Source: an uncultured Acidobacteriota bacterium
Lineage (GTDB): Bacteria > Acidobacteriota > Thermoanaerobaculia > Gp7-AA8
Direction: 5' to 3'
Length of the DNA: 64,000 nt
Assembly (NCBI GenBank): GCA_963822445.1
Contig: CAWGHO010000002.1
Span: 1,664,001 to 1,728,000 of the forward strand
Part shown: in pieces, positions 1-64,000 of the stretch
Position numbering within the stretch: the stretch's first letter is position 1
Layout: each line of letters opens with the position of its first letter
Program-made: the position numbers and the translations under genes
The notes under the pieces: model-generated
Databases searched by the model: none
The model's input: only the letters and a program-made list of their open reading frames with translations
What the model was told of the DNA's origin: nothing

Positions 1-393
1 TCGCCGGTTGTCGTCCGCAACGTCATCGTTGACCGCACAATTCGGCGCGCCCTCGATCGCCAGGTGCGCTGGAACAAGATCCGGTATTCGTTCTCGCACG
101 CGCTGTATCTCTGCGAGCTGCTCACGAATCCGCTGCCGCTGGCGATCGTGGCCGCGCTGTTCGAGCCGAGCGCGTTGCCTTTGCTTGTCATCGCCGCGCG
201 CTACGTGCAGATGGCGACGCTCAATCATGCGACGGGCGCGGGCCTGACGTGGCGGCAACTCGCGCTGACGCCGATGCTCGATCTGCTCATGCTCTACGCG
301 TGGTTCGTTCCGTTCTTCTCGAACGAGGTGACCTGGCGCGGATACCGGGCGCGCATCGGCCGCAACACCGAGATGGTTCAGCTCGCGGCCTGA
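1..393 (+). CDS. Glycosyltransferase, ceramide glucosyltransferase/HpnI-like; 5'-truncated at window edge
   Basis: Frame 1 is open from base 1 (SPVVVRNVIVDRTIRRALDRQVRW). RQxRW motif followed by hydrophobic segments and the typical C-terminal 'VTWRG'. Confidence 0.7.
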   Translation, partial: SPVVVRNVIVDRTIRRALDRQVRWNKIRYSFSHALYLCELLTNPLPLAIVAALFEPSALPLLVIAARYVQMATLNHATGAGLTWRQLALTPMLDLLMLYAWFVPFFSNEVTWRGYRARIGRNTEMVQLAA

Positions 394-1040
394 TCGGCGT
401 ACAGCCAGCGGAACACGTAAGTCGCCGCGAGCGCCCCGGCAACCTGCGCCGCGATGAAGGCCGGCATGTCCATCAGGCGAATGCCGCTGAACGTGCTCGT
501 GAACGCGCGCGCGAGCGTCACCGCCGGATTCGCGAACGACGTTGAGGCCGTGAACCAGTACGCGGCGGCGATGTACGCGCCGACGACGATCGGGACGACG
601 TTCGGCCGCTTGCCGGTTGCGTGGATCACTGCGACCAGCCCGAACGTCGCGATGAACTCGCTGAAGATCTGTGCCCCGCCGGCGCGGGGACGGATGAAGG
701 TCGACAGCGGCGCGAGCTCGAACATGAGATGCGCCACGACCACGCCGAGCATTCCGCCGGCGAGCTGCGCGACGACGCGCGGGAGAACCTCGACTCGCGC
801 AATGCCGCGCTCGATTGCCGCGGCCATCGTGACGACGGGATTGAAGTGCGCGCCCGAGATCGGCGCGAAGGCGTAGATCAACGCAACGAGCGCCGCCGCG
901 CTGGCGAAACTGTTGGCCAGGAGGGCCACGGCGTCGTTCCCGCCGGAAAGGCGCTCGGCCATGACGCCTGAGCCGACCACAGCCGCCACGAGGAACATCG
1001 TTCCGATGAGCTCGGCGACGGCGACGCGGATTCTCTGCAC
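378..1040 (-). CDS. MIP/aquaporin-family channel, AqpS-like (arsenic-associated subfamily)
   Basis: AELIGT, SGAHFNPVVT and YWFTASTSFANPAVT motifs; about 6 TM. Start set at GTG 1040, 6 nt after a CATACT -10-like hexamer. Confidence 0.9.
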   Translation of the reverse strand: MQRIRVAVAELIGTMFLVAAVVGSGVMAERLSGGNDAVALLANSFASAAALVALIYAFAPISGAHFNPVVTMAAAIERGIARVEVLPRVVAQLAGGMLGVVVAHLMFELAPLSTFIRPRAGGAQIFSEFIATFGLVAVIHATGKRPNVVPIVVGAYIAAAYWFTASTSFANPAVTLARAFTSTFSGIRLMDMPAFIAAQVAGALAATYVFRWLYADQAAS

Positions 1041-1164
1041 GCCGGAAGTATGTGACACGCGCGCGGCGCGCGGCGGTCGCAAAAAAAAACTGCCTTGTCT
1101 GTACTTTTTGGTTCCTCTCCAGGACTTACCGGGCAGAAGTCAAAAAACAAGGAGAGTTTCTCAA

Positions 1165-1680
1165 ATGAAAAAGTTCGCAGTTGTTGCAGCAGGAATGATG
1201 ATGTTCGCCGCCGTTGCATCCGCCGACACGAGCTCGGGCACGCTCGAGGTCACCGGCACGGTGGCCAGCTCGATCAACCTGACCATCGAATCCGCCGGCG
1301 GAACGACCAGCGGCACCGGTACGGCCGCGGCCACCTCGGCCCTCGGCTCGATCGCCAAGTACAGCGCGGCCCCGACGGGCTTCACCATGGCCCGCGGCGC
1401 GTCCGACTGGACGCTTTCGTCCACCGTCGGCGTGAAGGTCGACAAGGCCAACCTCACCAGCACCGACTACACGCTCACCGCGGAGCTCCAGAGCGCGCCG
1501 GCCTCCGGCATCGTCTGGAAGCTCAACGGCTCGACTCTTAGCGACAGCGCGGCCAGCACGCTCACCTCCACCGGCACCTACGGCTCGACCGGCTCCTACT
1601 CGTGGGACATCGTCGTGGCCGACAGCGCTGCCGCGGCGGCGATCGACAACATCATCAGCTTCACCGCCACCTCCAACTAG
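1165..1680 (+). CDS. Secreted Ser/Thr/Ala-rich beta protein, probable major pilin (fimbrial subunit)
   Basis: AAGGAG SD; signal peptide MKKFAVVAAG...VASA; N-terminal 'GTLEVTGTV' donor-strand-like segment; C-terminal 'IISFTATSN'; first gene of a 4-gene operon. Confidence 0.65.
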   Translation: MKKFAVVAAGMMMFAAVASADTSSGTLEVTGTVASSINLTIESAGGTTSGTGTAAATSALGSIAKYSAAPTGFTMARGASDWTLSSTVGVKVDKANLTSTDYTLTAELQSAPASGIVWKLNGSTLSDSAASTLTSTGTYGSTGSYSWDIVVADSAAAAAIDNIISFTATSN

Positions 1681-1699
1681 CCCACCCACGGATCCGCCG

Positions 1700-2182
1700 A
1701 TGAGCACGCGCACGTTTTCAGGCCTCGGGGCGGTTGCTGTTTCCCTCACACTAAGTTTTTTCCCAAATCTGCAGGCGGGGGGCCGCCAGCGCGCTGTGGC
1801 GGTCCCCCATTCTTCCTCCGATCTGTCGCTCACCTTCATCGGCTCCGGCCGCGCCGAAACGGCGATGCTCGATGCCGGATCGATCTCGTGGCGCGGAGGG
1901 CGGAACCGGTTCTCGGTCACGACGCGGACGTTCGGCGTCCGGATCGGACCGGCGTCGCGGGAAGCGCGGGCCACGGCCACGCTGCGCGCGTTTCTCGCCA
2001 CGCCGGATCCACACGCGACGATCCGGATCGACGGCGTCGTCCTCGGCACGGCGCCGCGCGTGATCCAGCGCCACGCGCCGATCGGCATCGCCGTCACGCA
2101 TCGCCTCGAAATCGAAGTTCCGGTCAGCGCGTCCGCCGGGCCGCTGGCCGCGACGATCGGCTGGGAAGTCACCAAGGAATGA
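1700..2182 (+). CDS. Secreted protein, probable minor pilin
   Basis: Signal-like N-terminus; beta-rich; ends 'TIGWEVTKE'; sits between the pilin and chaperone genes. Confidence 0.5.
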   Translation: MSTRTFSGLGAVAVSLTLSFFPNLQAGGRQRAVAVPHSSSDLSLTFIGSGRAETAMLDAGSISWRGGRNRFSVTTRTFGVRIGPASREARATATLRAFLATPDPHATIRIDGVVLGTAPRVIQRHAPIGIAVTHRLEIEVPVSASAGPLAATIGWEVTKE

Positions 2183-2187
2183 TCTTC

Positions 2188-2949
2188 ATGCGCACCTTCA
2201 TCTCTGCTCTCTTCCTGCTGTCGGCGGTCACCGCGTTCGGGGCCGAGGACGGCACGCTCTCGCTCAGCCCGGCCGTAGTCATGCTCCGCGGCGATCATGG
2301 CCAGAGCACCACGCAAACCCTGACCCTGACGAACGGCACTTCGCGGCCGTTCTCGTTCGATCTGGTCGCACAAGACGTCGTCATCACCGATGGAAAACGA
2401 CGGTTCGTCGAGGCCGGATCGATCAGCGGCAGCATCGCCGCCACTGCGGTCTTCTCGCAGACGCACGTCGATGTACCGCCGGGCGACACCGTGAACGTGA
2501 CCGTCACAGTCACAGTGCCGCCCGACACGGCGCAACGCGCCGTCATCGCGTTGTTCCGCGGCACGAACAAGGTCATGTCCGGCAACGTCCCGATGGTGGC
2601 GTCGCTCGGCACACTGCTCACGTTCCGGATCGGCGATGTGATCGAGCTGTCCGCCGAGCCGCTGATCGTCCGTCCGCAAAGCGCCGCGGCAAACCTGGCC
2701 GTCACTCAGACCTGCAGCAACAAGGGACGCGAGCCGCTGCTGGCGCGCGGGGTGATGGCCGTCGTGAACGAGAGCGGCGCACTGATCGGCAAGTCCACAC
2801 TCGATCCGCGCCGCTTGCTTCCCGGCGAGTCGACCGAGATCACCGGCGAATACGGCGGCGAGCTCGATCCCGGTAAATATCGCGTCTTCGTTACCTACGA
2901 CTATGAGGGTGGAACGGTCACCAAGCTCGCCGAGGTGGAGATCCGTTGA
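2188..2949 (+). CDS. Periplasmic pilus chaperone-like protein (two Ig-like domains, PapD/EcpB-like)
   Basis: Signal peptide; 'LSLSPAVV...QTLTLTN', 'VPPGDTVNVTV', 'NKG' and 'LLPGE' patterns. Alternative start at 2179. Confidence 0.65.
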   Translation: MRTFISALFLLSAVTAFGAEDGTLSLSPAVVMLRGDHGQSTTQTLTLTNGTSRPFSFDLVAQDVVITDGKRRFVEAGSISGSIAATAVFSQTHVDVPPGDTVNVTVTVTVPPDTAQRAVIALFRGTNKVMSGNVPMVASLGTLLTFRIGDVIELSAEPLIVRPQSAAANLAVTQTCSNKGREPLLARGVMAVVNESGALIGKSTLDPRRLLPGESTEITGEYGGELDPGKYRVFVTYDYEGGTVTKLAEVEIR

Positions 2950-5723
2950 GAGCGATCGCGCTTTCGGTTGCGCTCATGTCCGCAATCGGAGCGGCCGCCA
3001 CGGAGGCGGGCTCGCCGATGTTCGCGGCCAGGCGCGCGAACGCGGCGTACACGCTGGCCGTGCGTGAATCGCAAATCATCCCCCGGCCCGGTGCCACCGC
3101 GGCCTGGGCCGTCGACGCCACGGTCGTGGACGTCACCGTGCACAACGGAAGCGTGCGCCTCTTCGGTCGCGCCGCCGGCCGCAGCAACGTCATCGTGCTG
3201 AGCGCGGACGGCGAGGTCGTTCTGGACGTCGTCGTCAAGGCAAATCCCTCCGCCGTGGCGACGCCGAAGCGTGAGGTGCAAACCGATCGCGGCTCCGCCG
3301 AAGTGCGCTACTCCAGCGCCGCCCGCGAACTGCAGAACACCGTCACCGCCGCCCGGGAGACGAAACGCGGCAAGACCGAGCTGCACGTGCGGACCGTGCA
3401 TCACGCGGAGCAGCCGGCCGGCGATCGCGCGCGAACGAGCGTCGCCTCGGCGTCGCTCCGCTTCTTCAACAAGGACCGCGAACTGACGCTGCTCGATCGA
3501 GAGGTCGACCACTCACCGCTCACGCTCCGCCACACGCCGGTCAGAGGCATCCACTACCTCGACGAACACTGGCGGCTGCATGCGGGATACACCGCTTACA
3601 CGACCTATCAGAGTTTCCTCGTGCCGGTCGAGCGCGAGTTCGTGGCCGGCGGCGGCTACGCCTTCCGGACCGGCGCAAATTCGCGTCTCACCCCGACGTT
3701 CTTCGCGTACGAAAACGGCACGGTGCTCTCGTTGCTGTACGACTATGACGACCGCGAGGGTCTCGCGCTCCGTGCGGAGGCCGGCTACAGCGGCGGACTC
3801 GGCGGCGCCCTGCAACTGGCGTATGCCTCGAACCGCCAGCAGGCGCGCGCCGACATTCGCTATCGCGGCGAAGACTTCGCCGTCGTTTCGGCCGGCAGTC
3901 CGCGCGGCCTCCTCGCCGACGCCTCGTGGAGCCGCGAATACGGATTCGGCTCGACTGCGGCCGCGTCGTTTCAGGCGAGTGGCGCCGGCGGCTCGCGCGT
4001 CGCAGCCGGATCGGCGGACATCGAACATCGAGTCAGTGAGCGGCTAGCGCTCACGGGCGGAGCATCGTACGGTTCATTCGATGGACGGCGGAGCCTCACC
4101 GTTCCGGCGGGCGTGCGGCTCGATTTCGCGCGCGGCGGCATCGCCGCGCTGTATCGCTGGTCGCAGTCGCACGCGAACCGCGGTGGCCACGGCTTCCGGG
4201 TCTCGGGACGGGCGTCCCTGGGCCGTGCGTATCTCTCCGGATATGTCGACCGCCAGCAGAACGCGCCGACGCTGGAGGTGATTTTCGACGAACAGCCGGA
4301 GCTCGCCGTCGCCCTCGCCGAGCTCGGAATCGTGGCGACCTCCCCGGCCGACATCGCCCGTGCTCTGCGCGAGCAGGCGGCGCTGATCGAGCTCGGATAC
4401 ATCGAAGGCGTCACCGTCGACTTCGCGCCTCTGCGCACGCAGCTCGGCATCGAGCTCGGATTCCTCGGAGGCACGGCGGCGCGCCACCAGTTGCGCGCGC
4501 GCGCCATGCGCAGCGTCACCGAGAGTGTCGCGAACCGGCGTGTGTCCACCCTTGCGTCGCTGACGTACTCCCGGCGGCTCAGCGCCTCGACCGACCTGTT
4601 CGCCGGCTACACGTACTGGCGTACGGAACGGCGCGGCGAAGAGCCGCGCGAAACACCCTATGTGGAAGTGGGCCTGCGCCAGCGGTTCGACGGCTTACCC
4701 GCGATTCCCGGCCTCGGCGGATCGATCTCCGGCGTCGTCTTCGCGGACGAGAACCTCGACGGCGTCGACGACGGCACGCCCGTGACGGCCGAGGTAGAGC
4801 TCGACGGATCGCAGAAGAAGACCACGAACGAGGATGGAACGTTCACCTTCACCAACGTTCCCCGCGGCGCGCATCGCCTCTCTGCGCGCATCCCCGGCCG
4901 GCCCGACGCATACTTCACCACGCCGTCGCGCGTGGACGTGGAGACCGGCGAGCGCGTGGCCTTCGGCGTCGCCTACACGCCCGCGCGCCTTCAGGGCCGC
5001 GTGATCAGTGACTCGGGTGAAGGCCTGGCGAACGTGCGCGTGCTGCTCACGCGCGGCGTGCATCAGGTCATCGCCACCACCGAGAGCGACGGCTCTTTTG
5101 CCACCGCGGCCGCGCCCGGCGAATGGCAGGTCTCGCTGCTCTCCGACTCCGTTCCGGCCGGCTTTTCGCTCAGTGGTACCGAGGCGCGCGAGGTGATGCT
5201 CGAACGATCGCGACCGCAGGACGCCAGCTGGACGCTGCGCGCGCACCGGACTGTCACTGGTGCGGGCGCAGCACCGAACGCAGAGATCGACGTACGTCCG
5301 CTCGGCAAACGCGTTCGTGCGGACGCCGAGGGACGGTTCTCCATCCGCTCGCTTCCGGCGGGCGAGGTCACCCTCATCGCGGGCGGCGTCGAGCATCGTG
5401 TGACGTTGCCGAGCTCTCCCGCGACGAAGCACATCGATCTCGCGCCGAGAGCAGCCGTGTCGCCTGCAGTACCGATAGAGGTCAGAGGCGAGCGGCACGA
5501 CTCGACCCGCTGGGGCGTCGCGATCGGCGCCTATCGCGTGTACGCGAACGCCGTCGCCGTGGCGGCGCAGGCGCGCCAGCACGGCATCGCCGTCGAGCTC
5601 GATGACCGCGGCGGACTGGTCGTCGTCCGCTCCGGGCCGTACAGCTCGCGTGAGGCAGCGACCGAGGCCGCCGCGCGGCTGACGAAGGCCGGAATGGAGG
5701 CGATCGTACTGTCCATAAAATGA
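2946..5723 (+). CDS. Outer-membrane usher-like protein with SdrD-B/carboxypeptidase-regulatory-like repeats and a C-terminal SPOR domain
   Basis: Signal peptide; long amphipathic beta-strand region; 'SISGVVFADENLDG' SdrD-B-like motif; C-terminal 'VAIGAY..YANA...VRSGPYSSREAA' SPOR signature. Confidence 0.65.
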   Translation: MRAIALSVALMSAIGAAATEAGSPMFAARRANAAYTLAVRESQIIPRPGATAAWAVDATVVDVTVHNGSVRLFGRAAGRSNVIVLSADGEVVLDVVVKANPSAVATPKREVQTDRGSAEVRYSSAARELQNTVTAARETKRGKTELHVRTVHHAEQPAGDRARTSVASASLRFFNKDRELTLLDREVDHSPLTLRHTPVRGIHYLDEHWRLHAGYTAYTTYQSFLVPVEREFVAGGGYAFRTGANSRLTPTFFAYENGTVLSLLYDYDDREGLALRAEAGYSGGLGGALQLAYASNRQQARADIRYRGEDFAVVSAGSPRGLLADASWSREYGFGSTAAASFQASGAGGSRVAAGSADIEHRVSERLALTGGASYGSFDGRRSLTVPAGVRLDFARGGIAALYRWSQSHANRGGHGFRVSGRASLGRAYLSGYVDRQQNAPTLEVIFDEQPELAVALAELGIVATSPADIARALREQAALIELGYIEGVTVDFAPLRTQLGIELGFLGGTAARHQLRARAMRSVTESVANRRVSTLASLTYSRRLSASTDLFAGYTYWRTERRGEEPRETPYVEVGLRQRFDGLPAIPGLGGSISGVVFADENLDGVDDGTPVTAEVELDGSQKKTTNEDGTFTFTNVPRGAHRLSARIPGRPDAYFTTPSRVDVETGERVAFGVAYTPARLQGRVISDSGEGLANVRVLLTRGVHQVIATTESDGSFATAAAPGEWQVSLLSDSVPAGFSLSGTEAREVMLERSRPQDASWTLRAHRTVTGAGAAPNAEIDVRPLGKRVRADAEGRFSIRSLPAGEVTLIAGGVEHRVTLPSSPATKHIDLAPRAAVSPAVPIEVRGERHDSTRWGVAIGAYRVYANAVAVAAQARQHGIAVELDDRGGLVVVRSGPYSSREAATEAAARLTKAGMEAIVLSIK

Positions 5724-5738
5724 ACGCAGTCGCGTAAC

Positions 5739-5763
5739 GGAACGGTTGCCTCATTCGCTCGTT
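5739..5763 (+). promoter_or_regulatory. Candidate ECF-sigma promoter GGAAC-N16-CGTT
   Basis: GGAAC 5739-5743, 16-nt spacer, CGTT 5760-5763, upstream of the REC-ECF gene. Confidence 0.5.
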
Positions 5764-5832
5764 CCTTTGTTTTCATCGACTTACGTGTGGCTTGCCTCTT
5801 GATCTATCTCTGGCGAGACGATGGGAGGCAAT

Positions 5833-6669
5833 GTGTCCAGAATTCTGGTGGTCGATGACGATGTGACGCTCGTCGAGGGCATTCGCGCGATGCTCGACGT
5901 GCACGAGATCGAGTCCGAGGGAGCCTGGGACTGCGACTCGGCGGAGCAGCTGGTCGCGGGACAGTTCTTCCCGGTGATCCTCGCCGATCTGCGGATGCGC
6001 AGCGAGGAAGACGGGTTGCGCCTGATCGAGGCCGTCCGCCGCATCAGCCCACGCTCGCGTGTGGCCACGATGACGGGATATGCCGACGAGGCCACCGAGG
6101 CGCGGCTTCGCGAATGCGGCTCGGAGCTGGTGCTGCGCAAGCCGCTGGGCGAAGAGGAGCTCATCGCCGCGCTGCGGCACATGCTGGAGGTCGTCGACGC
6201 GGCAGCGGACGCGCACGCTGAGGACGATGAAGGGCTGTACGCCGCGACGATCGACACGTTGCAGGCCATTTCTCGCGGCCGCTACGGATTTCCGGCGGAA
6301 GACGTCGAGGAGCTGGTCCAGGAGACGTGGCTCCTCTTCCTCGAAAAGCGGCACCTCGTGCGTACACCGAAAGCGTGGCTATCCGGCACGATCGCAAATC
6401 TTTGCCGCCAGGAGATCGAGCGCCGCACCCGCAACCGCGCGCGCACCGGCGAGATGTCGGAGCCCGCGGTCGTTCCGGCGGACGACGCGGTGCTGGCGGT
6501 GCGCCAGGCCCTGGCGCGCCTCGACGATCGCTCGCGCACACTCTGCAGCCTGATCGGCCTCGAACAGCGATCCTACGAGGAAGTGAGCATGGCGGAGAAC
6601 CTCCCGCTCGGCAGCATCGGTCCGTTGTACCTGCGCGCGAAGAAGAAGCTGCGGCTGGAGTTGCAATGA
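5833..6669 (+). CDS. Receiver domain fused to an ECF sigma factor (REC-sigma2-sigma4)
   Basis: REC residues: VVDDD, ILADL, MTG, RKP. Sigma2: DVEELVQETW...AWLSGTIANLCR. Sigma4: ALARLDDRSR...SYEEVS...PLGSIGP...RAKKKLR. GGAGG SD before GTG 5833 (alternative ATG 5821). Confidence 0.85.
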   Translation: MSRILVVDDDVTLVEGIRAMLDVHEIESEGAWDCDSAEQLVAGQFFPVILADLRMRSEEDGLRLIEAVRRISPRSRVATMTGYADEATEARLRECGSELVLRKPLGEEELIAALRHMLEVVDAAADAHAEDDEGLYAATIDTLQAISRGRYGFPAEDVEELVQETWLLFLEKRHLVRTPKAWLSGTIANLCRQEIERRTRNRARTGEMSEPAVVPADDAVLAVRQALARLDDRSRTLCSLIGLEQRSYEEVSMAENLPLGSIGPLYLRAKKKLRLELQ

Positions 6670-6676
6670 GACAGGT

Positions 6677-7114
6677 CTAAGGCGCGGTCGGGTGATGCGG
6701 AGACTCGTTGAGGACCAGCCAGTACGACTGCAGCTGACGCGCGGTCTCGACAAAGCGCGCGAAATCGACGGGCTTGCGAACGTAACCGTTCGCGCCGCGG
6801 TCGTAGCACTCGGCGATGTCCGATGCCCGGTCGCTCGACGTCAGCATGACGACCGGGATGCGGCGGGTGCGCTCATCGGTGCGGAGACGCCGCAGAACGT
6901 CCAGGCCGCTGAGACCGGGCATGTTCAGATCGAGCAGAACGACGCGCGGCATGGCTGACGGATCGCTCTTCGCCCTCTCACTCGCCTCGAAGAGAAACGC
7001 CAGGGCCTGGGCTCCGTCGCGCGCCACTTCTAGCGGCACGCCGGGGCTCGCGCGCTGAAAGGCGCGCCGGGCCAGGTCGATCTCGTCTTCGTTGTCTTCG
7101 ACCAGGAGAATCAT
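6677..7114 (-). CDS. Single-domain response regulator, Rcp1-like
   Basis: ILLVEDN, LLDLNMP, MLTSS, GANGYVRKPVDF, YW motifs; ATGA overlap with the upstream kinase. Confidence 0.9.
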   Translation of the reverse strand: MILLVEDNEDEIDLARRAFQRASPGVPLEVARDGAQALAFLFEASERAKSDPSAMPRVVLLDLNMPGLSGLDVLRRLRTDERTRRIPVVMLTSSDRASDIAECYDRGANGYVRKPVDFARFVETARQLQSYWLVLNESPHHPTAP

Positions 7115-9090
7115 CGATGTCGAGTGTCTGCGTGAGAATTCAAAGTCCAATGAAACCGCGCTCCGCGGCCCGGCTGGCCATCGGCCCAGATGTGGCCGCC
7201 GTGACGTTCGACGATGCGCTGCACTGTGGCCAGGCCGATTCCCGTTCCGGGGTAGTCGGCGTCGGAATGGAGCCGCTGAAACGGCGTGAAGAGTTTTTCG
7301 GCATAAGCCATGTCGAAGCCGGCTCCGTTGTCGCAGACGAGATAGACCGGCTCTCGCCTGTCCTCATGCACTCCGAACTCGATGACCGCCTCGGCCTCGC
7401 GGGCCGTGAACTTCCAGGCATTGCCGAGGAGATTTTCGAGCAGCACGCGCATCATGCGCGGGTCGGCACAAGCGTTGACGTCCGGTTGGATGATGACGCG
7501 CGCGTTCCGGTGCGGCGAGGCTTTGATCAGGTTGTCCGTGATGTCGCGGACCATTGCGGAAAGGTCGACGGTCCTGGGGTGAATGGCCGCGCGGCCAAGA
7601 CGGGAGAGCTTGAGCAGGTCATCGATCAGTTCGGCCATACGACGTGACGCGGCCTGCACGCGCTGCATGTAGCCGTGGGCGCGCTCGTCGAACAGCGTGC
7701 CGTAGTCTTCGGCGAGGGCGGTGGTGAATCCGTCGATCGTGCGCAGTGGCGCGCGCAGATCGTGAGACACCGTGTAGCTGAACGACTCCAGTTCGCGATT
7801 CTTCTGTTGCAGCTCTTCCACGAGTCGCGCGCGCGTTTCGGCGAGCTCGCGGGCCGCTGTTGCCTCCGATGCCTCGAGCTCCGCGCGCAGAAGCTGATTG
7901 CGAATCTGGCGATTTTCCTCCTCGAACTGCCGGCGCCTGAGCTGGGCGCGAACGCGAGCGCGCAGAACCTCGAGATGGCTGGACTTGGAAAGATAATCGT
8001 CCGCCCCGGCCCCGAGCCCCTCGATCATGGCTTCGCGGTCCTCCATCGCCGTCAGCATGATCAGCGGAATGTCGCGGAGTCCGGGGGCCTGCTTGATGCG
8101 GCGGCAGGTCTCCTGCCCGCTGATGCCGGGCATGAGCAGGTCGAGAAGGATGCAGTCCACGTGCTGTACGGCGAGCATCTCCAGAGCCTCCTCACCGGAA
8201 TGCGCCAGGATCACGTCGTAGCCTTCGCCGGACAATGCCTCCGCGAGCAGATGAAGAAACGTGGCGCTGTCATCGACGGCCAGAATCTTCTTGGGGCCGA
8301 CCAGACTCGACGTCGTTCGCTCTTCGGTCGCACGCGACGAGCGAAGCACGGCTGCGACGCGAGCCATGACGACGCTCGGATCCTCGTCTTTCCGCACGAA
8401 GGCGTCAGCGCCGGCGTCCAGGGCGCGCAATTCGGCGGCCGCGTCGTTCGAGCCGGTCAACATGACGCACGGCGTCCGCCGCAGCGCTGCGTCGAGGCGG
8501 ACACGCCGGATCACCGTCGCTCCGTCCATGCCGGGGAGTACGTCGTCGACGATGATGGCGCTGGGCCGCGCGTCTCCCGCGACGCGCAGGCCTTCTTCAC
8601 CGCTGAGGGCCGTGAGCACGTGATAGTCGAGCTGCTCCAGTTCCGCTTTCAGCTCCTGCTGGAACGTGACGCTGTCATCGATGATCAGCACCGGCATGCG
8701 GTCCGCCGTTGCCTGTGTGCGATGTGCGTTGGCCAGCTCCCGCGCTCGTGCCACGAGGTAATGAACGTCATACGGTTTGCCGACGTATTCGTCGGCGCCG
8801 GTCGTCAGCCCGCGAATGCGATCCTGCACCTCGGCTTCGCTGGAGAGAAGAATCACCGGCAGGTCCGCGATGCGGGGATCGCTCCGAAACTCGCGAAGCA
8901 GATCGATGCCGTCGCCGTCCGGTAAGCGGACATCCAGTACCGCCACGGCCACGCCGTCGGTGCGGACCACCTGTCGCGCTTCGGCGGCGGTGCCACATGG
9001 ATGCACGCGCAGGCCGGCATGCTCGAAGGCCTCGGCGAGGTGCATGCGCACCGTCAGACTGTCATCCACGATGAGAACGAGCGGCGTCAT
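7111..9090 (-). CDS. Hybrid kinase: three REC domains plus HisKA/HATPase (Cph1-like core)
   Basis: Three xxDDS REC repeats; FSYTVSHDLRAPL H-box; NAWKF, DNGAGF and GTGIGL boxes. Confidence 0.92.
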   Translation of the reverse strand: MTPLVLIVDDSLTVRMHLAEAFEHAGLRVHPCGTAAEARQVVRTDGVAVAVLDVRLPDGDGIDLLREFRSDPRIADLPVILLSSEAEVQDRIRGLTTGADEYVGKPYDVHYLVARARELANAHRTQATADRMPVLIIDDSVTFQQELKAELEQLDYHVLTALSGEEGLRVAGDARPSAIIVDDVLPGMDGATVIRRVRLDAALRRTPCVMLTGSNDAAAELRALDAGADAFVRKDEDPSVVMARVAAVLRSSRATEERTTSSLVGPKKILAVDDSATFLHLLAEALSGEGYDVILAHSGEEALEMLAVQHVDCILLDLLMPGISGQETCRRIKQAPGLRDIPLIMLTAMEDREAMIEGLGAGADDYLSKSSHLEVLRARVRAQLRRRQFEEENRQIRNQLLRAELEASEATAARELAETRARLVEELQQKNRELESFSYTVSHDLRAPLRTIDGFTTALAEDYGTLFDERAHGYMQRVQAASRRMAELIDDLLKLSRLGRAAIHPRTVDLSAMVRDITDNLIKASPHRNARVIIQPDVNACADPRMMRVLLENLLGNAWKFTAREAEAVIEFGVHEDRREPVYLVCDNGAGFDMAYAEKLFTPFQRLHSDADYPGTGIGLATVQRIVERHGGHIWADGQPGRGARFHWTLNSHADTRHR

Positions 9091-10172
9091 TCGACGCCCC
9101 TGGCCGCGGCGAGATCCGCCAGTGACGGCCCGATCGCGCCGAGCGACAGAATGCGTTGCGCCGCCTTCAGGCGCACGGCCTCGCCAGGCATGCCGAATAC
9201 GACCGAGCTTTGTTCATCCTGCGCGATCGTCAGTCCGCCCGCCTCGTGTATGCGCAGAAGGCCGGCCGCGCCGTCGCGTCCCATCCCGGTCAACAGACAG
9301 GCCGCGGTCCGCTTGGCGTGCTCGCGCGCGAGCGATTCGAAGAGAACGTCCACCGACGGACGGGAGAAGTTTCGCTCCGGTCCGGTCGACAGCCGCAGCA
9401 CGCCGCGCTCGAGGGTCATGTGATAGTCGGGCGGAGCCATCGTGACGCGCCCACGCACGCTGGACAGGGCTTCACCCCCTTTGGCGTAGGTCACGCGAAG
9501 ATCCGACTGTCCATCCAGCCATTCCGCGAAGGAGACGGCGAACGTCGCAGCGATGTGCAGCACCAGCAGAATCGGCAGCGGAAAATCGGGCGGAAGCGAC
9601 CGAAGGATGTCGACGATGGCCGCCGGACCGCCGGTCGATGCGCCGATCGCCACGAGGTCGATGCCGTTCGTGTGGTGCAGGCCTCCGGCCTGCGTTTCAG
9701 CTTTGGTTACGGAGGCAGGCCGGAGGCCTACACCCCACCGGGCGAGTTTCGCGCGGGGGTGGGTGATGACTTTGATCTTCGAGATCAGGCGGACCGTCGA
9801 CACCAGGCGGCTGGCCCATTCGTCGGTGTTCTGATCGGCTTTCGGTTTGTCGAGGACGTCGACGGCGCCGGCGGCCAGTGCCTCGTACGTCTTGAACAGC
9901 TCGCCCCTGTTCGTCGACGACGAGACGACGAGGATCGGGGTCGGGAAGTGAGCCATGATGTATTCGGTCGCCGCCAGGCCGCTCATGACCGGAAGCATCA
10001 TGTCCAGGGTGATGACGTCGGGCCGCAGCTCTCCGCAGAGATGGATCGCGCTGCTGCCGTCGTGCGCTTCGCCGACGACTTCGATGTCCGGCGCGGCGCG
10101 AAGCACATCGATCAGGTACTGCCGTACCGTCAGCGAGTCCTCGACCACGACCACCCGGATCTTTCCGCTCAT
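9087..10172 (-). CDS. cheB: Chemosensory methylesterase (REC + CheB)
   Basis: N-terminal REC; GASTGG, RPSVDVLF and TGMGRDG motifs. Confidence 0.95.
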   Translation of the reverse strand: MSGKIRVVVVEDSLTVRQYLIDVLRAAPDIEVVGEAHDGSSAIHLCGELRPDVITLDMMLPVMSGLAATEYIMAHFPTPILVVSSSTNRGELFKTYEALAAGAVDVLDKPKADQNTDEWASRLVSTVRLISKIKVITHPRAKLARWGVGLRPASVTKAETQAGGLHHTNGIDLVAIGASTGGPAAIVDILRSLPPDFPLPILLVLHIAATFAVSFAEWLDGQSDLRVTYAKGGEALSSVRGRVTMAPPDYHMTLERGVLRLSTGPERNFSRPSVDVLFESLAREHAKRTAACLLTGMGRDGAAGLLRIHEAGGLTIAQDEQSSVVFGMPGEAVRLKAAQRILSLGAIGPSLADLAAARGVE

Positions 10173-12229
10173 GCGACCAGTTTCCGAATCGTCTCCAGCA
10201 ACTCGTTCTGATCGAAGTCGCTCTTGACGATGTAGGCGCTCGCGCCGGCATCGGCGCCGCGGCGGCGGTCTTCCGGTGCGTTCCGCGACGTGACCAGGAT
10301 TGCCGGCACCCGCCGCAGGTTGGCGTCGGCGCGCGTGCGCTCGACGAACGTGAAGCCGTCCATTCCGGGCATTTCGACATCGACGAGGAACAGCGAGTAC
10401 TCGTGACGCCGGGCCATGTCCAGGCCCTCTTCCGCCGACGCGGCGAGATGAACTTCGTAGCCGGCCGACTCCAGGATGCTCTGTTCGAGCATTCTCGTGG
10501 TGAGCGAGTCGTCGATGACCAGGATCGGTTGCGCCACGTGCGTCGCCTCGCGAGCCGTTGCCGTTTCGCCGCCCATGGCTGCGCGCACGAGCGCATCGGG
10601 ATCGAGGACGAGCTGCGGCGTTCCCTCCGTATCGAAGGCGGCGCCGATCACGACCGGCGCGGCCGGCGCGGTGGGCGGCAGCGGGCGCATGACCAGGTCT
10701 TCGATGCCGAGGATCCGCTCGACCGCCACGGCTGCCACGCCGCTGACCGCCGACAAAGTCACGGCTGAGACGCCGCCGGCCGCGCTCCGACCGTGCGACC
10801 GCGGATCGCGCAGCCCGAGAGGAGCGGACAGCGAAATGAACGGCAGCAGCGCACCGCCGTACAGGAGTGCCGGACCTTTCGAAGTCTGCGCGAGCTCATT
10901 CTTCTCCGTGCGCCGCGCCTGAAGAATCGACGCGACCGGGATTGCCGCCGTGACGCCGGACGTCTGCACCAGGAGCGCCTGCAGGGACGCCAGCGACACC
11001 GGAACGATCAGATCGACCGTGGTGCCCTGGCCCGGTTGCGTGTGAACCGCGATCTCGCCACCAGCGAGCGCCACGGCCTCGCGCACGACATCGAGTCCGA
11101 TTCCGCGTCCGGAGGCCTGCGTGACCGAGGAGGACGTCGTGACGCCGGTGGTGAAGAGCAACTTCAGGATGGCCTCGCCGCTGAGTGGCGCTGTACCCGG
11201 CGGCAACAGGCCGCGCTGTACGGCGACGTGCCGAACGGCGGCCACGTCGACGCCGCGGCCGTCGTCGCGGCAGCGGAAGATCACGCGCTTGTCCTGGTGC
11301 AGGACCTCGATGGTGACCGTTCCATGCGGCGATTTCCCGGCGCCCCGCCGTTCGACGGGCGTCTCGATTCCGTGCGCGACCGCATTGCGCACCAACTGCA
11401 CCATCGCCGGTTGCAAGGTCCCGAGAACATCTGCATCGACGCGGATGTCGCCGCCGCTCGCGTCGAACTCGACCTTCCTCCCCTGACTGCGCGCGACGTC
11501 GCGGGCGGTGCGCTCCAGCACCGAAAACAGCGTTCGAGCCGGCACGAGGCGCAATCGCTCGGCCACCGCCTTCGCCTGTCGCAGCTCGCGCTCGGTCGTT
11601 TCGAAGGCGCTGGCGAACCGGCGCTCGATTTCCGCCAGCGATGTGCGCAGTTCCTCGGCCATGCGCATGACTTTCGCGGTCGGCTCACCGCTGCGCGACG
11701 TCCGTGCCCGCGGCGCCGTGAACTGGCCGGCCAGCAGCTCCGCGATCTTGCGGGCATGCTCCAGATCGACGAGCGAGCGATGAATGCCGCCGAGATGCAC
11801 CCCGATCTCGGTGAGACTGTCGATGACGAGGTCGACCTCGCCGACCTCCGTGCGCACGGTGCGCAACCCCTCGCCCGGGCTCTCCCGGCGCGACGCGGTG
11901 ACCGGAGGAGCTTCAGGAGGCGGGAGAGCGGCTACTCGCGTGCCGATCCGGGCCAGAAGATCGAGGAGCTGTTGCAGTTCCTCGCCAGTGGCGGCCCGGT
12001 CGGTGCCGCGCAATGGCTCGAGCGCGTCCTCCATCGCGTGCGCGAGGTCGGCGATCTCTCCCTGCTTCACCACGCGCGCCGCCCCCTTGAGCGTATGCGC
12101 GAGGCGAAGCAGCGCGGAGACGTGCTCGCGAGCCGGCGCGCCTTTCTCCAGCGCCGTCACTTCCATTCCGATCCTTTCGACGATCTCTCGTGCTTCGGGC
12201 CGGAAGTAGCGATACGGGTCGTCTGCCAT
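10169..12229 (-). CDS. cheA: Hybrid CheA kinase with C-terminal REC (WspE/FrzE-like)
   Basis: Hpt AHTLKG; RNAVAHGIE, DDGRG, SGRGIGLDVV; CheW domain; C-terminal REC. Confidence 0.95.
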   Translation of the reverse strand: MADDPYRYFRPEAREIVERIGMEVTALEKGAPAREHVSALLRLAHTLKGAARVVKQGEIADLAHAMEDALEPLRGTDRAATGEELQQLLDLLARIGTRVAALPPPEAPPVTASRRESPGEGLRTVRTEVGEVDLVIDSLTEIGVHLGGIHRSLVDLEHARKIAELLAGQFTAPRARTSRSGEPTAKVMRMAEELRTSLAEIERRFASAFETTERELRQAKAVAERLRLVPARTLFSVLERTARDVARSQGRKVEFDASGGDIRVDADVLGTLQPAMVQLVRNAVAHGIETPVERRGAGKSPHGTVTIEVLHQDKRVIFRCRDDGRGVDVAAVRHVAVQRGLLPPGTAPLSGEAILKLLFTTGVTTSSSVTQASGRGIGLDVVREAVALAGGEIAVHTQPGQGTTVDLIVPVSLASLQALLVQTSGVTAAIPVASILQARRTEKNELAQTSKGPALLYGGALLPFISLSAPLGLRDPRSHGRSAAGGVSAVTLSAVSGVAAVAVERILGIEDLVMRPLPPTAPAAPVVIGAAFDTEGTPQLVLDPDALVRAAMGGETATAREATHVAQPILVIDDSLTTRMLEQSILESAGYEVHLAASAEEGLDMARRHEYSLFLVDVEMPGMDGFTFVERTRADANLRRVPAILVTSRNAPEDRRRGADAGASAYIVKSDFDQNELLETIRKLVA

Positions 12230-12232
12230 GGT

Positions 12233-13702
12233 TCATGCCGCTTTCTGCGGCTGGACCAGACGCAGCAGCCCGTGCGACAGCTGCGCGAGTTGCGCCGCGG
12301 TCTGAAGCGTCTGAATCGACGTCGTCTCCGTCTCGCGTGTGACCTGGGTCATGTTGCCGATGGCCAGGTTCACCTGCTCGACGGCCGTGGTCTGCTGCTT
12401 GGTGCTCAGCTCGATCTCGCGAGCCGCCTCGGTGGTCGTCGTCACCAGGTCGGCGATCTCTTTGAACGTGCTCGCGACGTCGGCGAACTGGCGCGTTCCG
12501 GCATCGACCGCCTTCGAGCCACTTTCGGTCGCCATCACGGTGGTGTTGACGGCGCCGCGCACGTCGTCGATCAGGGCGCGGATCTCCTTGGTCGACCCGC
12601 CGACGCGGTCGGCCAGCTTGCGAATCTCGTCGGCGACCACGCCGAAGCGCTTGCCGGTTTCGCCGGCGCCGGCGGCCTCGATGGTCGCATTGATCGCGAG
12701 GATGTTCGTCTGCTCGGCCAGCTCCGAAACGATGTCGAGCACGGCTCCGATCTGTTGCGACTTCCGGCCGAGGTCGAGCATGTGCTGCACCACGACGTCG
12801 ATCTGCCGGCGAATGCCTTCCAGCGACTCGTAAGTACGGGCCACCTTGTCCTCTCCGACGCGCGCGGTGCCGGCCGTTCGTTCGGCGACGTCTGCGACGC
12901 GTTGGGCGCTTTCGGCGATCTGGCGGGAAGTGGCGAGCAGCTCGCTGATGGTCGTCGAGATCTCGTTCATGGCCGTGGCGTGCTCCCGCGCGCCGGTGGC
13001 CTGCTCGTTCGCAGCGGTCTGCAGCTGCGCGGAGGAGCTCTGCACTTCGCTGACGGTCGATCCGATGTGTGCAGCGATGTTCCGGGTCAGCAGGTAGCCG
13101 ATCAGAGCGGCCATGGCGATGGCGGTCGCGGAGAAGATCACCACGATCCATGTCGCCGACCGCGCGCGCTCGCTCGAGTGGCGCCGGGCCTCCTCCAGGA
13201 CGCGCTCCTCATGATCGAGCATCGCCCCGATCTCCGCATCGAGGGCATTGCGCAGGGGAACCACTGTATTTTCGAATGCCCGCGACGCTTCCACGGCCGA
13301 AATGCCGCCGCGCCGCTGTTCGATGACGCGAGACAGCGATTCGCGGTGAGCCCGCTCGGCACGCACGACGGACTCGAGCAACTGCCGCTCGCGGTCGGTC
13401 TCGAGCGAGCCGCGGAGTTGCGCGGCGATGGCGTCGAATTCGCCCCTCGCCGAGCCGAGACTCGTCAGAAACGCGTCGTTTCCCGTGAGCAGGTAGCCGC
13501 GGCCAGCGGCCGACTTGCTCTCGGTGTTCGTCTTCAGCCGCTGGGTGTCCAGCAGGAGGTGCGAATTGACTCGGATCACTTCGTCCTTCGCCGCCACGAC
13601 GTGGCGCAGAGCGAGAACGGAGACGACTCCGATGATCAGGGCGACGGCGACGACCGCCGCCAGTCCTGCTGCCAGTCTGCGACCGAATGTCCAGTTCTTC
13701 AT
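12233..13702 (-). CDS. Methyl-accepting chemotaxis protein (2 TM, helical extracytoplasmic sensor)
   Basis: [37 protein letters not shown] signature; start at MKNWTFGRR. Confidence 0.95.
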
Positions 13703-13703
13703 C

Positions 13704-14201
13704 TCATGTCTCCTTTGGGGCGGGCGTACTCGTTTGCGGAAGCGCCGCGAGCAGGGCGGCAATGCTCAGGATCGAACGGACCACCGCGCCGTCGCGCACG
13801 GCTCCGTCGCCGAAGTTCCCGGTCATGCGGATCTGCGCCTCGAAGTGCTCGAACGCGAGCCCGATCGGCAGCTCGGACGTACCGGCCAGCGCAATCCAGC
13901 GCGGCTCGGATGCCGGCGGGTAGCCGAGCAGGACGGCGACGTCGAAGACGGGAATGATCAGGCTGCGGTAGCCGGCGATGCCGAGAAACGAGGACACGGA
14001 GGACGGCAGCGGCACGATTCGGCGGCCGGCGAGCAGCCCGGTCACCTCTGACAGGCGAAGCGCATGGGGGTGCCCGGCGATCGTCACGGCGATCAGCCTC
14101 TCGCCGTCCGCTCGTTCGCATTCCGGTGGAACGGCGAACGAACGATCGAAGTCGCGACGCAACAGCGCGGCGCGGTCTTCGAGGTGAATGCCGTCATTCA
14201 T
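13704..14201 (-). CDS. cheW: CheW-like adaptor
   Basis: FDRSFA N-terminus; IVPLP...[16 protein letters not shown]. Confidence 0.85.
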
Positions 14202-15736
14202 GCCGGACCTCCGCAGAGCGTGAGCTCGGCGCGGCAGAGATCGATCAGCGCCTCGCGGCTGAATCCGCCGCCGAACAGCAGCAGCCGGGAGACGTCTTCA
14301 CGCTCGAGCAGCACCAGCGCCTGGGCGAGATCGCGGCGTGCCGCCGCCCGATCTCCGCTCTTGCGCGCCAGGAGTCCGAGGTGCAGGCGGGGCGCGGCGA
14401 AGCTCGGATCGAGATACGCCGCGGTCTGGTCATGATCGATTGCGGCGGCCGGGTCGCGGGCTCCTTCGCGGCACAGCGCCATCAGATAGTGCGCGCCGGC
14501 GCTGAGCTCGTCGATGGCCAGGATGGTCCGGCAGACCTCCTCCGCCGCCGCGAGATCGCCTCGATGCGCGAGCAGCACCGCACGCAAGGCCAGCACGTCG
14601 GTGTTGCGGTTCGAATCGGGCGGAAGCGCGTCGACGAGGGCGAGCGCGTCGCCGTATCGCTCGTCGCGAAGCAGTTCGAACGCCGGAGCGAGATCCCAGT
14701 ACGCCGCGACGTCCCGTGCAGGTGCGGCGGAAGGTCCCGTTTGCGGTTTTTCCGTCAACGAGCGAATGCGCTCGGCCGAACGCGTGATCGTCTCGACCCA
14801 CGATTCCGCCGACTCGTACATCTTCGACAGGGGTGTCGCGTCTGCTTCGGCAATCTGGCGTATCTCGGGACCAGGCGGCAGCGCCTGCTCTGCTTCGGAC
14901 CGCTTCTGGTAATAAAACGTGTCGTGGGTATGCCGGAGATGAAACTCGCGGGACAGACCGCGCAGCGTCTCCGCGTGACCGAGAAAGAAAAAACCGCCGG
15001 GCAGGAGCGACCGGCAGATCCGGTCGACGACGCGCTGTGCGGCGTGCGGCGTGAAATACATCAGCATGTTTCTGCAGAAGACGATGTCGAACGCCGTGCC
15101 GTCCCAGAACCGCGCGTCATCGTCCGCGACGTTCCGCTCTTCGAACGACACCATCCTGCGGATGCGCTCATCGATCACGAGCTCGCGCCCGCGGGCGGCG
15201 AACCATCGGTCGCGCACAGCGTCGGGCGTTCCGCGCAACGACCACGGCGAATACCGGCCGGCCCGCGCTTTCTCGATCGCGTCCGGGTTTACATCGACGG
15301 CGACGATCCGCACGTCCCAGTCCGTCATCAGCGGAAGAAACTCACGAATGACGATCGCGATCGTGTAGGGCTCTTCGCCGGACGAGCAGCCGATCGAAGC
15401 GACGGTGAGCGTTGGCGCGGGCCGGCGAATACGCATCCTCGCCGGCAGCGCAATCTCGCGTAACGCGCGGAATTGCTCTTCATTACGGAAGAAGTAGCTC
15501 TCCCCGACGGTGAGCTCGCGGGCGAGCTCGCGCCATTCTCCGCCGGCATCGTCACGCACATGCCCGGCCGTTTCCAATGAGGTGACGTAATGGTCCGGCG
15601 TCGTCCGTTTTGCTTCGCTTCGCCGCTGCAGCACGTCGATGACGAAATTCAGTTTGAAAGCATCGAACTGAAGGCCGAAGCGATCGGCGATGACGCGTTG
15701 AAAACGCTGGATGTTCTGCAGTGCGGGAGGCATCAC
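14198..15736 (-). CDS. cheR: CheR methyltransferase with C-terminal TPRs (WspC/FrzF-like)
   Basis: TVGESYFFR, GCSSGEEPY, CRNMLMYF and LGHAE motifs; TPR helices. Confidence 0.95.
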   Translation of the reverse strand: MMPPALQNIQRFQRVIADRFGLQFDAFKLNFVIDVLQRRSEAKRTTPDHYVTSLETAGHVRDDAGGEWRELARELTVGESYFFRNEEQFRALREIALPARMRIRRPAPTLTVASIGCSSGEEPYTIAIVIREFLPLMTDWDVRIVAVDVNPDAIEKARAGRYSPWSLRGTPDAVRDRWFAARGRELVIDERIRRMVSFEERNVADDDARFWDGTAFDIVFCRNMLMYFTPHAAQRVVDRICRSLLPGGFFFLGHAETLRGLSREFHLRHTHDTFYYQKRSEAEQALPPGPEIRQIAEADATPLSKMYESAESWVETITRSAERIRSLTEKPQTGPSAAPARDVAAYWDLAPAFELLRDERYGDALALVDALPPDSNRNTDVLALRAVLLAHRGDLAAAEEVCRTILAIDELSAGAHYLMALCREGARDPAAAIDHDQTAAYLDPSFAAPRLHLGLLARKSGDRAAARRDLAQALVLLEREDVSRLLLFGGGFSREALIDLCRAELTLCGGPA

Positions 15737-16185
15737 GCATCAGCCTCCTGGATCGCGCTCCACAGCTCCTCCGGAATGAGCCGGGTGGATTCGATCACGG
15801 CCAGCAGCTCGCGATCGAGCGTACCGACGGCCGAGATTGCACTGTTGAGCCCTTCGCTCGTAATGACCGGCACCGCCGGCAGCGCTTCGGCTGGAATCGC
15901 ACGCATGGACAGCACCTCGTCGACCGCAAATGCGACGTGGTGGTTTCCGGCACGCAAGAGCACGAATCGCGACGCTGTGCCGATTCGGCCGCCACTCAAT
16001 AGGCGGCCGCCGTCGACAATGGGTGTCGGCAGGCCGCGAATGCATGTAATGCCCAATACGAACTCCGGCGCGGGCGGCAACGGCTCGTAGGGGAGCGGCC
16101 GCATTGTCTCGACGATCCGGTCGGCCGGTAGAGCACAGAAGTGCGTCCCGATGCGGCAGATGAGGTAGAGCGCTGCGCCACTCAA
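15733..16185 (-). CDS. cheW: CheW adaptor
   Basis: ETMRPLP...FVLGITCIRGLPTPIVD, AFAVDEV. Confidence 0.9.
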   Translation of the reverse strand: MSGAALYLICRIGTHFCALPADRIVETMRPLPYEPLPPAPEFVLGITCIRGLPTPIVDGGRLLSGGRIGTASRFVLLRAGNHHVAFAVDEVLSMRAIPAEALPAVPVITSEGLNSAISAVGTLDRELLAVIESTRLIPEELWSAIQEADA

Positions 16186-16420
16186 GCGCCGCAGTTCTCT
16201 TCAAGAAGGCCACCACGGATGCTGCTTCGGCAGGCGGTTCTACGGGTTTATCCGGAGATCTGCGTCGTCAATGACCCGCGTTATCGTGCGTAGAGACGCA
16301 AACGTAACAAGAAGTCCGTCAAAACCCGAATTGTAGGTGGCCGCCGACCAGGCGTACAACGGCCGCGGCCGTACAATCGGCGTGCATGATAAATAATTCT
16401 GTGACGCGCGGCCGACCGCT

Positions 16421-17800
16421 ATGGACGTGGCGCGGCTGATTGACTCCGCCAGGCAGGCCGTCGTCGCGACCGATGCAAACGGAACGCTGACGTACTGGAA
16501 CCGTTTTGCAGAAATGCTTTACGGCTGGAGCGCCGACGAGGTCATGGGACGCCATCTCGTCGAAATGACGTGCGTCGAGGCGGAAAGCCAGCACGCCCGG
16601 CAGATTCTCAGGCGCGTACACGACGGCGCGCCCTGGATCGGTCAACTGCGGGCTCGGCAGCGCAGCGGGCAGGAAATTGGCACGTTCGCGTTGCGCGCCC
16701 CGTTGTTCGAAGAAGGGCGGGTGATCGGGATCTTCGGTGTATCGGTCGAGGCGAGCGCGGTGGCAGACCTGTCGTCTGGAGTTGACCAGCAGCATCGCGA
16801 GGTGCTCTATACGGCACCCGATCCGTTGTTCCGGATCAGTGCAGACGGCCGCTTCCTCGCATACGCCGGACCGGTCGGGTCGCCTTTGCTGCTCCCGCCG
16901 GAGGAATTCACCGGCAGGCTTATGGAGGAAGTGATGCCGGCCGACGTCGCGGCGCGCTGTCGCGAGGCGATCGCGCACGCCCTCGGCGAGCAGACCGTCG
17001 TTACCGTCGAGTACGAGCTGGAAATTGCCGGCGGCATCCACGCCTTCGAGGCGCGCATTGCGCCGGCCGGAACGTCGGAAGTGATCGCCATCGTTCGCGA
17101 CATTACCGAGTCCCGCCGGTTTCAGAACGAGCTTTACGCGCATGTGACGGATCGCACCAGGGAGATTGCCGCGCTTTCGGAGCGGCTTCTGGCGATTCAG
17201 GATGAAGAGCGCCGCAGAATCGGCCGCGAGTTGCATGACGACATCGGACAGATGGTCACGGCGCTGTCGCTGCTGATCGCGGCTGCACGGAAAAGCCCTG
17301 CTGCCGCGGTCGAACAGCTCGTCGAGGCGAATGGACTGGTGTTGCGTCTGCAGGAGCAGGTTCGCGATCTCTCGTTCTCTCTGGCGCGCGGGTTCGGCGG
17401 CAGGCTGTCGGACGCATTACGCGCCCATGCAGCGGCGTTCTCCCACCACGCCGGTCTTCCGATCGACGTGACCGGGGATGCGGTGGAGGGACTCTCCGCC
17501 GACGTGGAGGCGACCGCGTTCAGGATCGTGCAGGAGGCGCTGACGAACGTCATCCGTCATGCCCGCGCCTCCGCTGCCACGGTGGCGGTGAGCACCACCC
17601 CGGAAGTGCTGAGAATCGCCATTTCGGACGACGGCTGCGGGTTCGACCCCACCCGACCGGTCTACGGTCTCGGGCTGGCCGGCATGCGCGAGCGGGCACG
17701 CCTCGCCGGCGGGCGGCTGATCGTCGAGTCCGTTCCCGGCGGCGGGACGACGATCGTGGCCACATTGCCGCGGACGACGCGCGACAAGGCCGCCGACTGA
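16421..17800 (+). CDS. PAS-PAS sensor histidine kinase (HisKA_3/NarX type)
   Basis: YWNRFAE PAS; ERRRIGRELHDDIGQ; QEALTNVIRHA; DDGCGF; GLAGMRER. Confidence 0.92.
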   Translation: MDVARLIDSARQAVVATDANGTLTYWNRFAEMLYGWSADEVMGRHLVEMTCVEAESQHARQILRRVHDGAPWIGQLRARQRSGQEIGTFALRAPLFEEGRVIGIFGVSVEASAVADLSSGVDQQHREVLYTAPDPLFRISADGRFLAYAGPVGSPLLLPPEEFTGRLMEEVMPADVAARCREAIAHALGEQTVVTVEYELEIAGGIHAFEARIAPAGTSEVIAIVRDITESRRFQNELYAHVTDRTREIAALSERLLAIQDEERRRIGRELHDDIGQMVTALSLLIAAARKSPAAAVEQLVEANGLVLRLQEQVRDLSFSLARGFGGRLSDALRAHAAAFSHHAGLPIDVTGDAVEGLSADVEATAFRIVQEALTNVIRHARASAATVAVSTTPEVLRIAISDDGCGFDPTRPVYGLGLAGMRERARLAGGRLIVESVPGGGTTIVATLPRTTRDKAAD

Positions 17801-17817
17801 TCCGGCGTCCGTTCGAC

Positions 17818-18960
17818 CTACGCGACCATCTGCCGCCAATGCGACACCGATTGGGGCCTGCCGAAAAAGTACCCCTGCACGAGCTCGATCCCGAGCTCCG
17901 CGGCGGCGTCGGCGGTGGCGCGCGACTCGATCCCTTCCAATACCGTCGCGCAACCGAAGTCGCGCGCCAGCGCTGAGACGTGTCGGACCAGGCGCAGCTT
18001 GGTCGCGTCCACTTCGAAGCCGGTGCCGAACAGGTTGCTGATCTTGATGAAGGACGGACGGATCGTGGAGATCGTCGCCAGTTTCGAATACGCCGGCCCG
18101 TGATCATCGAGAGCGAATCGGATCCCGCGCCGGCGCAAGGTCTCGAACACCTCGCTGTCGGCGAAGTCGCTTCGCAGCGCGGTTCTCTCAGTGATCTCCA
18201 GAACGATCCGTTCAGGTGCGACGCCCGACGTGGCGGCCGCAGTGAGGACGTCAACGACCAGTGCCGGATCGCTGAACGTCTCCGGATCCACGTTGATGAA
18301 AACGAGCGCGCGCGCCGGAAGGTCGGCCGCGGCATGGATTGCGACCCTCAACGCAGTGCGGTTCAGCTCCGCCGTGCGGCCGCATCGCGCGGCATATTCG
18401 AAGAGTGCCGCGGGACCGGCGGTAGACCATCCTTCGCACACGGGCCGCGTCAACGCCTCGAAGGCAAACGGCACAGCGTTCTCGGATGTCATGCGGATGA
18501 TGGGCTGAAACAGGGCCGACAGATGGGAGTAGCGAAGCAGCTCATCGATCGCCGGCAGGCGCACGACGTCGAATGAACCGCCGCCGTCCGGCCTGCCGAT
18601 GACCCGTTCGAGGTTGCCGAGATCGAACGGTTTGGCCAGCATGGCCGTCGCTCCCGCGATCATCGCGTCGCTTCGCAGGCGATCCGTCGCGCATCCGGTC
18701 ATTGCGGCGATTCTCGCCCGGGGCAGCCTGTCTCGCAGACCTTCGAGAAAACGGAGCCCTTCGAATTTGAACGGCCCGGAGAACTGGATGTCCGTAATCA
18801 CGTCGGTGATAGGGAAATGATCGAGTGCCACGTCTGCCGATTGGGTGTCTTCGCAGACGACGATGGTGCGCCCCTCGCACTCGAGCGCCATCGTCAACGC
18901 GTCGGTGATGTAGCGGTCGTCATCGACCAGCAGGATTGTCTGTCTCATCGGGTTGCTCAT
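17818..18960 (-). CDS. REC-EAL c-di-GMP phosphodiesterase
   Basis: REC, then FQPI, FEALTR, FINV, LEITE, LDDHGPAYS, IKI, EGIE and QGYFFGRP. Confidence 0.88.
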   Translation of the reverse strand: MSNPMRQTILLVDDDRYITDALTMALECEGRTIVVCEDTQSADVALDHFPITDVITDIQFSGPFKFEGLRFLEGLRDRLPRARIAAMTGCATDRLRSDAMIAGATAMLAKPFDLGNLERVIGRPDGGGSFDVVRLPAIDELLRYSHLSALFQPIIRMTSENAVPFAFEALTRPVCEGWSTAGPAALFEYAARCGRTAELNRTALRVAIHAAADLPARALVFINVDPETFSDPALVVDVLTAAATSGVAPERIVLEITERTALRSDFADSEVFETLRRRGIRFALDDHGPAYSKLATISTIRPSFIKISNLFGTGFEVDATKLRLVRHVSALARDFGCATVLEGIESRATADAAAELGIELVQGYFFGRPQSVSHWRQMVA

Positions 18961-19331
18961 GCGGTAAGAGCGAGGGGGTGGTGGGCCTGCGCGGAAAGCT
19001 CGTGAGTCTGTAGATAGAAGTCGACGTCATCCGCGCTGAGCGCATACAGAACGCGATCGCCGCCACGCCCGGCCGCGCTCAGAAACCCGCCGCCGTGCGG
19101 GCCAAGAAGCAGAATGTCGGCAATGAGTGCCGGAATGGACGCGAGCAACTGAAGGAAATCGTTCGCGCTCGCCGAGCGATCGAGAATGATGCGCTCGACG
19201 TCATGACGCGCCACCGCGCCATCGATCAACGCGAGAGACCCGACGAACAGCATCCGCCGGCCCTGCCAGCGCGGCGCGGCTTCAAAGGCGTTCCGGACGA
19301 CCAGTGTGAATCTCCTGGATGAGTGGGTCAT
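18957..19331 (-). CDS. Hypothetical alpha/beta protein (124 aa), coupled to REC-EAL
   Basis: Stop overlaps the REC-EAL start; plausible composition (VERIILDRS, GGDRVLYAL). Confidence 0.6.
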   Translation of the reverse strand: MTHSSRRFTLVVRNAFEAAPRWQGRRMLFVGSLALIDGAVARHDVERIILDRSASANDFLQLLASIPALIADILLLGPHGGGFLSAAGRGGDRVLYALSADDVDFYLQTHELSAQAHHPLALTA

Positions 19332-19338
19332 GCGGGTC

Positions 19339-19461
19339 TCAGAAGGCAAGCTGCAGGGCGAGCGTGACCGCAAAGGACGGCGCGCAGACTGCGAGGAACA
19401 CGCGCCAGCTTTGCCGGCCGCCACGGATGTCAGAGAGAGTGCTCGATAGAAAGTCAGTCAT
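19339..19461 (-). CDS. Small membrane peptide (40 aa)
   Basis: AAGGAG SD 6 nt before ATG; MTDFLSSTLSDIRGGRQSWRVFLAVCAPSFAVTLALQLAF has one C-terminal TM. Confidence 0.5.
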   Translation of the reverse strand: MTDFLSSTLSDIRGGRQSWRVFLAVCAPSFAVTLALQLAF

Positions 19462-19752
19462 TTTTGGCTCCTTGGTGGCCGGTACCAAGTCCAAGGGCCA
19501 GACCACAGAACGGGTTTGGTCGAAATCCATAAGTTTGTTGGACTTAGGACGAAACGCCATGAATCCGAGCCTGTCAAAAAAGGAAACAGCTGTCTGATTT
19601 TCAGACAGGTGCTCGAGGCTCTTTTGGGAGACTCATTCCGGCCAGCCGTAGCGATGTAGGTATTGCCGGAACCACGTGCGGCAAAGGGGGAGATCCGTAC
19701 CGCGGCAGGTATACTGATCTCCCACGGAGCTCCCTCGCAGGCAGGGCGACGT

Positions 19753-20004
19753 ATGAAATCGGAGAACCTGGCCAGTCTTCCCGCGGTCGCTTACGACGAC
19801 GCGAACGCACGCGCGGCAGAGCACGTGCTGGAGGCGGTCCCGCTGCTGGATGGCGAAGACGCGCCCCTCCGGGATATTGCTTTGGTCGACGTGCGCCGGA
19901 ACATTCCAGCGCTGACGGCCGCGCTCGCGCAGCACCTGGGCAGCCTCTCGATTGAGATGCAGACCCTCTGCGACTTGCTCAGCACAGAGCGGCCGGCGAG
20001 CTGA
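19753..20004 (+). CDS. Hypothetical protein (83 aa)
   Basis: ATG-started helical ORF in an otherwise empty gap; no family recognised. Confidence 0.35.
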   Translation: MKSENLASLPAVAYDDANARAAEHVLEAVPLLDGEDAPLRDIALVDVRRNIPALTAALAQHLGSLSIEMQTLCDLLSTERPAS

Positions 20005-20107
20005 CTGCCGGCGGGCTGCTGCCGGACGTGGCGCGGCTCAGCTCGACGCCATTACAATCCCACCCCATGCGGCGTAACACCGCGCAACGTCTGGAGAGAG
20101 TGGCCTC

Positions 20108-20764
20108 GTGATCCGCATCGTCCTTGCCGATGATCACGACGTCGTTCGCGCCGGCCAGCGCGCGCTGCTCTCCTCCGAACCTGACTTCCGTGTCGTTGGC
20201 GTGGCTGCTGACGGTTTGGAAGCCGTCAAGGTCGTCGAGCAGCTGAAGCCGGACGTGCTGGTCGTCGATATCGCCATGCCGGGGCTGAACGGGATCGAGG
20301 TGGTGGCCAGGGTTCGAGCAGCTTCTCCGCGCGTGGCCATCGTGGTGTTCTCGATGCACAGCGGGCAATCCCATGTGGCCCAGGCATTTCGAAACGGAGC
20401 CAACGGGTATGTTTCGAAAGGCGCCCACGCCGAGGAGCTCGTACGAGCCATTCGCGCGGTGATGAGCGGCGAGCGTTACCTCGGACATCAGTTATCGATT
20501 CGGGCGGTGGAGTTGTATCTGGACGTGATCGCCGCAAGCGATGCCGACCCGTGGGAGTCGCTCTCGGCACGCGAGCGGGAAGTGCTCGGTCTCGCGGCGG
20601 AGGGACTCTCGAACGCGCAGATCGGCGAGCGGCTTTACATCAGTCCTCGCACGGTGGAGACACACCGCGCCAGCGTGATGCGGAAGCTCGGCTTGCGCGG
20701 GCAGACCGAGCTCGTGCTTTATGCCGTTCGGCGGGGACTGCTGTCGCTCGACGAGCACGTCTAG
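20108..20764 (+). CDS. NarL/LuxR-family response regulator
   Basis: LADDH, VDIAMP; LSAREREVL...SNAQIGERLYISPRTVETHR HTH. Confidence 0.95.
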   Translation: MIRIVLADDHDVVRAGQRALLSSEPDFRVVGVAADGLEAVKVVEQLKPDVLVVDIAMPGLNGIEVVARVRAASPRVAIVVFSMHSGQSHVAQAFRNGANGYVSKGAHAEELVRAIRAVMSGERYLGHQLSIRAVELYLDVIAASDADPWESLSAREREVLGLAAEGLSNAQIGERLYISPRTVETHRASVMRKLGLRGQTELVLYAVRRGLLSLDEHV

Positions 20765-20905
20765 GACGATCGTTTCCGAAATTGTGACCGGCGACGCGGG
20801 ACCTGTGTAGCGGTTCCGTCCGTAGCGCTACGGAGGCGCCCGGCATCTTGGGCGCGATTATTTCGTCCTGTAGAAGTTACTTACCGAACTCGAACGGGTG
20901 ACCTC

Positions 20906-22819
20906 GTGGACGCGCCACCAATCAAGATCCTCCACCTCGAAGATGTAGCGGCCGATGCGAAACTGATTCACCGGGTTCTGGAGCGCGCCGGATTGCGATT
21001 CACCCTGCGCCGCGTCGACAGCGAACAGCCATTCCGCGCAGCCATTGCCGACGAAATGCCGGACGTGATCCTCGCCGATCAGGTTCTTCCGGGGTTCGAC
21101 GGCATGAGCGCACTCCGCATCGTCAGAGAAATCGCGCCGGCGGTGCCGTTCATCTTCGTGTCCGGCTCCCTCGGAGAAGAGCGCGCGATCCAAACGTTGC
21201 ATGAGGGAGCCGCGGACTACATCCTCAAGGATCGGCTGACCCGTCTGCCGTCCGCGATCGAGCGCGCCCTGGAGGAGCGCGCATCGCAGCGCGCGCGGGA
21301 AGCCGCGGAAGCAGCGGTGGCCGAGAGCGAGCAACGCTTCCGTTACGCCACTCTGGCGACGCGGGACGTGATCTGGGACCACGACGTCGTCACGGGCAGG
21401 ATCTTTGTGAACGAGTCGCTGCAGACGCAGTGGGGGCATGAGGAGCGCGCCTGCATCGATATCGAATGGCTCATTTCGAACGTTCATCCCGATGACCGCG
21501 CAGGCGTATCCGCGTCGTACGAGCGGTTTCTCGCTTCCAAAAAGGAACGGTGGACGATCGAGCACCGCTTCCGTCGCGGCGACGGCTGGTACGGCTACTG
21601 CGTTCAGCGTGCTTTGGTATTGCGCGATGCCGATGGCCGGCCATTGCGCGTGATTGGTGCGATGCAGGATGTCACCGAGAGCCGCCGCCTGCAGGATCAG
21701 CTGGAACGCGCCGAGCGTGTGGAAAGTCTCGGACGGATCGCCGCAACCATCGCTCACGAGTTCAATAACGTACTGATGGGGATTCAGCCCATCGCGGAAG
21801 TGCTGATGCGCGCCAGTGAAGCCCGCACCGCGAGGATGGGCTCGAAGATCGTCGAATCGGTCGTGCGCGGACGAACCGTGGTCGACGAGATTCTCCGCAT
21901 TTCGCGCGTGCCGGATCCCGTGCTCGAGACCTTCGATCTGGCGGCCTTCGTCCGCGACATGCGCGCGGAAGCCGAAGCGGTGGTCGGACGCAACATCGCC
22001 GTGGACATCGCTACACCTCCCCGGCCCGCATGGATTCGCTGCGATCGGCGCCAGCTTCAGCAGGTACTGGCCAATCTGATCGTCAATGCTCGCGACGCCA
22101 TGCCGCGAGGCGGACGTCTATCGCTTGCGGTCGCGTCGCGCGACGCAGAAGTGGTGCTGTCGGTTTCTGATGACGGCAGCGGCATGCCCGCGGAAATCCG
22201 TGATCGCGTTTTCGAGCCGCTGTTCACCACCAAACGTCACGGCACCGGCCTCGGCCTCGCCGTCTCTGAGCGTCTGCTCCGGCAGAACAACGCTTCCATC
22301 ACCGTGGACAGCGCCGTCGGGCAGGGGACGACATTCCGCATCACCTTCGCCGCGGCGGACGAACGGCCCGCGGAGACGGGCGAGACGCTCCCCCTGCGGC
22401 GATTGAATCTGCCGCTGAGGATTTTGATCGTTGAAGACAATGTCAATGTGGCCGACGGCATCCGCATCCTGCTCGAGAGCGAAGGATTCGAAGCGCACGT
22501 CATCGAGCACGGCGAATATGCGCTCGACGCAGTCAACGCCTTGAAGCCCGACGTCCTGCTGCTGGATGTCAGCCTGCCGGACATATCCGGTGCGGAGGTA
22601 TTCGACCGCGTACGAGCCGTCGATCCCGATTTGCCGGTAGTGTTCATGAGCGGTCACATCGAGGCGGCGCGGCTGGACGATCGCATTGGCAATCCGAACG
22701 TCGGGTTCATGCGCAAACCGTTCGGCCTGGAGACATTATTGAAGATCCTCGATCAGACGCTGCCGGCTGCGGAACAGCGGATGAGCGACGGAGGTGCCAA
22801 TGTCTCGACGGGAGTCTGA
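20906..22819 (+). CDS. Hybrid kinase REC-PAS-HisKA-HATPase-REC
   Basis: N-terminal REC; VHPDD PAS; AHEFNN; NARDAMP; GTGLGL; C-terminal REC. Confidence 0.93.
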   Translation: MDAPPIKILHLEDVAADAKLIHRVLERAGLRFTLRRVDSEQPFRAAIADEMPDVILADQVLPGFDGMSALRIVREIAPAVPFIFVSGSLGEERAIQTLHEGAADYILKDRLTRLPSAIERALEERASQRAREAAEAAVAESEQRFRYATLATRDVIWDHDVVTGRIFVNESLQTQWGHEERACIDIEWLISNVHPDDRAGVSASYERFLASKKERWTIEHRFRRGDGWYGYCVQRALVLRDADGRPLRVIGAMQDVTESRRLQDQLERAERVESLGRIAATIAHEFNNVLMGIQPIAEVLMRASEARTARMGSKIVESVVRGRTVVDEILRISRVPDPVLETFDLAAFVRDMRAEAEAVVGRNIAVDIATPPRPAWIRCDRRQLQQVLANLIVNARDAMPRGGRLSLAVASRDAEVVLSVSDDGSGMPAEIRDRVFEPLFTTKRHGTGLGLAVSERLLRQNNASITVDSAVGQGTTFRITFAAADERPAETGETLPLRRLNLPLRILIVEDNVNVADGIRILLESEGFEAHVIEHGEYALDAVNALKPDVLLLDVSLPDISGAEVFDRVRAVDPDLPVVFMSGHIEAARLDDRIGNPNVGFMRKPFGLETLLKILDQTLPAAEQRMSDGGANVSTGV

Positions 22820-24611
22820 GTCCAGCACGGACAGGGGTGCGGTGCGCGCGCGCGCGTTGCACGACCTCGAGGCGCGTTTCGACATCCTCTCCGATGCAGT
22901 CCTGGTCGAGGCGAACGATGTCTGGGTCTATGCGAATCCTGCGGCTTTCTCGCTGCTCGGCTGCAGGACTCCATACGACCTGATCGGCAAACCCATCTTC
23001 GACATCGTCGCTCCCGAGGGCCGCGCCGCCGCGGAGGCCCGAAAGAAAAAGGCGCTTGCGGGTGGGCGGAACGTGGCCGCTCGGCAGCGCCTCGTTCGCG
23101 CGGATGGCGTGACGTTCGAGGCGGAAATCTCGTCACAGACGATCCGTCTGTTCCCCGGTTCCAGAAACGTGATGATCGTCGTCCGGGACATTACCGAGCG
23201 CCTCACCGAGGAGATGCGCTTCATGGTCACATTCGAGCAGGCCGCGGTGGGGATGGCCCATATCGCGCCGGACGGCCGATGGCTTCGCGTGAACTCCGCG
23301 CTTGGCCGGATGGTCGGCTACGAACGAAGCAGCCTGCTCGAACGGACCATCGACGACATCACCTTCAGCGCGGACCGGGGCCGGGACGCCCGCGAAATGG
23401 AGGCTTTGATCGCCGGCAGGGAAGAGACGTGCTCGATCGAGAAGCGGCTGGTGCGAAGCGACGGCAGCGTTTTCTGGGTCAACTGCACGCGGTCGGTCGC
23501 GTTCCTTCCCGACGGATCGGCCGACTTCGTCATCGCCGTGATCGAGAACATCGATGACCGAAAACGCGCGCAGGAGGCGTTGCGTGCGAGTGAGGAGCGC
23601 TTTCGCCATCTCGTCGAGTTCGGCAGTGAGCTGATCGTCGTGGTCGATGCAGACGGCTGCATGAAGTACATCTCCCCCACGGTGACGTCGCTGCTCGGCT
23701 ACGCGTCGTCGGAGGTGATCGGCCGGAGCGCATTCGACTTCATCCACCCGGACGATCTGCCAGGAAGCCTGGAACGCGTGCGCAGGGTCGCTGCGACGCC
23801 GCGCGCTCGCGAGAACGCCACCATTCGTCTTCAGTCGATCGAACGCGGGTGGCGTACGTTCGAGATCTCGACGATGAACCTGCTCGATGATCCGTCCGTC
23901 GCCGGGCTTGTCATCAACGGCCACGACAGCACCGAAACGACGCGCATGACCGAAGAGCTGGCGCAGATGCGCCGCGTCGAAAGCCTGGGCCGCGTGGCGG
24001 CCGCCGTTGCCCACGAATTCAACAACGTCCTGGCGGGCGCCGACGCCTTCGCCAGCGTTCTCGCGCGGAAAAAGGATCCGTCGATCGAGCCGATCGTACG
24101 CGGGTTCAAAGCGGCGATCAGCCGTGGAAAAAACATCACCGCGCCGATCCTCCAGTACGCCAAACCGGAGCAGGTGATCCGCAAGGAAATCGACGTACGT
24201 GCCTGGCTTCGCGATCTCCAGACCGATCTCGAGCCGCTCCTGGCCGACCGCAACCCCCTCGTTGTCGAGGTCACCGGCGAGAATGTGCTTTGTGGCGACC
24301 GGCGGCAGCTCTCGCAGGTCATGACCAACCTGATTCTCAATGCCCGCGAGTCGTCGCCGGCCGGCGCGCCGATCACCGTCGTAGTCTGTTTAGGCGGCCG
24401 TGACGGCAATGTGCTGGAAGTCCGCGACAGCGGTCACGGCATCCCCACGGCATCGATCGACAGAATCTTCGAACCGCTCTTCACCACCAAACACAACGGA
24501 ACCGGCCTTGGACTCGCGGTGGCGCAGCAGGTCGTGCTCCGTCACGGCGGATCGATCAGCGTGAGCAGCGAACCGGGAGTGGGATCGACGTTTACCGTTA
24601 CGCTGCCTTGA
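22800..24611 (+). CDS. Triple-PAS histidine kinase
   Basis: Three PAS domains; AHEFNN; NARE; DSGHGI; GTGLGL. Confidence 0.92.
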   Translation: MSRRESESSTDRGAVRARALHDLEARFDILSDAVLVEANDVWVYANPAAFSLLGCRTPYDLIGKPIFDIVAPEGRAAAEARKKKALAGGRNVAARQRLVRADGVTFEAEISSQTIRLFPGSRNVMIVVRDITERLTEEMRFMVTFEQAAVGMAHIAPDGRWLRVNSALGRMVGYERSSLLERTIDDITFSADRGRDAREMEALIAGREETCSIEKRLVRSDGSVFWVNCTRSVAFLPDGSADFVIAVIENIDDRKRAQEALRASEERFRHLVEFGSELIVVVDADGCMKYISPTVTSLLGYASSEVIGRSAFDFIHPDDLPGSLERVRRVAATPRARENATIRLQSIERGWRTFEISTMNLLDDPSVAGLVINGHDSTETTRMTEELAQMRRVESLGRVAAAVAHEFNNVLAGADAFASVLARKKDPSIEPIVRGFKAAISRGKNITAPILQYAKPEQVIRKEIDVRAWLRDLQTDLEPLLADRNPLVVEVTGENVLCGDRRQLSQVMTNLILNARESSPAGAPITVVVCLGGRDGNVLEVRDSGHGIPTASIDRIFEPLFTTKHNGTGLGLAVAQQVVLRHGGSISVSSEPGVGSTFTVTLP

Positions 24612-24630
24612 GCGATCGCTCACATGCGGG

Positions 24631-24669
24631 TTGACAAATGTGAAAGTCATATGCATATTGGCGCATATG
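24631..24669 (+). promoter_or_regulatory. Sigma70 promoter overlapped by an inverted-repeat operator (arsM)
   Basis: TTGACA(24631)-17 nt-CATATT(24654); inverted repeat CATATGC-N8-GCATATG at 24648-24669. Confidence 0.65.
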
Positions 24670-25476
24670 AACGACATCAAAGAAGCAGTGCGCGAGAAAT
24701 ACGGGGAGGCGGCACGCGCGGTCGCCTCGGGTGAGAAAACCTCCTGCTGCAGCCGCAAGACCAGTTGCGACCCCATCACCTCCGATCTCTACGAAGGCAG
24801 CCAGACGGCCGCCATCCCTGAAGACGCGCTCATGGCGTCGCTGGGCTGCGGCAATCCGGTGCTGCTCGCCCAGCTCAACGAAGGCGAGACCGTCCTTGAC
24901 CTCGGCAGCGGCGGCGGCATCGACGTCTTCCTCTCCGCGAAACGCGTCGGCCCCACGGGCAAGGTCTACGGGCTGGACATGACCGACGAGATGCTGGCCC
25001 TGGCCAACGAGAACAAGAAGAAGGCCGGCGTGCAGAACGTCGAGTTTCTGAAGGGCGAGATCGAGAGCATCCCGCTGCCCGACAACTCCGTCGACGTGAT
25101 CATCTCCAACTGCGTGATCAACCTCTCCGCCGACAAGGGCCGCGTGTTGCGCGAAGCGTTCCGCGTGCTCAAGCCGGGTGGACGGTTCGCGGTGTCCGAC
25201 GTCGTTCGCCGCGATGGCGACATCCCCGAGGAGATCGCGCGGAATGTGGAGCTCTGGATCGGATGCGTGGCCGGCGCCCTCGCCGTCAGCGAGTACGAAC
25301 GCCTCCTCGGCCAAGCAGGATTCGAGAGCATCGGCATCGAGCCGACGCGCATCTACCGTCTCGACGACGCGAAGTCGTTCCTGGCCGATGCCGGGATCGA
25401 CGCCGAGTCGCTGCCGCCGGAGATCGACGGCGCGTTCATGAGCGGATTCGTGCGCGCGACCAAGCCGCGCGGCTAG
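24667..25476 (+). CDS. arsM: Arsenite S-adenosylmethionine methyltransferase
   Basis: VREKYG, SCC, SLGCGNP, LDLGSGGG, ISNCVINLS and WIGCVAGA; the conserved Cys residues are present. Confidence 0.93.
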   Translation: MNDIKEAVREKYGEAARAVASGEKTSCCSRKTSCDPITSDLYEGSQTAAIPEDALMASLGCGNPVLLAQLNEGETVLDLGSGGGIDVFLSAKRVGPTGKVYGLDMTDEMLALANENKKKAGVQNVEFLKGEIESIPLPDNSVDVIISNCVINLSADKGRVLREAFRVLKPGGRFAVSDVVRRDGDIPEEIARNVELWIGCVAGALAVSEYERLLGQAGFESIGIEPTRIYRLDDAKSFLADAGIDAESLPPEIDGAFMSGFVRATKPRG

Positions 25477-25487
25477 AATCCGCGCCC

Positions 25488-26129
25488 ATGAAAGATCGCA
25501 TCGATGCCGTCGTCCGCCGCGATCAGGCGGAGTATCTCCAGTCCCTCCAACCGCCGCGCGACGCGCTGCTGGAACGGATGGAGAAGCTCGCGGCGGACGA
25601 AGGGCATCCGATCGCCGATCCGGAAGTCGCGCAGCTGATCCGCATTCTCGTCCGCGCCGCGCGGCCGCGCCGCGTGCTCGAAGTGGGCACGAACATCGGC
25701 TACTCGGTGATCGTGATGGGGAGGGAGTGCGATCAGGACGTGGTCGTGGAGACGATCGAGATCGATCACAACACGCTCACCACGGCGCGCGGATTCGTGT
25801 CCGAGGCCTCGCTGCCGTGCCGGGTGGTCTTCCATGAAGGGGCGGCGCTGGATGTCATCCCGCGCCTGACCGGGCCGTTCGATTTCGTCTTCATCGACTG
25901 CGTGAAGACCGAGTACCAGCAGTACCTCGATCTCCTCCTGCCGAAGCTCGAGCGCGGCGCGCTGGTGGTCTGCGACAACCTTCTGTGGAAAGGGCAAGTC
26001 GCGGCGGGACACCACGACGCGGCGACGGATGCCCTGCGCGCATTCAACAAACGCATCGCCAATGACCCGCGGCTGGTGACGTCGATTTTGCCGCTGGGCG
26101 ATGGGACTGGCGTGTCGGTAGTCGTTTGA
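25488..26129 (+). CDS. O-methyltransferase (YrrM/caffeoyl-CoA type)
   Basis: LEVGTNIGYS, FDFVFIDCVK, DNLLWKG, LPLGDG. Confidence 0.9.
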   Translation: MKDRIDAVVRRDQAEYLQSLQPPRDALLERMEKLAADEGHPIADPEVAQLIRILVRAARPRRVLEVGTNIGYSVIVMGRECDQDVVVETIEIDHNTLTTARGFVSEASLPCRVVFHEGAALDVIPRLTGPFDFVFIDCVKTEYQQYLDLLLPKLERGALVVCDNLLWKGQVAAGHHDAATDALRAFNKRIANDPRLVTSILPLGDGTGVSVVV

Positions 26130-26130
26130 G

Positions 26131-26197
26131 GTTGCTGGGTTGCTGAGTTGCTAGGTTGCTGGGCGGGTGGGACCCAGCAACTCAGCAACCCAGCAAC
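26131..26197. repeat. Inverted array of octamer repeats (GTTGCTRR x4 / YCAGCAAC x3)
   Basis: Read directly; lies between convergent genes. Confidence 0.85.
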
Positions 26198-26226
26198 AAA
26201 AAGGGCCGGCGTGAGCCGGCCCTTGT
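26198..26226 (-). terminator. Intrinsic terminator, possibly bidirectional
   Basis: AAAAAGGGCCGGC-GTGA-GCCGGCCCTT; U-tract on the minus strand downstream of the DUF1573 gene. Confidence 0.8.
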
Positions 26227-26246
26227 CAGCAACCAATGTTGAATTC

Positions 26247-27308
26247 CTAGCTGGCAGTTTTGACCATCGCCTTGACCGGGATGGTCACGACGGGCTTGAC
26301 CTTGTCGCTGGTGTGGATGGTGATCTCGCCGGCGAGGTCGCCCGGCTTGGCGGTCTTGGCGACCTGCAGGGTCACTTCGTACTCGCCCTTCTTCTCGGTC
26401 GGCTTGACCAGGGCGGTGACGCCGGGGACGCTCGACTCGACCTTGCTGACCACGAAGTTCTCCGGGGTCTTGAGGTTGTTCGAACGGAGGGTCACGGTGC
26501 GCGTCGCACCCGAATCCGTGAAGGCGACTTCGCCGAAATTGACCGCGGTCGGCTCGACGCGGAAGGTCGGGCGGACGACGCCGGCGACGCTGATCCAGTA
26601 CTCCGGCTGGTGCTTGGAGTTCGTGACCACGCGGATCTTCTCGGCGAGCGGTCCGATCTTCGTGTCATTGCCGCCGACGGTGATGTCGAGCTTGTACTGA
26701 TCCTGGCCGGGACGGCCGATGTTCGCGACCGGGCCGGCCTTGTCAGCCTTCGCGTGAGCGACCTTGATCCAGGGCTGCGGGCTCTCGATCTTGACGATCT
26801 CGAACGGCTCCGCCTCTTCCGAGTAGAGCGTGAGGGTCTGCGTCTCGGCGTCGCCCTGCAGCATGTTGAAGCGGACGAAGCCGGCCGGGTAAGCCTCGAC
26901 GTACGGCTTCACGATCGCGGAGATCGTGAGCTGCGCGGTCGGGGTGTTCGGGTCGTTCGTCTCCAGGGTCACCGACTTGCTGATCGGGCCGGCGAACGTG
27001 ACCGTGTCGACGTGGGCCGTCACCTTGCCGCTCTGGCCAGGCTTGATCAGCTTGTCGAAGTCGGCCACGGTGCAGCCGCAGGCCGGCTTGGCAGCGATGA
27101 TCTCGAGATCCGCGTTGCCCGTGTTCTTGACCACGAATGCATACGTGATCTTTTCGCCCTTGGGAACGGTCCCGAAGTCTTTGACCGGCTCGACCAGAGT
27201 CAGGCGCGGGGCGGGTTTCTCAGTGCTGGCCTTTTCCTGGGCGATCGCGAACGGAGCCGCGACGGCGAGGACAAGGGCGAGCGTGATGACAGTCATTCGC
27301 TTCGACAT
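26247..27308 (-). CDS. Secreted DUF1573/Ig-like domain protein
   Basis: Signal peptide; DFGTV...KNTGNADL...PACGCT...IKPGQSG signature; further Ig-like repeats. Confidence 0.85.
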   Translation of the reverse strand: MSKRMTVITLALVLAVAAPFAIAQEKASTEKPAPRLTLVEPVKDFGTVPKGEKITYAFVVKNTGNADLEIIAAKPACGCTVADFDKLIKPGQSGKVTAHVDTVTFAGPISKSVTLETNDPNTPTAQLTISAIVKPYVEAYPAGFVRFNMLQGDAETQTLTLYSEEAEPFEIVKIESPQPWIKVAHAKADKAGPVANIGRPGQDQYKLDITVGGNDTKIGPLAEKIRVVTNSKHQPEYWISVAGVVRPTFRVEPTAVNFGEVAFTDSGATRTVTLRSNNLKTPENFVVSKVESSVPGVTALVKPTEKKGEYEVTLQVAKTAKPGDLAGEITIHTSDKVKPVVTIPVKAMVKTAS

Positions 27309-27432
27309 TGCGCAGATTCCTCCTGTTGATTACTGCAGAGTGGCTTGGACGTTCCGAACATGCCCCCGAGGATGACCATTCCAATCGGTCTTCCCCGGCG
27401 GGCGCATGGATTTTGCGATACAAGGCGGCCTG

Positions 27433-28875
27433 ATGCCTCACGTCAAAGAACTTACCGAAGTCAAGCGTGTCTACCTGATCGGGATTTGCGGCACCGCCAT
27501 GGCCTCACTGGCCGGCATGCTCCAGCAGCGCGGGTACGAGGTCGGCGGGTCGGACGAGCACGTCTATCCCCCCATGTCCACATACCTGGAGCGTCTGGGC
27601 ATCCCGGTGCTCGAGGGGTATACGAAAGACCACCTCGAAACGTTCCGCCCCGACCTGGTGGTGATCGGCAATGTTGCGGCTGTAACAAATGCCGAGGCGG
27701 CCGCGACCGTGGAGCTCGACCTGCCCTACACCTCGATGCCCGAGGCGATCTACCACCTGTTCATCAAGGGAAAGCACTCCATCGTCGTGTCCGGGACTCA
27801 CGGGAAGACCACCACCACCTCTCTCATGGCCTGGCTCCTCGAAGCGGCGGGCCGCGATCCGTCGATGGTCGTCGGCGGGATCCCGGTGAATTTCAATCAG
27901 AACTTCAAGCTCGGCGCCGGCCCGGACTTCGTGATCGAAGGCGACGAGTACAACACCGCCTTCTTCGACAAAGGTCCGAAGTTCCTGCACTACCACGCCA
28001 ACACGCTCCTCCTGAACAACATCGAGTTCGACCACGCCGACATCTACGCGGACCTCGAAGCGATCCTGGAAGCCTTCCGCAAAGCGGTCCGCCAGGTCGA
28101 TCCCAACGACGTGATCGTCGCCAATGGCGATGACAAGAACGTGATGTCGCTGCGCGGCGAAGCAAAAGCGCGCTGGGTGACGTTCGGCTGGGACCGCGGC
28201 TGCGATGCCTTCGCCACCGATGCCGAGGAGCATGCCGAGGGGACTGATTTCACGGCGTGGTGGGAGGGGAAGGAGTGGTTTCGCTTTCGGACCACCCTCT
28301 CCGGCCGCCACAACGTGCTCAACGCCCTGGCTGACGCCGTGATCGCCAGGCAGCGCGGCCTTTCCGCGGAAGAGATCCAGAAAGGTCTGGGCAGCTTCCA
28401 GGGCATCAAGAGAAGGATGGAAGTGCGCGGCGTGGAGCGCGGCGTGACCGTGATCGACGACTTCGCGCATCACCCGACGGCAATCGACACGACCCTCGCC
28501 GGCGCGCGCAAGCGTTACGCGGGGCAGCGCATCTGGGCCCTGTTCGAGCCGCGGTCGATCTCGTCGTCGCGCAAGGAGTTCGAGGCCGGCTACGTCGACG
28601 CGTTTCATCAGGCCGACCGGGTCATCATCGGCCCGATCTTTCACCAGGAGCGCTACGAGACCCGGTATGGCCTCGACAAGATGATGTCCGTGGCCGACAT
28701 CGCCAAACGGCTCGACAAGGACGGCGTGCCGGTCGAGCACATCCCGGACTTCGATGACATCGCCAAACGCGTCGCCGCCGAAGCAAAGGATGGCGACGTC
28801 GTCGTGGTCATGTCCTCGGGCGCATTCGGCGGAGTCCACGAGAAGATCCTGGAACGTCTGCGCACGACCGCCTGA
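27433..28875 (+). CDS. mpl: Mur ligase, Mpl/MurC family (murein peptide ligase)
   Basis: IGICGTAMASLA, YPPMS, GTHGKTTT, EGDEY, EFDHADIY, DDFAHHPTAI, FEPRS. Confidence 0.9.
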   Translation: MPHVKELTEVKRVYLIGICGTAMASLAGMLQQRGYEVGGSDEHVYPPMSTYLERLGIPVLEGYTKDHLETFRPDLVVIGNVAAVTNAEAAATVELDLPYTSMPEAIYHLFIKGKHSIVVSGTHGKTTTTSLMAWLLEAAGRDPSMVVGGIPVNFNQNFKLGAGPDFVIEGDEYNTAFFDKGPKFLHYHANTLLLNNIEFDHADIYADLEAILEAFRKAVRQVDPNDVIVANGDDKNVMSLRGEAKARWVTFGWDRGCDAFATDAEEHAEGTDFTAWWEGKEWFRFRTTLSGRHNVLNALADAVIARQRGLSAEEIQKGLGSFQGIKRRMEVRGVERGVTVIDDFAHHPTAIDTTLAGARKRYAGQRIWALFEPRSISSSRKEFEAGYVDAFHQADRVIIGPIFHQERYETRYGLDKMMSVADIAKRLDKDGVPVEHIPDFDDIAKRVAAEAKDGDVVVVMSSGAFGGVHEKILERLRTTA

Positions 28876-28891
28876 GCGGTACCATTCGCCG

Positions 28892-30943
28892 GTGCGCCTG
28901 GCGGCCCTGCTCTTCGCGTTTCTGACCCTTTCCGCGTCGGCCGATTTCTTCATCGGCGACACAGACGTCGTGCCGGAGCGTGCCGGTATTCCACCGCGGC
29001 GCATCCTCGTCGCCAGCGACGGCGAGATCTTCTACGTCATCGGCAGGAGCGGCATGAACCGCGTCGACAGCAACGGCCTGATCATCGATCGCGAGCCGTT
29101 CGGCGTTCACGACATGCTCGATCCGGTCTCCGTTGCGTACGGGGACGGGCTGCTGATGATCCTGCACCGGCGGAGCGGGTCGCTGAGCGCGAGCTCGACC
29201 TGGGCGACGGCGATGACCACGACCGGCGATGTGCTGTGGACGAAGTTCGTCGCCAACAGAGGGGCCTCGGTCGTTTACGACGGACGCGATTTCGTCGTGG
29301 TCTACAGCCAGGAACCGGACATCATGGCCGCGACCTTCGATGAGACCGGATCCGTCGCCGGCCCCGTGAGCATCGCCACCTATTCCGAAAGCGGCCGGCC
29401 CGGCACCCCACGGGCCGTGTCGACCGCGGGTGGATTGATCGCGGTATGGCGGGAAACGGGAACCATGCGCGCGGCGCCGTTCGACGCGAACGGACCGCGA
29501 GGAGGGGTGGTCACGGTCGGAACCGCATCGCTGTACGGATTCGGCAGTGAATGGGACGACAGCTTCGCCGTCGCCTCGAGTGGTGCCGACGCCCTCGTGA
29601 CCTGGATCAATCGCTACGATCCGCCGCAGCGTTCGGGGCTTTCAGCACAGCGAATCAGCGCGACGGGGACGCCACTGGGCGACCTGATCGAAGTCCCCGC
29701 TTCGGAGCGCTCGTACGATCCTGACGCGGTCTGGGATGGCGCGAACTATCACGTCGCCTGGATCACGGCGTCGCCGGATTTCCAGGAAACGCATCTCGCT
29801 GTAACGAAACTTGGCGAGAGCGAAGGGGCCACTTCCACTGCAGTGCTGCCGGGCAGCGGCGCGAACACTCCGGCGGTGGCTGTCACCTCGGACGACGTTC
29901 TCCTCGTCGCGTGGACCGACTTCTGGCGCGGCGGCGTTCGCGGACGAATGCTGTCACCGGATCTGACGTGGGAGATGACTGCGGAGCGGCTCCTTCGCAC
30001 TGTGCCGTTCCACGCCACCGCGCCGGCCGTCGTCTGGACCGGCCAGCAGTACGTCACGGCCTGGTTGCGGTCCGGCGCGATCGCGTTCCGCCGTTTCACG
30101 CGCGACGGCGTTGCGCTCGATGCCGAAGCGCGGGTGCTCGTCCCATTCGTCAGCCAGCCGAATCTCGTTCGCATCGCGACGACCGGTTCGGAAACGGCCA
30201 TCGTCTGGACGGACCAGGAGCAGGTTTTCGTGACCCGCATCGACGCGGATGGCGCTTTGGTCGATCCGGAGCCGATCCTCGTCGGGACCGGCGCGAATCC
30301 CGACAGCGCCGACGTCGCGTCGGATGGCCGCCGTTTCATGATCGTCTGGGCCGGCGAAGAGACGGTGCATGCGCGGCGTCTCTCGTCCGGCGGCGGATTC
30401 GTCGATGGCGCGCCGATCCTCGTGGCTGTGGCGGATGCGTCGACGACGCGGATCGCGTTCGACGGCTCGAGGTTCATCGTCGGCTTCCTGGCCGACGGCA
30501 GTCTCCTGGCAACCTCGCTCTCTCCTTTCGGTGCCGTGGAAGACTCGGTCTTCCTCGCGGAAAACGTGGGCGCCGAGCTCGCGGTTGCGTCGAACGGGTC
30601 GAGCCATCTCTTCACCAGCGGCAGCATCTTCGTACTTACCGGCGCTGGCCTGACGAACGCACGGGTCATCGAAGGGCCGTCCTGGGTGAGTCATCCGGAC
30701 GCCATCTGGACAGGAAGCCGCTTTCTCCTCGCCGGAAACGGAGTCCTGGTCTGGGTCTCGCCGGACGGCGAGCTTGCTCCGTCGACGACTCCGTTCGTGC
30801 ACAACGATCGCGCGAACGCTCTGGCCACCGCAGGCGACGGGACTGCGCTGCACGTCTACAGTCAGCTGACGCGTTCGTTCCGGGCCGGGTTGTACGGCCG
30901 GATGCTCGCTCCGCGGCGCCGGGCGGCGGCGCACCCGGAATAG
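28892..30943 (+). CDS. Secreted repeat protein (probable double beta-propeller) with an Arg-rich C-terminal tail
   Basis: Signal peptide from GTG 28892; about 13 repeats such as AVWDGANYHVAW and VASDGRRFMIVW; ends APRRRAAAHPE. Confidence 0.75.
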   Translation: MRLAALLFAFLTLSASADFFIGDTDVVPERAGIPPRRILVASDGEIFYVIGRSGMNRVDSNGLIIDREPFGVHDMLDPVSVAYGDGLLMILHRRSGSLSASSTWATAMTTTGDVLWTKFVANRGASVVYDGRDFVVVYSQEPDIMAATFDETGSVAGPVSIATYSESGRPGTPRAVSTAGGLIAVWRETGTMRAAPFDANGPRGGVVTVGTASLYGFGSEWDDSFAVASSGADALVTWINRYDPPQRSGLSAQRISATGTPLGDLIEVPASERSYDPDAVWDGANYHVAWITASPDFQETHLAVTKLGESEGATSTAVLPGSGANTPAVAVTSDDVLLVAWTDFWRGGVRGRMLSPDLTWEMTAERLLRTVPFHATAPAVVWTGQQYVTAWLRSGAIAFRRFTRDGVALDAEARVLVPFVSQPNLVRIATTGSETAIVWTDQEQVFVTRIDADGALVDPEPILVGTGANPDSADVASDGRRFMIVWAGEETVHARRLSSGGGFVDGAPILVAVADASTTRIAFDGSRFIVGFLADGSLLATSLSPFGAVEDSVFLAENVGAELAVASNGSSHLFTSGSIFVLTGAGLTNARVIEGPSWVSHPDAIWTGSRFLLAGNGVLVWVSPDGELAPSTTPFVHNDRANALATAGDGTALHVYSQLTRSFRAGLYGRMLAPRRRAAAHPE

Positions 30944-31005
30944 CACCCGGGTCAGGGGCGTTGGTGGCGACTCAACCGCAGTATTTGCCAGGGGAGAAGA
31001 CTCTG

Positions 31006-31164
31006 ATGCCCGAGAAGAAAGCCCACGAGTTGCTGCGCAAGCACAACATCAACCTCGACGACGTGAAGGAGCGCCGCACGTCGCTGCACCACCTCCGCCA
31101 CATCGTCCACTCCGAGCAGCTTCCGTTCGACGTCTTCAAGGCGCTCGTCAAACTGCGCCACTAG
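31006..31164 (+). CDS. Small basic His-rich protein (52 aa)
   Basis: GGGGAG SD, ATG, GC3-rich codons, followed by its own terminator. Confidence 0.65.
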   Translation: MPEKKAHELLRKHNINLDDVKERRTSLHHLRHIVHSEQLPFDVFKALVKLRH

Positions 31165-31188
31165 TCGCCGGAAAATCGCTGTCGAAAC

Positions 31189-31217
31189 AAGGCCGGGGCA
31201 ACCCGGCCTTTCGTTTT
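31189..31217 (+). terminator. Intrinsic terminator
   Basis: AAGGCCGGG-GCAA-CCCGGCCTT-TCGTTTT. Confidence 0.8.
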
Positions 31218-31233
31218 GTACAATGCCGCCCCC

Positions 31234-33306
31234 ATGCCGTTTCGCGATGACGCCGCTACCCTGATCCAGCAAAAAAAATTCGAAGATCTCGAGTCGCTCT
31301 GGATGACCCAGATCGACACCGACCCGAGCGACGTCGACTCCTTCCTCCACATCGCCAAATCGCTTCGCAAAGCGGAACAGCGCACGCAGTCGGATACGCT
31401 GGTAGGCCTCCTCGCCGACGCGCTCAAGGAACGGCAGCTCTGGCATCAGCGGCTGCAGGTCCTCAAAGAGATCGGCCGCCTCTCCAAGCATCCCGCGACA
31501 CTCCGTCCGTCGATCGAAGAAGCGCTGCGCAAGAGCGTCGGCACGCACAAGAGCTTCGCCCGCGCGTTCCAGTTCGCGAATTTCTCCGATCCGCAGAGCA
31601 ACCCCGTCGAGCGCGCCGAGAAGATCGAGACCTGGCTGAACTACGACGAAGGGGAATGCTTCTTCATGACCGGCCGCGGCGCCGGGTGCGTGATCGAGCT
31701 GAATCCGGAGCTCGGCATCTGCCGCCTCGATTTCGAGAAAGACAAGCGCGTCGCCGTTCCGCTGGGCGCCGCGGCGAAGTTCCTCGTCAAACTTCCCGAA
31801 GGCCACATTCTTCTCGACAAGTTCAGTGATGCCGAGGGGCTGAAGGCGCTGGCGAAGAAATCGCCTTCGGAGTTCCTCGCCAAGCTGCTGCAGAGCTTCG
31901 GCCGCCCGATGGTGATGGCCGAAGTGCGCGACGCGGTGATCGGGATCGTCGACGAGGCCAAGTGGAACTCGTGGTGGACGGCCGCGCGGAAGAACCCGCA
32001 GGTCGTCACCAGCGGCAGCGGCGCGAAGGCAACATACGCATTCGCCGGATCGGCAGGCGATGCCGAGACCGTGATCCGCCGCGACTTCGATCGCGCCGAC
32101 GTGAAGACGAAGCTCGAGCTGGCGCGCAAGCACAGCGGGCGCTCGAAGGAACTGGCGGATGCGTTTTCCTCCGCGCTCGCCGCGGAAGCCGGAAAGATAG
32201 CCCGCACCGATTCCGGCACGGCCTGGCAGATCCTGAGCACGCTTGAAACGCTCCCCGGAACCTACACCGCGCCGATCGATCCAGCGTCGCTGATCTCCGG
32301 GCCGATGGCCTCACGCACGATTGCGGCGATCGGCGACAAGAGCCTGCGCGAAAAAGCGCTGGGACAGGTTCGCGAGGTCCATTCGGAATGGCCGAAGGTC
32401 TTCGGCGAAATGTTCTTCCTCGATCAGGAGCCGCGCATCCTCACGTCGATCATGAGCTCACTCGAGGAAGCGGGGCAGACCGAGATCCGCGATCGCCTGA
32501 TCGACGAGACCGTTCGCTATCCGCGCCGCCATCCGCACGCGTTCTACTGGTACGTGAAGCGTCTCAACGACGACGAGAAGCTCTCGCCGCGCGCGAACTA
32601 CACGATGCTCTTCCAGATCCTCGACGCGCTCACGCACGACGAGTTCTCAGGCGTCCGCGCGCGGCTGAAGGACATGTTCGACAAAGGCGGCCTGGCCATC
32701 CGCATCGTGATGAGCCAGGACAATGAGGAACAGGCCCGCAAGCTCGTGGAGACGCTGGAACGCTACGGTGCCCTCGAGGAGTACCGCCGCGACATCATCA
32801 GGCACGCCGCGCTGATGAAGTATCCGACGCTGCGCGAGCCGCAGGCGGAGCCGGTGTACGCGACTGCGGATTCGCTGGAGAAGAAACGCGCCGAGCTGGA
32901 GAATCTGAAAAAGGTTGAGATTCCGGCGAACTCGAAGGCGCTGCAGGCCGCGCGGGAGATGGGCGATCTGCGCGAGAACTTCGAATACAAGGCGGCGCGC
33001 CAGCGAGCCGAATACCTCTCGGCGCGCGTCGGCGAGCTCGCATCGGAGATCTCCCGCGTGGCCGTCCTCGATCCGACGAAAGTCGACACGAACGCGGTCC
33101 ACGTCGGCACGAAGATCGATCTCTCCAACGGAGACGAGCACCGCACCGTCACCATCCTCGGCCCGTGGGAATCGGATCCCGAGCACGGCGTCTACTCCAA
33201 TCAGTCCGACGTGGCCAAGAAGCTCATCGGGCACACCGCCGGCGAGATCATCTCGTTCATGGGCAACGACTACATGATCGAGTCCATCCGCCGCTGGAAC
33301 GAGTAG
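31234..33306 (+). CDS. greA: Transcription elongation factor GreA with a ~540-aa N-terminal extension
   Basis: C-terminal AREMGDLRENFEYKAAR and ILGPWESDP...YSNQS GreA motifs. Confidence 0.88.
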   Translation: MPFRDDAATLIQQKKFEDLESLWMTQIDTDPSDVDSFLHIAKSLRKAEQRTQSDTLVGLLADALKERQLWHQRLQVLKEIGRLSKHPATLRPSIEEALRKSVGTHKSFARAFQFANFSDPQSNPVERAEKIETWLNYDEGECFFMTGRGAGCVIELNPELGICRLDFEKDKRVAVPLGAAAKFLVKLPEGHILLDKFSDAEGLKALAKKSPSEFLAKLLQSFGRPMVMAEVRDAVIGIVDEAKWNSWWTAARKNPQVVTSGSGAKATYAFAGSAGDAETVIRRDFDRADVKTKLELARKHSGRSKELADAFSSALAAEAGKIARTDSGTAWQILSTLETLPGTYTAPIDPASLISGPMASRTIAAIGDKSLREKALGQVREVHSEWPKVFGEMFFLDQEPRILTSIMSSLEEAGQTEIRDRLIDETVRYPRRHPHAFYWYVKRLNDDEKLSPRANYTMLFQILDALTHDEFSGVRARLKDMFDKGGLAIRIVMSQDNEEQARKLVETLERYGALEEYRRDIIRHAALMKYPTLREPQAEPVYATADSLEKKRAELENLKKVEIPANSKALQAAREMGDLRENFEYKAARQRAEYLSARVGELASEISRVAVLDPTKVDTNAVHVGTKIDLSNGDEHRTVTILGPWESDPEHGVYSNQSDVAKKLIGHTAGEIISFMGNDYMIESIRRWNE

Positions 33307-33369
33307 GCCGGCACGGCCGGCTGCGCTGATTGCTGCGCTGATGCACGTGCGGCTGCCGGTAGGGGCGAA

Positions 33370-33744
33370 TTAGGCGGGGGCCAGGGCGCGCATTTTCCAG
33401 CGCAGGGCGAGGACGATTCCGGCGACCACGAGTGACACGATGGCCGCGACCGAGTGCTGCATCCGCCCGTGCATGGCAAACATGCCGATCGCGCCGATCA
33501 TCACCGAGATGATCGCCGCGGCGCCGTAGGGAGCGGTTCGCGGCGTTAGCAGCAGCAGGGCCGCGCCAGTCTCCACCGCGCCGATGACGATGCGGAACCA
33601 GACCGGCAGCCCCCAGTTGCGGAATGCCCACGACCAGCCGCCGTCCTCGAAGAACTTGCGGATTCCGGCGTTGAGGAACATCGCGCACAGCATCAGGGTC
33701 AGGATCCAGGTGGTGGTCTCGCGAAGGATGTGTTTTTTGTTCAT
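33370..33744 (-). CDS. DoxX-like membrane protein
   Basis: Four hydrophobic helices; AGIRKF, FRNWGLPVWFRIVIGAVE. Confidence 0.8.
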   Translation of the reverse strand: MNKKHILRETTTWILTLMLCAMFLNAGIRKFFEDGGWSWAFRNWGLPVWFRIVIGAVETGAALLLLTPRTAPYGAAAIISVMIGAIGMFAMHGRMQHSVAAIVSLVVAGIVLALRWKMRALAPA

Positions 33745-33813
33745 GCGGGCGATTGAACGCCCGGTGTCCGGATCGCGCGAGACTTGCGTGACGAGTGGGA
33801 GCGCGCTGGGGAC

Positions 33814-33912
33814 GAAGCGGAAGCTCTGGACTGCGGCGGCAGAGCCGCCGCTCTTGTTGCGCACCGAAGTGAGAGCGGCAGCTAGCGCTACCGCAGTCCA
33901 GAGCTTCGCTTC
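33814..33912. repeat. REP-doublet (REPIN-like) element, family A copy 1
   Basis: Terminal IR GAAGC(G)GAAGCTCTGGACTGCGG; shares a 19-mer with 41000-41018. Confidence 0.8.
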
Positions 33913-34604
33913 CGGAGCGCGCCAGCGTAGTTCCGACTCACCACCAACCTCGTTCCATCCGCCAGGACGACGTCACTCCCCACGACCTCACGCACCCTCG
34001 CGACATTCACGATCGTCGATCGGTGAATCCGCGCGAATTGCGCCGGGTCGAGCCGCTCCGCGAAGGACTTGATCGTGCCGCGCACGAGATGCTTCTTCGC
34101 GCCGGTGTGCAGGTAGACGTAGTTCTCCGCGGCCTCGATCCAGTCGACTTCGCTCGCGTCGAGAAAGACGATCCGTCCCGGCTCGCGCACGACCAGCCGG
34201 GTCAGCGGCGCGCGTCCTTCGATGTGATCGCGGGTTCTGCCGACGATCTTCACGGCGCGATCGATCGCGGCGTTCAGCCTTTCCTCATCGAACGGCTTGA
34301 GCAGGTAATCGAGCGCGTGCACCTCGAACGCGCGGAGAGCATGCTCGGAGTACGCCGTCGTGAAGATCACGAACGGCACTTCGTCATCATCGAAAGCGGC
34401 GAGGATGTCGAAGCCGGTGCGGGAGGGAACCTGGATGTCGAGCAGGAGCAACTCCGGCCGCGCGCCGGCAATCAGTTGCACCGCCTCGTCGCCATCGGCC
34501 GCGCTGCCGACGATCTCGACGTCCTCGCGGCGCCCCAGCAGCCGCACCAGCCGGGCGCGCGCCAGCCGCTCGTCTTCAACGATGATTGTGCGGATCGGAT
34601 CCAT
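33888..34604 (-). CDS. LytTR-family response regulator
   Basis: EDERLAR, LLDIQ, FTTAY, DYLLKPF; FARIHRSTIVN, VSR. Confidence 0.95.
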   Translation of the reverse strand: MDPIRTIIVEDERLARARLVRLLGRREDVEIVGSAADGDEAVQLIAGARPELLLLDIQVPSRTGFDILAAFDDDEVPFVIFTTAYSEHALRAFEVHALDYLLKPFDEERLNAAIDRAVKIVGRTRDHIEGRAPLTRLVVREPGRIVFLDASEVDWIEAAENYVYLHTGAKKHLVRGTIKSFAERLDPAQFARIHRSTIVNVARVREVVGSDVVLADGTRLVVSRNYAGALRKRSSGLR

Positions 34605-35595
34605 GAGCTTTCAGAGGAAGTGCGATGCGCACGAGCGCGCCGCCGCCGTTCGCGGCCTCGAGCTGCATCGATTGCGCATGGCCGTAGAGATGCTGCAGGC
34701 GATCGCGCACGTTCGCCAGCCCCACGCCGCTCGGCGGCGCATCGCCGAAGCCAGGGCCGTCATCGGAGACCTCCAGCGACAGTTCGCCATCGTGTTCGCG
34801 TGCGCGAATCTCGATCCGCCCGCCATCGCGACGGCCGGCAACCGCGTGGCGCACCGCGTTCTCGACGAGCGGCTGCAGCAGAAACATCGGCACGGATCGA
34901 TCGAGCGAGCGTGGCTCGACGTCGGTCGTGAAGCGGAGCCGGTCGCCGAGGCGCATGCGCTGGATTTCGACGTAGCGGTCGAGGAGGGCCAGCTCGTCGC
35001 GCAGCGAGATCTCCTGTTTGCCGCCGGTCTCCATGGTGGCCCGAAGCAGCTCGCTCAGGCGGGTGATCATTCTGTCGGCGGCATCGACGTCCTCGTGCAT
35101 CAGCTCCGCGATTCCATGCAGGGTGTTGAAGAGAAAGTGCGGCTGGATCTGCGTGCGCAGCAGATCGAGGCGCGTTTCGGCAAGGCTGGCCTCGAGTTTC
35201 GAAGAGCGGATGTTCGCGTCGATGGCCCAGGTCACGCCGACGATCAGCCAGTACGCGGCGAGGTTCACCGGGATGTTGACCAGCATGGAGATCGAGCGCT
35301 GCGATGTGCCGAAGGCGCGCAGGATCTCGCTCACCGCCACGATCTTGATCGCGGTCAGAATGATCGAGAGCACGGTGTGCGTCGCAAGCCCGCGCGCGTT
35401 CGGCCGGAAGCGCCGCGCGAGCCAGGCCACGAGCGGATAAAGCAGCAGCCACGCGTACCAGCCGGTGAAGGCGAGGATGAGCGCGCCGCGAGCCGTGACG
35501 CGATGTCCGGTGTACGCGGAGTCGACCGCGAGCTGGCCGGCAAAGAGCACGGCCACGACCGTCCAGAGGACGAACGCGATCGCGAATCGACGCAT
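34576..35595 (-). CDS. LytS/YehU-family membrane histidine kinase
   Basis: TM N-terminus; QIQPHFLFNTLH, LQPLVENAVRH, DDGPG, GVGLANVRDRL. Confidence 0.93.
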   Translation of the reverse strand: MRRFAIAFVLWTVVAVLFAGQLAVDSAYTGHRVTARGALILAFTGWYAWLLLYPLVAWLARRFRPNARGLATHTVLSIILTAIKIVAVSEILRAFGTSQRSISMLVNIPVNLAAYWLIVGVTWAIDANIRSSKLEASLAETRLDLLRTQIQPHFLFNTLHGIAELMHEDVDAADRMITRLSELLRATMETGGKQEISLRDELALLDRYVEIQRMRLGDRLRFTTDVEPRSLDRSVPMFLLQPLVENAVRHAVAGRRDGGRIEIRAREHDGELSLEVSDDGPGFGDAPPSGVGLANVRDRLQHLYGHAQSMQLEAANGGGALVRIALPLKAHGSDPHNHR

Positions 35596-35657
35596 GATGA
35601 ATCGAGCACTATAGACGTACAATTCACCGACTTCGTGGTCCGGAGGAACCGTCCAAG

Positions 35658-35924
35658 ATGACGTACGTGATTGCCGAGCCCTGCGTTAACACCAAAGACA
35701 CTGCCTGCGTCGACGTCTGTCCGGTCGACTGCATTCATCCACGCAAAGACGAGTCGAACTTCGAAGAGTTCACCATGCTCTACATCGATCCGGACGTCTG
35801 CATCGACTGCGGCGCGTGCGAGCCGGCCTGCCCCGTTCAGGCGATTTTTCCGGCTGACCTCGTTCCGGAGCAGTGGAAGCACTACACCGAGATCAACGCC
35901 GACTGGTACAAATCCAGGGCGTGA
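35658..35924 (+). CDS. Dicluster ferredoxin (FdxA-like)
   Basis: [21 protein letters not shown]; [12 protein letters not shown]; GGAGG SD. Confidence 0.95.
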
Positions 35925-35944
35925 CGCCCGTCACGGCACTTTTT

Positions 35945-35986
35945 TGTGATCCAGCTCACCAAGGGACCCTTCTTGTGGTGTAGACT
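35945..35986 (+). promoter_or_regulatory. CRP/FNR-family box at about -41 of a sigma70 -10 element
   Basis: TGTGA-TCCAGC-TCACC at 35945-35960; TAGACT at 35981-35986. Confidence 0.6.
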
Positions 35987-35991
35987 GCGCG

Positions 35992-36046
35992 AGTTCTAGC
36001 TGCGCCGGCAACGGCAACAAAGGGGCGTAACGCCCCTTTTTCTTTT
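35992..36046 (+). ncRNA. Candidate small RNA (~55 nt)
   Basis: Promoter, GCCG-GCAA-CGGC hairpin and terminator, with no ORF. Confidence 0.45.
36019..36046 (+). terminator. Intrinsic terminator (bidirectional)
   Basis: AAAGGGGCG-TAA-CGCCCCTTT-TTCTTTT. Confidence 0.88.
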
Positions 36047-36050
36047 GTAC

Positions 36051-36215
36051 GAAGTTCTTTGAAACGTTGATCGAGACCCTTCAGTTTCGCGCCCACCTCG
36101 GACCCAACCACGGTGAGCGGGCGAATGGGCGTGCCTCCGTGGAAATTGCTGAAGCTACCTCTCTCTCTCTGCAACGCGAGCCGGAGGGTCTCGACCAACG
36201 TCTCAAAGTCACTTC
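36051..36215. repeat. Long imperfect inverted repeat (structured RNA or MITE candidate)
   Basis: CTTTGAAACGTTGATCGAGACCCT (36057-36080) pairs with AGGGTCTCGACCAACGTCTCAAAG (36185-36208) and extends imperfectly on both sides. Confidence 0.75.
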
Positions 36216-36314
36216 CCCTTCAACATCCCGAAGCCGGCACGGCCGGCAGCGCTTGTTGCCCAAGGCTTGCGCACGAGCGTCGCAAGACCTCACCTCCCCT
36301 TCAACATCCCGAAG
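36209..36314. repeat. 25-bp direct repeat duplicating the 3' end of the YjgR-like gene
   Basis: TCACTTCCCCTTCAACATCCCGAAG (36209-36233) vs TCACCTCCCCTTCAACATCCCGAAG (36290-36314); 24/25 identical. Confidence 0.9.
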
Positions 36315-37876
36315 ATTCCCCTCACGATCGACTGCGTAACCGTGCGTGTGGCCTGACGCGCGACGTTCTGCGCCATCCGGCTCTCCAGCGCCGTCTCGAT
36401 CATCCCTTTCGGCTCACGTGGCGGACGCACCGCACGCGGCCGTGACGCGCGCGACGATTTTCGCGAGCCGCTCTTCCGCCATTCGAAGTCGTCGGCCTCT
36501 TCCTTCCAGCCGAACTCGTCCTTCTCCTGCTCCGCACTGTCGTCGAGCTTCTTCTGCAGGATCTCGTGCGCGCTCTCGCGATTGATCGCCGTCGCGTATT
36601 TCGGCGCGATCGGCGACGAGGCGATGATCCGCTGATACTGCGCATCGTCGACGGTCGACATGTGCGACGACGGCGCGAGGATCTGGCCGGTCGCTACCGC
36701 GGTGGGGATGCCTTTCGGATTCAGCACGGTCACCAGGGCCTCGCCGGTTCCGAGGGAAGTCAGCGAATGGGCGACGTCGACCAGCTCGCTCGGCGGGAAC
36801 GTCGACGCGGTGGCCTTGATGTTTTTCGCGTCCTTGGCAGTGAACGCGCGAATGGCGTGCTGCACACGGTTGCCGAGCTGCGCCAGGACATCCTCGGCGA
36901 CATCTTTCGGGGTCTGGGTGATGAAGAAGACGCCGATTCCTTTCGAGCGGATCAGCCGCGCCACCTGCTCGATGTGCTCCACGAGCGCGGATGACGCGTC
37001 AGCGAACAGCTGGTGCGCTTCGTCGAAGAAAAACACTAGCCTCGGCTTGTCCGGATCGCCCACCTCGGGCATGCGGTAGTAGAACTGGCCGAGGAGCCAC
37101 ATCAGGAAGGTCGAGTAGAGACGTGGTTTGTCCTGCACGTCGGCGAGGGAAAGGATGTTCACCACGCCCTTGCCGTCGACGACGCGCATCAGGTCGTTGA
37201 TGTCGAGCTCCGGCTCGCCGAAAAACTTCGCGGCGCCCTGCTGTTCGAGCTCGACCATCTTTCGCACGAGCACGCCCACGGTCGCCGTCGACATGCCTCC
37301 GTATTCTTTCAGGTCGGCCTTGCCCTCGCCGGAAAGGTACGTGAGCACTCCTTTCAGATCCTCGAAGTCGAGGAGCGGCATGCGCCGGTCATCGCAGTAT
37401 TTGAAAACCATCGCCAGCACGCTCTGCTGGACATCGGTGAGATCGAGCACCTTGCCGAGGAGGATCGGACCGAACGAGGAGACCGTGGCGCGAAGCTGAA
37501 TGCCGCGATTCCCGGTAAGGCTGAAGAATTCGGTGGGAAACGCTTCCGGCACATGGGTGCGGCCCACTCCCGCCGCGCGCGCGTTGAGGAAGTCGTTGGA
37601 CTCGCCGGGCAGAGACATGCCGGCGAGATCACCCTTCACGTCGGCGAGAAACACCGGCACGCCGTTTCGCGACAGCTGTTCCGCGAGCAGCTGCAGCGTG
37701 CGCGTTTTTCCGGTGCCGGTCGATCCGGCGATCATGCCGTGCCGATTCATCATCCGCAGCGGAATGCGCAGCGGGAGATCGCTGGCCGGCGTGCCGTCGC
37801 GGAGGACGTGTCCCACTTCGATGTGAGGGCCGGGGAAGCCGTAGGCAGAGCGGAAGGTCTCGTCGAAAGTAGTCAT
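36290..37876 (-). CDS. DUF853/YjgR HerA-like ATPase
   Basis: NRHGMIAGSTGTGKT, DVKGDLAG, FFDEAH, RLIRSKGIG, QLGNRVQHAIRAF. Start MTTFDE. Confidence 0.92.
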   Translation of the reverse strand: MTTFDETFRSAYGFPGPHIEVGHVLRDGTPASDLPLRIPLRMMNRHGMIAGSTGTGKTRTLQLLAEQLSRNGVPVFLADVKGDLAGMSLPGESNDFLNARAAGVGRTHVPEAFPTEFFSLTGNRGIQLRATVSSFGPILLGKVLDLTDVQQSVLAMVFKYCDDRRMPLLDFEDLKGVLTYLSGEGKADLKEYGGMSTATVGVLVRKMVELEQQGAAKFFGEPELDINDLMRVVDGKGVVNILSLADVQDKPRLYSTFLMWLLGQFYYRMPEVGDPDKPRLVFFFDEAHQLFADASSALVEHIEQVARLIRSKGIGVFFITQTPKDVAEDVLAQLGNRVQHAIRAFTAKDAKNIKATASTFPPSELVDVAHSLTSLGTGEALVTVLNPKGIPTAVATGQILAPSSHMSTVDDAQYQRIIASSPIAPKYATAINRESAHEILQKKLDDSAEQEKDEFGWKEEADDFEWRKSGSRKSSRASRPRAVRPPREPKGMIETALESRMAQNVARQATRTVTQSIVRGIFGMLKGR

Positions 37877-37900
37877 CGTCGTGGTTTTATCATCCGTTTC

Positions 37901-38773
37901 ATGAAGATCGCATTCATCGGACTCGGCGCCATGGGCTTTCCAATGGCGCGCCACCTTGCAAAAGAGCACGACGTCCTGGTCTGGAACCGGACCCGGGAGA
38001 AGGCCGAGCGGCATGCGGCCGAGGAGGGAACGCGGCTCGCGAACGACCTCGCTGCTTGCGCCGATGCCGAAGTCATCATCACCATTCTCCCGACCAGCAA
38101 AGAGGTCGACGAGATCGTCGATCAGCTTCTGCCGCATGTGAAATCAGGAACGCTCTGGATCGACGCGACGAGCGGCGACCCGAACGTGAGCCGGCTGACG
38201 GCCGCCCGTCTCGCGGACAAAGGCGTGGAGTTCGTCGATGCGCCGGTGACCGGTGCAGTCGTCGGTGCGACGAACGCGACGCTCACCATCATGATCGGCG
38301 GGACCGCGGAAGCGTTCGAACGGGCCAGAGAGATCCTGCGCCTGAACGGTAAGACCATCATCCACGTCGGACCGGTCGGCTCGGGTCACGCCATCAAGGT
38401 CCTCACGAACACGATCATGGGCGCGACGGTCTGGATCACATCGGAGTGCCTGCTCCTCGCGAAACAGCTCGGCATCGACATGAAGACCGCGCTCGAGGTG
38501 ACTAATGCCGGCAGCGGCCGGTCGAACGCCAGCGAGAACCTGTTGCCGATGCGGCTTCGCGATCATCAATGGCCGCTCGTCTTCAAGCTCGCCCACCACG
38601 ACAAGGACATCCGCATCGCGGCCTCGCTTTCGCATCAGCAGCATGCGTCGACGCCGATGCTCACCCTGACCCAGCAGCTCTTCACCGGCGCGCTGAACCA
38701 GCTCGGCGACAACGCCGACTACATCGAGGTAGCGAAGATCGTGGCGAAGATGAACGGAACCACTTGGGACTGA
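37901..38773 (+). CDS. 3-hydroxyisobutyrate dehydrogenase-family oxidoreductase
   Basis: MKIAFIGLGAMG, VWNRT, FVDAPVTG, KD. Confidence 0.92.
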   Translation: MKIAFIGLGAMGFPMARHLAKEHDVLVWNRTREKAERHAAEEGTRLANDLAACADAEVIITILPTSKEVDEIVDQLLPHVKSGTLWIDATSGDPNVSRLTAARLADKGVEFVDAPVTGAVVGATNATLTIMIGGTAEAFERAREILRLNGKTIIHVGPVGSGHAIKVLTNTIMGATVWITSECLLLAKQLGIDMKTALEVTNAGSGRSNASENLLPMRLRDHQWPLVFKLAHHDKDIRIAASLSHQQHASTPMLTLTQQLFTGALNQLGDNADYIEVAKIVAKMNGTTWD

Positions 38774-39594
38774 TGCCTCCACGCGTAACGGTGATCATGG
38801 CGACGTACAACTGGAGCGCCGTGCTCCCGTACTCGATCGCCAGCGCGCTGCAGCAGACGTTCACCGACTTCGAGCTCCTGGTCATCGGCGACGGGTGCAC
38901 CGACGATTCCGAGCGCGTCGTCAGCGAGATCAAAGACCCGCGCGTGCGATGGATCAGCATCCCGCGCTTCGGGCATCAGAGCGGTCCGAACAACGAGGGC
39001 CTGCGTCAGGCGCGCGGTGAGTACATCGCCTACCTTGGCCACGACGATCTCTGGCTGCAAGATCATCTGATGCAACTCGTCGCGGCCCTCGATGCCGGTG
39101 CCGATCTCGTCCACTCGACGCTGGCCATGGTTCAGACGGACGGGAGAATTTTCCCGTGGACTGCCATGCCCACGGCGACGATGCATCGGCGGTCGATGAC
39201 GGAGCGCATCGGCGGCTGGCGGGATTACCGCGAACTGACGGATGTGCCCGAGGTCGATTTCTATCGCAGGGCGAGAGAAGCGGGGATGAAGGTCACCTTC
39301 GTGCGGCGGCTCACCGGCGTCAAGTTCCCTGCTGCATGGCGGCGGAATGTCTATCGCGAGCGGCCGTGTCACGAACAGGCGGCGTGGCTCGAGCGCATCC
39401 GCTCCGAGCCCGATCTCGAGACGAGCCTGCTCGTGGAGATGGCCTTCGTGTCCTTGAAGCCGCCATCGATCGAGATGCGCATTGCCCGTCTGCTGGTAAG
39501 ACCCTGGCAATGGCCGGGCGCGGTATGGCGCAGGATTCCGCGCAAGGGGCTTACGATCCGGAACATGCTGCGGTTCAAAGGCGTGACTGACTGA
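38773..39594 (+). CDS. Glycosyltransferase family 2
   Basis: VIMATYN, IGDGCTD, ARGEYIAYLGHDD. Confidence 0.9.
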   Translation: MPPRVTVIMATYNWSAVLPYSIASALQQTFTDFELLVIGDGCTDDSERVVSEIKDPRVRWISIPRFGHQSGPNNEGLRQARGEYIAYLGHDDLWLQDHLMQLVAALDAGADLVHSTLAMVQTDGRIFPWTAMPTATMHRRSMTERIGGWRDYRELTDVPEVDFYRRAREAGMKVTFVRRLTGVKFPAAWRRNVYRERPCHEQAAWLERIRSEPDLETSLLVEMAFVSLKPPSIEMRIARLLVRPWQWPGAVWRRIPRKGLTIRNMLRFKGVTD

Positions 39595-39605
39595 GGGAGA
39601 ACGAC

Positions 39606-40154
39606 ATGCTGCAGGGTGCACAGAAAGACTCACAGATCGTCACGAGCGACTGGCAGAAGGTCGGCGGTGGAATCGAAGGCGTGGTCATGCGCGAAGTGCT
39701 GCACGTGCCGCGCGACCACGGCGTGATCACGGAGTCGTATCGCCACGAATGGGATCCGACGGGTTTGCCGGTCGTGCACATCTACCAGTCGCGCCTCTTT
39801 CCGGGTGCGATCGGTGCGTGGAGCTGTCACATGAAATCGATCGATCGCCTGTTCGTGAATCAGGGCCACCTGAAGGTCGTGCTCTTCGATGGGCGTGAGG
39901 ACAGCAGCACCCACGGGATGTTGAAGGAGTACCACGTCGGCGACGCGCGTCCGACGTTCATCGTCCTGCCGACCGGCGTCTGGCACGGCCTGCAGAACCT
40001 CGGCGCGACCGACGCCCTGGTCCTGAACTTTCCGACGCTCGCTTACGACTACACCGACCCCGATCACTGGCGTCTGCCGTACGACACCGATCAGATTCCG
40101 TACAGCTGGCGCGCGACGGAGAGCTCGCGTTTGCGCGCGGACGCGAAGAGCTAG
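39606..40154 (+). CDS. RmlC-like cupin (dTDP-sugar epimerase family)
   Basis: [29 protein letters not shown]. Confidence 0.85.
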
Positions 40155-40909
40155 AACGTGCCGCGGTAAAGCCCGCCGTCGATCTGCAGCGACGTGCCGG
40201 TGACGTAGCTCGCGCGCTCGCTGCAGAGGAACGCGACGACGTTCGCCAGCTCCTCGGGCCGCCCGTAACGGCCCAGCGGAATCATCGCTTCGGACTTTTT
40301 CAGATATTCGTCCGGGGTGATGCCCTGATCCTTCGCGCGAATCTCGGCGAGGTGTTTCTGCCGGTCGGTGAGGAAGTGGCCGGGGAGCACGGCATTGACC
40401 AGGATTCCGTCGCGCGCGACCTGATCGGCGAGCGTTTTCGTGAGGCCGGAGATGCCCGCGCGCAACGTCGAGCTGACGGTGAGGAGCTCGATCGGTTGCT
40501 TGGCCACGAACGAAGTCAGATGAACGATCCGTCCCCACTTGCGTTCCTGCATGCCGGGAATCACCAGATTGCAGAGCCGGATGACATTCATGAGCGTGGA
40601 GTCGATGCCGCTCTGCCACTGCTCTTCGGTCAGCTTCAGAAACGGTGCGGCGGGCGGGCCGCCGGTGTTGGTTACCAGGATGTCGACGTGGCCGAATCGG
40701 GCGACCGTCTCATCGAACCAGCGTTTCAGGTCCTCGGCCTTGGAGACGTCGCAGGCGACGTTCAGCGAGTCCCCGATCGGCTGCGGCGCCGAACGGGCGC
40801 AAATGGAAACCTTGCAGCCTTCCGCGGCCAGCGTTTCGGCGATGGCGCGTCCGAGCCCTTTCGAGGCCGCGGCGACCATCGCCACGCGGTTTTGAATGCC
40901 CAGCTCCAT
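40151..40909 (-). CDS. SDR-family oxidoreductase
   Basis: [26 protein letters not shown]...DGG. Confidence 0.92.
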
Positions 40910-40934
40910 GGTCGGGCGACGATATCATCCGGTT

Positions 40935-41025
40935 TTGGAGTGCGGTGGCTCTGCCACCGCTTTCCAAGCGCGCGGAGCGCGCCTCCGGCGCGTCACAAAG
41001 CGGCGGCAGAGCCGCCGCACTCCAA
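40935..41025. repeat. REP-doublet (REPIN-like) element, family A copy 2
   Basis: TTGGAGTGCGGTGGCTCTGCCACCGCTTT ... AAAGCGGCGGCAGAGCCGCCGCACTCCAA; each arm is self-palindromic. Confidence 0.88.
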
Positions 41026-41027
41026 CT

Positions 41028-41264
41028 ATGAATTGCCCCAACTGCTCGTCAGAGAGAATCCGCCGCGGTGGCATGAAGATCTGGATCGTCTACCTGATCC
41101 TCATCGTTCTGGCCGTCCCGGCGGTGGTGGCCTTCGAGCTTCACGCGGGGATCGTGGCGGGAATCGTGATCGCCGGGGCGGTGCTGGCCAACCTGATCCT
41201 CAACCAGCGGGTGTGCCTCGATTGTGGGCATCAGTGGGGAGGTCGGGATGACAAACCCAATTAA
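41028..41264 (+). CDS. Small membrane zinc-ribbon protein (CxxC-TM-TM-CxxC)
   Basis: MNCPNC...two hydrophobic helices...CLDCGHQW. Confidence 0.75.
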   Translation: MNCPNCSSERIRRGGMKIWIVYLILIVLAVPAVVAFELHAGIVAGIVIAGAVLANLILNQRVCLDCGHQWGGRDDKPN

Positions 41265-41288
41265 TCGTGTTAATTGGCCGCGAATCGA

Positions 41289-43085
41289 ATGCCTGACCCT
41301 TCGCAGATCCGCAACTTCTCCATCATCGCCCACATCGATCACGGCAAGACGACGCTCTCCGACCGTCTGCTGCAGATGACGGGCGCCGTCGAGCAACGGG
41401 AGATGCACGAGCAGATGCTCGACGACATGGACCTGGAGCGGGAGCGCGGCATCACCATCAAAGCCCGCGCGGTCACTCTCCAGTACAAATCCGAGAACGG
41501 GCAGGCCTACACCTTCAATCTCATCGACACGCCCGGCCACGTCGACTTCACCTACGAGGTCTCCCGAAGCCTGGCCGCATGTGAGGGCGCGATTCTCGTC
41601 GTCGACGCCACCCAGGGCGTCGAGGCGCAGACCCTGGCCAACAGCTATCTGGCCATCAACAACAATCTCTCCATCCTTCCGGTGATCAACAAAGTCGATC
41701 TCCCTTCGGCTGAACCGGAGCGGGTGCGCGAGCAGATCGAGAACGTGATCGGGCTCGACGCCCACGACGCCGTGCTCGCGTCGGCGAAAGCAGGGATCGG
41801 CGTCAAAGAGATTCTCGAGAAGATCATCACGCACATCCCCGCACCGAAGGGCGACAAGTCCGGACCGTTGCGGGCCCTGCTCTTCGATTCCTGGTACGAC
41901 TCCTACCGCGGCGTGGTCTGTTTCGTCAGGCTCATCGACGGCGAGTTGCGCCGCGGCATGAAGGTCAAATTCATGTCCACCGGCCGCGAATACGAGGTCG
42001 CGGAGCTGGGCATCTTCACGCCGAAACCGAAAGTCGTCGACTCCCTCGGCGTCGGCGAAGTCGGCTTCTTCTTCGCCAACATCCGGGACATCGTCCAGGC
42101 CAAGATCGGTGACACCATCACCGGGGCGAAAGAGAATCCGGAAATGCTCCCCGGCTTCCAGGAAGTGAAGCCGATGGTCTTCGCCGGCCTGTTCCCGATC
42201 ATCACCGAGGATTACGAGCAGCTGCGGGATGCCGTGGCGAAGCTGAAGCTGAACGACGCGTCGTTCTCCTACGAGCCCGAGAACTCCGTCGCCCTCGGAT
42301 TCGGATTCCGCTGCGGATTCCTCGGCCTCCTGCACATGGAGATCATCCAGGAGCGCCTCGAGCGCGAGTTCAACCTCGAGTTGCTCACCACCGCGCCCGG
42401 CGTCCGCTATCGCGTCACGCTGACGAACGGTGAAGTCATCGAGATCGAGAACCCGCAGAAGCTGCCCGACCCGGCCAACATCGCAAAGATCGAAGAGCCG
42501 TTCTTCGAAGTGACCATGCTGACGACCGACGAATTCGTCGGGCCGATCATCGCCCTGGCCATCGATCGCCGCGGCACGCAGAAGAAGCTCGAGTACGTAG
42601 CCGCGAACCGGGTGATGCTCGTCTACGAAATGCCGCTGAACGAAGTGATCCTCGACTTCTTCGACAAGCTGAAGTCCATCTCCCGCGGCTACGCATCGCT
42701 CGACTACCAGTTCATCGGCTATCGCGAGAGCGATCTCGTGAAGATGGACATCCTCGTGAACGGCGAGCCGCTGGATGCGCTCTCGCTGATCGTGCACAAG
42801 GACAAGGCCTTCCCCCGCGGGAAGATGCTCGTCGAGAAGATGAAGGAGTTCATCCCCCGGCAGATGTTTGAAGTTGCGTTACAGGCCGCCATCGGCAACC
42901 GCATCGTGGCCCGCGAGACCGTGAAGGCCCTCCGCAAGAACGTCCTCGCCAAGTGCTATGGCGGCGACATCTCCCGCAAGCGCAAGCTCCTGGAGAAGCA
43001 GAAGGAAGGGAAGAAGCGCATGAAGCGGGTGGGGAAGGTCGAGATCCCGCAGGAAGCCTTCCTGGCCGTCCTCAAAATCGACTGA
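41289..43085 (+). CDS. lepA: Elongation factor 4
   Basis: [50 protein letters not shown]. Confidence 0.98.
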
Positions 43086-43093
43086 CCGCGGCC

Positions 43094-43139
43094 TGTGATC
43101 CGGCTCACTTTCTACAAATAATCTGGCACGCTTCCGGCT
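43094..43139 (+). promoter_or_regulatory. CRP/FNR-like box plus candidate sigma54 -24/-12 promoter
   Basis: TGTGA-TCCGGC-TCACT at 43094-43109; TGGCACG-CTTCCG-GCT (GG-N10-GC) at 43124-43139. Confidence 0.5.
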
Positions 43140-43180
43140 CCTGAAGCCCATCCGAAAAGGATGGCCCGGCGGGAGGCTTT

Positions 43181-43819
43181 ATGAAGAAGCTGGTTGCTGC
43201 CGCGAGCTTCGCGGCGACTTTCGGGATCTACGCAGCCGCGGCAAGCGCCGCATCGATCGACATGACCGATCCCCGCCGCGCCCTTGGACGCGAAGGCGAC
43301 GTCCGGATCGACGCCCAACTCGTCTCCGAGACCGTCGCGCATGGCGCACCGATCGTCGTCACCTGGCAGATTCAGAACTTCACCGCGCTGCCCGTTGCCG
43401 TGGCCACGCGTGTGATCGATGCCTCCTACGACCCCGACAGCCGCACCATCACCGTGGCCATTGGTTCCGAGGTGCCGGATGACGGGAACATGCCGCAGAT
43501 GACGCTCGTCGCGGCCGGCGAGAAGAAAGTGTTTCGTTCGTCGGCTTCGCTGGCCATTCCGCCCGGCGTCGTTCGCGCCAGGAGCGGCGGTGCGCCGCGG
43601 TTCGTGCAGGTCAAGGTCTCGATTCTCCGCGACCTCGACCCGTTCGCGGCGATGATCGAAACGCAGTCACCCACCGCGCCACCGAAGAAGTTGTCCGATG
43701 CGCTGTTCGAGCAGTGGTTCGAGTCGACCGACACGATCTTCCTGAACACGCTGCCCGTGCAGTGGACGGGACGGATGGCGTCGGTCGGAGATGCCGAGCA
43801 TCGCGCCGGCGGCTTCTGA
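43181..43819 (+). CDS. Secreted hypothetical protein (paralogue A)
   Basis: GGAGG SD; signal peptide; similar over its whole length to the next gene. Confidence 0.8.
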
Positions 43820-43841
43820 CGAAATCGGCGATCATGGCTTC

Positions 43842-44492
43842 GTGAACCGCTCGCTGGCAGTACTCGCTCTCCTTTTCGCGGTTTCGTGCGCATCGACGAA
43901 GCCGGTCGACATGAGCGAGCCCCGGCGCGTCGTCGGAACGGAGAGCGACGTGCGGATCGACGCCGCGATTCGCGATGAGACGGTCGGCAGCGGTGCGGCG
44001 GTCGCGATCACGTACGAGATCACGAACAATCGCGCGCAGCCGATCGCGGTCGCCGACATCATTCCCGAGAGCAGCTACGACAGCGAGACGCAAACGATCA
44101 CGGTGGGAATCGGATCGGAAGTACCGGGCGCGTCGCTGTTGCCGCGGCTGATCGCGATCGCGCCGGGGGAGAAGAAGAGCTTCACCAATCTCGCGCGCCT
44201 CGCCATGCGCCTTCCTACGGCGAGCGGCCCCGAGGGGCGGTCGCGCGCTCCTACGTCGCTGCGGTTGAAGGTCAACTTCCTCAGCGACATCACGCCGTTT
44301 CAGCAGCTGGTCGGAATCAGTGAGAAAGCGATCGCGGACGTGGCCCTCGCCGATGCGCTCTTCCCGAAATGGGTCGAGCTAAACGAGGTCATCTATACGA
44401 ATTCGGTTCCTGTGCGCTGGACGAATCGCACGCCGGGCGGGGATACGAACATGCGGGCGCCGACGCCCCCACCGCGGACGCGGCGCCCCTAA
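43842..44492 (+). CDS. Lipoprotein, hypothetical (paralogue B)
   Basis: GTG start; lipobox-like AVSC; shares DM..PRR..G...DVRIDA and TITV.IGSEVP with paralogue A. Confidence 0.8.
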
Positions 44493-44500
44493 AGCGTCAG

Positions 44501-44836
44501 CTAGAAGCTGCTGACCGCTTCCTGCTCGTTCTCGTAGACCTCGAACACGGTGATGAGCTGCGTGACGTGCAGCAGCTCGTTCAGCTTGTCCGGGAGGTGA
44601 AGGAGCTTGAGCTTCCCGCCGCGGTTCGTGACGGTCGTGTACGAACCGACCAGCTCGCCGATGCCCGACGAGTCGATCGTCGTGACGCCGGAAAGGTCGA
44701 GGAGGATGTTCGCCTTGCCGGCGTTGACGGCGTTGGCGATGACCTCGCGGAGCTGCGTGTCGCCGGAGCCGATCGTGATCTTGCCCTGCAGGCTGATGAT
44801 CTCGACGTTTCCGGAGGTGCGGTTATTGGCTTTCAT
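44501..44836 (-). CDS. STAS anti-anti-sigma factor (RsbV-like)
   Basis: LLDLSGVTTIDSSGIGEL. Confidence 0.93.
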   Translation of the reverse strand: MKANNRTSGNVEIISLQGKITIGSGDTQLREVIANAVNAGKANILLDLSGVTTIDSSGIGELVGSYTTVTNRGGKLKLLHLPDKLNELLHVTQLITVFEVYENEQEAVSSF

Positions 44837-44860
44837 GGTGAGTCTCTCCTTCTATCGAAT

Positions 44861-45316
44861 TCAGGCTTTGGTGTGAGCGATGCCGCTGCCGCGGGTCAGG
44901 TTCTTCGTCATCACCAGCGACGTGCCGCCGCCGGGTTGGAAAGAGTAGTTGACCTGATCCATGAAAGTCTTCATGTAGAAGATGCCGCGGCCGCTGGTTT
45001 TCATGAGGTTCTGGGGATTGAGCGGGTCGCTCACTTTCTCGGGGTCGAAGCCTTCGCCTTCGTCCGAGACGGTGATTTCCAGCTCCGGTCCATCGAGCTC
45101 GAAGGTGGCGAACACCTTCTTGCGCACATCGAGTTTGTTGCCGTGCTTGATGGCGTTCGCGACCGCCTCGCGGACCGCCATGCCAATCCAGTGGGAACCA
45201 TCCTCGTCGACACCTGCGTTTTCACAAAGGTGTTCGGCGATCACCTGAACCAGTTCGATGTTTTCGAAGCGGCTGCTGATCGTGATCTCGATACGCTCGC
45301 TGTCGCCGCGCTCCAT
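44861..45316 (-). CDS. Anti-sigma factor Ser kinase (RsbW-like)
   Basis: EAVANAIKHGN, DEGEGFD, SGRGIFYM. Confidence 0.93.
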   Translation of the reverse strand: MERGDSERIEITISSRFENIELVQVIAEHLCENAGVDEDGSHWIGMAVREAVANAIKHGNKLDVRKKVFATFELDGPELEITVSDEGEGFDPEKVSDPLNPQNLMKTSGRGIFYMKTFMDQVNYSFQPGGGTSLVMTKNLTRGSGIAHTKA

Positions 45317-45400
45317 GGATTGAACCGGCGCATTCTAGAGGAAGGGGTGGGGGGCGCAAACGGACGGAATGAGGGGCCGGTAGCGTTCGTTCGGCTGCGC

Positions 45401-46537
45401 ATGACCACGGTTCGAGCCACGCGCACCGCAATCATCCTCCTGACCACGCTCGCGCTGAACTCCTGCGCGAACGCCTCATCGCTCGAGCCGGGCATGAAGG
45501 CGGTCGAGAAGATCCGCGGCCGCAAGTTCACCGGCGACGTGAAGCACGTGGCCATCGATCGCAAGGATCTGACCGGCCATCTGCGCGAGCAGATGCTCAA
45601 ATCGACGCCGTACTCGCTCGACGACTGGGGAATCGTCCTGCGCTCGCTGCAATTCGTCGACACCGAAGTCGAGGACATCCTGCCGAAGCTCCTGTCGCTC
45701 TACGAATCGCAGGTGCTGGCCTTCTACGATCCCTACTCGCACACCTACTACTCGATCAAGCAGCTCCCGAAACTGCCTGACGACGTCGCCAAGATCGCCG
45801 ATCCGGCGATGCTCGAGGAAACGGTGATGGTGCACGAGCTCACCCACGCGCTGCAGGACCAGCACTTCTCGCTCGCCGCGAAAGAGAAGCAGAACATGCG
45901 CGACACGGATGCGAACCTCGCTTACCACGCGCTGCTCGAAGGCGAGGGCGTGCTGGTGATGATGGTTCACATGCTGAACAAGATGAACGTCCCCTTCGAT
46001 GAAGTGATCAAGGAGGACGCGCTCCTGCAGACGATGGCCTCGGCCACCGCCGCCGATCAGATGATCGATCCCTCGACGCCGAAGTACTTCGCGGAGATGC
46101 TGAAGTTCCCGTACCTGGAAGGGCTGAAGTTCGTCGTCGCCGCGTACAAGCGCGGCGGATGGAAGGAGCTCGACAGAGTCCATGCGAATCCGCCGCGGAC
46201 GACGCGCGAGATTCTGCATCCCGAGGAGTACTTCGCGAAGACCTTCACGCCGGAGCCTTTCGATGAGAAGGAGCCGGCCGGCGACGTGATCGCCGTCGAG
46301 CACCTCGGCGAGTTCCACTGGCGCTTCCTCGTCGGCGCGGACAACGCTACGGGCTGGATGAACGATCGCGTGATCATTTCGCGCGGCGGCCGCGTTCGTG
46401 CGGAAACGAAATGGCAGTCGCCGGAGCGCGCGACTGCATTCGCCGATGCCTACTCCGCGTTCCTGAAAAAGCGCGGCGTCGAAGCGAAGATCGAACGGAA
46501 TGGTTCCGCGGTCGTCGCCGAATACACGTCGAAATGA
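45401..46537 (+). CDS. Exported zinc metallopeptidase-like (lipo)protein
   Basis: Signal peptide with LNSC; AFYDP; HELTHALQDQHF; ALLEGE; FPYLEG. Confidence 0.8.
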   Translation: MTTVRATRTAIILLTTLALNSCANASSLEPGMKAVEKIRGRKFTGDVKHVAIDRKDLTGHLREQMLKSTPYSLDDWGIVLRSLQFVDTEVEDILPKLLSLYESQVLAFYDPYSHTYYSIKQLPKLPDDVAKIADPAMLEETVMVHELTHALQDQHFSLAAKEKQNMRDTDANLAYHALLEGEGVLVMMVHMLNKMNVPFDEVIKEDALLQTMASATAADQMIDPSTPKYFAEMLKFPYLEGLKFVVAAYKRGGWKELDRVHANPPRTTREILHPEEYFAKTFTPEPFDEKEPAGDVIAVEHLGEFHWRFLVGADNATGWMNDRVIISRGGRVRAETKWQSPERATAFADAYSAFLKKRGVEAKIERNGSAVVAEYTSK

Positions 46538-46806
46538 ACATCGACTACGCGACCCTCGATCAGGACGTTTACGACGGGACTTTCCGCCAGCGCCTCGAGG
46601 AGGAGCTCGCCCTCGGATTCCGCCAGATCCACGAGAGCGGCGACCGCCTCCCGCCCGCGTCGCATTACGCCGCGCAGATCGCCGAGATTGTGAACCGCGA
46701 CGTGCAGCTCGCGCCCGAGCTCAAGTACAACCTGTATCAGGAGATTCTGCTGGCGTGCGAGAACGCGCGGGCCGCGGTGTTGGCCCGCGATACCATCGTG
46801 TCGTGA
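46534..46806 (+). CDS. Hypothetical helical protein (90 aa)
   Basis: 4-nt overlaps with both neighbours; GC3-rich codons. Confidence 0.7.
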   Translation: MNIDYATLDQDVYDGTFRQRLEEELALGFRQIHESGDRLPPASHYAAQIAEIVNRDVQLAPELKYNLYQEILLACENARAAVLARDTIVS

Positions 46807-47870
46807 AGCACGCACTCGCTCGACACAAACCGTTGTCGAGCTTCGCCACCACCGGCGGTTGAGCCTGCAAGCTGGGTCAGGATGACCTGCGCTCGATCCT
46901 CGCCAAGCTCCCCTCATTCGAAGGGGCCGGGGATCTTCTCGTCGGAAATTCGACCTGCGATGACGCGGCGGTGATCCGCATCGCCGGCGACGTAGCCATC
47001 GCCCAGACCGTCGACTTCTTCACGCCGATCGTCGACGACCCGTATCTCTTCGGACAGATCGCGGCAACGAACTCGATCTCCGACATCTACGCGATGGGCG
47101 CGACGCCGATCCTGGGACTGGCCATCGCTGGCTTCCCGACAGACGTGCTTCCGCTGGAAGTGCTCGAGGAGATTCTTCGCGGCGGCGCGGACAAAGCGGT
47201 GGAGGCGGGATTTCCTGTCGCCGGCGGGCACACCATCATCGATGACGTTCCGAAGTACGGCCTCGTCGTCACGGGTGTGGTTCACGCGGACAAGCTCGTG
47301 CGCAATTCGACGGCGAAGGCCGGCGACGTTCTCTATCTGACGAAGCCGATCGGCAACGGCATTCTGGTGAGCGCGCATCGCGCGGCACTGGCGAAGAAGT
47401 TCTTCCGTCCCGAGCCGCCCGATCTCGGCGAAGCGATCCGCTGGATGACCACGCTGAATCGCGCCGCGGCACAGGCGATGGTGGACGCCGGCGCGAGCGC
47501 CGCCACGGACGTCACTGGCTACGGACTCATCGGCCATCTGCTGGAGATGTGCGAAGGCGCTTGCATCGGCGCGGAGATTCGCACGAGCAGCGTGCCCGTA
47601 CTCGACGGCGCCCGTGATTCTCTGAGCAAGGGATTCCGGCCCGAGGGGACGATGCGGAATGTTCGGACCTTCGCGGGGCGGGTGCGGTTGGCCGTGCCGG
47701 AGATCGAATACACGTTGATGTGTGATGCACAGACTTCGGGCGGTCTGCTCATCGCCATCGCGCCCGATCGTGCGGCCGCGCTCGAATCGCGCCTGCGGGA
47801 AAGCGGCCTGTTCTATGCAAACATCGGCGTGATGACCGCTGACGCCGGTCACATCACCTTGAAGGAGTAA
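46803..47870 (+). CDS. selD: Selenide, water dikinase; selenocysteine-containing (UGA at 46860-46862)
   Basis: GG-UGA-ACK in frame with DDAAV, QTVDFFTPIVDDP, SDIYAMG, GGHT, TDVTGYGL and DAQTSGGLL. Confidence 0.95.
46867..46890 (+). promoter_or_regulatory. Bacterial SECIS-like hairpin
   Basis: GGTCA-GGA-TGACC stem; G-first loop 17 nt after the UGA; outer GCA/TGC pairing. Confidence 0.7.
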
Positions 47871-47872
47871 CG

Positions 47873-48250
47873 ATGGCTGACTCGGAACAGGATGCTCGCG
47901 AAGACGTAAACACGGTCCCGGCGGAAGACGGGACGACCTGGATCGAGATCGCCAGCACGGGCACCGCGGATGAAGCCAACCTGCTGGCCGGATTTCTCGA
48001 GGCCGAAGGCATCACCGCGCAGATCGAGAACGTGAAGTTCCAGATGGAGCCGATCAACTTCGGGGCGATGGGCGACATCCGCGTGTACGTTCAATCGACG
48101 GACGAGAGCCGCGCGCAACAGCTGCTGCGCGAGCGCGAGCAGGCCTATCAGAAGCTCGATGACGATGACGAAACGCTGGTGACCGACGAGGGGGTTGCGA
48201 CGGTCGACGAGAACTCGCAATCCGAAAGCGATGACGGAGCCAACTCCTGA
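47873..48250 (+). CDS. DUF2007-like acidic protein
   Basis: AAGGAG SD; EANLLAGFLEAEGI...IRVYV...AQQLL. Confidence 0.8.
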   Translation: MADSEQDAREDVNTVPAEDGTTWIEIASTGTADEANLLAGFLEAEGITAQIENVKFQMEPINFGAMGDIRVYVQSTDESRAQQLLREREQAYQKLDDDDETLVTDEGVATVDENSQSESDDGANS

Positions 48251-48818
48251 AGAAGAACGCGATCTAGGCCCCGTGCCGGCGGTCATGCCGCGGTGGGTGC
48301 CCGTTCTCATCGGAGCGATCCTGGTGGGATTGGCGGGACTGGCCGTCTTCACCGGTCTGCGGTATCGCCAGGATCAGACGCTGGTCGATCGCATTGGCGA
48401 ATCGTCGCGCCGCACCGGTCAAAACTCCGCCGCGCCTCCGGGCGAGCCGGGCGCCGGCTCTTCGCTGGTGCTGCCTGAAAACACACCCGCGGCGAATGCG
48501 CCGATTGCCGGCGACGCCCGCGCGGCGATCAGCGGCGGCGGCGCGGGCGGTGTGCAGTCGACCGTGCGCATCTGGGCGCGGCGGGGAATGGTGCTGAACG
48601 TCCTGCCCGATGACGCGCTCGTGTACGTGAACGACATGCCCATCGGCGACGTGCGGCAGTTCAACTCGATGGACGAAGCCTTCGAATTCGCCGAGCCGGG
48701 CAGCTACACGATCAAGATTGCCGCCGACGGCCATGGCATGCGCCAGTTCGTGGTGACCGTCGCCGAAAACGCGCCGAACGACGTGGCGCGGATCAGCGCG
48801 AAACTCGAGAAGCAGTAG
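48231..48818 (+). CDS. Membrane-anchored protein with a PEGA-like domain
   Basis: One TM; VLPDDALVYVND...PGSYTIKIAADG. Confidence 0.7.
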   Translation: MTEPTPEEERDLGPVPAVMPRWVPVLIGAILVGLAGLAVFTGLRYRQDQTLVDRIGESSRRTGQNSAAPPGEPGAGSSLVLPENTPAANAPIAGDARAAISGGGAGGVQSTVRIWARRGMVLNVLPDDALVYVNDMPIGDVRQFNSMDEAFEFAEPGSYTIKIAADGHGMRQFVVTVAENAPNDVARISAKLEKQ

Positions 48819-48970
48819 GCAGTACGGCCGCTTCGCGGCCTCGCAGTAGGCGGTAGGCAGTGGGCCGCCACCCCCATCCACGATGAAAAAGCGTCTCGCG
48901 CGTCTTCACTGCCTACTGCAGGCCGCGTAGCGGCCGTACTGCCTACCGCGAGGCGCGCAGCGCCGTACTG
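48812..48970. repeat. Palindromic element built from GCAGTAG heptamers
   Basis: Arm 48812-48862 is complementary to arm 48907-48949; lies between convergent genes. Confidence 0.85.
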
Positions 48971-48972
48971 TC

Positions 48973-51069
48973 TCAGTGCGCGGCGGCCTGCGCTTCCTTG
49001 GCCTTCTTCGAATCCGTGATGATCTTCTCCTGCAGTCCCCGCGGCACTTCTTCGTAGTGCGAGTACTCCATGTGGAAGCTGCCGCGTCCCTGCGTGATCG
49101 AGCGCAGCGTCGAGCCGTAAGTCAGCATCTCCGCGAGCGGCACGCGGGCCTTGATCGTCTGCGTGTCCTCTTCGGCATCGACACCCTCCACGCGGCCGCG
49201 GCGTGAATTCAGGTCGCCCATGATGTCGCCGACGTATTCGGCCGGCGCGCTGATGTCGACGTGCATGATCGGCTCGAGCAGCGTCGGGCGCGCCTTCTCC
49301 ATCGCTTCCTGATACGCGAGCGATCCCGCGATCTTGAATGCCATTTCCGAGGAGTCGACGTCGTGGTACTGGCCGTCCTTGAGCCGGACGCGGAAGTCGA
49401 CCATCGGGAAGCCGGCCAGGTAACCCTTCACCCGCGCGTCCTGAATGCCCTTTTCCACCGCGGGGATGTACTGCCGCGGAATCGATCCGCCGAAGATCTC
49501 GTCGACGAACTCGAAGTCCGCGCCGCGCGGAAGCGGTTCGACGCTGATCTTGCAGTCGGCGAACTGGCCGTGACCGCCGGACTGCTTCTTGTGGCGTCCA
49601 TGCGCGTCCGCAGGCTTGGTGATGGTCTCGCGATACGGCACCTTCGGCGGATGCAGCACCACGTCGACGTTGTATTTCTTCTTCAGCTTCGCGACGACGA
49701 TCTCGACGTGGAGCTGACCCTGACCGCTGATCAGAAACTCTTTCGTCATCTCGTCGCGCGCGAACTTGATGGTCGGGTCTTCCTCGATGATGCGATGAAT
49801 GGCCGCGCCGAGCTTGTCTTCATCGCCGCGTGCTTTCGGTTCAACCGCAAACGCGATCGCCGCCTCGGGGTAGGACATGAAGTCGAGCGTGATCGCGTGA
49901 TCCTTCGCTGAGATCGTGTCGCCGGTGAACGTGTCCTTCAGCTTCGCCACCGCGCCGATGTCGCCGGCCTTGAGCTCGGAAACGGGAAGCTGCTGCTTGC
50001 CCTGCAGCACCTGCAGCTTGCCGATGCGCTCTTCATGCTCGCGTGACGTGTTCCAGTAAGCATGATCCGACTGCAGCGTGCCGGAGTAGACCCGGAACAG
50101 GGAAACGCGTCCGGAGAAAGGATCCGAGAAAGTCTTGAAGACCAGTGCGGAAGGGAACGCTTCCGGACGGCGATCGAACTCGATCTCCGCGCCCTTGCGA
50201 TCCTTTCCTTTCACCTTCTCGGCCTGAGCCGGAGAAGGAAGCAGCGCGACGAGCGCGTCGAGGATCGGCTGTCCGCCGATGTTGTGCGAGGCGGAGCTGA
50301 AGAAGACCGGGTAGATCTGATGATGGGCGACCTCGCGGCTCATGCCGTCGAGCAGCTCTTCCTGCGACAGTCCGCCCTGCTCGAAGAACTTCTCCATCAG
50401 CGTGTCGTCGCCCTCGGCCACTTTCTCGATCAGCTTCTCGCGCCACCCGTCGGCGTCGGCCTTCATGTCCGCGGGGATCTCTTCGAGCGAGAACTTTCCC
50501 GAACCGTCTGCGTTGTAGATGTAGGCCTTCATGGCCACGAGATCGATGACGCCTTTGAAATCCTTCTCTTCACCGATGGGCAACTGCACCGGCACGACGT
50601 TCTTGCCGAACTTCTTCTGCAGCGCTTCGAGCGTGCGGGTGAAGGAGGCGCGGTCGCGATCCATCTTGTTCACGATGATCACGCGCGGCAGGTGGTACTC
50701 CTCGGTGAACTTCCAGACCTTCTCGGTCGTGACCTCGACGCCGGTCACGCCGCTGACCACGATCGCGGCCGAGTCGGCGATGCGCAGCGCACCCTTCGCT
50801 TCCATGATGAAGATTCCGAAGCCGGGCGTATCGATGAGGTTGATCTTCGTGTCTTTCCATTCCGCGAAGGCCACGGCGGCGGAGATGGAGTGCTTGCGCT
50901 CGATCTCATCGGGATCGAAGTCGGTGACCGTGGTCCCGTCGTCGATCCGCCCCATGCGTGTGTTCGCACCCGCGTTGAACAGGAGTTGGGAAACGAGCGT
51001 TGTTTTGCCCGTGTCGTTGTGCCCGACGATTGCTACGTTGCGAATCTCGGAACCGGAATAGACCTTCAT
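48973..51069 (-). CDS. fusA: Elongation factor G-like protein (EF-G2 type)
   Basis: GHNDTGKT, DTPG, NKMD, KKQSGGHGQF, YHDVDSS, MGDLNSRRG; lacks the canonical RGITI, so it is a paralogue type. Confidence 0.92.
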   Translation of the reverse strand: MKVYSGSEIRNVAIVGHNDTGKTTLVSQLLFNAGANTRMGRIDDGTTVTDFDPDEIERKHSISAAVAFAEWKDTKINLIDTPGFGIFIMEAKGALRIADSAAIVVSGVTGVEVTTEKVWKFTEEYHLPRVIIVNKMDRDRASFTRTLEALQKKFGKNVVPVQLPIGEEKDFKGVIDLVAMKAYIYNADGSGKFSLEEIPADMKADADGWREKLIEKVAEGDDTLMEKFFEQGGLSQEELLDGMSREVAHHQIYPVFFSSASHNIGGQPILDALVALLPSPAQAEKVKGKDRKGAEIEFDRRPEAFPSALVFKTFSDPFSGRVSLFRVYSGTLQSDHAYWNTSREHEERIGKLQVLQGKQQLPVSELKAGDIGAVAKLKDTFTGDTISAKDHAITLDFMSYPEAAIAFAVEPKARGDEDKLGAAIHRIIEEDPTIKFARDEMTKEFLISGQGQLHVEIVVAKLKKKYNVDVVLHPPKVPYRETITKPADAHGRHKKQSGGHGQFADCKISVEPLPRGADFEFVDEIFGGSIPRQYIPAVEKGIQDARVKGYLAGFPMVDFRVRLKDGQYHDVDSSEMAFKIAGSLAYQEAMEKARPTLLEPIMHVDISAPAEYVGDIMGDLNSRRGRVEGVDAEEDTQTIKARVPLAEMLTYGSTLRSITQGRGSFHMEYSHYEEVPRGLQEKIITDSKKAKEAQAAAH

Positions 51070-51175
51070 GAGCTCGACTCCGACACAAGGGATTTAGAGA
51101 CAGGCGTGACATCATAATTGAAACGCTGGCCGTGGTTGCCGGGGCCGGGCGCACCACCTTGGAGGGGAGTTATCA

Positions 51176-53263
51176 TTGGCGGCTCATGGCAGTGCGACCT
51201 CCGCGGGAGAACCTCCCCACTTGAAGCTTGGCCGTTATGAAGTGGTTCGTGAACTTGGCAAAGGGGCGATGGGCATCGTCTACCTCGCCAAGGACCCGCT
51301 CATCGGCCGGCTGGTCGCGCTGAAGACCATTCGCGGCGCCGCGCACGCGGACGACGACGAGACCCAGGAGTTCCAGCAGCGCTTCATCCGCGAGGCCCAG
51401 GCCGCGGGCATCCTCAACCATCCGTCCATCGTCACCGTCCACGACATCGGTCTGGACGAGGGCACCAACACGAACTTCATCGCCATGGAGTACGTGGAGG
51501 GGAGCAACCTCAAGGAAGTGCTCTCGCAGGGTCGCGCGCTTTCGTTCGAGCAGATCGGCGACATCGTCGCGCAGGTCGCCGAGGCGCTCGACTTCGCGCA
51601 TTCGAAAGGCATCGTTCACCGCGACGTGAAGCCGGCGAACATCATCCTGCTCGAAGGCAACCGCGCGAAGATCACCGACTTCGGCATCGCCAAGATCGCA
51701 TCGGGCGCGGCGAACCTCACCTCCACCGGCCAGTTCCTCGGCACCCCGAACTACATGGCGCCCGAGCAGATCAAAGGCGCTCCGGTCGACGGACGCACGG
51801 ACATCTTCGCGCTCGGGATCTGCCTGTATGAATGTCTGACGCGGCGGAAGCCGTTCGGCGGCGATTCGCTGACGTCGATCTCCTACAAGATCGTGCACGA
51901 GCCTTTCCCGCCGCTGCACGAGATCAATCCGCAGATCCCCGACGGGTTCGAGGAAGTGATCGCGAACTGCCTGGCCAAGGATCCGGCGAAGCGTTACCAG
52001 CGCGCGCGGGACATGGCCACTGCCCTGCGGTCCGTGATGCGCGGCGAGAAGCCGGTGCGGCCCGCCGAGCCGATGCTCGCCGACGAGACCATCGTCACGC
52101 GCACCGATCGCGACAAACAGCCGACGCTGGAAGTGCCGTTCCCCGACGCCGCGGAAGCCAGCGCCAGCTCGCCCGGTGTTCCGCTCGATGCGAATGTCGG
52201 CGGCAGCACGCGCCCCGCTTCGAAGGCGATGGGAGCCGTTGCCGCGGCGAACGCGCCTCCACGCACTCCGTCGTCGCCGATCGCGCTGCGCATGCGCAAA
52301 ACGCTGACGAATGTTCGCGCGTTGCCCGCGTGGCGGCGGCGCGTGCCGCCGGCGGTCTTCATCGCCGTCATCGCCTTGCTCGTCGCCGGTCTGGTCGGCG
52401 CCGTCGCCTCCATTCGAAGCAAAGCCGCGAAACCGCCGGTCGTCGACACGACTGCAGAAGTGCGGCGCGCGAAAGAGCGCCAGCTGCGTGAAGAGGGAAA
52501 TGCTCTTCTGCGGCAGGGCCGGGTCACCGATGCGTACGCGAAGTACGAAGAGCTCAGCAGACTCGCGCCGCGCTCTCCGTTCGTGACCACGATGATGCAG
52601 AAGCTGAGCGCGATCCGGCAGCAGGAAGAGGTCAGCAAGGCCCAAATCGCACAGGCGAAGGCGAAGTTCGATGAAGGCCTCGTGCTGTTCAACGAGAAAA
52701 AGTATCCGGATGCCATCATCCGGTTTCAGGAATCGTTCACCCTCAATCCGAGCTCGAACGAGACCGCCGAGTATCTGAAACTGGCCCAGGCCGAGCAGCA
52801 GAGGATCGATCAGGCCAGGGCGGCGAGGTCGCGCACGAGCACCGCCAAGACTGCCCAATTGCCACCGCCGGGCACCACGACCGGAGCCGGAACGGCGGGC
52901 GACGGCGGGTCGCAGCCCGCGGCCAGCACCGCGCCGGCGCAGCTCACCACATCCTTTACTCATCCCTTCACCGACGGGCGGATCGTCGTGCGCGCCGGTG
53001 CGGACATCGTCGCCAACGAGCAGCTCTTCGATGAACGGCCGCGGCGGGTGTTCCGCGCCGCGACGCGCGTGCCGCGCAACATCAATGTCACGCACTCGCT
53101 GCCCGCGAAAAATGCCGACCTGCAGGTGTGGGTCACCGTTCCCAACGCCAAGGTGCAGGAACATCACGTGCTGCCCGCGGTCCGCTTTCAATCCGGCCAG
53201 ACCCTGCGCCTGATCGTGCGCTACGACGCGGCCTCGAAGCGCTTCACGTACGAAGTGCATTGA
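51176..53263 (+). CDS. Membrane Ser/Thr protein kinase (PknB-like) with extracytoplasmic TPRs
   Basis: LGKGAMG, VALK, HRDVKPAN, DFGIAK, GTPNYMAPE; TM; TPR-like helices. Confidence 0.93.
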   Translation: MAAHGSATSAGEPPHLKLGRYEVVRELGKGAMGIVYLAKDPLIGRLVALKTIRGAAHADDDETQEFQQRFIREAQAAGILNHPSIVTVHDIGLDEGTNTNFIAMEYVEGSNLKEVLSQGRALSFEQIGDIVAQVAEALDFAHSKGIVHRDVKPANIILLEGNRAKITDFGIAKIASGAANLTSTGQFLGTPNYMAPEQIKGAPVDGRTDIFALGICLYECLTRRKPFGGDSLTSISYKIVHEPFPPLHEINPQIPDGFEEVIANCLAKDPAKRYQRARDMATALRSVMRGEKPVRPAEPMLADETIVTRTDRDKQPTLEVPFPDAAEASASSPGVPLDANVGGSTRPASKAMGAVAAANAPPRTPSSPIALRMRKTLTNVRALPAWRRRVPPAVFIAVIALLVAGLVGAVASIRSKAAKPPVVDTTAEVRRAKERQLREEGNALLRQGRVTDAYAKYEELSRLAPRSPFVTTMMQKLSAIRQQEEVSKAQIAQAKAKFDEGLVLFNEKKYPDAIIRFQESFTLNPSSNETAEYLKLAQAEQQRIDQARAARSRTSTAKTAQLPPPGTTTGAGTAGDGGSQPAASTAPAQLTTSFTHPFTDGRIVVRAGADIVANEQLFDERPRRVFRAATRVPRNINVTHSLPAKNADLQVWVTVPNAKVQEHHVLPAVRFQSGQTLRLIVRYDAASKRFTYEVH

Positions 53264-54078
53264 GCACGTTCCGCATTGCCACCCGCGACGAGCTCTGGTC
53301 GCACGGCCGCCTCATCGAGTCGCGTCTTTCTCACGGCGAAGCTGTCGAGGATGAAAGCGGCATCATCGCCAGCGATGCGTGCGACGACTCGCTGGTCGCG
53401 ATCTGCGAGCGGGAGCTGTTGCGGTTGCGCGCGGCGATGCCCCGTGATGCGCGCGTGCGGCTCGTTGCCGAGGCCAGTACCGATGGCGTGAGCGCGACGA
53501 TGACCATTCGGAGGAATGGGCTGTCGATCGTGACGACGCCCGAGCATGCGAAAGAGGACGACGCCCGTGTAGTGTGGGCCTCCGGCCTACCCCCCGACGC
53601 AGAAGAGGTAGGCCGGAGGCCCACACTACACCTCTGGAAAAACGGCACCGCCGCGGTCCTGCTGCACGAAGCCATCGGCCACGCTGCCGAGCACGATCAC
53701 GAGCCCATTGACTGGCCAAAGTGGCTGTCCGTCGACCTCGGTCTCCGCCTTCGCCGCGAGACCTTCCGCGACGTGCCGCTACGGCGCATGTCGCACGTCG
53801 TCGTCACGCAGACGAATGCGCCATTCGAAATGCCGCGGGAAGCGATCGAAGTCGTGCTGGTGAGCGGCGGCACGTACGAGCCGCTGACGCAAACCGTGAC
53901 GCTGCAACTCATCGCCTCGAACGCGGCTCCGTTCGAATATCGGGCGACCAGGCAGGAGATCGTGCGGTCGCTCATCGGCGCGACCGGCGATCCGATCCGC
54001 TATCCCGGCGTGATCTGTTCGCGCGAAGGGCAGGAGCTCGTCGTGCCCTGCTCCGCGCCGTTGATGGTGACGCGATGA
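53260..54078 (+). CDS. Minimised TldD-like zinc metalloprotease (272 aa)
   Basis: AVLLHEAIGHAAE (HExxGH), RRETF...PLRRM, terminal CSREGQ...V; TTGA overlap with the kinase. Confidence 0.72.
   Translation: MSTFRIATRDELWSHGRLIESRLSHGEAVEDESGIIASDACDDSLVAICERELLRLRAAMPRDARVRLVAEASTDGVSATMTIRRNGLSIVTTPEHAKEDDARVVWASGLPPDAEEVGRRPTLHLWKNGTAAVLLHEAIGHAAEHDHEPIDWPKWLSVDLGLRLRRETFRDVPLRRMSHVVVTQTNAPFEMPREAIEVVLVSGGTYEPLTQTVTLQLIASNAAPFEYRATRQEIVRSLIGATGDPIRYPGVICSREGQELVVPCSAPLMVTR
53567..53631. repeat. Perfect 25-bp inverted repeat inside a CDS (GTAG-REP-like)
   Basis: GTGTAGTGTGGGCCTCCGGCCTACC-N15-GGTAGGCCGGAGGCCCACACTACAC. Confidence 0.92.
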
Positions 54079-54827
54079 TCTACCGCAAGCAGGGCGCGGT
54101 CGCGCGTTGGGAAAACGGCACGCTCGTCCGTGTGACGGAAAGCGGCGTCGCGTTCGAAGAAGGGGAGACGTTCACCTGCCGGCCGGAAGGACGAACGTCG
54201 CTCGCTGTCGATCCGGGCCGCGTCGTCGAAACGGCACGGGCCATTCACGACATCACCAACAGAGTCGAGCGGCTGCTCGTCACCGAAGGCATCGCCGAGC
54301 ATGACTGGGACGGCCGCACGTGGCGCGATCACACCGAGCGCATCCACCTCTCGCTCGTTCGCGATGCGACCCGCGCCCTCATCGACATCGGCTCCTTCGA
54401 TCTGCACGATGTTCGCGTCGTCGCGAGCGCGCTCGAGCGCATGGTCGCCGAGCGCGAAGCGCCTCCGCGTCTCCGCCTGGCGCGAAACGTCACCGCTGCA
54501 CTGCTGCCGTCGCTCATCGGCGTCGAGCCTCCGAACGTCGAACTGACGTACACGCTGGACTGGTTCCGTCCGAGCTACCGCGTCCGTCCCGTCAAGATCC
54601 CCATGAACGTCGCTCTGCGCTGCGACGTCACGGAGATCGATGCGACGCGGCCGATCGCCGTGGCCGTCCTCGAGCCGGTGCAGGGTCTGACTTTTCGCGT
54701 CCTCGTCGACGACGGCGAAGTCGCCTGGCCGGCCACCGTTCGCCTGGTGCGGATCGACGCCGTGGCCCGGGACCTGGTCTGGTATCCCTACGGCGGCGGT
54801 TCCTTCGGCGCGGAGATGATGCTTTAA
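54075..54827 (+). CDS. Hypothetical protein, possible minimised TldE/PmbA partner (250 aa)
   Basis: ATGA overlap; RPSYRVRP...MNV resembles the PmbA R.SY...P...N segment; no HExxH. Confidence 0.55.
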   Translation: MIYRKQGAVARWENGTLVRVTESGVAFEEGETFTCRPEGRTSLAVDPGRVVETARAIHDITNRVERLLVTEGIAEHDWDGRTWRDHTERIHLSLVRDATRALIDIGSFDLHDVRVVASALERMVAEREAPPRLRLARNVTAALLPSLIGVEPPNVELTYTLDWFRPSYRVRPVKIPMNVALRCDVTEIDATRPIAVAVLEPVQGLTFRVLVDDGEVAWPATVRLVRIDAVARDLVWYPYGGGSFGAEMML

Positions 54828-54839
54828 TTCGCCGCGTCC

Positions 54840-55091
54840 TTGAGCGCCACCGCCAAACGCATCGAATTTCTCGCCCGCGCGATCGTCAACCGCCTGGAAG
54901 ACCGCGGGCTGATGGAGTTCTCGGATGCCGAGGCGGTGATCACCGTGGTGGCGAAGGCGCTGAGCGACAACTTCGCCGCCGTCGCCGCGATCGAAGACGA
55001 GGCCCGCCAGCGCCTCGGCGACCGCGCCTCCGACCATCACGTCGAGGAAGAGATGCGGCGCATCGCCGCGGAACGGAACTTCATCCTTTAA
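54840..55091 (+). CDS. DUF507-family protein
   Basis: RIEFLARAIV..L; IEDEAR; RRIAAERNFIL C-terminus. Confidence 0.75.
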   Translation: MSATAKRIEFLARAIVNRLEDRGLMEFSDAEAVITVVAKALSDNFAAVAAIEDEARQRLGDRASDHHVEEEMRRIAAERNFIL

Positions 55092-56621
<1,530 letters not shown>

Positions 56622-56753
56622 CCGGCCCGTAACTTCGTTTTTCTGAAGCATTCCGTCCGCAAATCCGAATCCGAGGGCCCGCCGCAATATCCAAAAAACC
56701 CGTAACTAGTGCAGTTTGTGTGTCTTGCGAGAATTGGCGCTCCGGCAGGGGGT

Positions 56754-56782
56754 TTGCCAGATCAGTAGCAAGTAGCTAGAAT
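56754..56782 (+). promoter_or_regulatory. Sigma70 promoter of the TonB receptor
   Basis: TTGCCA-17 nt-TAGAAT, followed by AAGGAGG SD. Confidence 0.7.
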
Positions 56783-56822
56783 CCCGAAACTTTCTGTAAG
56801 GTCCAAAGAAGGAGGAGCTCTT

Positions 56823-59807
56823 ATGAAGCGTAGTTTTCTAACGCTGTTCGCTGTCATGCTTCTCCTGGTCGGCTCGATTCCGTTAGCCGCTCAGGAGCAG
56901 ACAGGTTCCATCGAAGGAACCGTCAAAGACAGCTCAGGTGCAGTGCTGCCCGGTGTGACCGTGGAAGCCACGGGCACAGGCGCGGGCACGGTGACGTCCG
57001 TCACCGATTCGAATGGCCAGTACCGGTTCCCGCGTCTGCCCAGCGGCCGGTATCAGGTCAAGGCTTCGCTGATGGGTTACAACACCGCATCGGCGACCAA
57101 CATCGATCTGACCCTCGGCAAGACCGCGACGGTCAATCTCACGATGAATCTGGCCACCGTTTCCGAGACCATCACGGTCACGGCTGACGCGCCGGTCGTC
57201 GACGTGACGCAGAGTGCGACCAACACGTCGATCGCTCGTGAGCAGCTCGAGATGATTCCGAAGGGCCGTGACTTCACGTCGGTCGTCGCTCAGGCGGCGG
57301 GCGCGTCGAACGAAGCGTTCGTCGGCGGTATCTCGATCGACGGTGCGTCCGGTTCCGAGAACCGTTTCGTCATCGACGGTGTTGACACCACCCACCCGCA
57401 GGACGGTCTGTCGGGTCAGGGCATGATCACGGATTTCGTCGAAGAAATTCAGGTCAAGTCCGCTGGTTACGCCGCTGAGTTCGGCGGATCGGTTGGCGGC
57501 GTCATCAACGCCGTCACCAAGACCGGCACCAACGACTTCAACGGCTGGGTTGGCGCGTACCTGAGCGACTCCAGCTGGGAAGGCGACGAGCGCCCGGTTG
57601 CATACGGTTCCGACGGAACGTATCGGGTTTTCGACAAGGATGACGCCCAGCGCCTCGAGCCGGGTATCGCCCTCGGCGGACCGATCCTCCGCGACCGCCT
57701 GTGGTTCTTCGCGGGCTACAGCCCGACTCTGATCAGCACCAACCGCACCCCGTCGGGCTCGACCCGCGAGTTCTCGCAGGACGACACCCGCACCTACTTC
57801 ACGGGTAACGTGAAGGGCAACATCGGTTCGAAGTTCCTCTTCAAGGCGGCGGCGAACATCACTCCGCGCGAAGTCGACGGCATTCTCCCGGCGCGCGACA
57901 ACACCACGCCGGCCGATGCGAACCTGGACATCACCACCGAGTTCCCGACCAGCAGCTACTCGGCGTACGCCGACTTCCTGCCGTCGACGAACTTCTACGT
58001 CAGCGGCCGCGTTGGCCAGTACAACATCGACACGACCACCTCGGGTGTCGGTACCGCGCCGCGCATCTTCTTCCGCGATCGCGACAACTCCGCGTTCGTT
58101 CCCACGACCGACCCGCTGTATCGCCCCCGCAGCTTCTCCTCGGTTCCGGCTGCCTCGCACGCCGAGACCACCCAGGACGAGTGGGAGCGCCTCTCCGGTT
58201 CAGTCGACGCCAACTACTTCCTGAATGCCTTCGGTCAGCACGCCTTCAAGGCTGGTGTCCAGATGGAGAACATTCAGAACCAGGTTTCCTCTGGTGAGCC
58301 CTCCAACCTGATGACCTTCCGCTGGGGCCTGCCGGATCGCTTCGGCGCCGGCGTCATCGGCACTCACGGCTCGCTCGGCGTCCGCCGCTTCCGCACGGAA
58401 GGCGCGGCCGAGAGCGAGAACCTCGGCTTCTACCTTCAGGATGCATGGCAGGTTCGCCCGAACCTGACCCTCAACCTCGGCGTCCGCACCGAGTCCGAGA
58501 AGGTTCCGAACTACGGCGCCAAGGTCGATCCGACCCTGCCGGAGTGGGCCATCGAGTTCGACTACGGCGACAAGATCGCTCCGCGCCTCGGCTTCGCGTG
58601 GGACGTCTTCTCGAACCAGCGCATGAAGGTTTACGGCAGCTACGGCGACTACTACGACATCACGAAGATCGAGATGCCGCGTGGCTCGTTCGGCGCCGAC
58701 AAGTGGATCGAGTACCTCTGGCCGGTCAACACCGCCAACTGGCAGGCGCTCGTGAATTCCGCGAACTGCACCGCGTCCAGCAACAACCCGAGCGTCAATC
58801 CTTGCCCGGGCCTCGGAGCGCCGTCGGTCACTCTCGACCTCCGTCACCCGACCAACCCGCACGATGCCATCGACCCGGACCTCAAGCCGATGCAGCAGCG
58901 TGAGTTCCAGCTGGGCACCGACTGGCAGCTCTCGCCGATGTCCGTCATCGGTGCGCGTTACGTCAACAAGACCCTCATCAACACCATCGAAGACATCGGC
59001 TTCCTCGTCGAGACTTCGCCTGGCGTTCGTGAGGAGCACTACATCACGGGCAACCCCGGCAAGGGCCTCGTGGCTGGCGATCCCGCCGGTCCCGCGCCGT
59101 CGCAGCCGGAAGCCATCCGCGACTACGAAGCGATCGAGCTCACCTTCAACCGCCTGTTCAGCGTCTGGTCGCTCCGCGCGGCCTACACGTACAGCAAGCT
59201 CGAGGGCAACTACTCGGGTCTCGCGAGCTCTGACGAGTTCGGCCGTACCGACCCGAACGTCGCCCGCTACTTCGACGCGCTTCACAACGCGTTCGACCAG
59301 AACGGCGACCCGGTCGTCGGCCCGCTGACCACCGATCGCCCGCACGCGTTCGAAGTGCAGGGTCTCTATCGCGCCCCGTGGAACACCCACATCGGTGTGA
59401 ACTTCTCCTGGGCTTCGGGTACCCCGATCTCCGAGGAAGTCTCCTACATCGGCGTGCCGTTCTTCCCGCACGGCCGTGCCAACCAGGGCCGCACCCCGAG
59501 CGTGACCACCGTCGACCTGCTGCTCACCCAGCCGTTCGAAGTGCGCGGTTACCGCATCGAGGCCAGCCTGAACGTCCTCAACCTGCTCGACAGCGACACC
59601 GCGACGCAGATCGAGAACAACCACTACCTGTCCGACCTGTGCGACGTCTACGGCGATGACTGCGACCACTCGCAGGACTTCTTCTTCGCCCAGGACCGCA
59701 ACATCGACCAGGTCATGGCCGGTGAAGATGTCGATCCGTTCTACCTGAAGCCCCTGGCGTTCCAGGCGCCCCGCGCCGTCCGCCTCGGACTGAAGTTCAT
59801 CTTCTAG
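56823..59807 (+). CDS. TonB-dependent receptor, Oar-like, with N-terminal carboxypeptidase-regulatory domain
   Basis: GSIEGTVKDSSGAVLPGVTV; AEFG...GGVINAVTKTGTN; YLQDAW; PRLGFAWD; C-terminal F. Confidence 0.95.
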   Translation: MKRSFLTLFAVMLLLVGSIPLAAQEQTGSIEGTVKDSSGAVLPGVTVEATGTGAGTVTSVTDSNGQYRFPRLPSGRYQVKASLMGYNTASATNIDLTLGKTATVNLTMNLATVSETITVTADAPVVDVTQSATNTSIAREQLEMIPKGRDFTSVVAQAAGASNEAFVGGISIDGASGSENRFVIDGVDTTHPQDGLSGQGMITDFVEEIQVKSAGYAAEFGGSVGGVINAVTKTGTNDFNGWVGAYLSDSSWEGDERPVAYGSDGTYRVFDKDDAQRLEPGIALGGPILRDRLWFFAGYSPTLISTNRTPSGSTREFSQDDTRTYFTGNVKGNIGSKFLFKAAANITPREVDGILPARDNTTPADANLDITTEFPTSSYSAYADFLPSTNFYVSGRVGQYNIDTTTSGVGTAPRIFFRDRDNSAFVPTTDPLYRPRSFSSVPAASHAETTQDEWERLSGSVDANYFLNAFGQHAFKAGVQMENIQNQVSSGEPSNLMTFRWGLPDRFGAGVIGTHGSLGVRRFRTEGAAESENLGFYLQDAWQVRPNLTLNLGVRTESEKVPNYGAKVDPTLPEWAIEFDYGDKIAPRLGFAWDVFSNQRMKVYGSYGDYYDITKIEMPRGSFGADKWIEYLWPVNTANWQALVNSANCTASSNNPSVNPCPGLGAPSVTLDLRHPTNPHDAIDPDLKPMQQREFQLGTDWQLSPMSVIGARYVNKTLINTIEDIGFLVETSPGVREEHYITGNPGKGLVAGDPAGPAPSQPEAIRDYEAIELTFNRLFSVWSLRAAYTYSKLEGNYSGLASSDEFGRTDPNVARYFDALHNAFDQNGDPVVGPLTTDRPHAFEVQGLYRAPWNTHIGVNFSWASGTPISEEVSYIGVPFFPHGRANQGRTPSVTTVDLLLTQPFEVRGYRIEASLNVLNLLDSDTATQIENNHYLSDLCDVYGDDCDHSQDFFFAQDRNIDQVMAGEDVDPFYLKPLAFQAPRAVRLGLKFIF

Positions 59808-59834
59808 TCGTTCGGAAAACTCAGTAACAGGAAG

Positions 59835-59867
59835 AGCGGCGCGCCTCACGGCGCGCCGCTTTTTTTT
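59835..59867 (+). terminator. Intrinsic terminator
   Basis: AGCGGCGCGCC-TCAC-GGCGCGCCGCT-TTTTTTT. Confidence 0.93.
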
Positions 59868-59886
59868 GCTCGGATGGAGAGGCTCG

Positions 59887-60615
59887 ATGGTTCCAATCGG
59901 TCGTGTTCTCGAGTTGGCGAGGTATCCGGTCAAGTCGATGGCCGGAGTGCCGGCGGAATCAGCTCATCTTGGCTGGCACGGTCTGGCCGGCGATCGCCGG
60001 TTCGCCTTCCGGCGCCTGGCGGATACCAGCGGATTCCCCTGGCTCTCAGCGAGCCGTCTTCCCGAGCTTCTGCTCTACCACCCGATCGGACTCAGTGAAG
60101 GCACGGGCGAGCCACTGCCAACGCACGTCCGCACGCCGGCGGGGATCGAGCTCGAGATCCGCAGTGAAGCGCTCCAGGCGGAGATCGGTGAACGGCTCGG
60201 AAGCGGCGTCGAGCTGATGATGCTCAAGCACGGGATCTTCGACGATGGCGCGGTTTCCCTGATCGATCTGGCGACGATCGCGCGTATCGGCGCCGAAGCC
60301 GGAGTGGTGGATCTCGATCGCCGGCGCATGCGCGCGAACATCGTGCTCGAGACAGACGACTCCGCGGCCTTTGCCGAGGATCAGTGGGTCGGCAGGACAC
60401 TCGTATTCGGCGACACGGAGCCGATGCCGGCCTTGAGCATCACCGCCCGCGACTTGCGATGCGTCATGGTCAACCTCGATCCCGACACCGGCAAACAGGA
60501 CCCGCGGGTGATGAAGGCTGTCGTTCGCCTGAACGACAACAACGCCGGCGTTTACGGCACGGTGGTGCGCACCGGCATGATCCACGTCGGACAGACGGTG
60601 AGGCTGGTGTCGTGA
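59887..60615 (+). CDS. MOSC-domain protein
   Basis: RYPVKSM, GDRRFA, RRMRANI, ED.W, RCVMV, GVYGTV...G.IHVG. Confidence 0.92.
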   Translation: MVPIGRVLELARYPVKSMAGVPAESAHLGWHGLAGDRRFAFRRLADTSGFPWLSASRLPELLLYHPIGLSEGTGEPLPTHVRTPAGIELEIRSEALQAEIGERLGSGVELMMLKHGIFDDGAVSLIDLATIARIGAEAGVVDLDRRRMRANIVLETDDSAAFAEDQWVGRTLVFGDTEPMPALSITARDLRCVMVNLDPDTGKQDPRVMKAVVRLNDNNAGVYGTVVRTGMIHVGQTVRLVS

Positions 60616-61058
60616 ATCAGTCAGCCGGACGCTCGGGAGACGCGGAAGAGCGCGACGATCCGCAACCATTCGACTGGTCGGAGGCCCTCGAGCTCATCGT
60701 GCTGATGACGGAGATGGAAACCAGTTGTACGGAATTCGTGCTGGGAGCGCAGCCGCCGTTTGCACTGGCGCCCGACGAGCTGGAAGACCTCTCGATCGTC
60801 GACCGTACCGTGAGAGATCTATGGGCGCGCTACCGGCCTGCAACACCATTGCGGCACCGTTTCGCAACGATTGCGGAGGAGAACGCCGCCGTCGATACGT
60901 ACGAGGCAGAGAAGGAGCGGCTCCGCGAGCTGCTGCGACATCTCATCGCGGATGATTCATGGCGAGCACAGTTCTCGATCGCCGACCACGCCGCGATCGA
61001 GCTCGTTCGATCAATCGTCGTCTCGCGCAATGCTGGCGGCGGCAGTTCGCCGGAGTAG
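60612..61058 (+). CDS. Hypothetical protein
   Basis: GTGA overlap with the MOSC gene; helical and acidic; no family recognised. Confidence 0.5.
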   Translation: MNQSAGRSGDAEERDDPQPFDWSEALELIVLMTEMETSCTEFVLGAQPPFALAPDELEDLSIVDRTVRDLWARYRPATPLRHRFATIAEENAAVDTYEAEKERLRELLRHLIADDSWRAQFSIADHAAIELVRSIVVSRNAGGGSSPE

Positions 61059-61379
61059 CGAAAGCAACGTCGCCGCAACGAACAGTGCACCCACGACGAC
61101 GAGTTGCGCGACGCTTGCGCGACTCACGATCCCGGCGGTGATCGCGAAAATGGTCATCACGACATTGGCAACCACGCATACGCGCTGAACGCCGGGCGCC
61201 GCCGCTCCGTACCGGTGGTTGAGAAGATTCAGCCCGCCGACCAGCATCATCGCCAGTCCGCCGCTCACGAACCAGAGCGCGCGTTCCGACAGTTCGCTGA
61301 AGATCTTCGTGGCCGCAAGGCTGTGGAAGAGGCCGAACAGGATGATCGCCCAGCCGATTGCCGGATAGATTCGCCGCAT
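61011..61379 (-). CDS. Small 4-TM membrane protein
   Basis: Four hydrophobic segments; ALWFVSGG...LN. Confidence 0.65.
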   Translation of the reverse strand: MRRIYPAIGWAIILFGLFHSLAATKIFSELSERALWFVSGGLAMMLVGGLNLLNHRYGAAAPGVQRVCVVANVVMTIFAITAGIVSRASVAQLVVVGALFVAATLLSLLRRTAAASIARDDD

Positions 61380-61440
61380 CTGCTGCACCCGCTGGCCCGG
61401 CCATTCGCCAGTGGCTGAATGGCCGGGCGGAGAATCAGTC

Positions 61441-63189
61441 TTACGACGCGGGAACCGCGGCCGTCGAAATGTCGACGCGGGTGCTGCCCCAGATGCCGGT
61501 GGTCGTTTCTTCGATCACCAGGAGGATCGACGAGGCCGCGGGAGGAACATCGATCGGAGTGCGGAAGCGGAACACGCCATCTTTGAGGTCGTAGTTCGGA
61601 ACAGCGCGATACGCCACGACCGCCTCTGTGCCGACGCGGATGGCCATCGTGATCCGGAAGTGCCCCCTCGATTCGGCACCGAGCATCCGCTTGACGAGAT
61701 CGACGTTCGCGACCGCGCGCAACGTTCCGGATTTCTTCGGCCCGTTCGTCGCTTCCCACTCGACCGTTCCTTCCGTCGAAAGATCCCCCGTGTAGGTGGC
61801 GCCGTTGATCAGGCCCAGGGCTCGGGTGCGGGCCACCTCGTCGGGTGTCGTCGCCATCACGAAGCGGGCGGTGCGAACGGTGAGATTCGGATCGCGCGGC
61901 TTCACTTCGACCTTCCGCGTCTGTCCGTCCGGCTTGCGATCGACCTGGTAGGTGATCTTGAGCCGGTCATCCAGGCCTTCCATCACGCCGCGGAGATGAG
62001 AGCTGTTCGGGACGACCTTGCCGCCGGTGACCTCGGCCATCGCGTTCAGCGGATCGTGGGGTCTGTAGAAAAACGCCTTCGGATTGCCCATCGGCTTCAC
62101 GTAGCGCGCTCCGCCGACCCGGCCGATTCCCGAGGTCGACGTGTCATCGACATACCCGTCGTTGTAGTTGTCGCTTGGGATCAGCACGCTCGTCCACGCA
62201 CCGGCCACGAGCATCTCGGCCATCCGCGCCGCCGATCCGCCGATCTGCGCCGATGAAACGTAACTCTTCAGCGCGAGACGAACGGTTGGTGACGCCGCTT
62301 CGCCGTAGAACTCTGCCGGGTCGAGATCGAAGCCGTCGGTCACCATCAGCAGGTTGCGGGGTACGCGGCGGGGGTAGGAACTGAGCCAGGCGACGAGCGA
62401 ATCGCGGAAGTTCGAGATTGCGGCGATCTCCTGTTCGACGTAGGGAAGGATCTCGTTCGTGCCGATGACGCGCAGCGGGTCCTTGGTCCCGTCGAGCTCC
62501 TCGCGACCCTTGGGGTCCATGGTGTACTTGTACTTCCGGTCCCGCTCGTCCTCGACCTCGATATACGGCCGCTCCTCGTAATCGGTACGGACGGTCTGCT
62601 GGATCTGCGAGGTCTTCCACGCTTCCATGTTGCCCAGCGCGCCGACTTCCCGATTGAACTGGCGGCGGTGCGCTGCCAGTTGATTGGTGCCCTTGGAGGC
62701 CACGATCTTCTCCAGCGCCTTCCGGATCGCGGCGGCGTCGCGGGAGTTCCTGACCAGCGCCACCGGCGTGGGATCGGCCAACACGACATCGACGGTGCCC
62801 ATCTGCACGAGCCTGTCGACGTGCTTCATCATTTCCTTGGCCGCGGAGATCCGGCCCGCCGAATTCGACAGAGCAGTCTCGAAGTAGAGGACGTTCTGCC
62901 AGAGCGTCTGCCGCGGTTGCTCGGCTGCCGGAGCCGGCGCTGCAGCCGTCTGCACCTTCGCGCCTTTCGGCGCACGAAGGTATTCGACACCGACCACCGT
63001 GCGCTGGATGCCGTTCTCCAGCACCACGAAGTCCGCCGGCTGCAGGCCGGCAGGCACGTTCCCCTTGGCATCGCGCACGTCGGCGACCACCTCGACGGCC
63101 GTGACGTAGAGCTGTTCGCTGTTCGTTGCCGGTTGCTGCGCGGATACGACGACTGCGATGGAGAGAACGAGGGCCAGTGCTGTGCGCAT
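61441..63189 (-). CDS. Secreted VWA-related (acidobacterial VWFA-like) protein
   Basis: Signal peptide; VEVVADVRDAKG...GLQPADFVVLENG; LLMVTDG; MAEVTGG; RKVEVK. Confidence 0.8.
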   Translation of the reverse strand: MRTALALVLSIAVVVSAQQPATNSEQLYVTAVEVVADVRDAKGNVPAGLQPADFVVLENGIQRTVVGVEYLRAPKGAKVQTAAAPAPAAEQPRQTLWQNVLYFETALSNSAGRISAAKEMMKHVDRLVQMGTVDVVLADPTPVALVRNSRDAAAIRKALEKIVASKGTNQLAAHRRQFNREVGALGNMEAWKTSQIQQTVRTDYEERPYIEVEDERDRKYKYTMDPKGREELDGTKDPLRVIGTNEILPYVEQEIAAISNFRDSLVAWLSSYPRRVPRNLLMVTDGFDLDPAEFYGEAASPTVRLALKSYVSSAQIGGSAARMAEMLVAGAWTSVLIPSDNYNDGYVDDTSTSGIGRVGGARYVKPMGNPKAFFYRPHDPLNAMAEVTGGKVVPNSSHLRGVMEGLDDRLKITYQVDRKPDGQTRKVEVKPRDPNLTVRTARFVMATTPDEVARTRALGLINGATYTGDLSTEGTVEWEATNGPKKSGTLRAVANVDLVKRMLGAESRGHFRITMAIRVGTEAVVAYRAVPNYDLKDGVFRFRTPIDVPPAASSILLVIEETTTGIWGSTRVDISTAAVPAS

Positions 63190-63201
63190 GGGTAACCTTT
63201 C

Positions 63202-64000
63202 TTAAGAAGCCGGTGTTGCTGTCGGAACGTCTACGCGGGTGCTGCCCCAGATGCCGGTGGTTGTTTCTTCGATGACCAGAACGACCGCCGTAGCATTCGG
63301 CGGGAGATCGAGAGGAGTGCGGAACCGGAAAACCCCTTCAGTCAGATCGTAGTCGGGAACGGCGCGGTTCACGACCACTGCTTCCCTGCCGATCTGCACG
63401 GCCAGGGTGATGCGGAACTGCCCTTTCGCGCCTGCCGGAAGCAGTTGTTTGACGAGATCCACTTTTGACACAGCGCGAAGCGTGCCCGTCTTCTTCGGCC
63501 CCGGCGATGCGGCCCATTCGACAGAGCCTTCCGTCGCAAGATCGCCCTGATAGGTTGCGGACCTGAGCAGGCCGGCCGCACGGGTCTTGGCCATGTCTTC
63601 GGGGGTGGCCGAGGTGACGAAGCGGGCCGCGCGCACTTTGAGATTCGCATTGCGCGAGCGGACTTCGATCTTGCGCGGCTTTCCATCGGGCTTGCGATCG
63701 ACCTGATAGGTGAGCTTCACCCGGTCGTCGAGACTGTCGAGGACACCGCTGAGATGCGCGCTGTTCGCTACGACCTTGCCGCCGGTCGCGTCCGCGACGG
63801 CATTCAGAGGATCGTGCGGACGATAAAAGAACGCCTTTGGGTTGCCGACCGGCTTCTTGGCGAGGCTGCCCATCCGGCCAATTCCCGAGACCGTGCTGTC
63901 GTCGACCCAGCCGTCGGCGTTGTTGTCGCTGGGAATGCTGATGGTCGTCCAGGCGCCCGATGCCAGAGCTTCGGCCATCCGTTCCGCGGTGGTGCCCAGG
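63202..64000 (-). CDS. Paralogue of the VWA-related protein; 5'-truncated at window edge
   Basis: Near-identical blocks GNPKAFFYRPHDPLNA, LTYQVDRKPDG and EETTTGIWGSTRVD. Confidence 0.85.
   Translation of the reverse strand, partial: LGTTAERMAEALASGAWTTISIPSDNNADGWVDDSTVSGIGRMGSLAKKPVGNPKAFFYRPHDPLNAVADATGGKVVANSAHLSGVLDSLDDRVKLTYQVDRKPDGKPRKIEVRSRNANLKVRAARFVTSATPEDMAKTRAAGLLRSATYQGDLATEGSVEWAASPGPKKTGTLRAVSKVDLVKQLLPAGAKGQFRITLAVQIGREAVVVNRAVPDYDLTEGVFRFRTPLDLPPNATAVVLVIEETTTGIWGSTRVDVPTATPAS

Follow-up and report, generated by a model that had tools for sequence, protein, structure and literature searches.

A bounded operon of four genes, conserved in Thermoanaerobaculia, lies within the window, the 64,000-nucleotide stretch of Acidobacteriota DNA analysed here, and may assemble a fibre outside the cell by means of a chaperone and a pore, much as chaperone-usher, or donor-strand, pili are built. 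We give this reading, which would make the operon a plausible variant of such systems, about an even chance. It is favoured by the fixed gene order, by the conservation of an N-terminal strand in the small protein P0001 and its absence from the paralogue P0002, by tandem relatives, by a DUF916 match and by a pilus-N domain. It is disfavoured by the lack of significant similarity to ushers, chaperones or pilins, by a helical insert placed late in the barrel-like region, and by the restriction of the DUF916 match above cut-off to a single member. As judged by sequence, no part of the operon appears to belong to a known pilus family.

Gene order, distribution and regulatory elements

An earlier sequence-only reading had placed four co-oriented secreted genes at 1165-5723, and all four open reading frames were found there, in the order P0001-P0002-P0003-P0004, each protein with a signal-peptide-like N-terminus (judged by eye, without a predictor). 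Stop and start overlap at 2179/2182 (P0002/P0003) and at 2946/2949 (P0003/P0004). The synteny check confirmed the expected conservation of gene order across Acidobacteriota, with order and strand kept in 33 of 40 related loci. Six of the remaining seven end at a contig edge, and the only exception among loci with enough upstream DNA is L035, from which P0002 is missing. Every related locus comes from an Acidobacteriota MAG, and each source carries a single copy of each gene.

A consensus scan ahead of P0001 returned no canonical sigma-70 site. The core of the promoter-like element lies at 1100-1106, 65 nt ahead of the P0001 start; 28 of 35 sources carry this core 48-88 nt ahead of the gene, whereas the background is 0.012 per 200 nt. 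In a control, the GC-rich hairpin that follows the P0001 gene equalled or exceeded the strength of 95% of same-size blocks in 22 of 30 loci; among 11 loci that have it in the intergenic spacer, 9 of 15 pairs show compensatory changes. We propose that it acts as an attenuator or mRNA stabiliser, and a conserved hairpin after P0001 fits a subunit made in excess. Eleven of 40 loci, all of the window's clade, have the receiver-Sigma70_r2 gene in the same orientation 94-180 nt downstream of P0004, and its product is a candidate dedicated regulator in that clade.

Table 1. Positions of the operon genes, their domains and adjacent elements in the window.
Feature	Position	Strand	Description
Promoter-like element	1081..1109	+	A-tract, ~12 nt, core TGTA[C/T]TT
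P0001	1165..1680	+	171 aa; proposed major fibre subunit
P0002	1700..2182	+	160 aa; diverged P0001 paralogue; proposed tip or first subunit
GC-rich hairpin	1777..1808	+	12-bp stem; within P0002 5' end, shortly after P0001 gene
P0003	2188..2949 (or from 2179)	+	253 or 256 aa; secreted, soluble, beta-rich; proposed periplasmic chaperone
P0004	2946..5723	+	925 aa, TTG start; proposed outer-membrane assembly and secretion platform
T2SS-T3SS_pil_N (P0004 residues 33-97)	3042..3236	+	E 1.1e-6, 28.7 bits vs cut-off 23
Putative beta-barrel (P0004 residues ~116-583)	3291..4694	+	ends in strand with invariant terminal Phe F581
Helical insert (P0004 residues 441-497)	4266..4436	+	candidate plug or gate
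Three CarboxypepD_reg/SdrD_B-type beta-sandwich domains (P0004 residues 590-838)	4713..5459	+	
SPOR (P0004 residues 853-922)	5502..5711	+	E 2.4e-13
Receiver and Sigma70_r2 fusion	5821..6669	+	282 aa; Pfam

The four proteins

Pfam, NCBIfam and PDB sequence searches gave no match for P0001, whose family comprises 379 clusters at 50% identity. The protein reads as a signal peptide followed by a conserved 13-residue N-terminal strand of the type G-T-L-x-V-T-G-T-V and a beta-rich body. Conservation among 123 family representatives is highest in this N-terminal strand (2.36 bits) and next highest in the C-terminal strand (2.19 bits), and in the alignments the P0001 and P0002 chains stop right after their last strand, P0001 2-3 residues past it. 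Mean pairwise identity is highest in P0001 (0.67), lower in P0003 (0.57) and lowest in P0002 and P0004 (0.45 each); conservation of P0001 exceeds that of P0004 in 399 of 435 pairs. A strong Shine-Dalgarno sequence, AAGGAG, lies 8 nt ahead of the P0001 ATG. This top conservation, the Shine-Dalgarno sequence and the hairpin after the gene support the view that P0001 behaves like a major structural subunit. Pilins usually vary fast, and the unusual conservation of P0001 counts against reading it as a fibre subunit.

Comparison by hhalign relates P0001 to P0002 with a score of 94.6%, or 97.5% (E 5e-12) without their signal peptides, which supports their being paralogous small secreted subunits. 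The alignment begins at mature P0001 residue 14, i.e. P0002 lacks the first 13 residues that form the N-terminal strand, and the mature end of P0002 is Arg-rich (R-x-R or R-R-R), then Pro-rich. In natural tandem relatives a strand of the same type lies 6-7 residues past the C-terminus of the first domain, the geometry of engineered self-complemented pilins. The Pfam families represented among the language-model neighbours of P0001, SCPU (0.91) and WxL (0.89), are both families of donor-strand pilins and are taken as leads only.

For P0003, the ATG at 2188 gives the 253 residues of the database copy, and the in-frame ATG at 2179 gives 256. Its C-terminus is without a hydrophobic stretch and thus without a C-terminal membrane helix. 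The N-domain matches fn3_5 in 24 of 25 members (E up to 0.1); other weak matches are to Cep192_D6 (14 of 25), HYDIN_VesB (2) and Motile_Sperm (1), which we take to be families of the PapD-like clan. These weak Pfam matches and strand-like patterns suggest a putative two-Ig fold. WxLIP_PGBD (DUF916) is matched by 4 of 25 members, one of them above the cut-off (28.5 bits vs 27.3). In WxL pili, DUF916 is the chaperone domain that donates a strand, according to the available part of a preprint (10.64898/2026.10.17.759780). The kinship of P0003 with this domain is weak, with a single member just passing the cut-off.

In P0004, the Pfam scan recovered the pilus-N, SdrD_B/CarboxypepD_reg and SPOR domains named by the sequence-only reading, SdrD_B under its cut-off (E 1.4e-5). 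T2SS-T3SS_pil_N matches 41 of 44 relatives (E up to 0.1), and CarboxypepD_reg, present in three stretches (E 2.2e-14), is found in all 44. Between these domains, residues ~100-590 matched no family in the Pfam scan. The nearest named language-model clusters of the region are the outer-membrane barrels BBP2_2 and TIGR03016 (0.86-0.89; leads only), with a weak TIGR03016 match at 527-581, and the count of strand-like segments is 18 by a crude propensity method and ~24-27 by eye. From such look-alikes and strand patterns, residues ~116-583 look like an outer-membrane barrel. Conservation in the protein peaks at 441-497 (3.56 bits per column vs 2.84-3.04 elsewhere in the putative barrel). The helical insert described earlier is borne out here by a crude Chou-Fasman profile, in which the only two helix-propensity segments of residues 110-585 both fall in 441-497; a PDB sequence search with this insert gave no match. 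The succession of a periplasmic N-domain, a large barrel-like region with an insert and beta-sandwich C-domains amounts to an usher-like module order.

The PDB matches of the SPOR domain are CwlC (1x60) and FtsN. Of 120 relatives listed, 105 have the domain and 15 lack it, and of 44 aligned, 36 have it and 8 lack it, so that the description of P0004 as SPOR-tipped holds for most of the family and not as a fixed trait; the 15 listed relatives without SPOR retain everything else. According to the available text of PMC6895207, the ligands of SPOR domains are glycan strands that have lost their stem peptides, a form enriched at septa. Tethering of P0004 to the wall can fairly be drawn from this domain, and targeting to the division site is conceivable. 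While the last 70 residues are shared with SPOR proteins such as FtsN, DedD, RlpA and CwlC, the domain here comes after an outer-membrane barrel-like part in a pilus-like operon, and part of the family does without it.

Likeness to known pilus systems

Chaperone-usher pili (Fim/Pap, the 'alternate' ECP/CS1 and the 'archaic' Csu type with SCPU pilins) have the same order of major subunit, second subunit, two-domain-sized periplasmic protein and large outer-membrane protein, the last with periplasmic N- and C-terminal modules flanking a barrel-like region. They likewise have one subunit without the N-terminal strand, here P0002, and the P0001 N-terminus (G-T-[LIV]-x-[VF]-x-G-x-V) resembles that of FimA, the best local hhalign match, which is not significant. 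The C-terminal domain of E. coli EcpC weakly matches CarboxypepD_reg, a family also present in P0004, and the earlier view that ushers do not have such domains should be put less strongly. In contrast, the N-domain of P0004 belongs to the secretin pilus-N type rather than PapC_N, and P0004 carries three C-domains and SPOR. The usher plug is a beta-sandwich, whereas the P0004 insert appears helical and late in the barrel region. Chaperone-usher pili belong to Proteobacteria, the present operon to Acidobacteriota.

No component shows significant sequence-profile similarity to these systems. Profile-profile comparison gave no significant score for P0004 against seven E. coli ushers (9.8% overall) or 16 EcpC relatives (0.3%), nor for P0003 against eight chaperones (2.7%). 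The Usher, PapC_N, PapC_C, PapD_N, SCPU and WxL Pfam models matched no member scanned, and the P0001, P0002 and P0003 profiles found no pilin or chaperone among solved structures, the sole weak match being a Gram-positive pilin (E 0.09). Of the distinct fimbrial class proposed before, the conserved operon, paralogous subunits and usher-like module order stand, and significant profile similarity to ushers, PapD-type chaperones and classical pilins is missing. A subunit score of 76.8% against 13 pilins was rejected as an artefact, since comparison without the signal peptides gave 1.7% and 0.7%.

With the WxL/Elr pili of Bacillota (WxL pilins, DUF916-DUF3324 chaperone ElrE) the operon shares the weak match of P0003 to the chaperone N-domain PF06030, the WxL clusters near P0001 and a double W-x-[LIVM] motif, which occurs in 19 of 24 close P0001 relatives but is rare in wider ones (17 of 115). 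Unlike these systems, P0003 has neither a DUF3324 match nor a C-terminal membrane helix, and the operon has no WxL Pfam match, no LPxTG anchor and a putative outer-membrane protein. The available part of the preprint gives such a helix for 96.7% of WxL chaperones and reports WxL systems in Bacillota only (10.64898/2026.10.17.759780). Donor-strand fibres outside Proteobacteria are also described for the Pam pili of the Candidate Phyla Radiation, where a single-domain subunit without linker strand is the proposed tip, the same logic as that proposed for P0002 (PMC13278184, available part). By that description, Pam pili differ in having membrane-anchored chaperones and two-domain pilins, with no envelope-spanning machine proposed. 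Tad/Cpa-type secretins share the N-terminal T2SS-T3SS_pil_N domain, above the gathering cut-off in P0004, which however lacks a secretin domain and whose remainder looks like a single-chain barrel.

Proposed assembly route and rival explanations

From these features we infer folds, protein locations and the following route. Sec would export P0001 and P0002, P0003 would hold them in the periplasm, and P0004 would take the complexes via its periplasmic N-domain and C-terminal beta-sandwich domains. The polymer would then thread the large P0004 barrel, with the conserved helical insert as gate. P0001 subunits would be linked head to tail, each completing the fold of the one before it with its N-terminal strand. 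P0002, as a P0001-like body without the strand, could only accept one and would for this reason sit at the distal tip. SPOR would tie the platform to peptidoglycan glycan strands without stem peptides, which could make septa and new poles its preferred sites.

The same four secreted proteins in the same conserved order could also export and display a non-polymeric surface protein, with P0004 as pore, P0003 as carrier and P0001 and P0002 as monomers or a coat, without donor-strand exchange. A coat or layer protein would account as well as a fibre for the high conservation and high expression signals of P0001, and no homology to pilins was found. We consider this unlikely, as it leaves unexplained the most conserved N-terminal strand and its loss from P0002, the inter-domain strand of the tandem relatives and the DUF916-type match of P0003. 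Alternatively, P0004 and P0003 may be a genuine usher and a genuine PapD-like chaperone, respectively, the operon being an extremely diverged member of the chaperone-usher superfamily and not an independent or hybrid invention. Sequence silence is weak negative evidence here, because in a control the E. coli usher EcpC and EcpB likewise went unmatched by the Pfam usher and PapD models. The P0004 C-domains reach 42.5% in hhalign against usher C-terminal domains (E 2.6e-4, not significant), the sole raised score of 16 part-by-part comparisons with ushers and one that also favours the fibre reading; CooC_C matches 2 of 44 P0004 relatives (E 0.024), and the weak Cep192_D6, HYDIN_VesB and Motile_Sperm matches of P0003 point the same way. 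Such descent is distinctly improbable given scores of 0.3% between barrels, 0.2% between N-domains and at most 4.4% for each pair of chaperone domains, together with the pilus-N type of the N-domain and the helical insert.

An envelope tether or structural complex, in which P0004, by way of its barrel, spacer domains and SPOR, connects peptidoglycan with the outer membrane in the manner of OmpA, Pal or RlpA and P0001-P0003 are periplasmic partners, would suit a SPOR domain that is frequent among relatives and placed behind three spacer-like beta-sandwich domains, and the pore role of the barrel is itself putative. We hold it to be very improbable: the barrel-like region is very large (~470 residues) with a highly conserved insert, the pilus-N domain is characteristic of the outer-membrane channels of pili, the listed relatives without SPOR are otherwise intact, and a small subunit that is abundant and strongly expressed by its sequence signals, along with a paralogue, would not be expected. 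Extremely improbable, finally, is a substrate-uptake channel, e.g. a specialised porin whose ligand binders are P0001 and P0002. Among named look-alikes, those closest to the barrel region are porin-type or PEP-CTERM-associated barrels, and CarboxypepD_reg domains occur in TonB-dependent receptors. However, P0004 shows no TonB box, plug or receptor match, transporter or catabolic genes were not found in the conserved neighbourhood of the operon, and the CarboxypepD_reg domains of P0004 are C-terminal.

Organisation and distribution of the four-gene operon

The four co-oriented genes described in the sequence-only reading were recovered as four plus-strand open reading frames that together span positions 1165-5723. 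An AAGGAG motif lies 8 nt upstream of the start of P0001, the proposed major fibre subunit. In the window, the stop codon of P0002, a second small subunit, overlaps an in-frame ATG of P0003, the proposed periplasmic chaperone, and the P0003 stop in turn overlaps the start of P0004, the proposed outer-membrane platform. Since AAGGAA is present at 2171, we favour ATG 2188 as the P0003 start; the database copy of this protein has 253 aa. Judged by eye, the N-terminus of each of the four proteins appears signal-peptide-like.

Operon genes and associated nucleic acid elements in the window
Feature	Position	Strand	Remarks
P0001, small subunit	1165-1680	+	171 aa
P0002, small subunit	1700-2182	+	160 aa
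P0003, chaperone candidate	2179 or 2188-2949	+	two candidate in-frame ATG starts
P0004, platform candidate	2946-5723	+	925 aa, TTG start
GC-rich hairpin	1777-1808	+	after P0001 gene; equivalent sites in 29 loci
AT-rich element, A-tract + TGTA[C/T]TT core	1081-1109	+	upstream of P0001

A scan of reference genomes returned 40 loci, all in Acidobacteriota MAGs. Conservation of gene order, proposed earlier as a check, holds in tblastn comparisons: in 33 of the 40 loci the complete set of four lies on one strand and in an unchanged order. Together with the coding overlaps in the window, this order is analogous to the operon clustering of subunit, chaperone and usher genes by which chaperone-usher systems are recognised. 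Six of the other seven loci start within a gene of the operon (four within P0004, one within P0003, one within P0002). The seventh, L035 (OY970380.1, 5462-6940), lies on a complete chromosome and is a natural three-gene version with P0001, P0003 and P0004 and no P0002. By profile HMM, every source has a single copy of each of the four genes.

At E up to 1e-3 P0004 has 149 relatives; among the 120 of these that were listed, all those named belong to Thermoanaerobaculia or unclassified Acidobacteriota. P0003 has 740 relatives at the same threshold, and the P0001 family comprises 379 clusters at 50% identity, one distant member bearing a name that places it in a Terriglobia MAG. Conservation among the four proteins is highest in P0001, where the mean pairwise identity is 0.67; P0003 reaches 0.57, and P0002 and P0004 0.45 each (435 pairs). 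Existing names for the four proteins are 'hypothetical', 'Fn3-like domain-containing', 'SPOR domain-containing', 'cell division septation protein DedD' or similar, and the last two steer annotators towards cell division and away from surface fibres. Text searches of the literature, judged from titles and abstracts, returned no publication on the operon.

The small subunits and the chaperone candidate

Neither P0001 nor P0002 matches a Pfam family. Alignment of the two by hhalign reaches 94.6%, rising to 97.5% (E 5e-12) when signal peptides are trimmed and a wider profile is used; by this comparison P0002 is evidently a diverged paralogue of P0001. The alignment starts at mature residue 14 of P0001. 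Ahead of the aligned part P0001 carries a strand of the type G-T-L-x-V-T-G-T-V, and P0002 has an Arg-rich and then Pro-rich end; hhalign and the family alignments place no strand of the P0001 type in P0002. Among 123 representatives of the P0001 family, which share 27-72% identity with P0001, the N-terminal strand ranks first in conservation and the C-terminal strand second. In P0239 and P0246, two 341-residue relatives, two P0001-like domains are arranged in tandem and a similar, donor-like strand lies 6-7 residues beyond the C-terminus of the first domain, a spacing that would suit a strand folding back next to the last strand. Together with the high conservation of P0001 and the hairpin behind its gene, these features fit P0001 as the major structural subunit, made in excess, and P0002 as a rarer paralogue that would accept but not donate a strand.

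For comparison with known pili we built profiles from seven E. coli K-12 fimbrial operons, which supplied 7 ushers, 8 chaperones and 13 pilins. A chaperone-usher pilin has an incomplete Ig fold that is filled in by a donor strand, and those of the shaft bear an N-terminal extension. The apparent match of P0001 to the pilins (76.8%) is a signal-peptide artefact and falls to 1.7% after trimming and to 0.7% with a wide profile; the residual match, short and non-significant, aligns the N-terminal strand of P0001 to that of FimA. P0001 also contains two Trp-x-Leu motifs at residues 82-84 and 118-120 (window 1408-1416 and 1516-1524). Of 24 close relatives 19 have a pair of W-x-[LIVM] motifs, against only 17 of 115 wider ones. 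The pair recalls the defining motif pair of WxL domains described in a published account (PMC9772566), and PF13731 (WxL) matches none of 24 close or 63 distant P0001 members. In the Atlas, the clusters with a Pfam family nearest to P0001 are SCPU (0.91, family on 15% of members) and WxL (0.89), both under the level taken as more than a lead.

P0003 has no terminal hydrophobic helix and is predicted to be soluble. PapD-type chaperones have two domains in a boomerang shape and a pair of basic residues in their cleft. Neither PapD_N nor PapD_C is among the families matched by 25 P0003 members at E up to 0.1, and hhalign of P0003 with the eight E. coli chaperones gives 2.7%, with domain pairs at or below 4.4%, none of it significant. 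P0003 itself shows a marginal fn3_5 match, and the families found in the 25 members at this threshold are fn3_5 (24), Cep192_D6 (14), FixG_C (10), WxLIP_PGBD (DUF916, PF06030; 4), HYDIN_VesB (2) and Motile_Sperm (1). One of the 25 exceeds the DUF916 cut-off (28.5 bits vs 27.3, profile positions 21-108 of 121).

According to a 2026 preprint, DUF916 is the N-domain of ElrE, which primes WxL pilins by donor-strand complementation, the pilins then polymerising by donor-strand exchange (10.64898/2026.10.17.759780). The preprint describes this system from Bacillota only, with a membrane helix in 96.7% of its chaperones. The DUF916-DUF3324 domain pair was named WxLIP in an earlier paper (PMC10599100). 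WxL/Elr chaperones are recognised by paired PF06030 and PF11797 together with a C-terminal membrane helix, a combination that P0003 does not show; PF11797 (DUF3324) has no match among the P0003 members scanned.

The platform candidate and the relation to known pilus systems

The domain composition of P0004 agrees closely with what had been read from the sequence. The N-terminal secretin pilus-N segment corresponds to a T2SS-T3SS_pil_N match above cut-off at residues 33-97, and the SPOR domain to residues 853-922 (50.6 bits vs a cut-off of 21). Of the proposed SdrD-B/CarboxypepD-reg repeats, CarboxypepD_reg is confirmed in three stretches and SdrD_B stays under cut-off. Among 44 relatives, CarboxypepD_reg occurs in 44, pil_N in 41 and SPOR in 36. 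Compared to the secretins of T2SS, T3SS, T4P and Tad systems, P0004 has in common only the pilus-N domain and is without the C-terminal secretin channel domain, and the Secretin family matches neither P0004 nor any of the 44 relatives.

Residues of about 100-590 have no Pfam match. Within this region we regard residues 116-583 as a putative barrel, on four weaker points. These residues display a strand-like periodicity with 18 to about 27 strand-like segments, an invariant Phe closing the last strand and a weak TIGR03016 match; the language-model neighbours are outer-membrane barrels (0.86-0.89, leads only). The helical insert noticed earlier is borne out, as residues 441-497 hold the sole helix-propensity segments within 110-585, and this is also the most conserved stretch of P0004.

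For SPOR, the family profile hits CwlC (E 1.8e-11). SPOR is the least conserved folded domain of P0004 and is missing in 15 of the 120 relatives listed and in 8 of the 44 aligned. These SPOR-less relatives terminate after the third beta-sandwich domain, as in L033, a related locus on a complete chromosome. It is reasonable to suppose that P0004 is tethered to the wall where SPOR is present, and septal or polar targeting through this domain is possible.

The sequence-only reading had taken P0004 for an unusual usher. An usher has a barrel of 24 strands that encloses a plug, with a periplasmic N-domain on one side and two C-domains on the other, and the module order of P0004 is similar. Usher, PapC_N and PapC_C match 0 of 44 P0004 relatives at E up to 0.1, and hhalign of P0004 with the seven E. 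coli ushers gives a non-significant 9.8% overall, 0.3% for barrel against barrel and 0.2% for N-domain against N-domain. The only one of 16 part comparisons to stand out pairs the C-domains of P0004 with those of the ushers (42.5%, E 2.6e-4, 109 columns, not significant). Our control bears on how these values are read. The three Pfam models recover 6 of the 7 E. coli ushers and miss EcpC of the K-12 ecp operon, whose only matches are to CooC_C, to TcfC and, weakly, to CarboxypepD_reg (residues 749-805, in the C-terminal domain); a CarboxypepD_reg-like C-domain is not foreign to ushers. The Usher family is found in 0 of the 120 EcpC relatives listed, and PapD_N does not detect EcpB of the same operon. 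Sequence methods can therefore overlook divergent annotated ushers and chaperones, and EcpC is a caution for screens that define ushers by PF00577. P0004 compared to a profile of 16 EcpC relatives reaches 0.3%. PDB sequence searches with profiles of P0001-P0004, the wide P0001 family and the helical insert returned only SPOR, NOMO-type repeats and noise, and NCBIfam gives nothing above cut-off for the operon proteins. The cyanobacterial CT pilus cluster was set aside, as its genes are different ones, glycosyltransferases among them, and it occurs in cyanobacteria only.

The original observation stands. On present evidence the operon cannot be filed under either the chaperone-usher or the WxL families. 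A chaperone-and-pore fibre system is the best available reading, not a demonstrated one, and we give it about even chances. It is favoured by the operon logic, by the N-terminal strand being present in one paralogue and absent from the other, by the signs of a major subunit, by the DUF916-type hint in P0003 and by the usher-like module order of P0004. It is weakened by the lack of significant homology to pilus families, and its folds and interfaces are putative. If real, such a system would be a new variant of donor-strand pili. Rather doubtful is the more specific proposal of a third, unrecognised branch, i.e. donor-strand-exchange pili of diderm Acidobacteriota. The chaperone of these pili, soluble in the periplasm, would be related to the Gram-positive WxL DUF916 chaperones and not to PapD. 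At the outer membrane a barrel other than an usher would serve as platform, combining a secretin-type N-domain and a helical gate with a SPOR anchor that binds peptidoglycan. Donor-strand pili have long been regarded as a proteobacterial speciality. Reports of 2025-2026 describe them in Bacillota (WxL/Elr; 10.64898/2026.10.17.759780) and CPR bacteria (PMC13278184), both without an outer-membrane pore. A conserved operon in Acidobacteriota in which subunits of this kind work with another outer-membrane platform would carry the donor-strand principle into a major soil phylum and show how the pore component can be swapped. It would also provide a natural pilus machine with its own peptidoglycan anchor, making cell placement testable.

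Regulatory elements and neighbouring genes

All 30 loci tested carry a GC-rich hairpin 3' of the P0001 gene, located in the 5' end of the P0002 coding region in the clade of the window and in an intergenic spacer in other clades. Its strength equals or exceeds that of 95% of same-size blocks in 22 of the 30 loci and is below this mark in L001, L004, L005, L008, L009, L010, L015 and L018; 9 of 15 pairs show compensatory changes. An Rfam search over window positions 1-7000 gave no match. The mature N-terminus of P0002 (window about 1781-1810) has a conserved Arg cluster just past the predicted signal-peptide cleavage site, followed by prolines. We rejected the idea that this Arg motif is a mere by-product of the RNA hairpin, as it is kept where the hairpin sits in the intergenic spacer.

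The genes flanking the operon are unrelated to it, the upstream neighbour being a MIP channel gene on the minus strand. Downstream, at 5821-6669 (+), an N-terminal receiver domain is fused to Sigma70_r2. In 11 of 40 loci, which a quick tree places without exception in the window's clade, this gene comes directly after the operon; it may be a dedicated regulator. Further downstream, 6677-15736 (-) and 17818-18960 (-) form a chemosensory-type cluster region that encodes a response regulator, a three-receiver hybrid kinase, CheB, a CheA-like kinase, an MCP and CheR, with a receiver-EAL protein beyond these genes. A comparison of neighbouring genes found that this chemosensory neighbourhood is not kept in the related loci.

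In 28 of 35 sources the A-tract with TGTA[C/T]TT precedes P0001 by 48-88 nt, and a scan of the element in the window found no fit to the sigma-70 consensus. The remaining seven sources make up the most divergent sub-clade (L029, L030, L031 and L033-L036). Instead of the AT-rich element, all seven carry a sigma-54-like -24/-12 motif, TGG[CT]-N7-TTGA, 49-71 nt upstream of the P0001 homologue, compared to a background of 0.03 per 220 nt.

Follow-up and report, generated by a model that had tools for sequence, protein, structure and literature searches.

A receiver domain fused to an ECF-like sigma factor in Acidobacteriota, a candidate for direct switching by aspartate phosphorylation

Gene organization at the receiver-sigma locus

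The REC-sigma gene was found at 5821..6669 on the forward strand of the window (the whole 64-kb stretch of DNA analyzed here), where the ORF list gives a product of 282 aa from ATG 5821. GTG 5833 is more likely the true start, which would give 278 aa; it was preferred on account of the N-termini of the orthologues (MSKIL.., MTRIL.., VSRIL..) and a GGGAGG ribosome-binding site at 5823-5828. Along the protein lie an intact receiver domain, one long helix, sigma2 and sigma4, without sigma3. The receiver (REC) spans 5842..6177 (+; residues 8-119) and carries D12, D13, D56 (5986-5988), T85, K107 and P108. A continuous helix predicted by AlphaFold2 (residues 111-154; 6151..6282, +) runs from receiver alpha5 into the first sigma2 helix. 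The Sigma2 domain covers 6232..6444 (+; approximately residues 138-208, Pfam 155-204) and holds EELVQETW at residues 163-170 and WLSGTIANLCRQ at 186-197. Sigma4, placed by Pfam and alignments, covers 6478..6663 (+; approximately residues 220-281, Pfam 226-277), and its recognition helix opens with the family signature G264-S265-I-G267-P268. The original prediction of a receiver fused N-terminally to an ECF-type sigma factor is thus borne out by the ORF, the Pfam domains and family conservation, and the receiver residues it had named, D12-D13(-D14), D56, T85 and K107-P108, are all present in the translation.

The gene ends a conserved same-strand three-gene cluster at 1165..5723 (+), identified with Pfam and tblastn. 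The cluster encodes a secreted pilin-like protein of 171 aa (1165-1680, +), an Ig/fn3-like protein of ~252 aa (~2188-2949, +) and a 925-aa outer-membrane/SPOR protein with pil_N, CarboxypepD_reg and SPOR domains (2946-5723, +). The order of this cluster followed by the REC-sigma gene is kept in the window and in six orthologous loci (L002-L007) and is partial in L008; the cluster proteins of L003 and L004 share 59-76% identity with those of the window (tblastn). Ahead of the first cluster gene lies a promoter-like motif, TGTAYT-N17-GACTYA (1100..1128, +), preceded by an A-run at ~1081-1089. The motif matched once in the window against 0.10 expected, and it occurs in all six loci in which the region upstream of the cluster is visible: exactly and once each in L002, L003, L004 and L006, and with one mismatch in L007.

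No anti-sigma gene adjoins the REC-sigma gene, as had been stated from the sequence. The upstream neighbor is the 925-aa protein, and the downstream neighbor is a convergent single receiver (6677-7150, -), the first gene of a signaling cluster at 6677..16185 (-). Pfam assigned the rest of this cluster to a 3xREC-HisKA-HATPase hybrid kinase (7111-9090, -), CheB (9087-10172, -), CheA-REC (10169-12229, -), an MCP (12233-13762, -), CheW (13704-14201, -), CheR (14198-15736, -) and a second CheW (15733-16185, -). The cluster is a candidate source of phosphodonors for REC-sigma, and it is not conserved beside the gene in other genomes. In three of the eight orthologous loci (L001, L004 and L007), a same-strand histidine kinase directly adjoins the gene. 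A conserved cognate kinase was sought by synteny; the adjoining kinases share 25-40% identity and are not orthologous.

Receiver and sigma halves across the family

The architecture is common to ~600 relatives, mostly from Thermoanaerobaculia and other Acidobacteriota metagenome genomes; for a ~320-aa subtype, a homology search with P0159 returned only 5 proteins. In the window protein, the Pfam Response_reg model scored 57.6 bits against a cut-off of 30.2 over residues 8-119, and the same model matched all 30 of the diverse members compared. D12, D13, D56 and K107 are invariant in these 30, at identities down to 25%. In a larger set of 141 members, D56 and K107 never vary, and conservation of D12, D13, T85 and P108 is at least 90%. 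The nearest solved sequences to this domain are NtrC-family receivers. Such conservation points to an intact receiver kept by selection.

The sigma half scored lower in the window protein, with Sigma70_r2 at 23.5 bits against a cut-off of 24.0 (residues 155-204), Sigma70_r4_2 at 16.1 bits against 25.7 (residues 226-277) and TIGR02937, the NCBIfam sigma70-ECF model, at 34.4 bits, under its cut-off of 42.9. Across the family, Sigma70_r2 was recovered at E<=0.01 in 26 of 30 members (best 9.5e-8) and Sigma70_r4_2 in 29 of 30 (best 3.8e-9); at E<=10, each was found in all 30. Sigma70_r3 gave no Pfam match in the family. The layout is that of an ECF sigma factor, with sigma2 and sigma4 as the only sigma domains, a short linker between them, and neither sigma1.1 nor sigma3. 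Two sigma2 motifs, EELVQE(T/A)W and WL.GT..NL, are conserved in the family, and the first retains the acidic motif of region 2.2 (D/E-x-E-E-L-V-Q-E). EELVQETW in region 2.2, together with positions in regions 2.4 and 4, is also invariant between the REC-sigma family and stand-alone Bryobacter ECFs. For at least one of these stand-alone factors (L009), a membrane protein comes directly after the gene, in the anti-sigma position.

Searching PDB sequences with residues 137-282 at E<=10 returned 10 chains, nine of which were sigma factors, including SigJ (the best, at 6.6e-4), M. tuberculosis SigE, SigW and AlgU. The full-length alignment as a PDB profile query was dominated by receivers and was uninformative on the sigma half; likewise, a full-length fold search returned receiver domains only, and a sigma-only model was required. 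The full-length AlphaFold2 model had a mean pLDDT of 88.4 and a continuous helix H111-154, with a pTM of 0.48, at which the domains cannot be reliably placed relative to each other and receiver-sigma contacts are unreadable. The sigma-only model (pLDDT 89.5) was predicted as three helices, a linker of ~11 residues with low pLDDT at 212-217, and four further helices. Its top folds were the M. tuberculosis ECF sigma factors L, H and E within RNA polymerase initiation complexes (6dv9_F at 6.8e-5, 5zx2_F and 9m9e_F). Foldseek returned 16 chains at E<=0.001, and all among the matches listed were ECF sigmas. TM-scores for the ECF matches were 0.35-0.46, low because the mutual placement of sigma2 and sigma4 differs. 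By these sequence and model comparisons, the sigma half shows a closer resemblance to genuine ECF sigma factors than to the sigma mimic of PhyR.

This resemblance bears on the possibility that REC-sigma is itself a PhyR-like mimic with its domains reversed, whose phosphorylated form would sequester a distant anti-sigma factor and free a separate ECF sigma, never binding RNA polymerase. The two proteins share the same building blocks, PhyR-type clusters were the nearest in a language-model feature search (score 0.93), the sigma scores of the window protein fall under curated cut-offs, and its recognition helix is without the usual basic or polar residues. Against these points stand the profile results, since at E<=10 the Pfam model PhyR_sigma2 matched none of the 30 members and PhyR_sigma-like only one (E 0.093), where both genuine sigma models matched every member. 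PhyR sigma-like domains appeared at fold ranks 38-48 (E 0.04-0.11), after more than 25 genuine ECF chains, and PhyR was absent from the 10 chains of the PDB sequence search. The retained acidic motif of region 2.2 also speaks against a mimic, as does the neighborhood: we found no second sigma-like frame in the 64-kb window, no conserved small partner gene adjoining REC-sigma across the eight loci, and neither nepR nor ecfG beside the gene in the window or those loci. We consider a reversed PhyR-like mimic quite unlikely.

A conventional DNA-binding response regulator, in which sigma4 would be a helix-turn-helix, the sigma2-like helices would be a linker or dimerization element and the protein would act with the housekeeping holoenzyme, is also unlikely in our estimation. 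Like ordinary regulators, REC-sigma has its receiver at the N-terminus, and NarL-type proteins do score on Sigma70_r4_2; a LuxR-type regulator at 20108-20764 in the window reached 28.6 bits. However, the whole three-helix sigma2 is conserved here with a core-binding-type motif, which would be unexpected for a mere linker, and the best fold matches span sigma2 and sigma4 jointly over 144-171 aligned columns.

The recognition helix of sigma4 carries an unusual motif, GS(I/V)GP, that is invariant in the family. Among 141 sequences, G264, G267 and P268 are invariant and S265, Y270, R272, A273 and K274 are kept in at least 90%, a degree of conservation that fits a conserved target. The aligned helices read GSIGPLYLRAK in the window protein, GTVRSRIHRGR in M. 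tuberculosis SigE and GSVKQKVHRAY in the nearest stand-alone ECFs, so that the R-S-R residues of GGAAC-reading ECFs, as aligned to M. tuberculosis SigE, are missing from REC-sigma. In sigmaE, the recognition-helix residues aligned with R-S-R contact the -35 element. These positions are Gly-Pro-Leu in REC-sigma, and DNA reading could be altered or lost.

Sequences upstream of the REC-sigma gene

An ECF-type promoter, GGAAC-N16-CGTT, had been proposed ahead of the gene, together with autoregulation through it. The string itself is there, exact at 5739-5763 and 58-82 nt before ATG 5821; its reading as a promoter did not hold. The site is part of a palindrome, GGAACG-N15-CGTTCC (5739..5765), which starts 16 nt past the upstream stop codon (5721-5723) and abuts a T-rich tract, and it matches on both strands (5739-5763, +; 5741-5765, -). 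A scan of the 64-kb window gave four matches against 0.75 expected, a count reached in 1 of 100 shuffles; the palindrome supplies two of the four by matching both strands, and the other two (16481-16505 and 40523-40547) lie inside coding frames. Allowing spacers of 14-18 nt, GGAAC-N14-18-CGT is missing from the 300 nt that precede the gene in all eight orthologous loci, and a different block is kept in seven of nine. On these grounds we reject the string as a regulon motif. Given also the sigma4 helix without residues aligned to the GGAAC readers, we regard autoregulation through an ECF-type promoter at 5739-5763 as highly improbable.

The palindrome is instead a plausible terminator of the upstream gene together with the T-tract, judging from sequence. 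Ahead of UUUGUUUUCA it is predicted to form a hairpin of -13.7 kcal/mol, and a T-tract following the position of the palindrome is conserved at the end of the upstream gene. Only the window and L003 show a clear hairpin abutting the T-tract; in L001, L002, L004, L005 and L006 it is weaker or displaced. The single-sequence fold of 5715-5790 was no better than shuffles (z = -0.27), and a simple scan of 5400-7300 returned no terminator and no sigma-70 promoter. Rfam searched with 5600-5950 gave only a chance miRNA match, far under the gathering score.

Between the palindrome and the gene lies the conserved block, at 5766..5806 (+), made up of TTTGTTTTCA (5766-5775), GACTTA (5778-5783), TGGC (5788-5791) and TTGATCTA (5799-5806). 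The pattern GACTTA-N4-TGGC-N7-TTGATCTA (5778-5806) is exact once in the window and is present in seven of nine loci (the window and L001-L006), being absent from L007 and L008; L005 has AGGC in place of TGGC. Across the 28 loci, the shorter TGGC-N7-TTGATMT was found only in L001-L004 and L006, with a single copy in each. From the block at 5778-5806, a start site would be predicted near 5813, not near 5770. The block could also serve as an operator, which would suit the conventional response regulator considered above. A sigma-54 promoter at TGGC-N7-TTGA is conceivable: the spacing suits the -24/-12 geometry of sigma-54, but the -12 position is GA and not GC in all seven loci, and the 64-kb window contains no rpoN or sigma-54 activator.

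Proposed switching mechanism and relation to known systems

The reading that we favor, at a probability of roughly 0.55, is that REC-sigma is a sigma factor whose own receiver switches it in cis upon Asp phosphorylation, without an anti-sigma factor; the sequence comparisons and the structural models are all consistent with it. A histidine kinase or phosphorelay would phosphorylate D56 of the N-terminal receiver, and the resulting change in the alpha4-beta5-alpha5 face may be relayed via the long alpha5 helix into the first sigma2 helix. The sigma half would then toggle between being unable and being able to engage core RNA polymerase, and the fused receiver would thereby stand in for the usual anti-sigma factor. 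The regulon likely takes in the upstream cluster encoding the pilin-like, Ig-like and large outer-membrane/SPOR proteins. The candidate promoters are the TGTAYT-N17-GACTYA motif preceding this cluster and, preceding the REC-sigma gene, the block at 5778-5806; GGAAC-N16-CGTT is not among them. What the analysis establishes is the architecture, the conserved phospho-acceptor site, ECF-like character in both sequence and fold, the lack of a neighboring anti-sigma gene, and the synteny; that the protein binds RNA polymerase, which way the switch works, which kinase acts and which genes are controlled is inferred. A more specific proposal, which we hold tentatively and at somewhat less than even odds, is an Asp-gated receiver-sigma class with a continuous helix to sigma2, whose GS(I/V)GP helix would read the candidate TGTAYT-N17-GACTYA and drive an Acidobacteriota-specific surface-fiber or secretion cluster.

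Among known systems, PhyR, the anti-anti-sigma of the alphaproteobacterial general stress response, likewise joins a receiver and ECF-like sigma2/sigma4 in one polypeptide, and in both proteins Asp phosphorylation is expected to alter the accessibility of the sigma-like part. In PhyR, however, the sigma-like domain is N-terminal and the receiver C-terminal, the reverse of the order in REC-sigma. The REC-sigma family also differs in leaving the PhyR Pfam models unmatched, in a sigma half nearer to true ECFs, in having no NepR/EcfG partner nearby, and in phylum, belonging to Acidobacteriota where PhyR belongs to Alphaproteobacteria. NarL/FixJ-type regulators share the N-terminal receiver followed by a sigma4-related helix-turn-helix, but they are without sigma2, which in REC-sigma is complete and conserved.

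Other ECF sigma factors have regulatory domains in cis. In the portions of PMC8999054 and the Casas-Pastor reclassification drawn on here, ECF41/SigJ, ECF42 and ECF238/CorE are described with regulatory extensions that are C-terminal and are ligand-binding or cleaved. REC-sigma resembles them in combining a sigma2 and sigma4 core with a cis-acting regulatory domain and in having no anti-sigma gene; unlike theirs, its extension lies at the N-terminus and consists of a phospho-acceptor receiver. For ECF121, ECF36s4 and ECF12s1, the same portions of these sources name N-terminal extensions, none of which is a receiver. Phosphorylation replaces the anti-sigma factor as the switch in ECF43 EcfP/PknT as well, where, according to the part of PMC8999054 used, Ser/Thr phosphorylation activates the sigma factor and the phospho-Thr lies in region 2.2, without the acidic DAED motif. 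In contrast, REC-sigma keeps the acidic motif, and the Asp that would receive the phosphate belongs to a separate fused domain. In PorX-SigP of Porphyromonas gingivalis, a response regulator binds and stabilizes an ECF sigma factor in trans (PMC4800418 and Casas-Pastor, as excerpted here), so that a receiver-domain protein again acts directly on an ECF sigma with no anti-sigma factor. PorX and SigP are two separate proteins, whereas REC-sigma is a covalent fusion, and the two systems are likened by description and not by sequence.

A literature search, outside which the Galperin response-regulator surveys lie, found no paper on the REC-sigma architecture, and the receiver-ECF sigma fusion is apparently rare and undescribed. 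The family is small and divergent and perhaps lies under the score thresholds of ECF collections, which could explain this lack of description; the general ECF HMM threshold given in the consulted part of the Casas-Pastor reclassification is 60.8 bits, and a divergent REC-sigma protein might fall below it.

ECF sigma factors and two-component systems are treated as separate pillars of bacterial signaling, and the known links between them are indirect, namely two-component transcription of a sigma gene, anti-sigma titration by PhyR and stabilization of SigP by PorX in trans. If the favored reading is true, a sigma factor set in cis by its own receiver would connect a kinase to promoter choice by the shortest route possible, contained in one protein, and would add a regulatory mode to those covered in the consulted portions of the ECF reviews (PMC8999054; Casas-Pastor). 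It could also provide a compact, orthogonal, phosphorylation-gated part for synthetic circuits. For the organisms themselves, the conserved and unannotated pilin-like/outer-membrane cluster offers a concrete candidate regulon in a poorly studied phylum.

Receiver and sigma regions in one protein family

The REC-sigma open reading frame, in which a receiver domain lies N-terminal to ECF-type sigma2 and sigma4 regions, occupies window positions 5821–6669 (+) and encodes 282 aa. Because its orthologues begin with MSKIL, MTRIL or VSRIL and a GGGAGG is found at 5823–5828, GTG 5833 (278 aa) is the likelier start. The receiver matched Pfam at residues 8–119 (57.6 bits vs. a cut-off of 30.2), and all of its active-site residues were present (D12–D13, D56 with codon 5986–5988, T85, and K107–P108). 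Sigma70_r2 (residues 155–204, 23.5 bits vs. 24.0), Sigma70_r4_2 (residues 226–277, 16.1 vs. 25.7), and the general NCBIfam ECF model TIGR02937 (34.4 vs. 42.9) showed that the sigma half of the window protein is divergent and falls just below every curated threshold. Based on these Pfam and NCBIfam matches, the originally predicted architecture of receiver, sigma2, and sigma4 is real, though the sigma matches were sub-threshold.

Of 4787 candidates in a word-indexed search, 590 proteins passed E ≤ 1e-3. The top 120 of these were 260–291 aa long and shared 58–79% identity (the window's own protein excepted); those with a name were called "response regulator" or "sigma-70 family" and came from Thermoanaerobaculia or Acidobacteriota metagenome genomes. 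When 1.84 billion cluster representatives were searched exhaustively, 26 proteins reached E ≤ 1e-30. Using separate family-specific HMMs for the receiver half and the sigma half, both halves were detected in the predicted order in 28 of the 150 representatives listed and in all 120 close matches. Full-length members fell into two size classes, one of ~276–294 aa and a rarer one of ~312–329 aa with a longer linker. In a 30-sequence alignment with identities down to 25%, D12, D13, D56, K107, Q167, R239, Y252, and G264-S265-x-G267-P268 were invariant, and D56, K107, Q167, G264, G267, and P268 remained so in 141 sequences. Conservation of at least 90% in the larger set was observed for D12, D13, T85, and P108 of the receiver, for L165-x-Q-E-x-W170 and W186-L187-x-G-T-x-x-N-L-C-R196 of sigma2, and for Y270-x-R-A-K274 of sigma4; GS.GP was found in 27/28 representatives and 119/120 close matches. 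Judged by these residues, the receiver appears fully capable of being phosphorylated, and the sigma4 recognition helix is under strong constraint. Receiver-ECF sigma fusions thus form a small, conserved family in Acidobacteriota, beyond what chance would produce.

Such a fusion was not found in the open literature searched by title or abstract. The portions covered of the preprint main text and NAR supplement of the ECF reclassification name N-terminal extensions in ECF121, ECF36s4, and ECF12s1; neither they nor the portions covered of the ECF reviews PMC8999054 and PMC8103513 describe a receiver domain fused to an ECF. Some members already carry a sigma24/CheY-like combination label from database pipelines.

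Genuine ECF sigma or PhyR-type mimic

PhyR, an anti-anti-sigma, combines a receiver and a sigma-like domain in the opposite order, and a language-model feature search placed PhyR clusters nearest (0.93). This proximity serves as a lead and was contradicted by four other tests. In Pfam, Sigma70_r2 and Sigma70_r4_2 each matched 30/30 family members at E ≤ 10 (26 and 29, respectively, at E ≤ 0.01), whereas PhyR_sigma2 matched 0/30 and PhyR_sigma-like 1/30 (E 0.093). A sequence search of residues 137–282 against the PDB returned 10 chains at E ≤ 10, nine of them sigma factors (SigJ at 6.6e-4, M. tuberculosis SigE, SigW, AlgU, and others) and none of them PhyR. A sigma-only AlphaFold2 model (pLDDT 89.5, 19-row alignment) showed an ECF-like three-helix sigma2 and four-helix sigma4; its top Foldseek matches were sigma L, H, and E in M. 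tuberculosis RNA polymerase initiation complexes (6.8e-5 to 8e-5), followed by EcfG-type RpoE/NepR, BldN, SigW, and E. coli sigmaE, while PhyR sigma-like domains ranked 38th at the earliest (E 0.04–0.11). Lastly, the nearest stand-alone genomic relatives were Bryobacter ECFs (L009–L019) of ~173 aa with 31–35% identity over the sigma half, which share with the REC-sigma family an invariant region 2.2 EELVQETW and several invariant region 2.4 and region 4 positions. In one of these loci (L009, 5926–7019), the gene for the 173-aa ECF runs into the beginning of one for a multi-pass membrane protein of 191 aa, which occupies the place where an anti-sigma is usually encoded, a canonical sigma/anti-sigma layout.

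Together, the four tests favour a genuine ECF-type sigma over a PhyR-type mimic. Against this stand three results, namely the sub-threshold scores, the feature search, and an altered recognition helix. The latter reads GSIGPLYLRAK in the window vs. GTVRSRIHRGR in M. tuberculosis SigE and GSVKQKVHRAY in the Bryobacter ECFs. The positions replaced are those that contact DNA in the sigmaE/−35 structure, and therefore either the −35 specificity must differ from that of GGAAC-type ECFs or DNA reading is weakened.

Upstream cluster and promoter-like elements

The original prediction placed an ECF-type, possibly autoregulatory promoter at GGAAC-N16-CGTT (5739–5763, +). The same string occurs at 5741–5765 (−), making the site a palindrome, GGAACG-N15-CGTTCC. 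The window contained four matches vs. 0.75 expected, a number reached by 1/100 shuffles; the palindrome accounts for two of these, and the remaining pair fall within coding frames. A relaxed form, GGAAC-N14–18-CGT, was absent from the 300 nt upstream of the gene in all eight orthologous loci. The string is thus not supported as an ECF promoter or as a site of autoregulation. The palindrome starts 16 nt past the upstream gene's stop codon and abuts a conserved T-rich tract, TTTGTTTTCA (5766–5775). A hairpin directly precedes this tract in the window and in L003, and is weaker or displaced in five other loci; folding of the region was not better than shuffles, and a simple scanner called no terminator at the palindrome. 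The site is most economically read as a stem at the end of the upstream gene, either weakly terminator-like or incidental, rather than as an ECF promoter.

A longer conserved block, TTTGTTTTCA-N3-(G)ACTTA-N3/4-TGGC-N7-TTGATCTA (5766–5806), was found in 7/9 loci (the window and L001–L006) and was missing from L007 and L008. Among the 28 loci, TGGC-N7-TTGATMT was confined to L001–L004 and L006, with exactly one copy in each, L005 carrying AGGC in place of TGGC. The last element lies 27 nt upstream of GTG 5833 and, read as a −10 or −12 element, predicts a start site near 5813. The spacing of TGGC-N7-TTGATCTA (5788–5806, +) is invariant through L001–L006, and TGGC-N7-TTGA has a sigma-54-like −24/−12 geometry, but −12 is GA where GC is usual; the 64-kb window contained neither rpoN nor a sigma-54 activator. 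An equally possible reading of the block is GACTTA-N16/17-GATCTA, recognised by a sigma-70-family factor.

The REC-sigma gene closes a conserved cluster on one strand, in which it is preceded by three genes (1165–5723, +) encoding a 171-aa secreted protein (1165–1680), an Ig/fn3-like protein of ~252 aa (~2188–2949), and a 925-aa protein (2946–5723) that combines an N-terminal pilus-formation region with CarboxypepD_reg repeats and a SPOR domain at its C terminus. The secreted protein belongs to Acidobacteriota-only clusters and matched no family in Pfam or NCBIfam; the closest named cluster in feature space offered "spore coat protein U" as a weak lead (0.91, SCPU in 15% of members). The order is kept in the window and L002–L007, the L008 sequence is cut inside the large gene, and the upstream side of L001 differs. 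The cluster resembles a subunit/chaperone/outer-membrane-assembly layout; no usher or chaperone family matched. Upstream of the first gene, an A-run is followed by TGTAYT-N17-GACTYA (1081–1128, +; motif 1100–1128), which occurs once in the window vs. 0.10 expected. It was exact in L002 (31–59), L003 (1314–1342), L004 (1326–1354), and L006 (1259–1287) and had one mismatch in L007 (1061–1089), thus appearing in 6/6 loci where this region is visible, window included. With its non-canonical hexamers, this promoter-like element is a good candidate promoter for an alternative sigma, and we infer that REC-sigma itself may possibly read it.

Signalling neighbours and a putative cis-acting switch

The side downstream of the REC-sigma gene is variable. 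In the window, a convergent cluster (6677–16185, −) encodes a single receiver, a hybrid kinase with three receivers, CheB, CheA-REC, an MCP with 4HB/CHASE3, CheW, a 512-aa CheR, and a second CheW. This che-like cluster is complete, ending in the hybrid kinase and the single receiver, and looks like a chemosensory pathway with non-motility output. Same-strand kinases follow the REC-sigma gene by 85 nt in L004 and 19 nt in L007, and L001 carries a receiver and a large hybrid kinase ahead of it. Neighbouring kinases shared only 25–40% identity with one another, and the single-domain receivers of the window (6677–7150, −) and L001 (1028–1459) shared 51% over 138 aa, although the neighbouring kinases are non-orthologous. 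This adjoining receiver could be a conserved phosphorelay partner.

Farther along, 16421–24611 is dense in signalling genes (a PAS-HisKA_3 kinase, REC-EAL, a LuxR-type response regulator, and two PAS hybrid/orphan kinases). Codon-bias-based gene picking chose no ORF across ~2.3 kb at 28875–31216. The 696-aa ORF at 31216–33306 (+) has GreA/GreB domains confined to residues 548–682 and no Pfam match at E ≤ 1e-5 in its first ~540 residues; it is either a Gre factor with a long N-terminal extension or an ORF whose start codon was called too early.

The full-length REC-sigma model (pLDDT 88.4, 141-row alignment) predicted one continuous helix, residues 111–154, running from receiver alpha5 straight into the first sigma2 helix; with a pTM of 0.48, the model is uninformative on receiver-sigma contacts. 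The closest solved relatives of the receiver were NtrC-family receivers. The best-supported reading, to which we assign a probability of roughly 55%, is that the sigma would be gated in cis by Asp phosphorylation of its fused receiver. REC-sigma can be placed equally well among ECFs that carry fused regulatory domains and among response regulators with unusual outputs.
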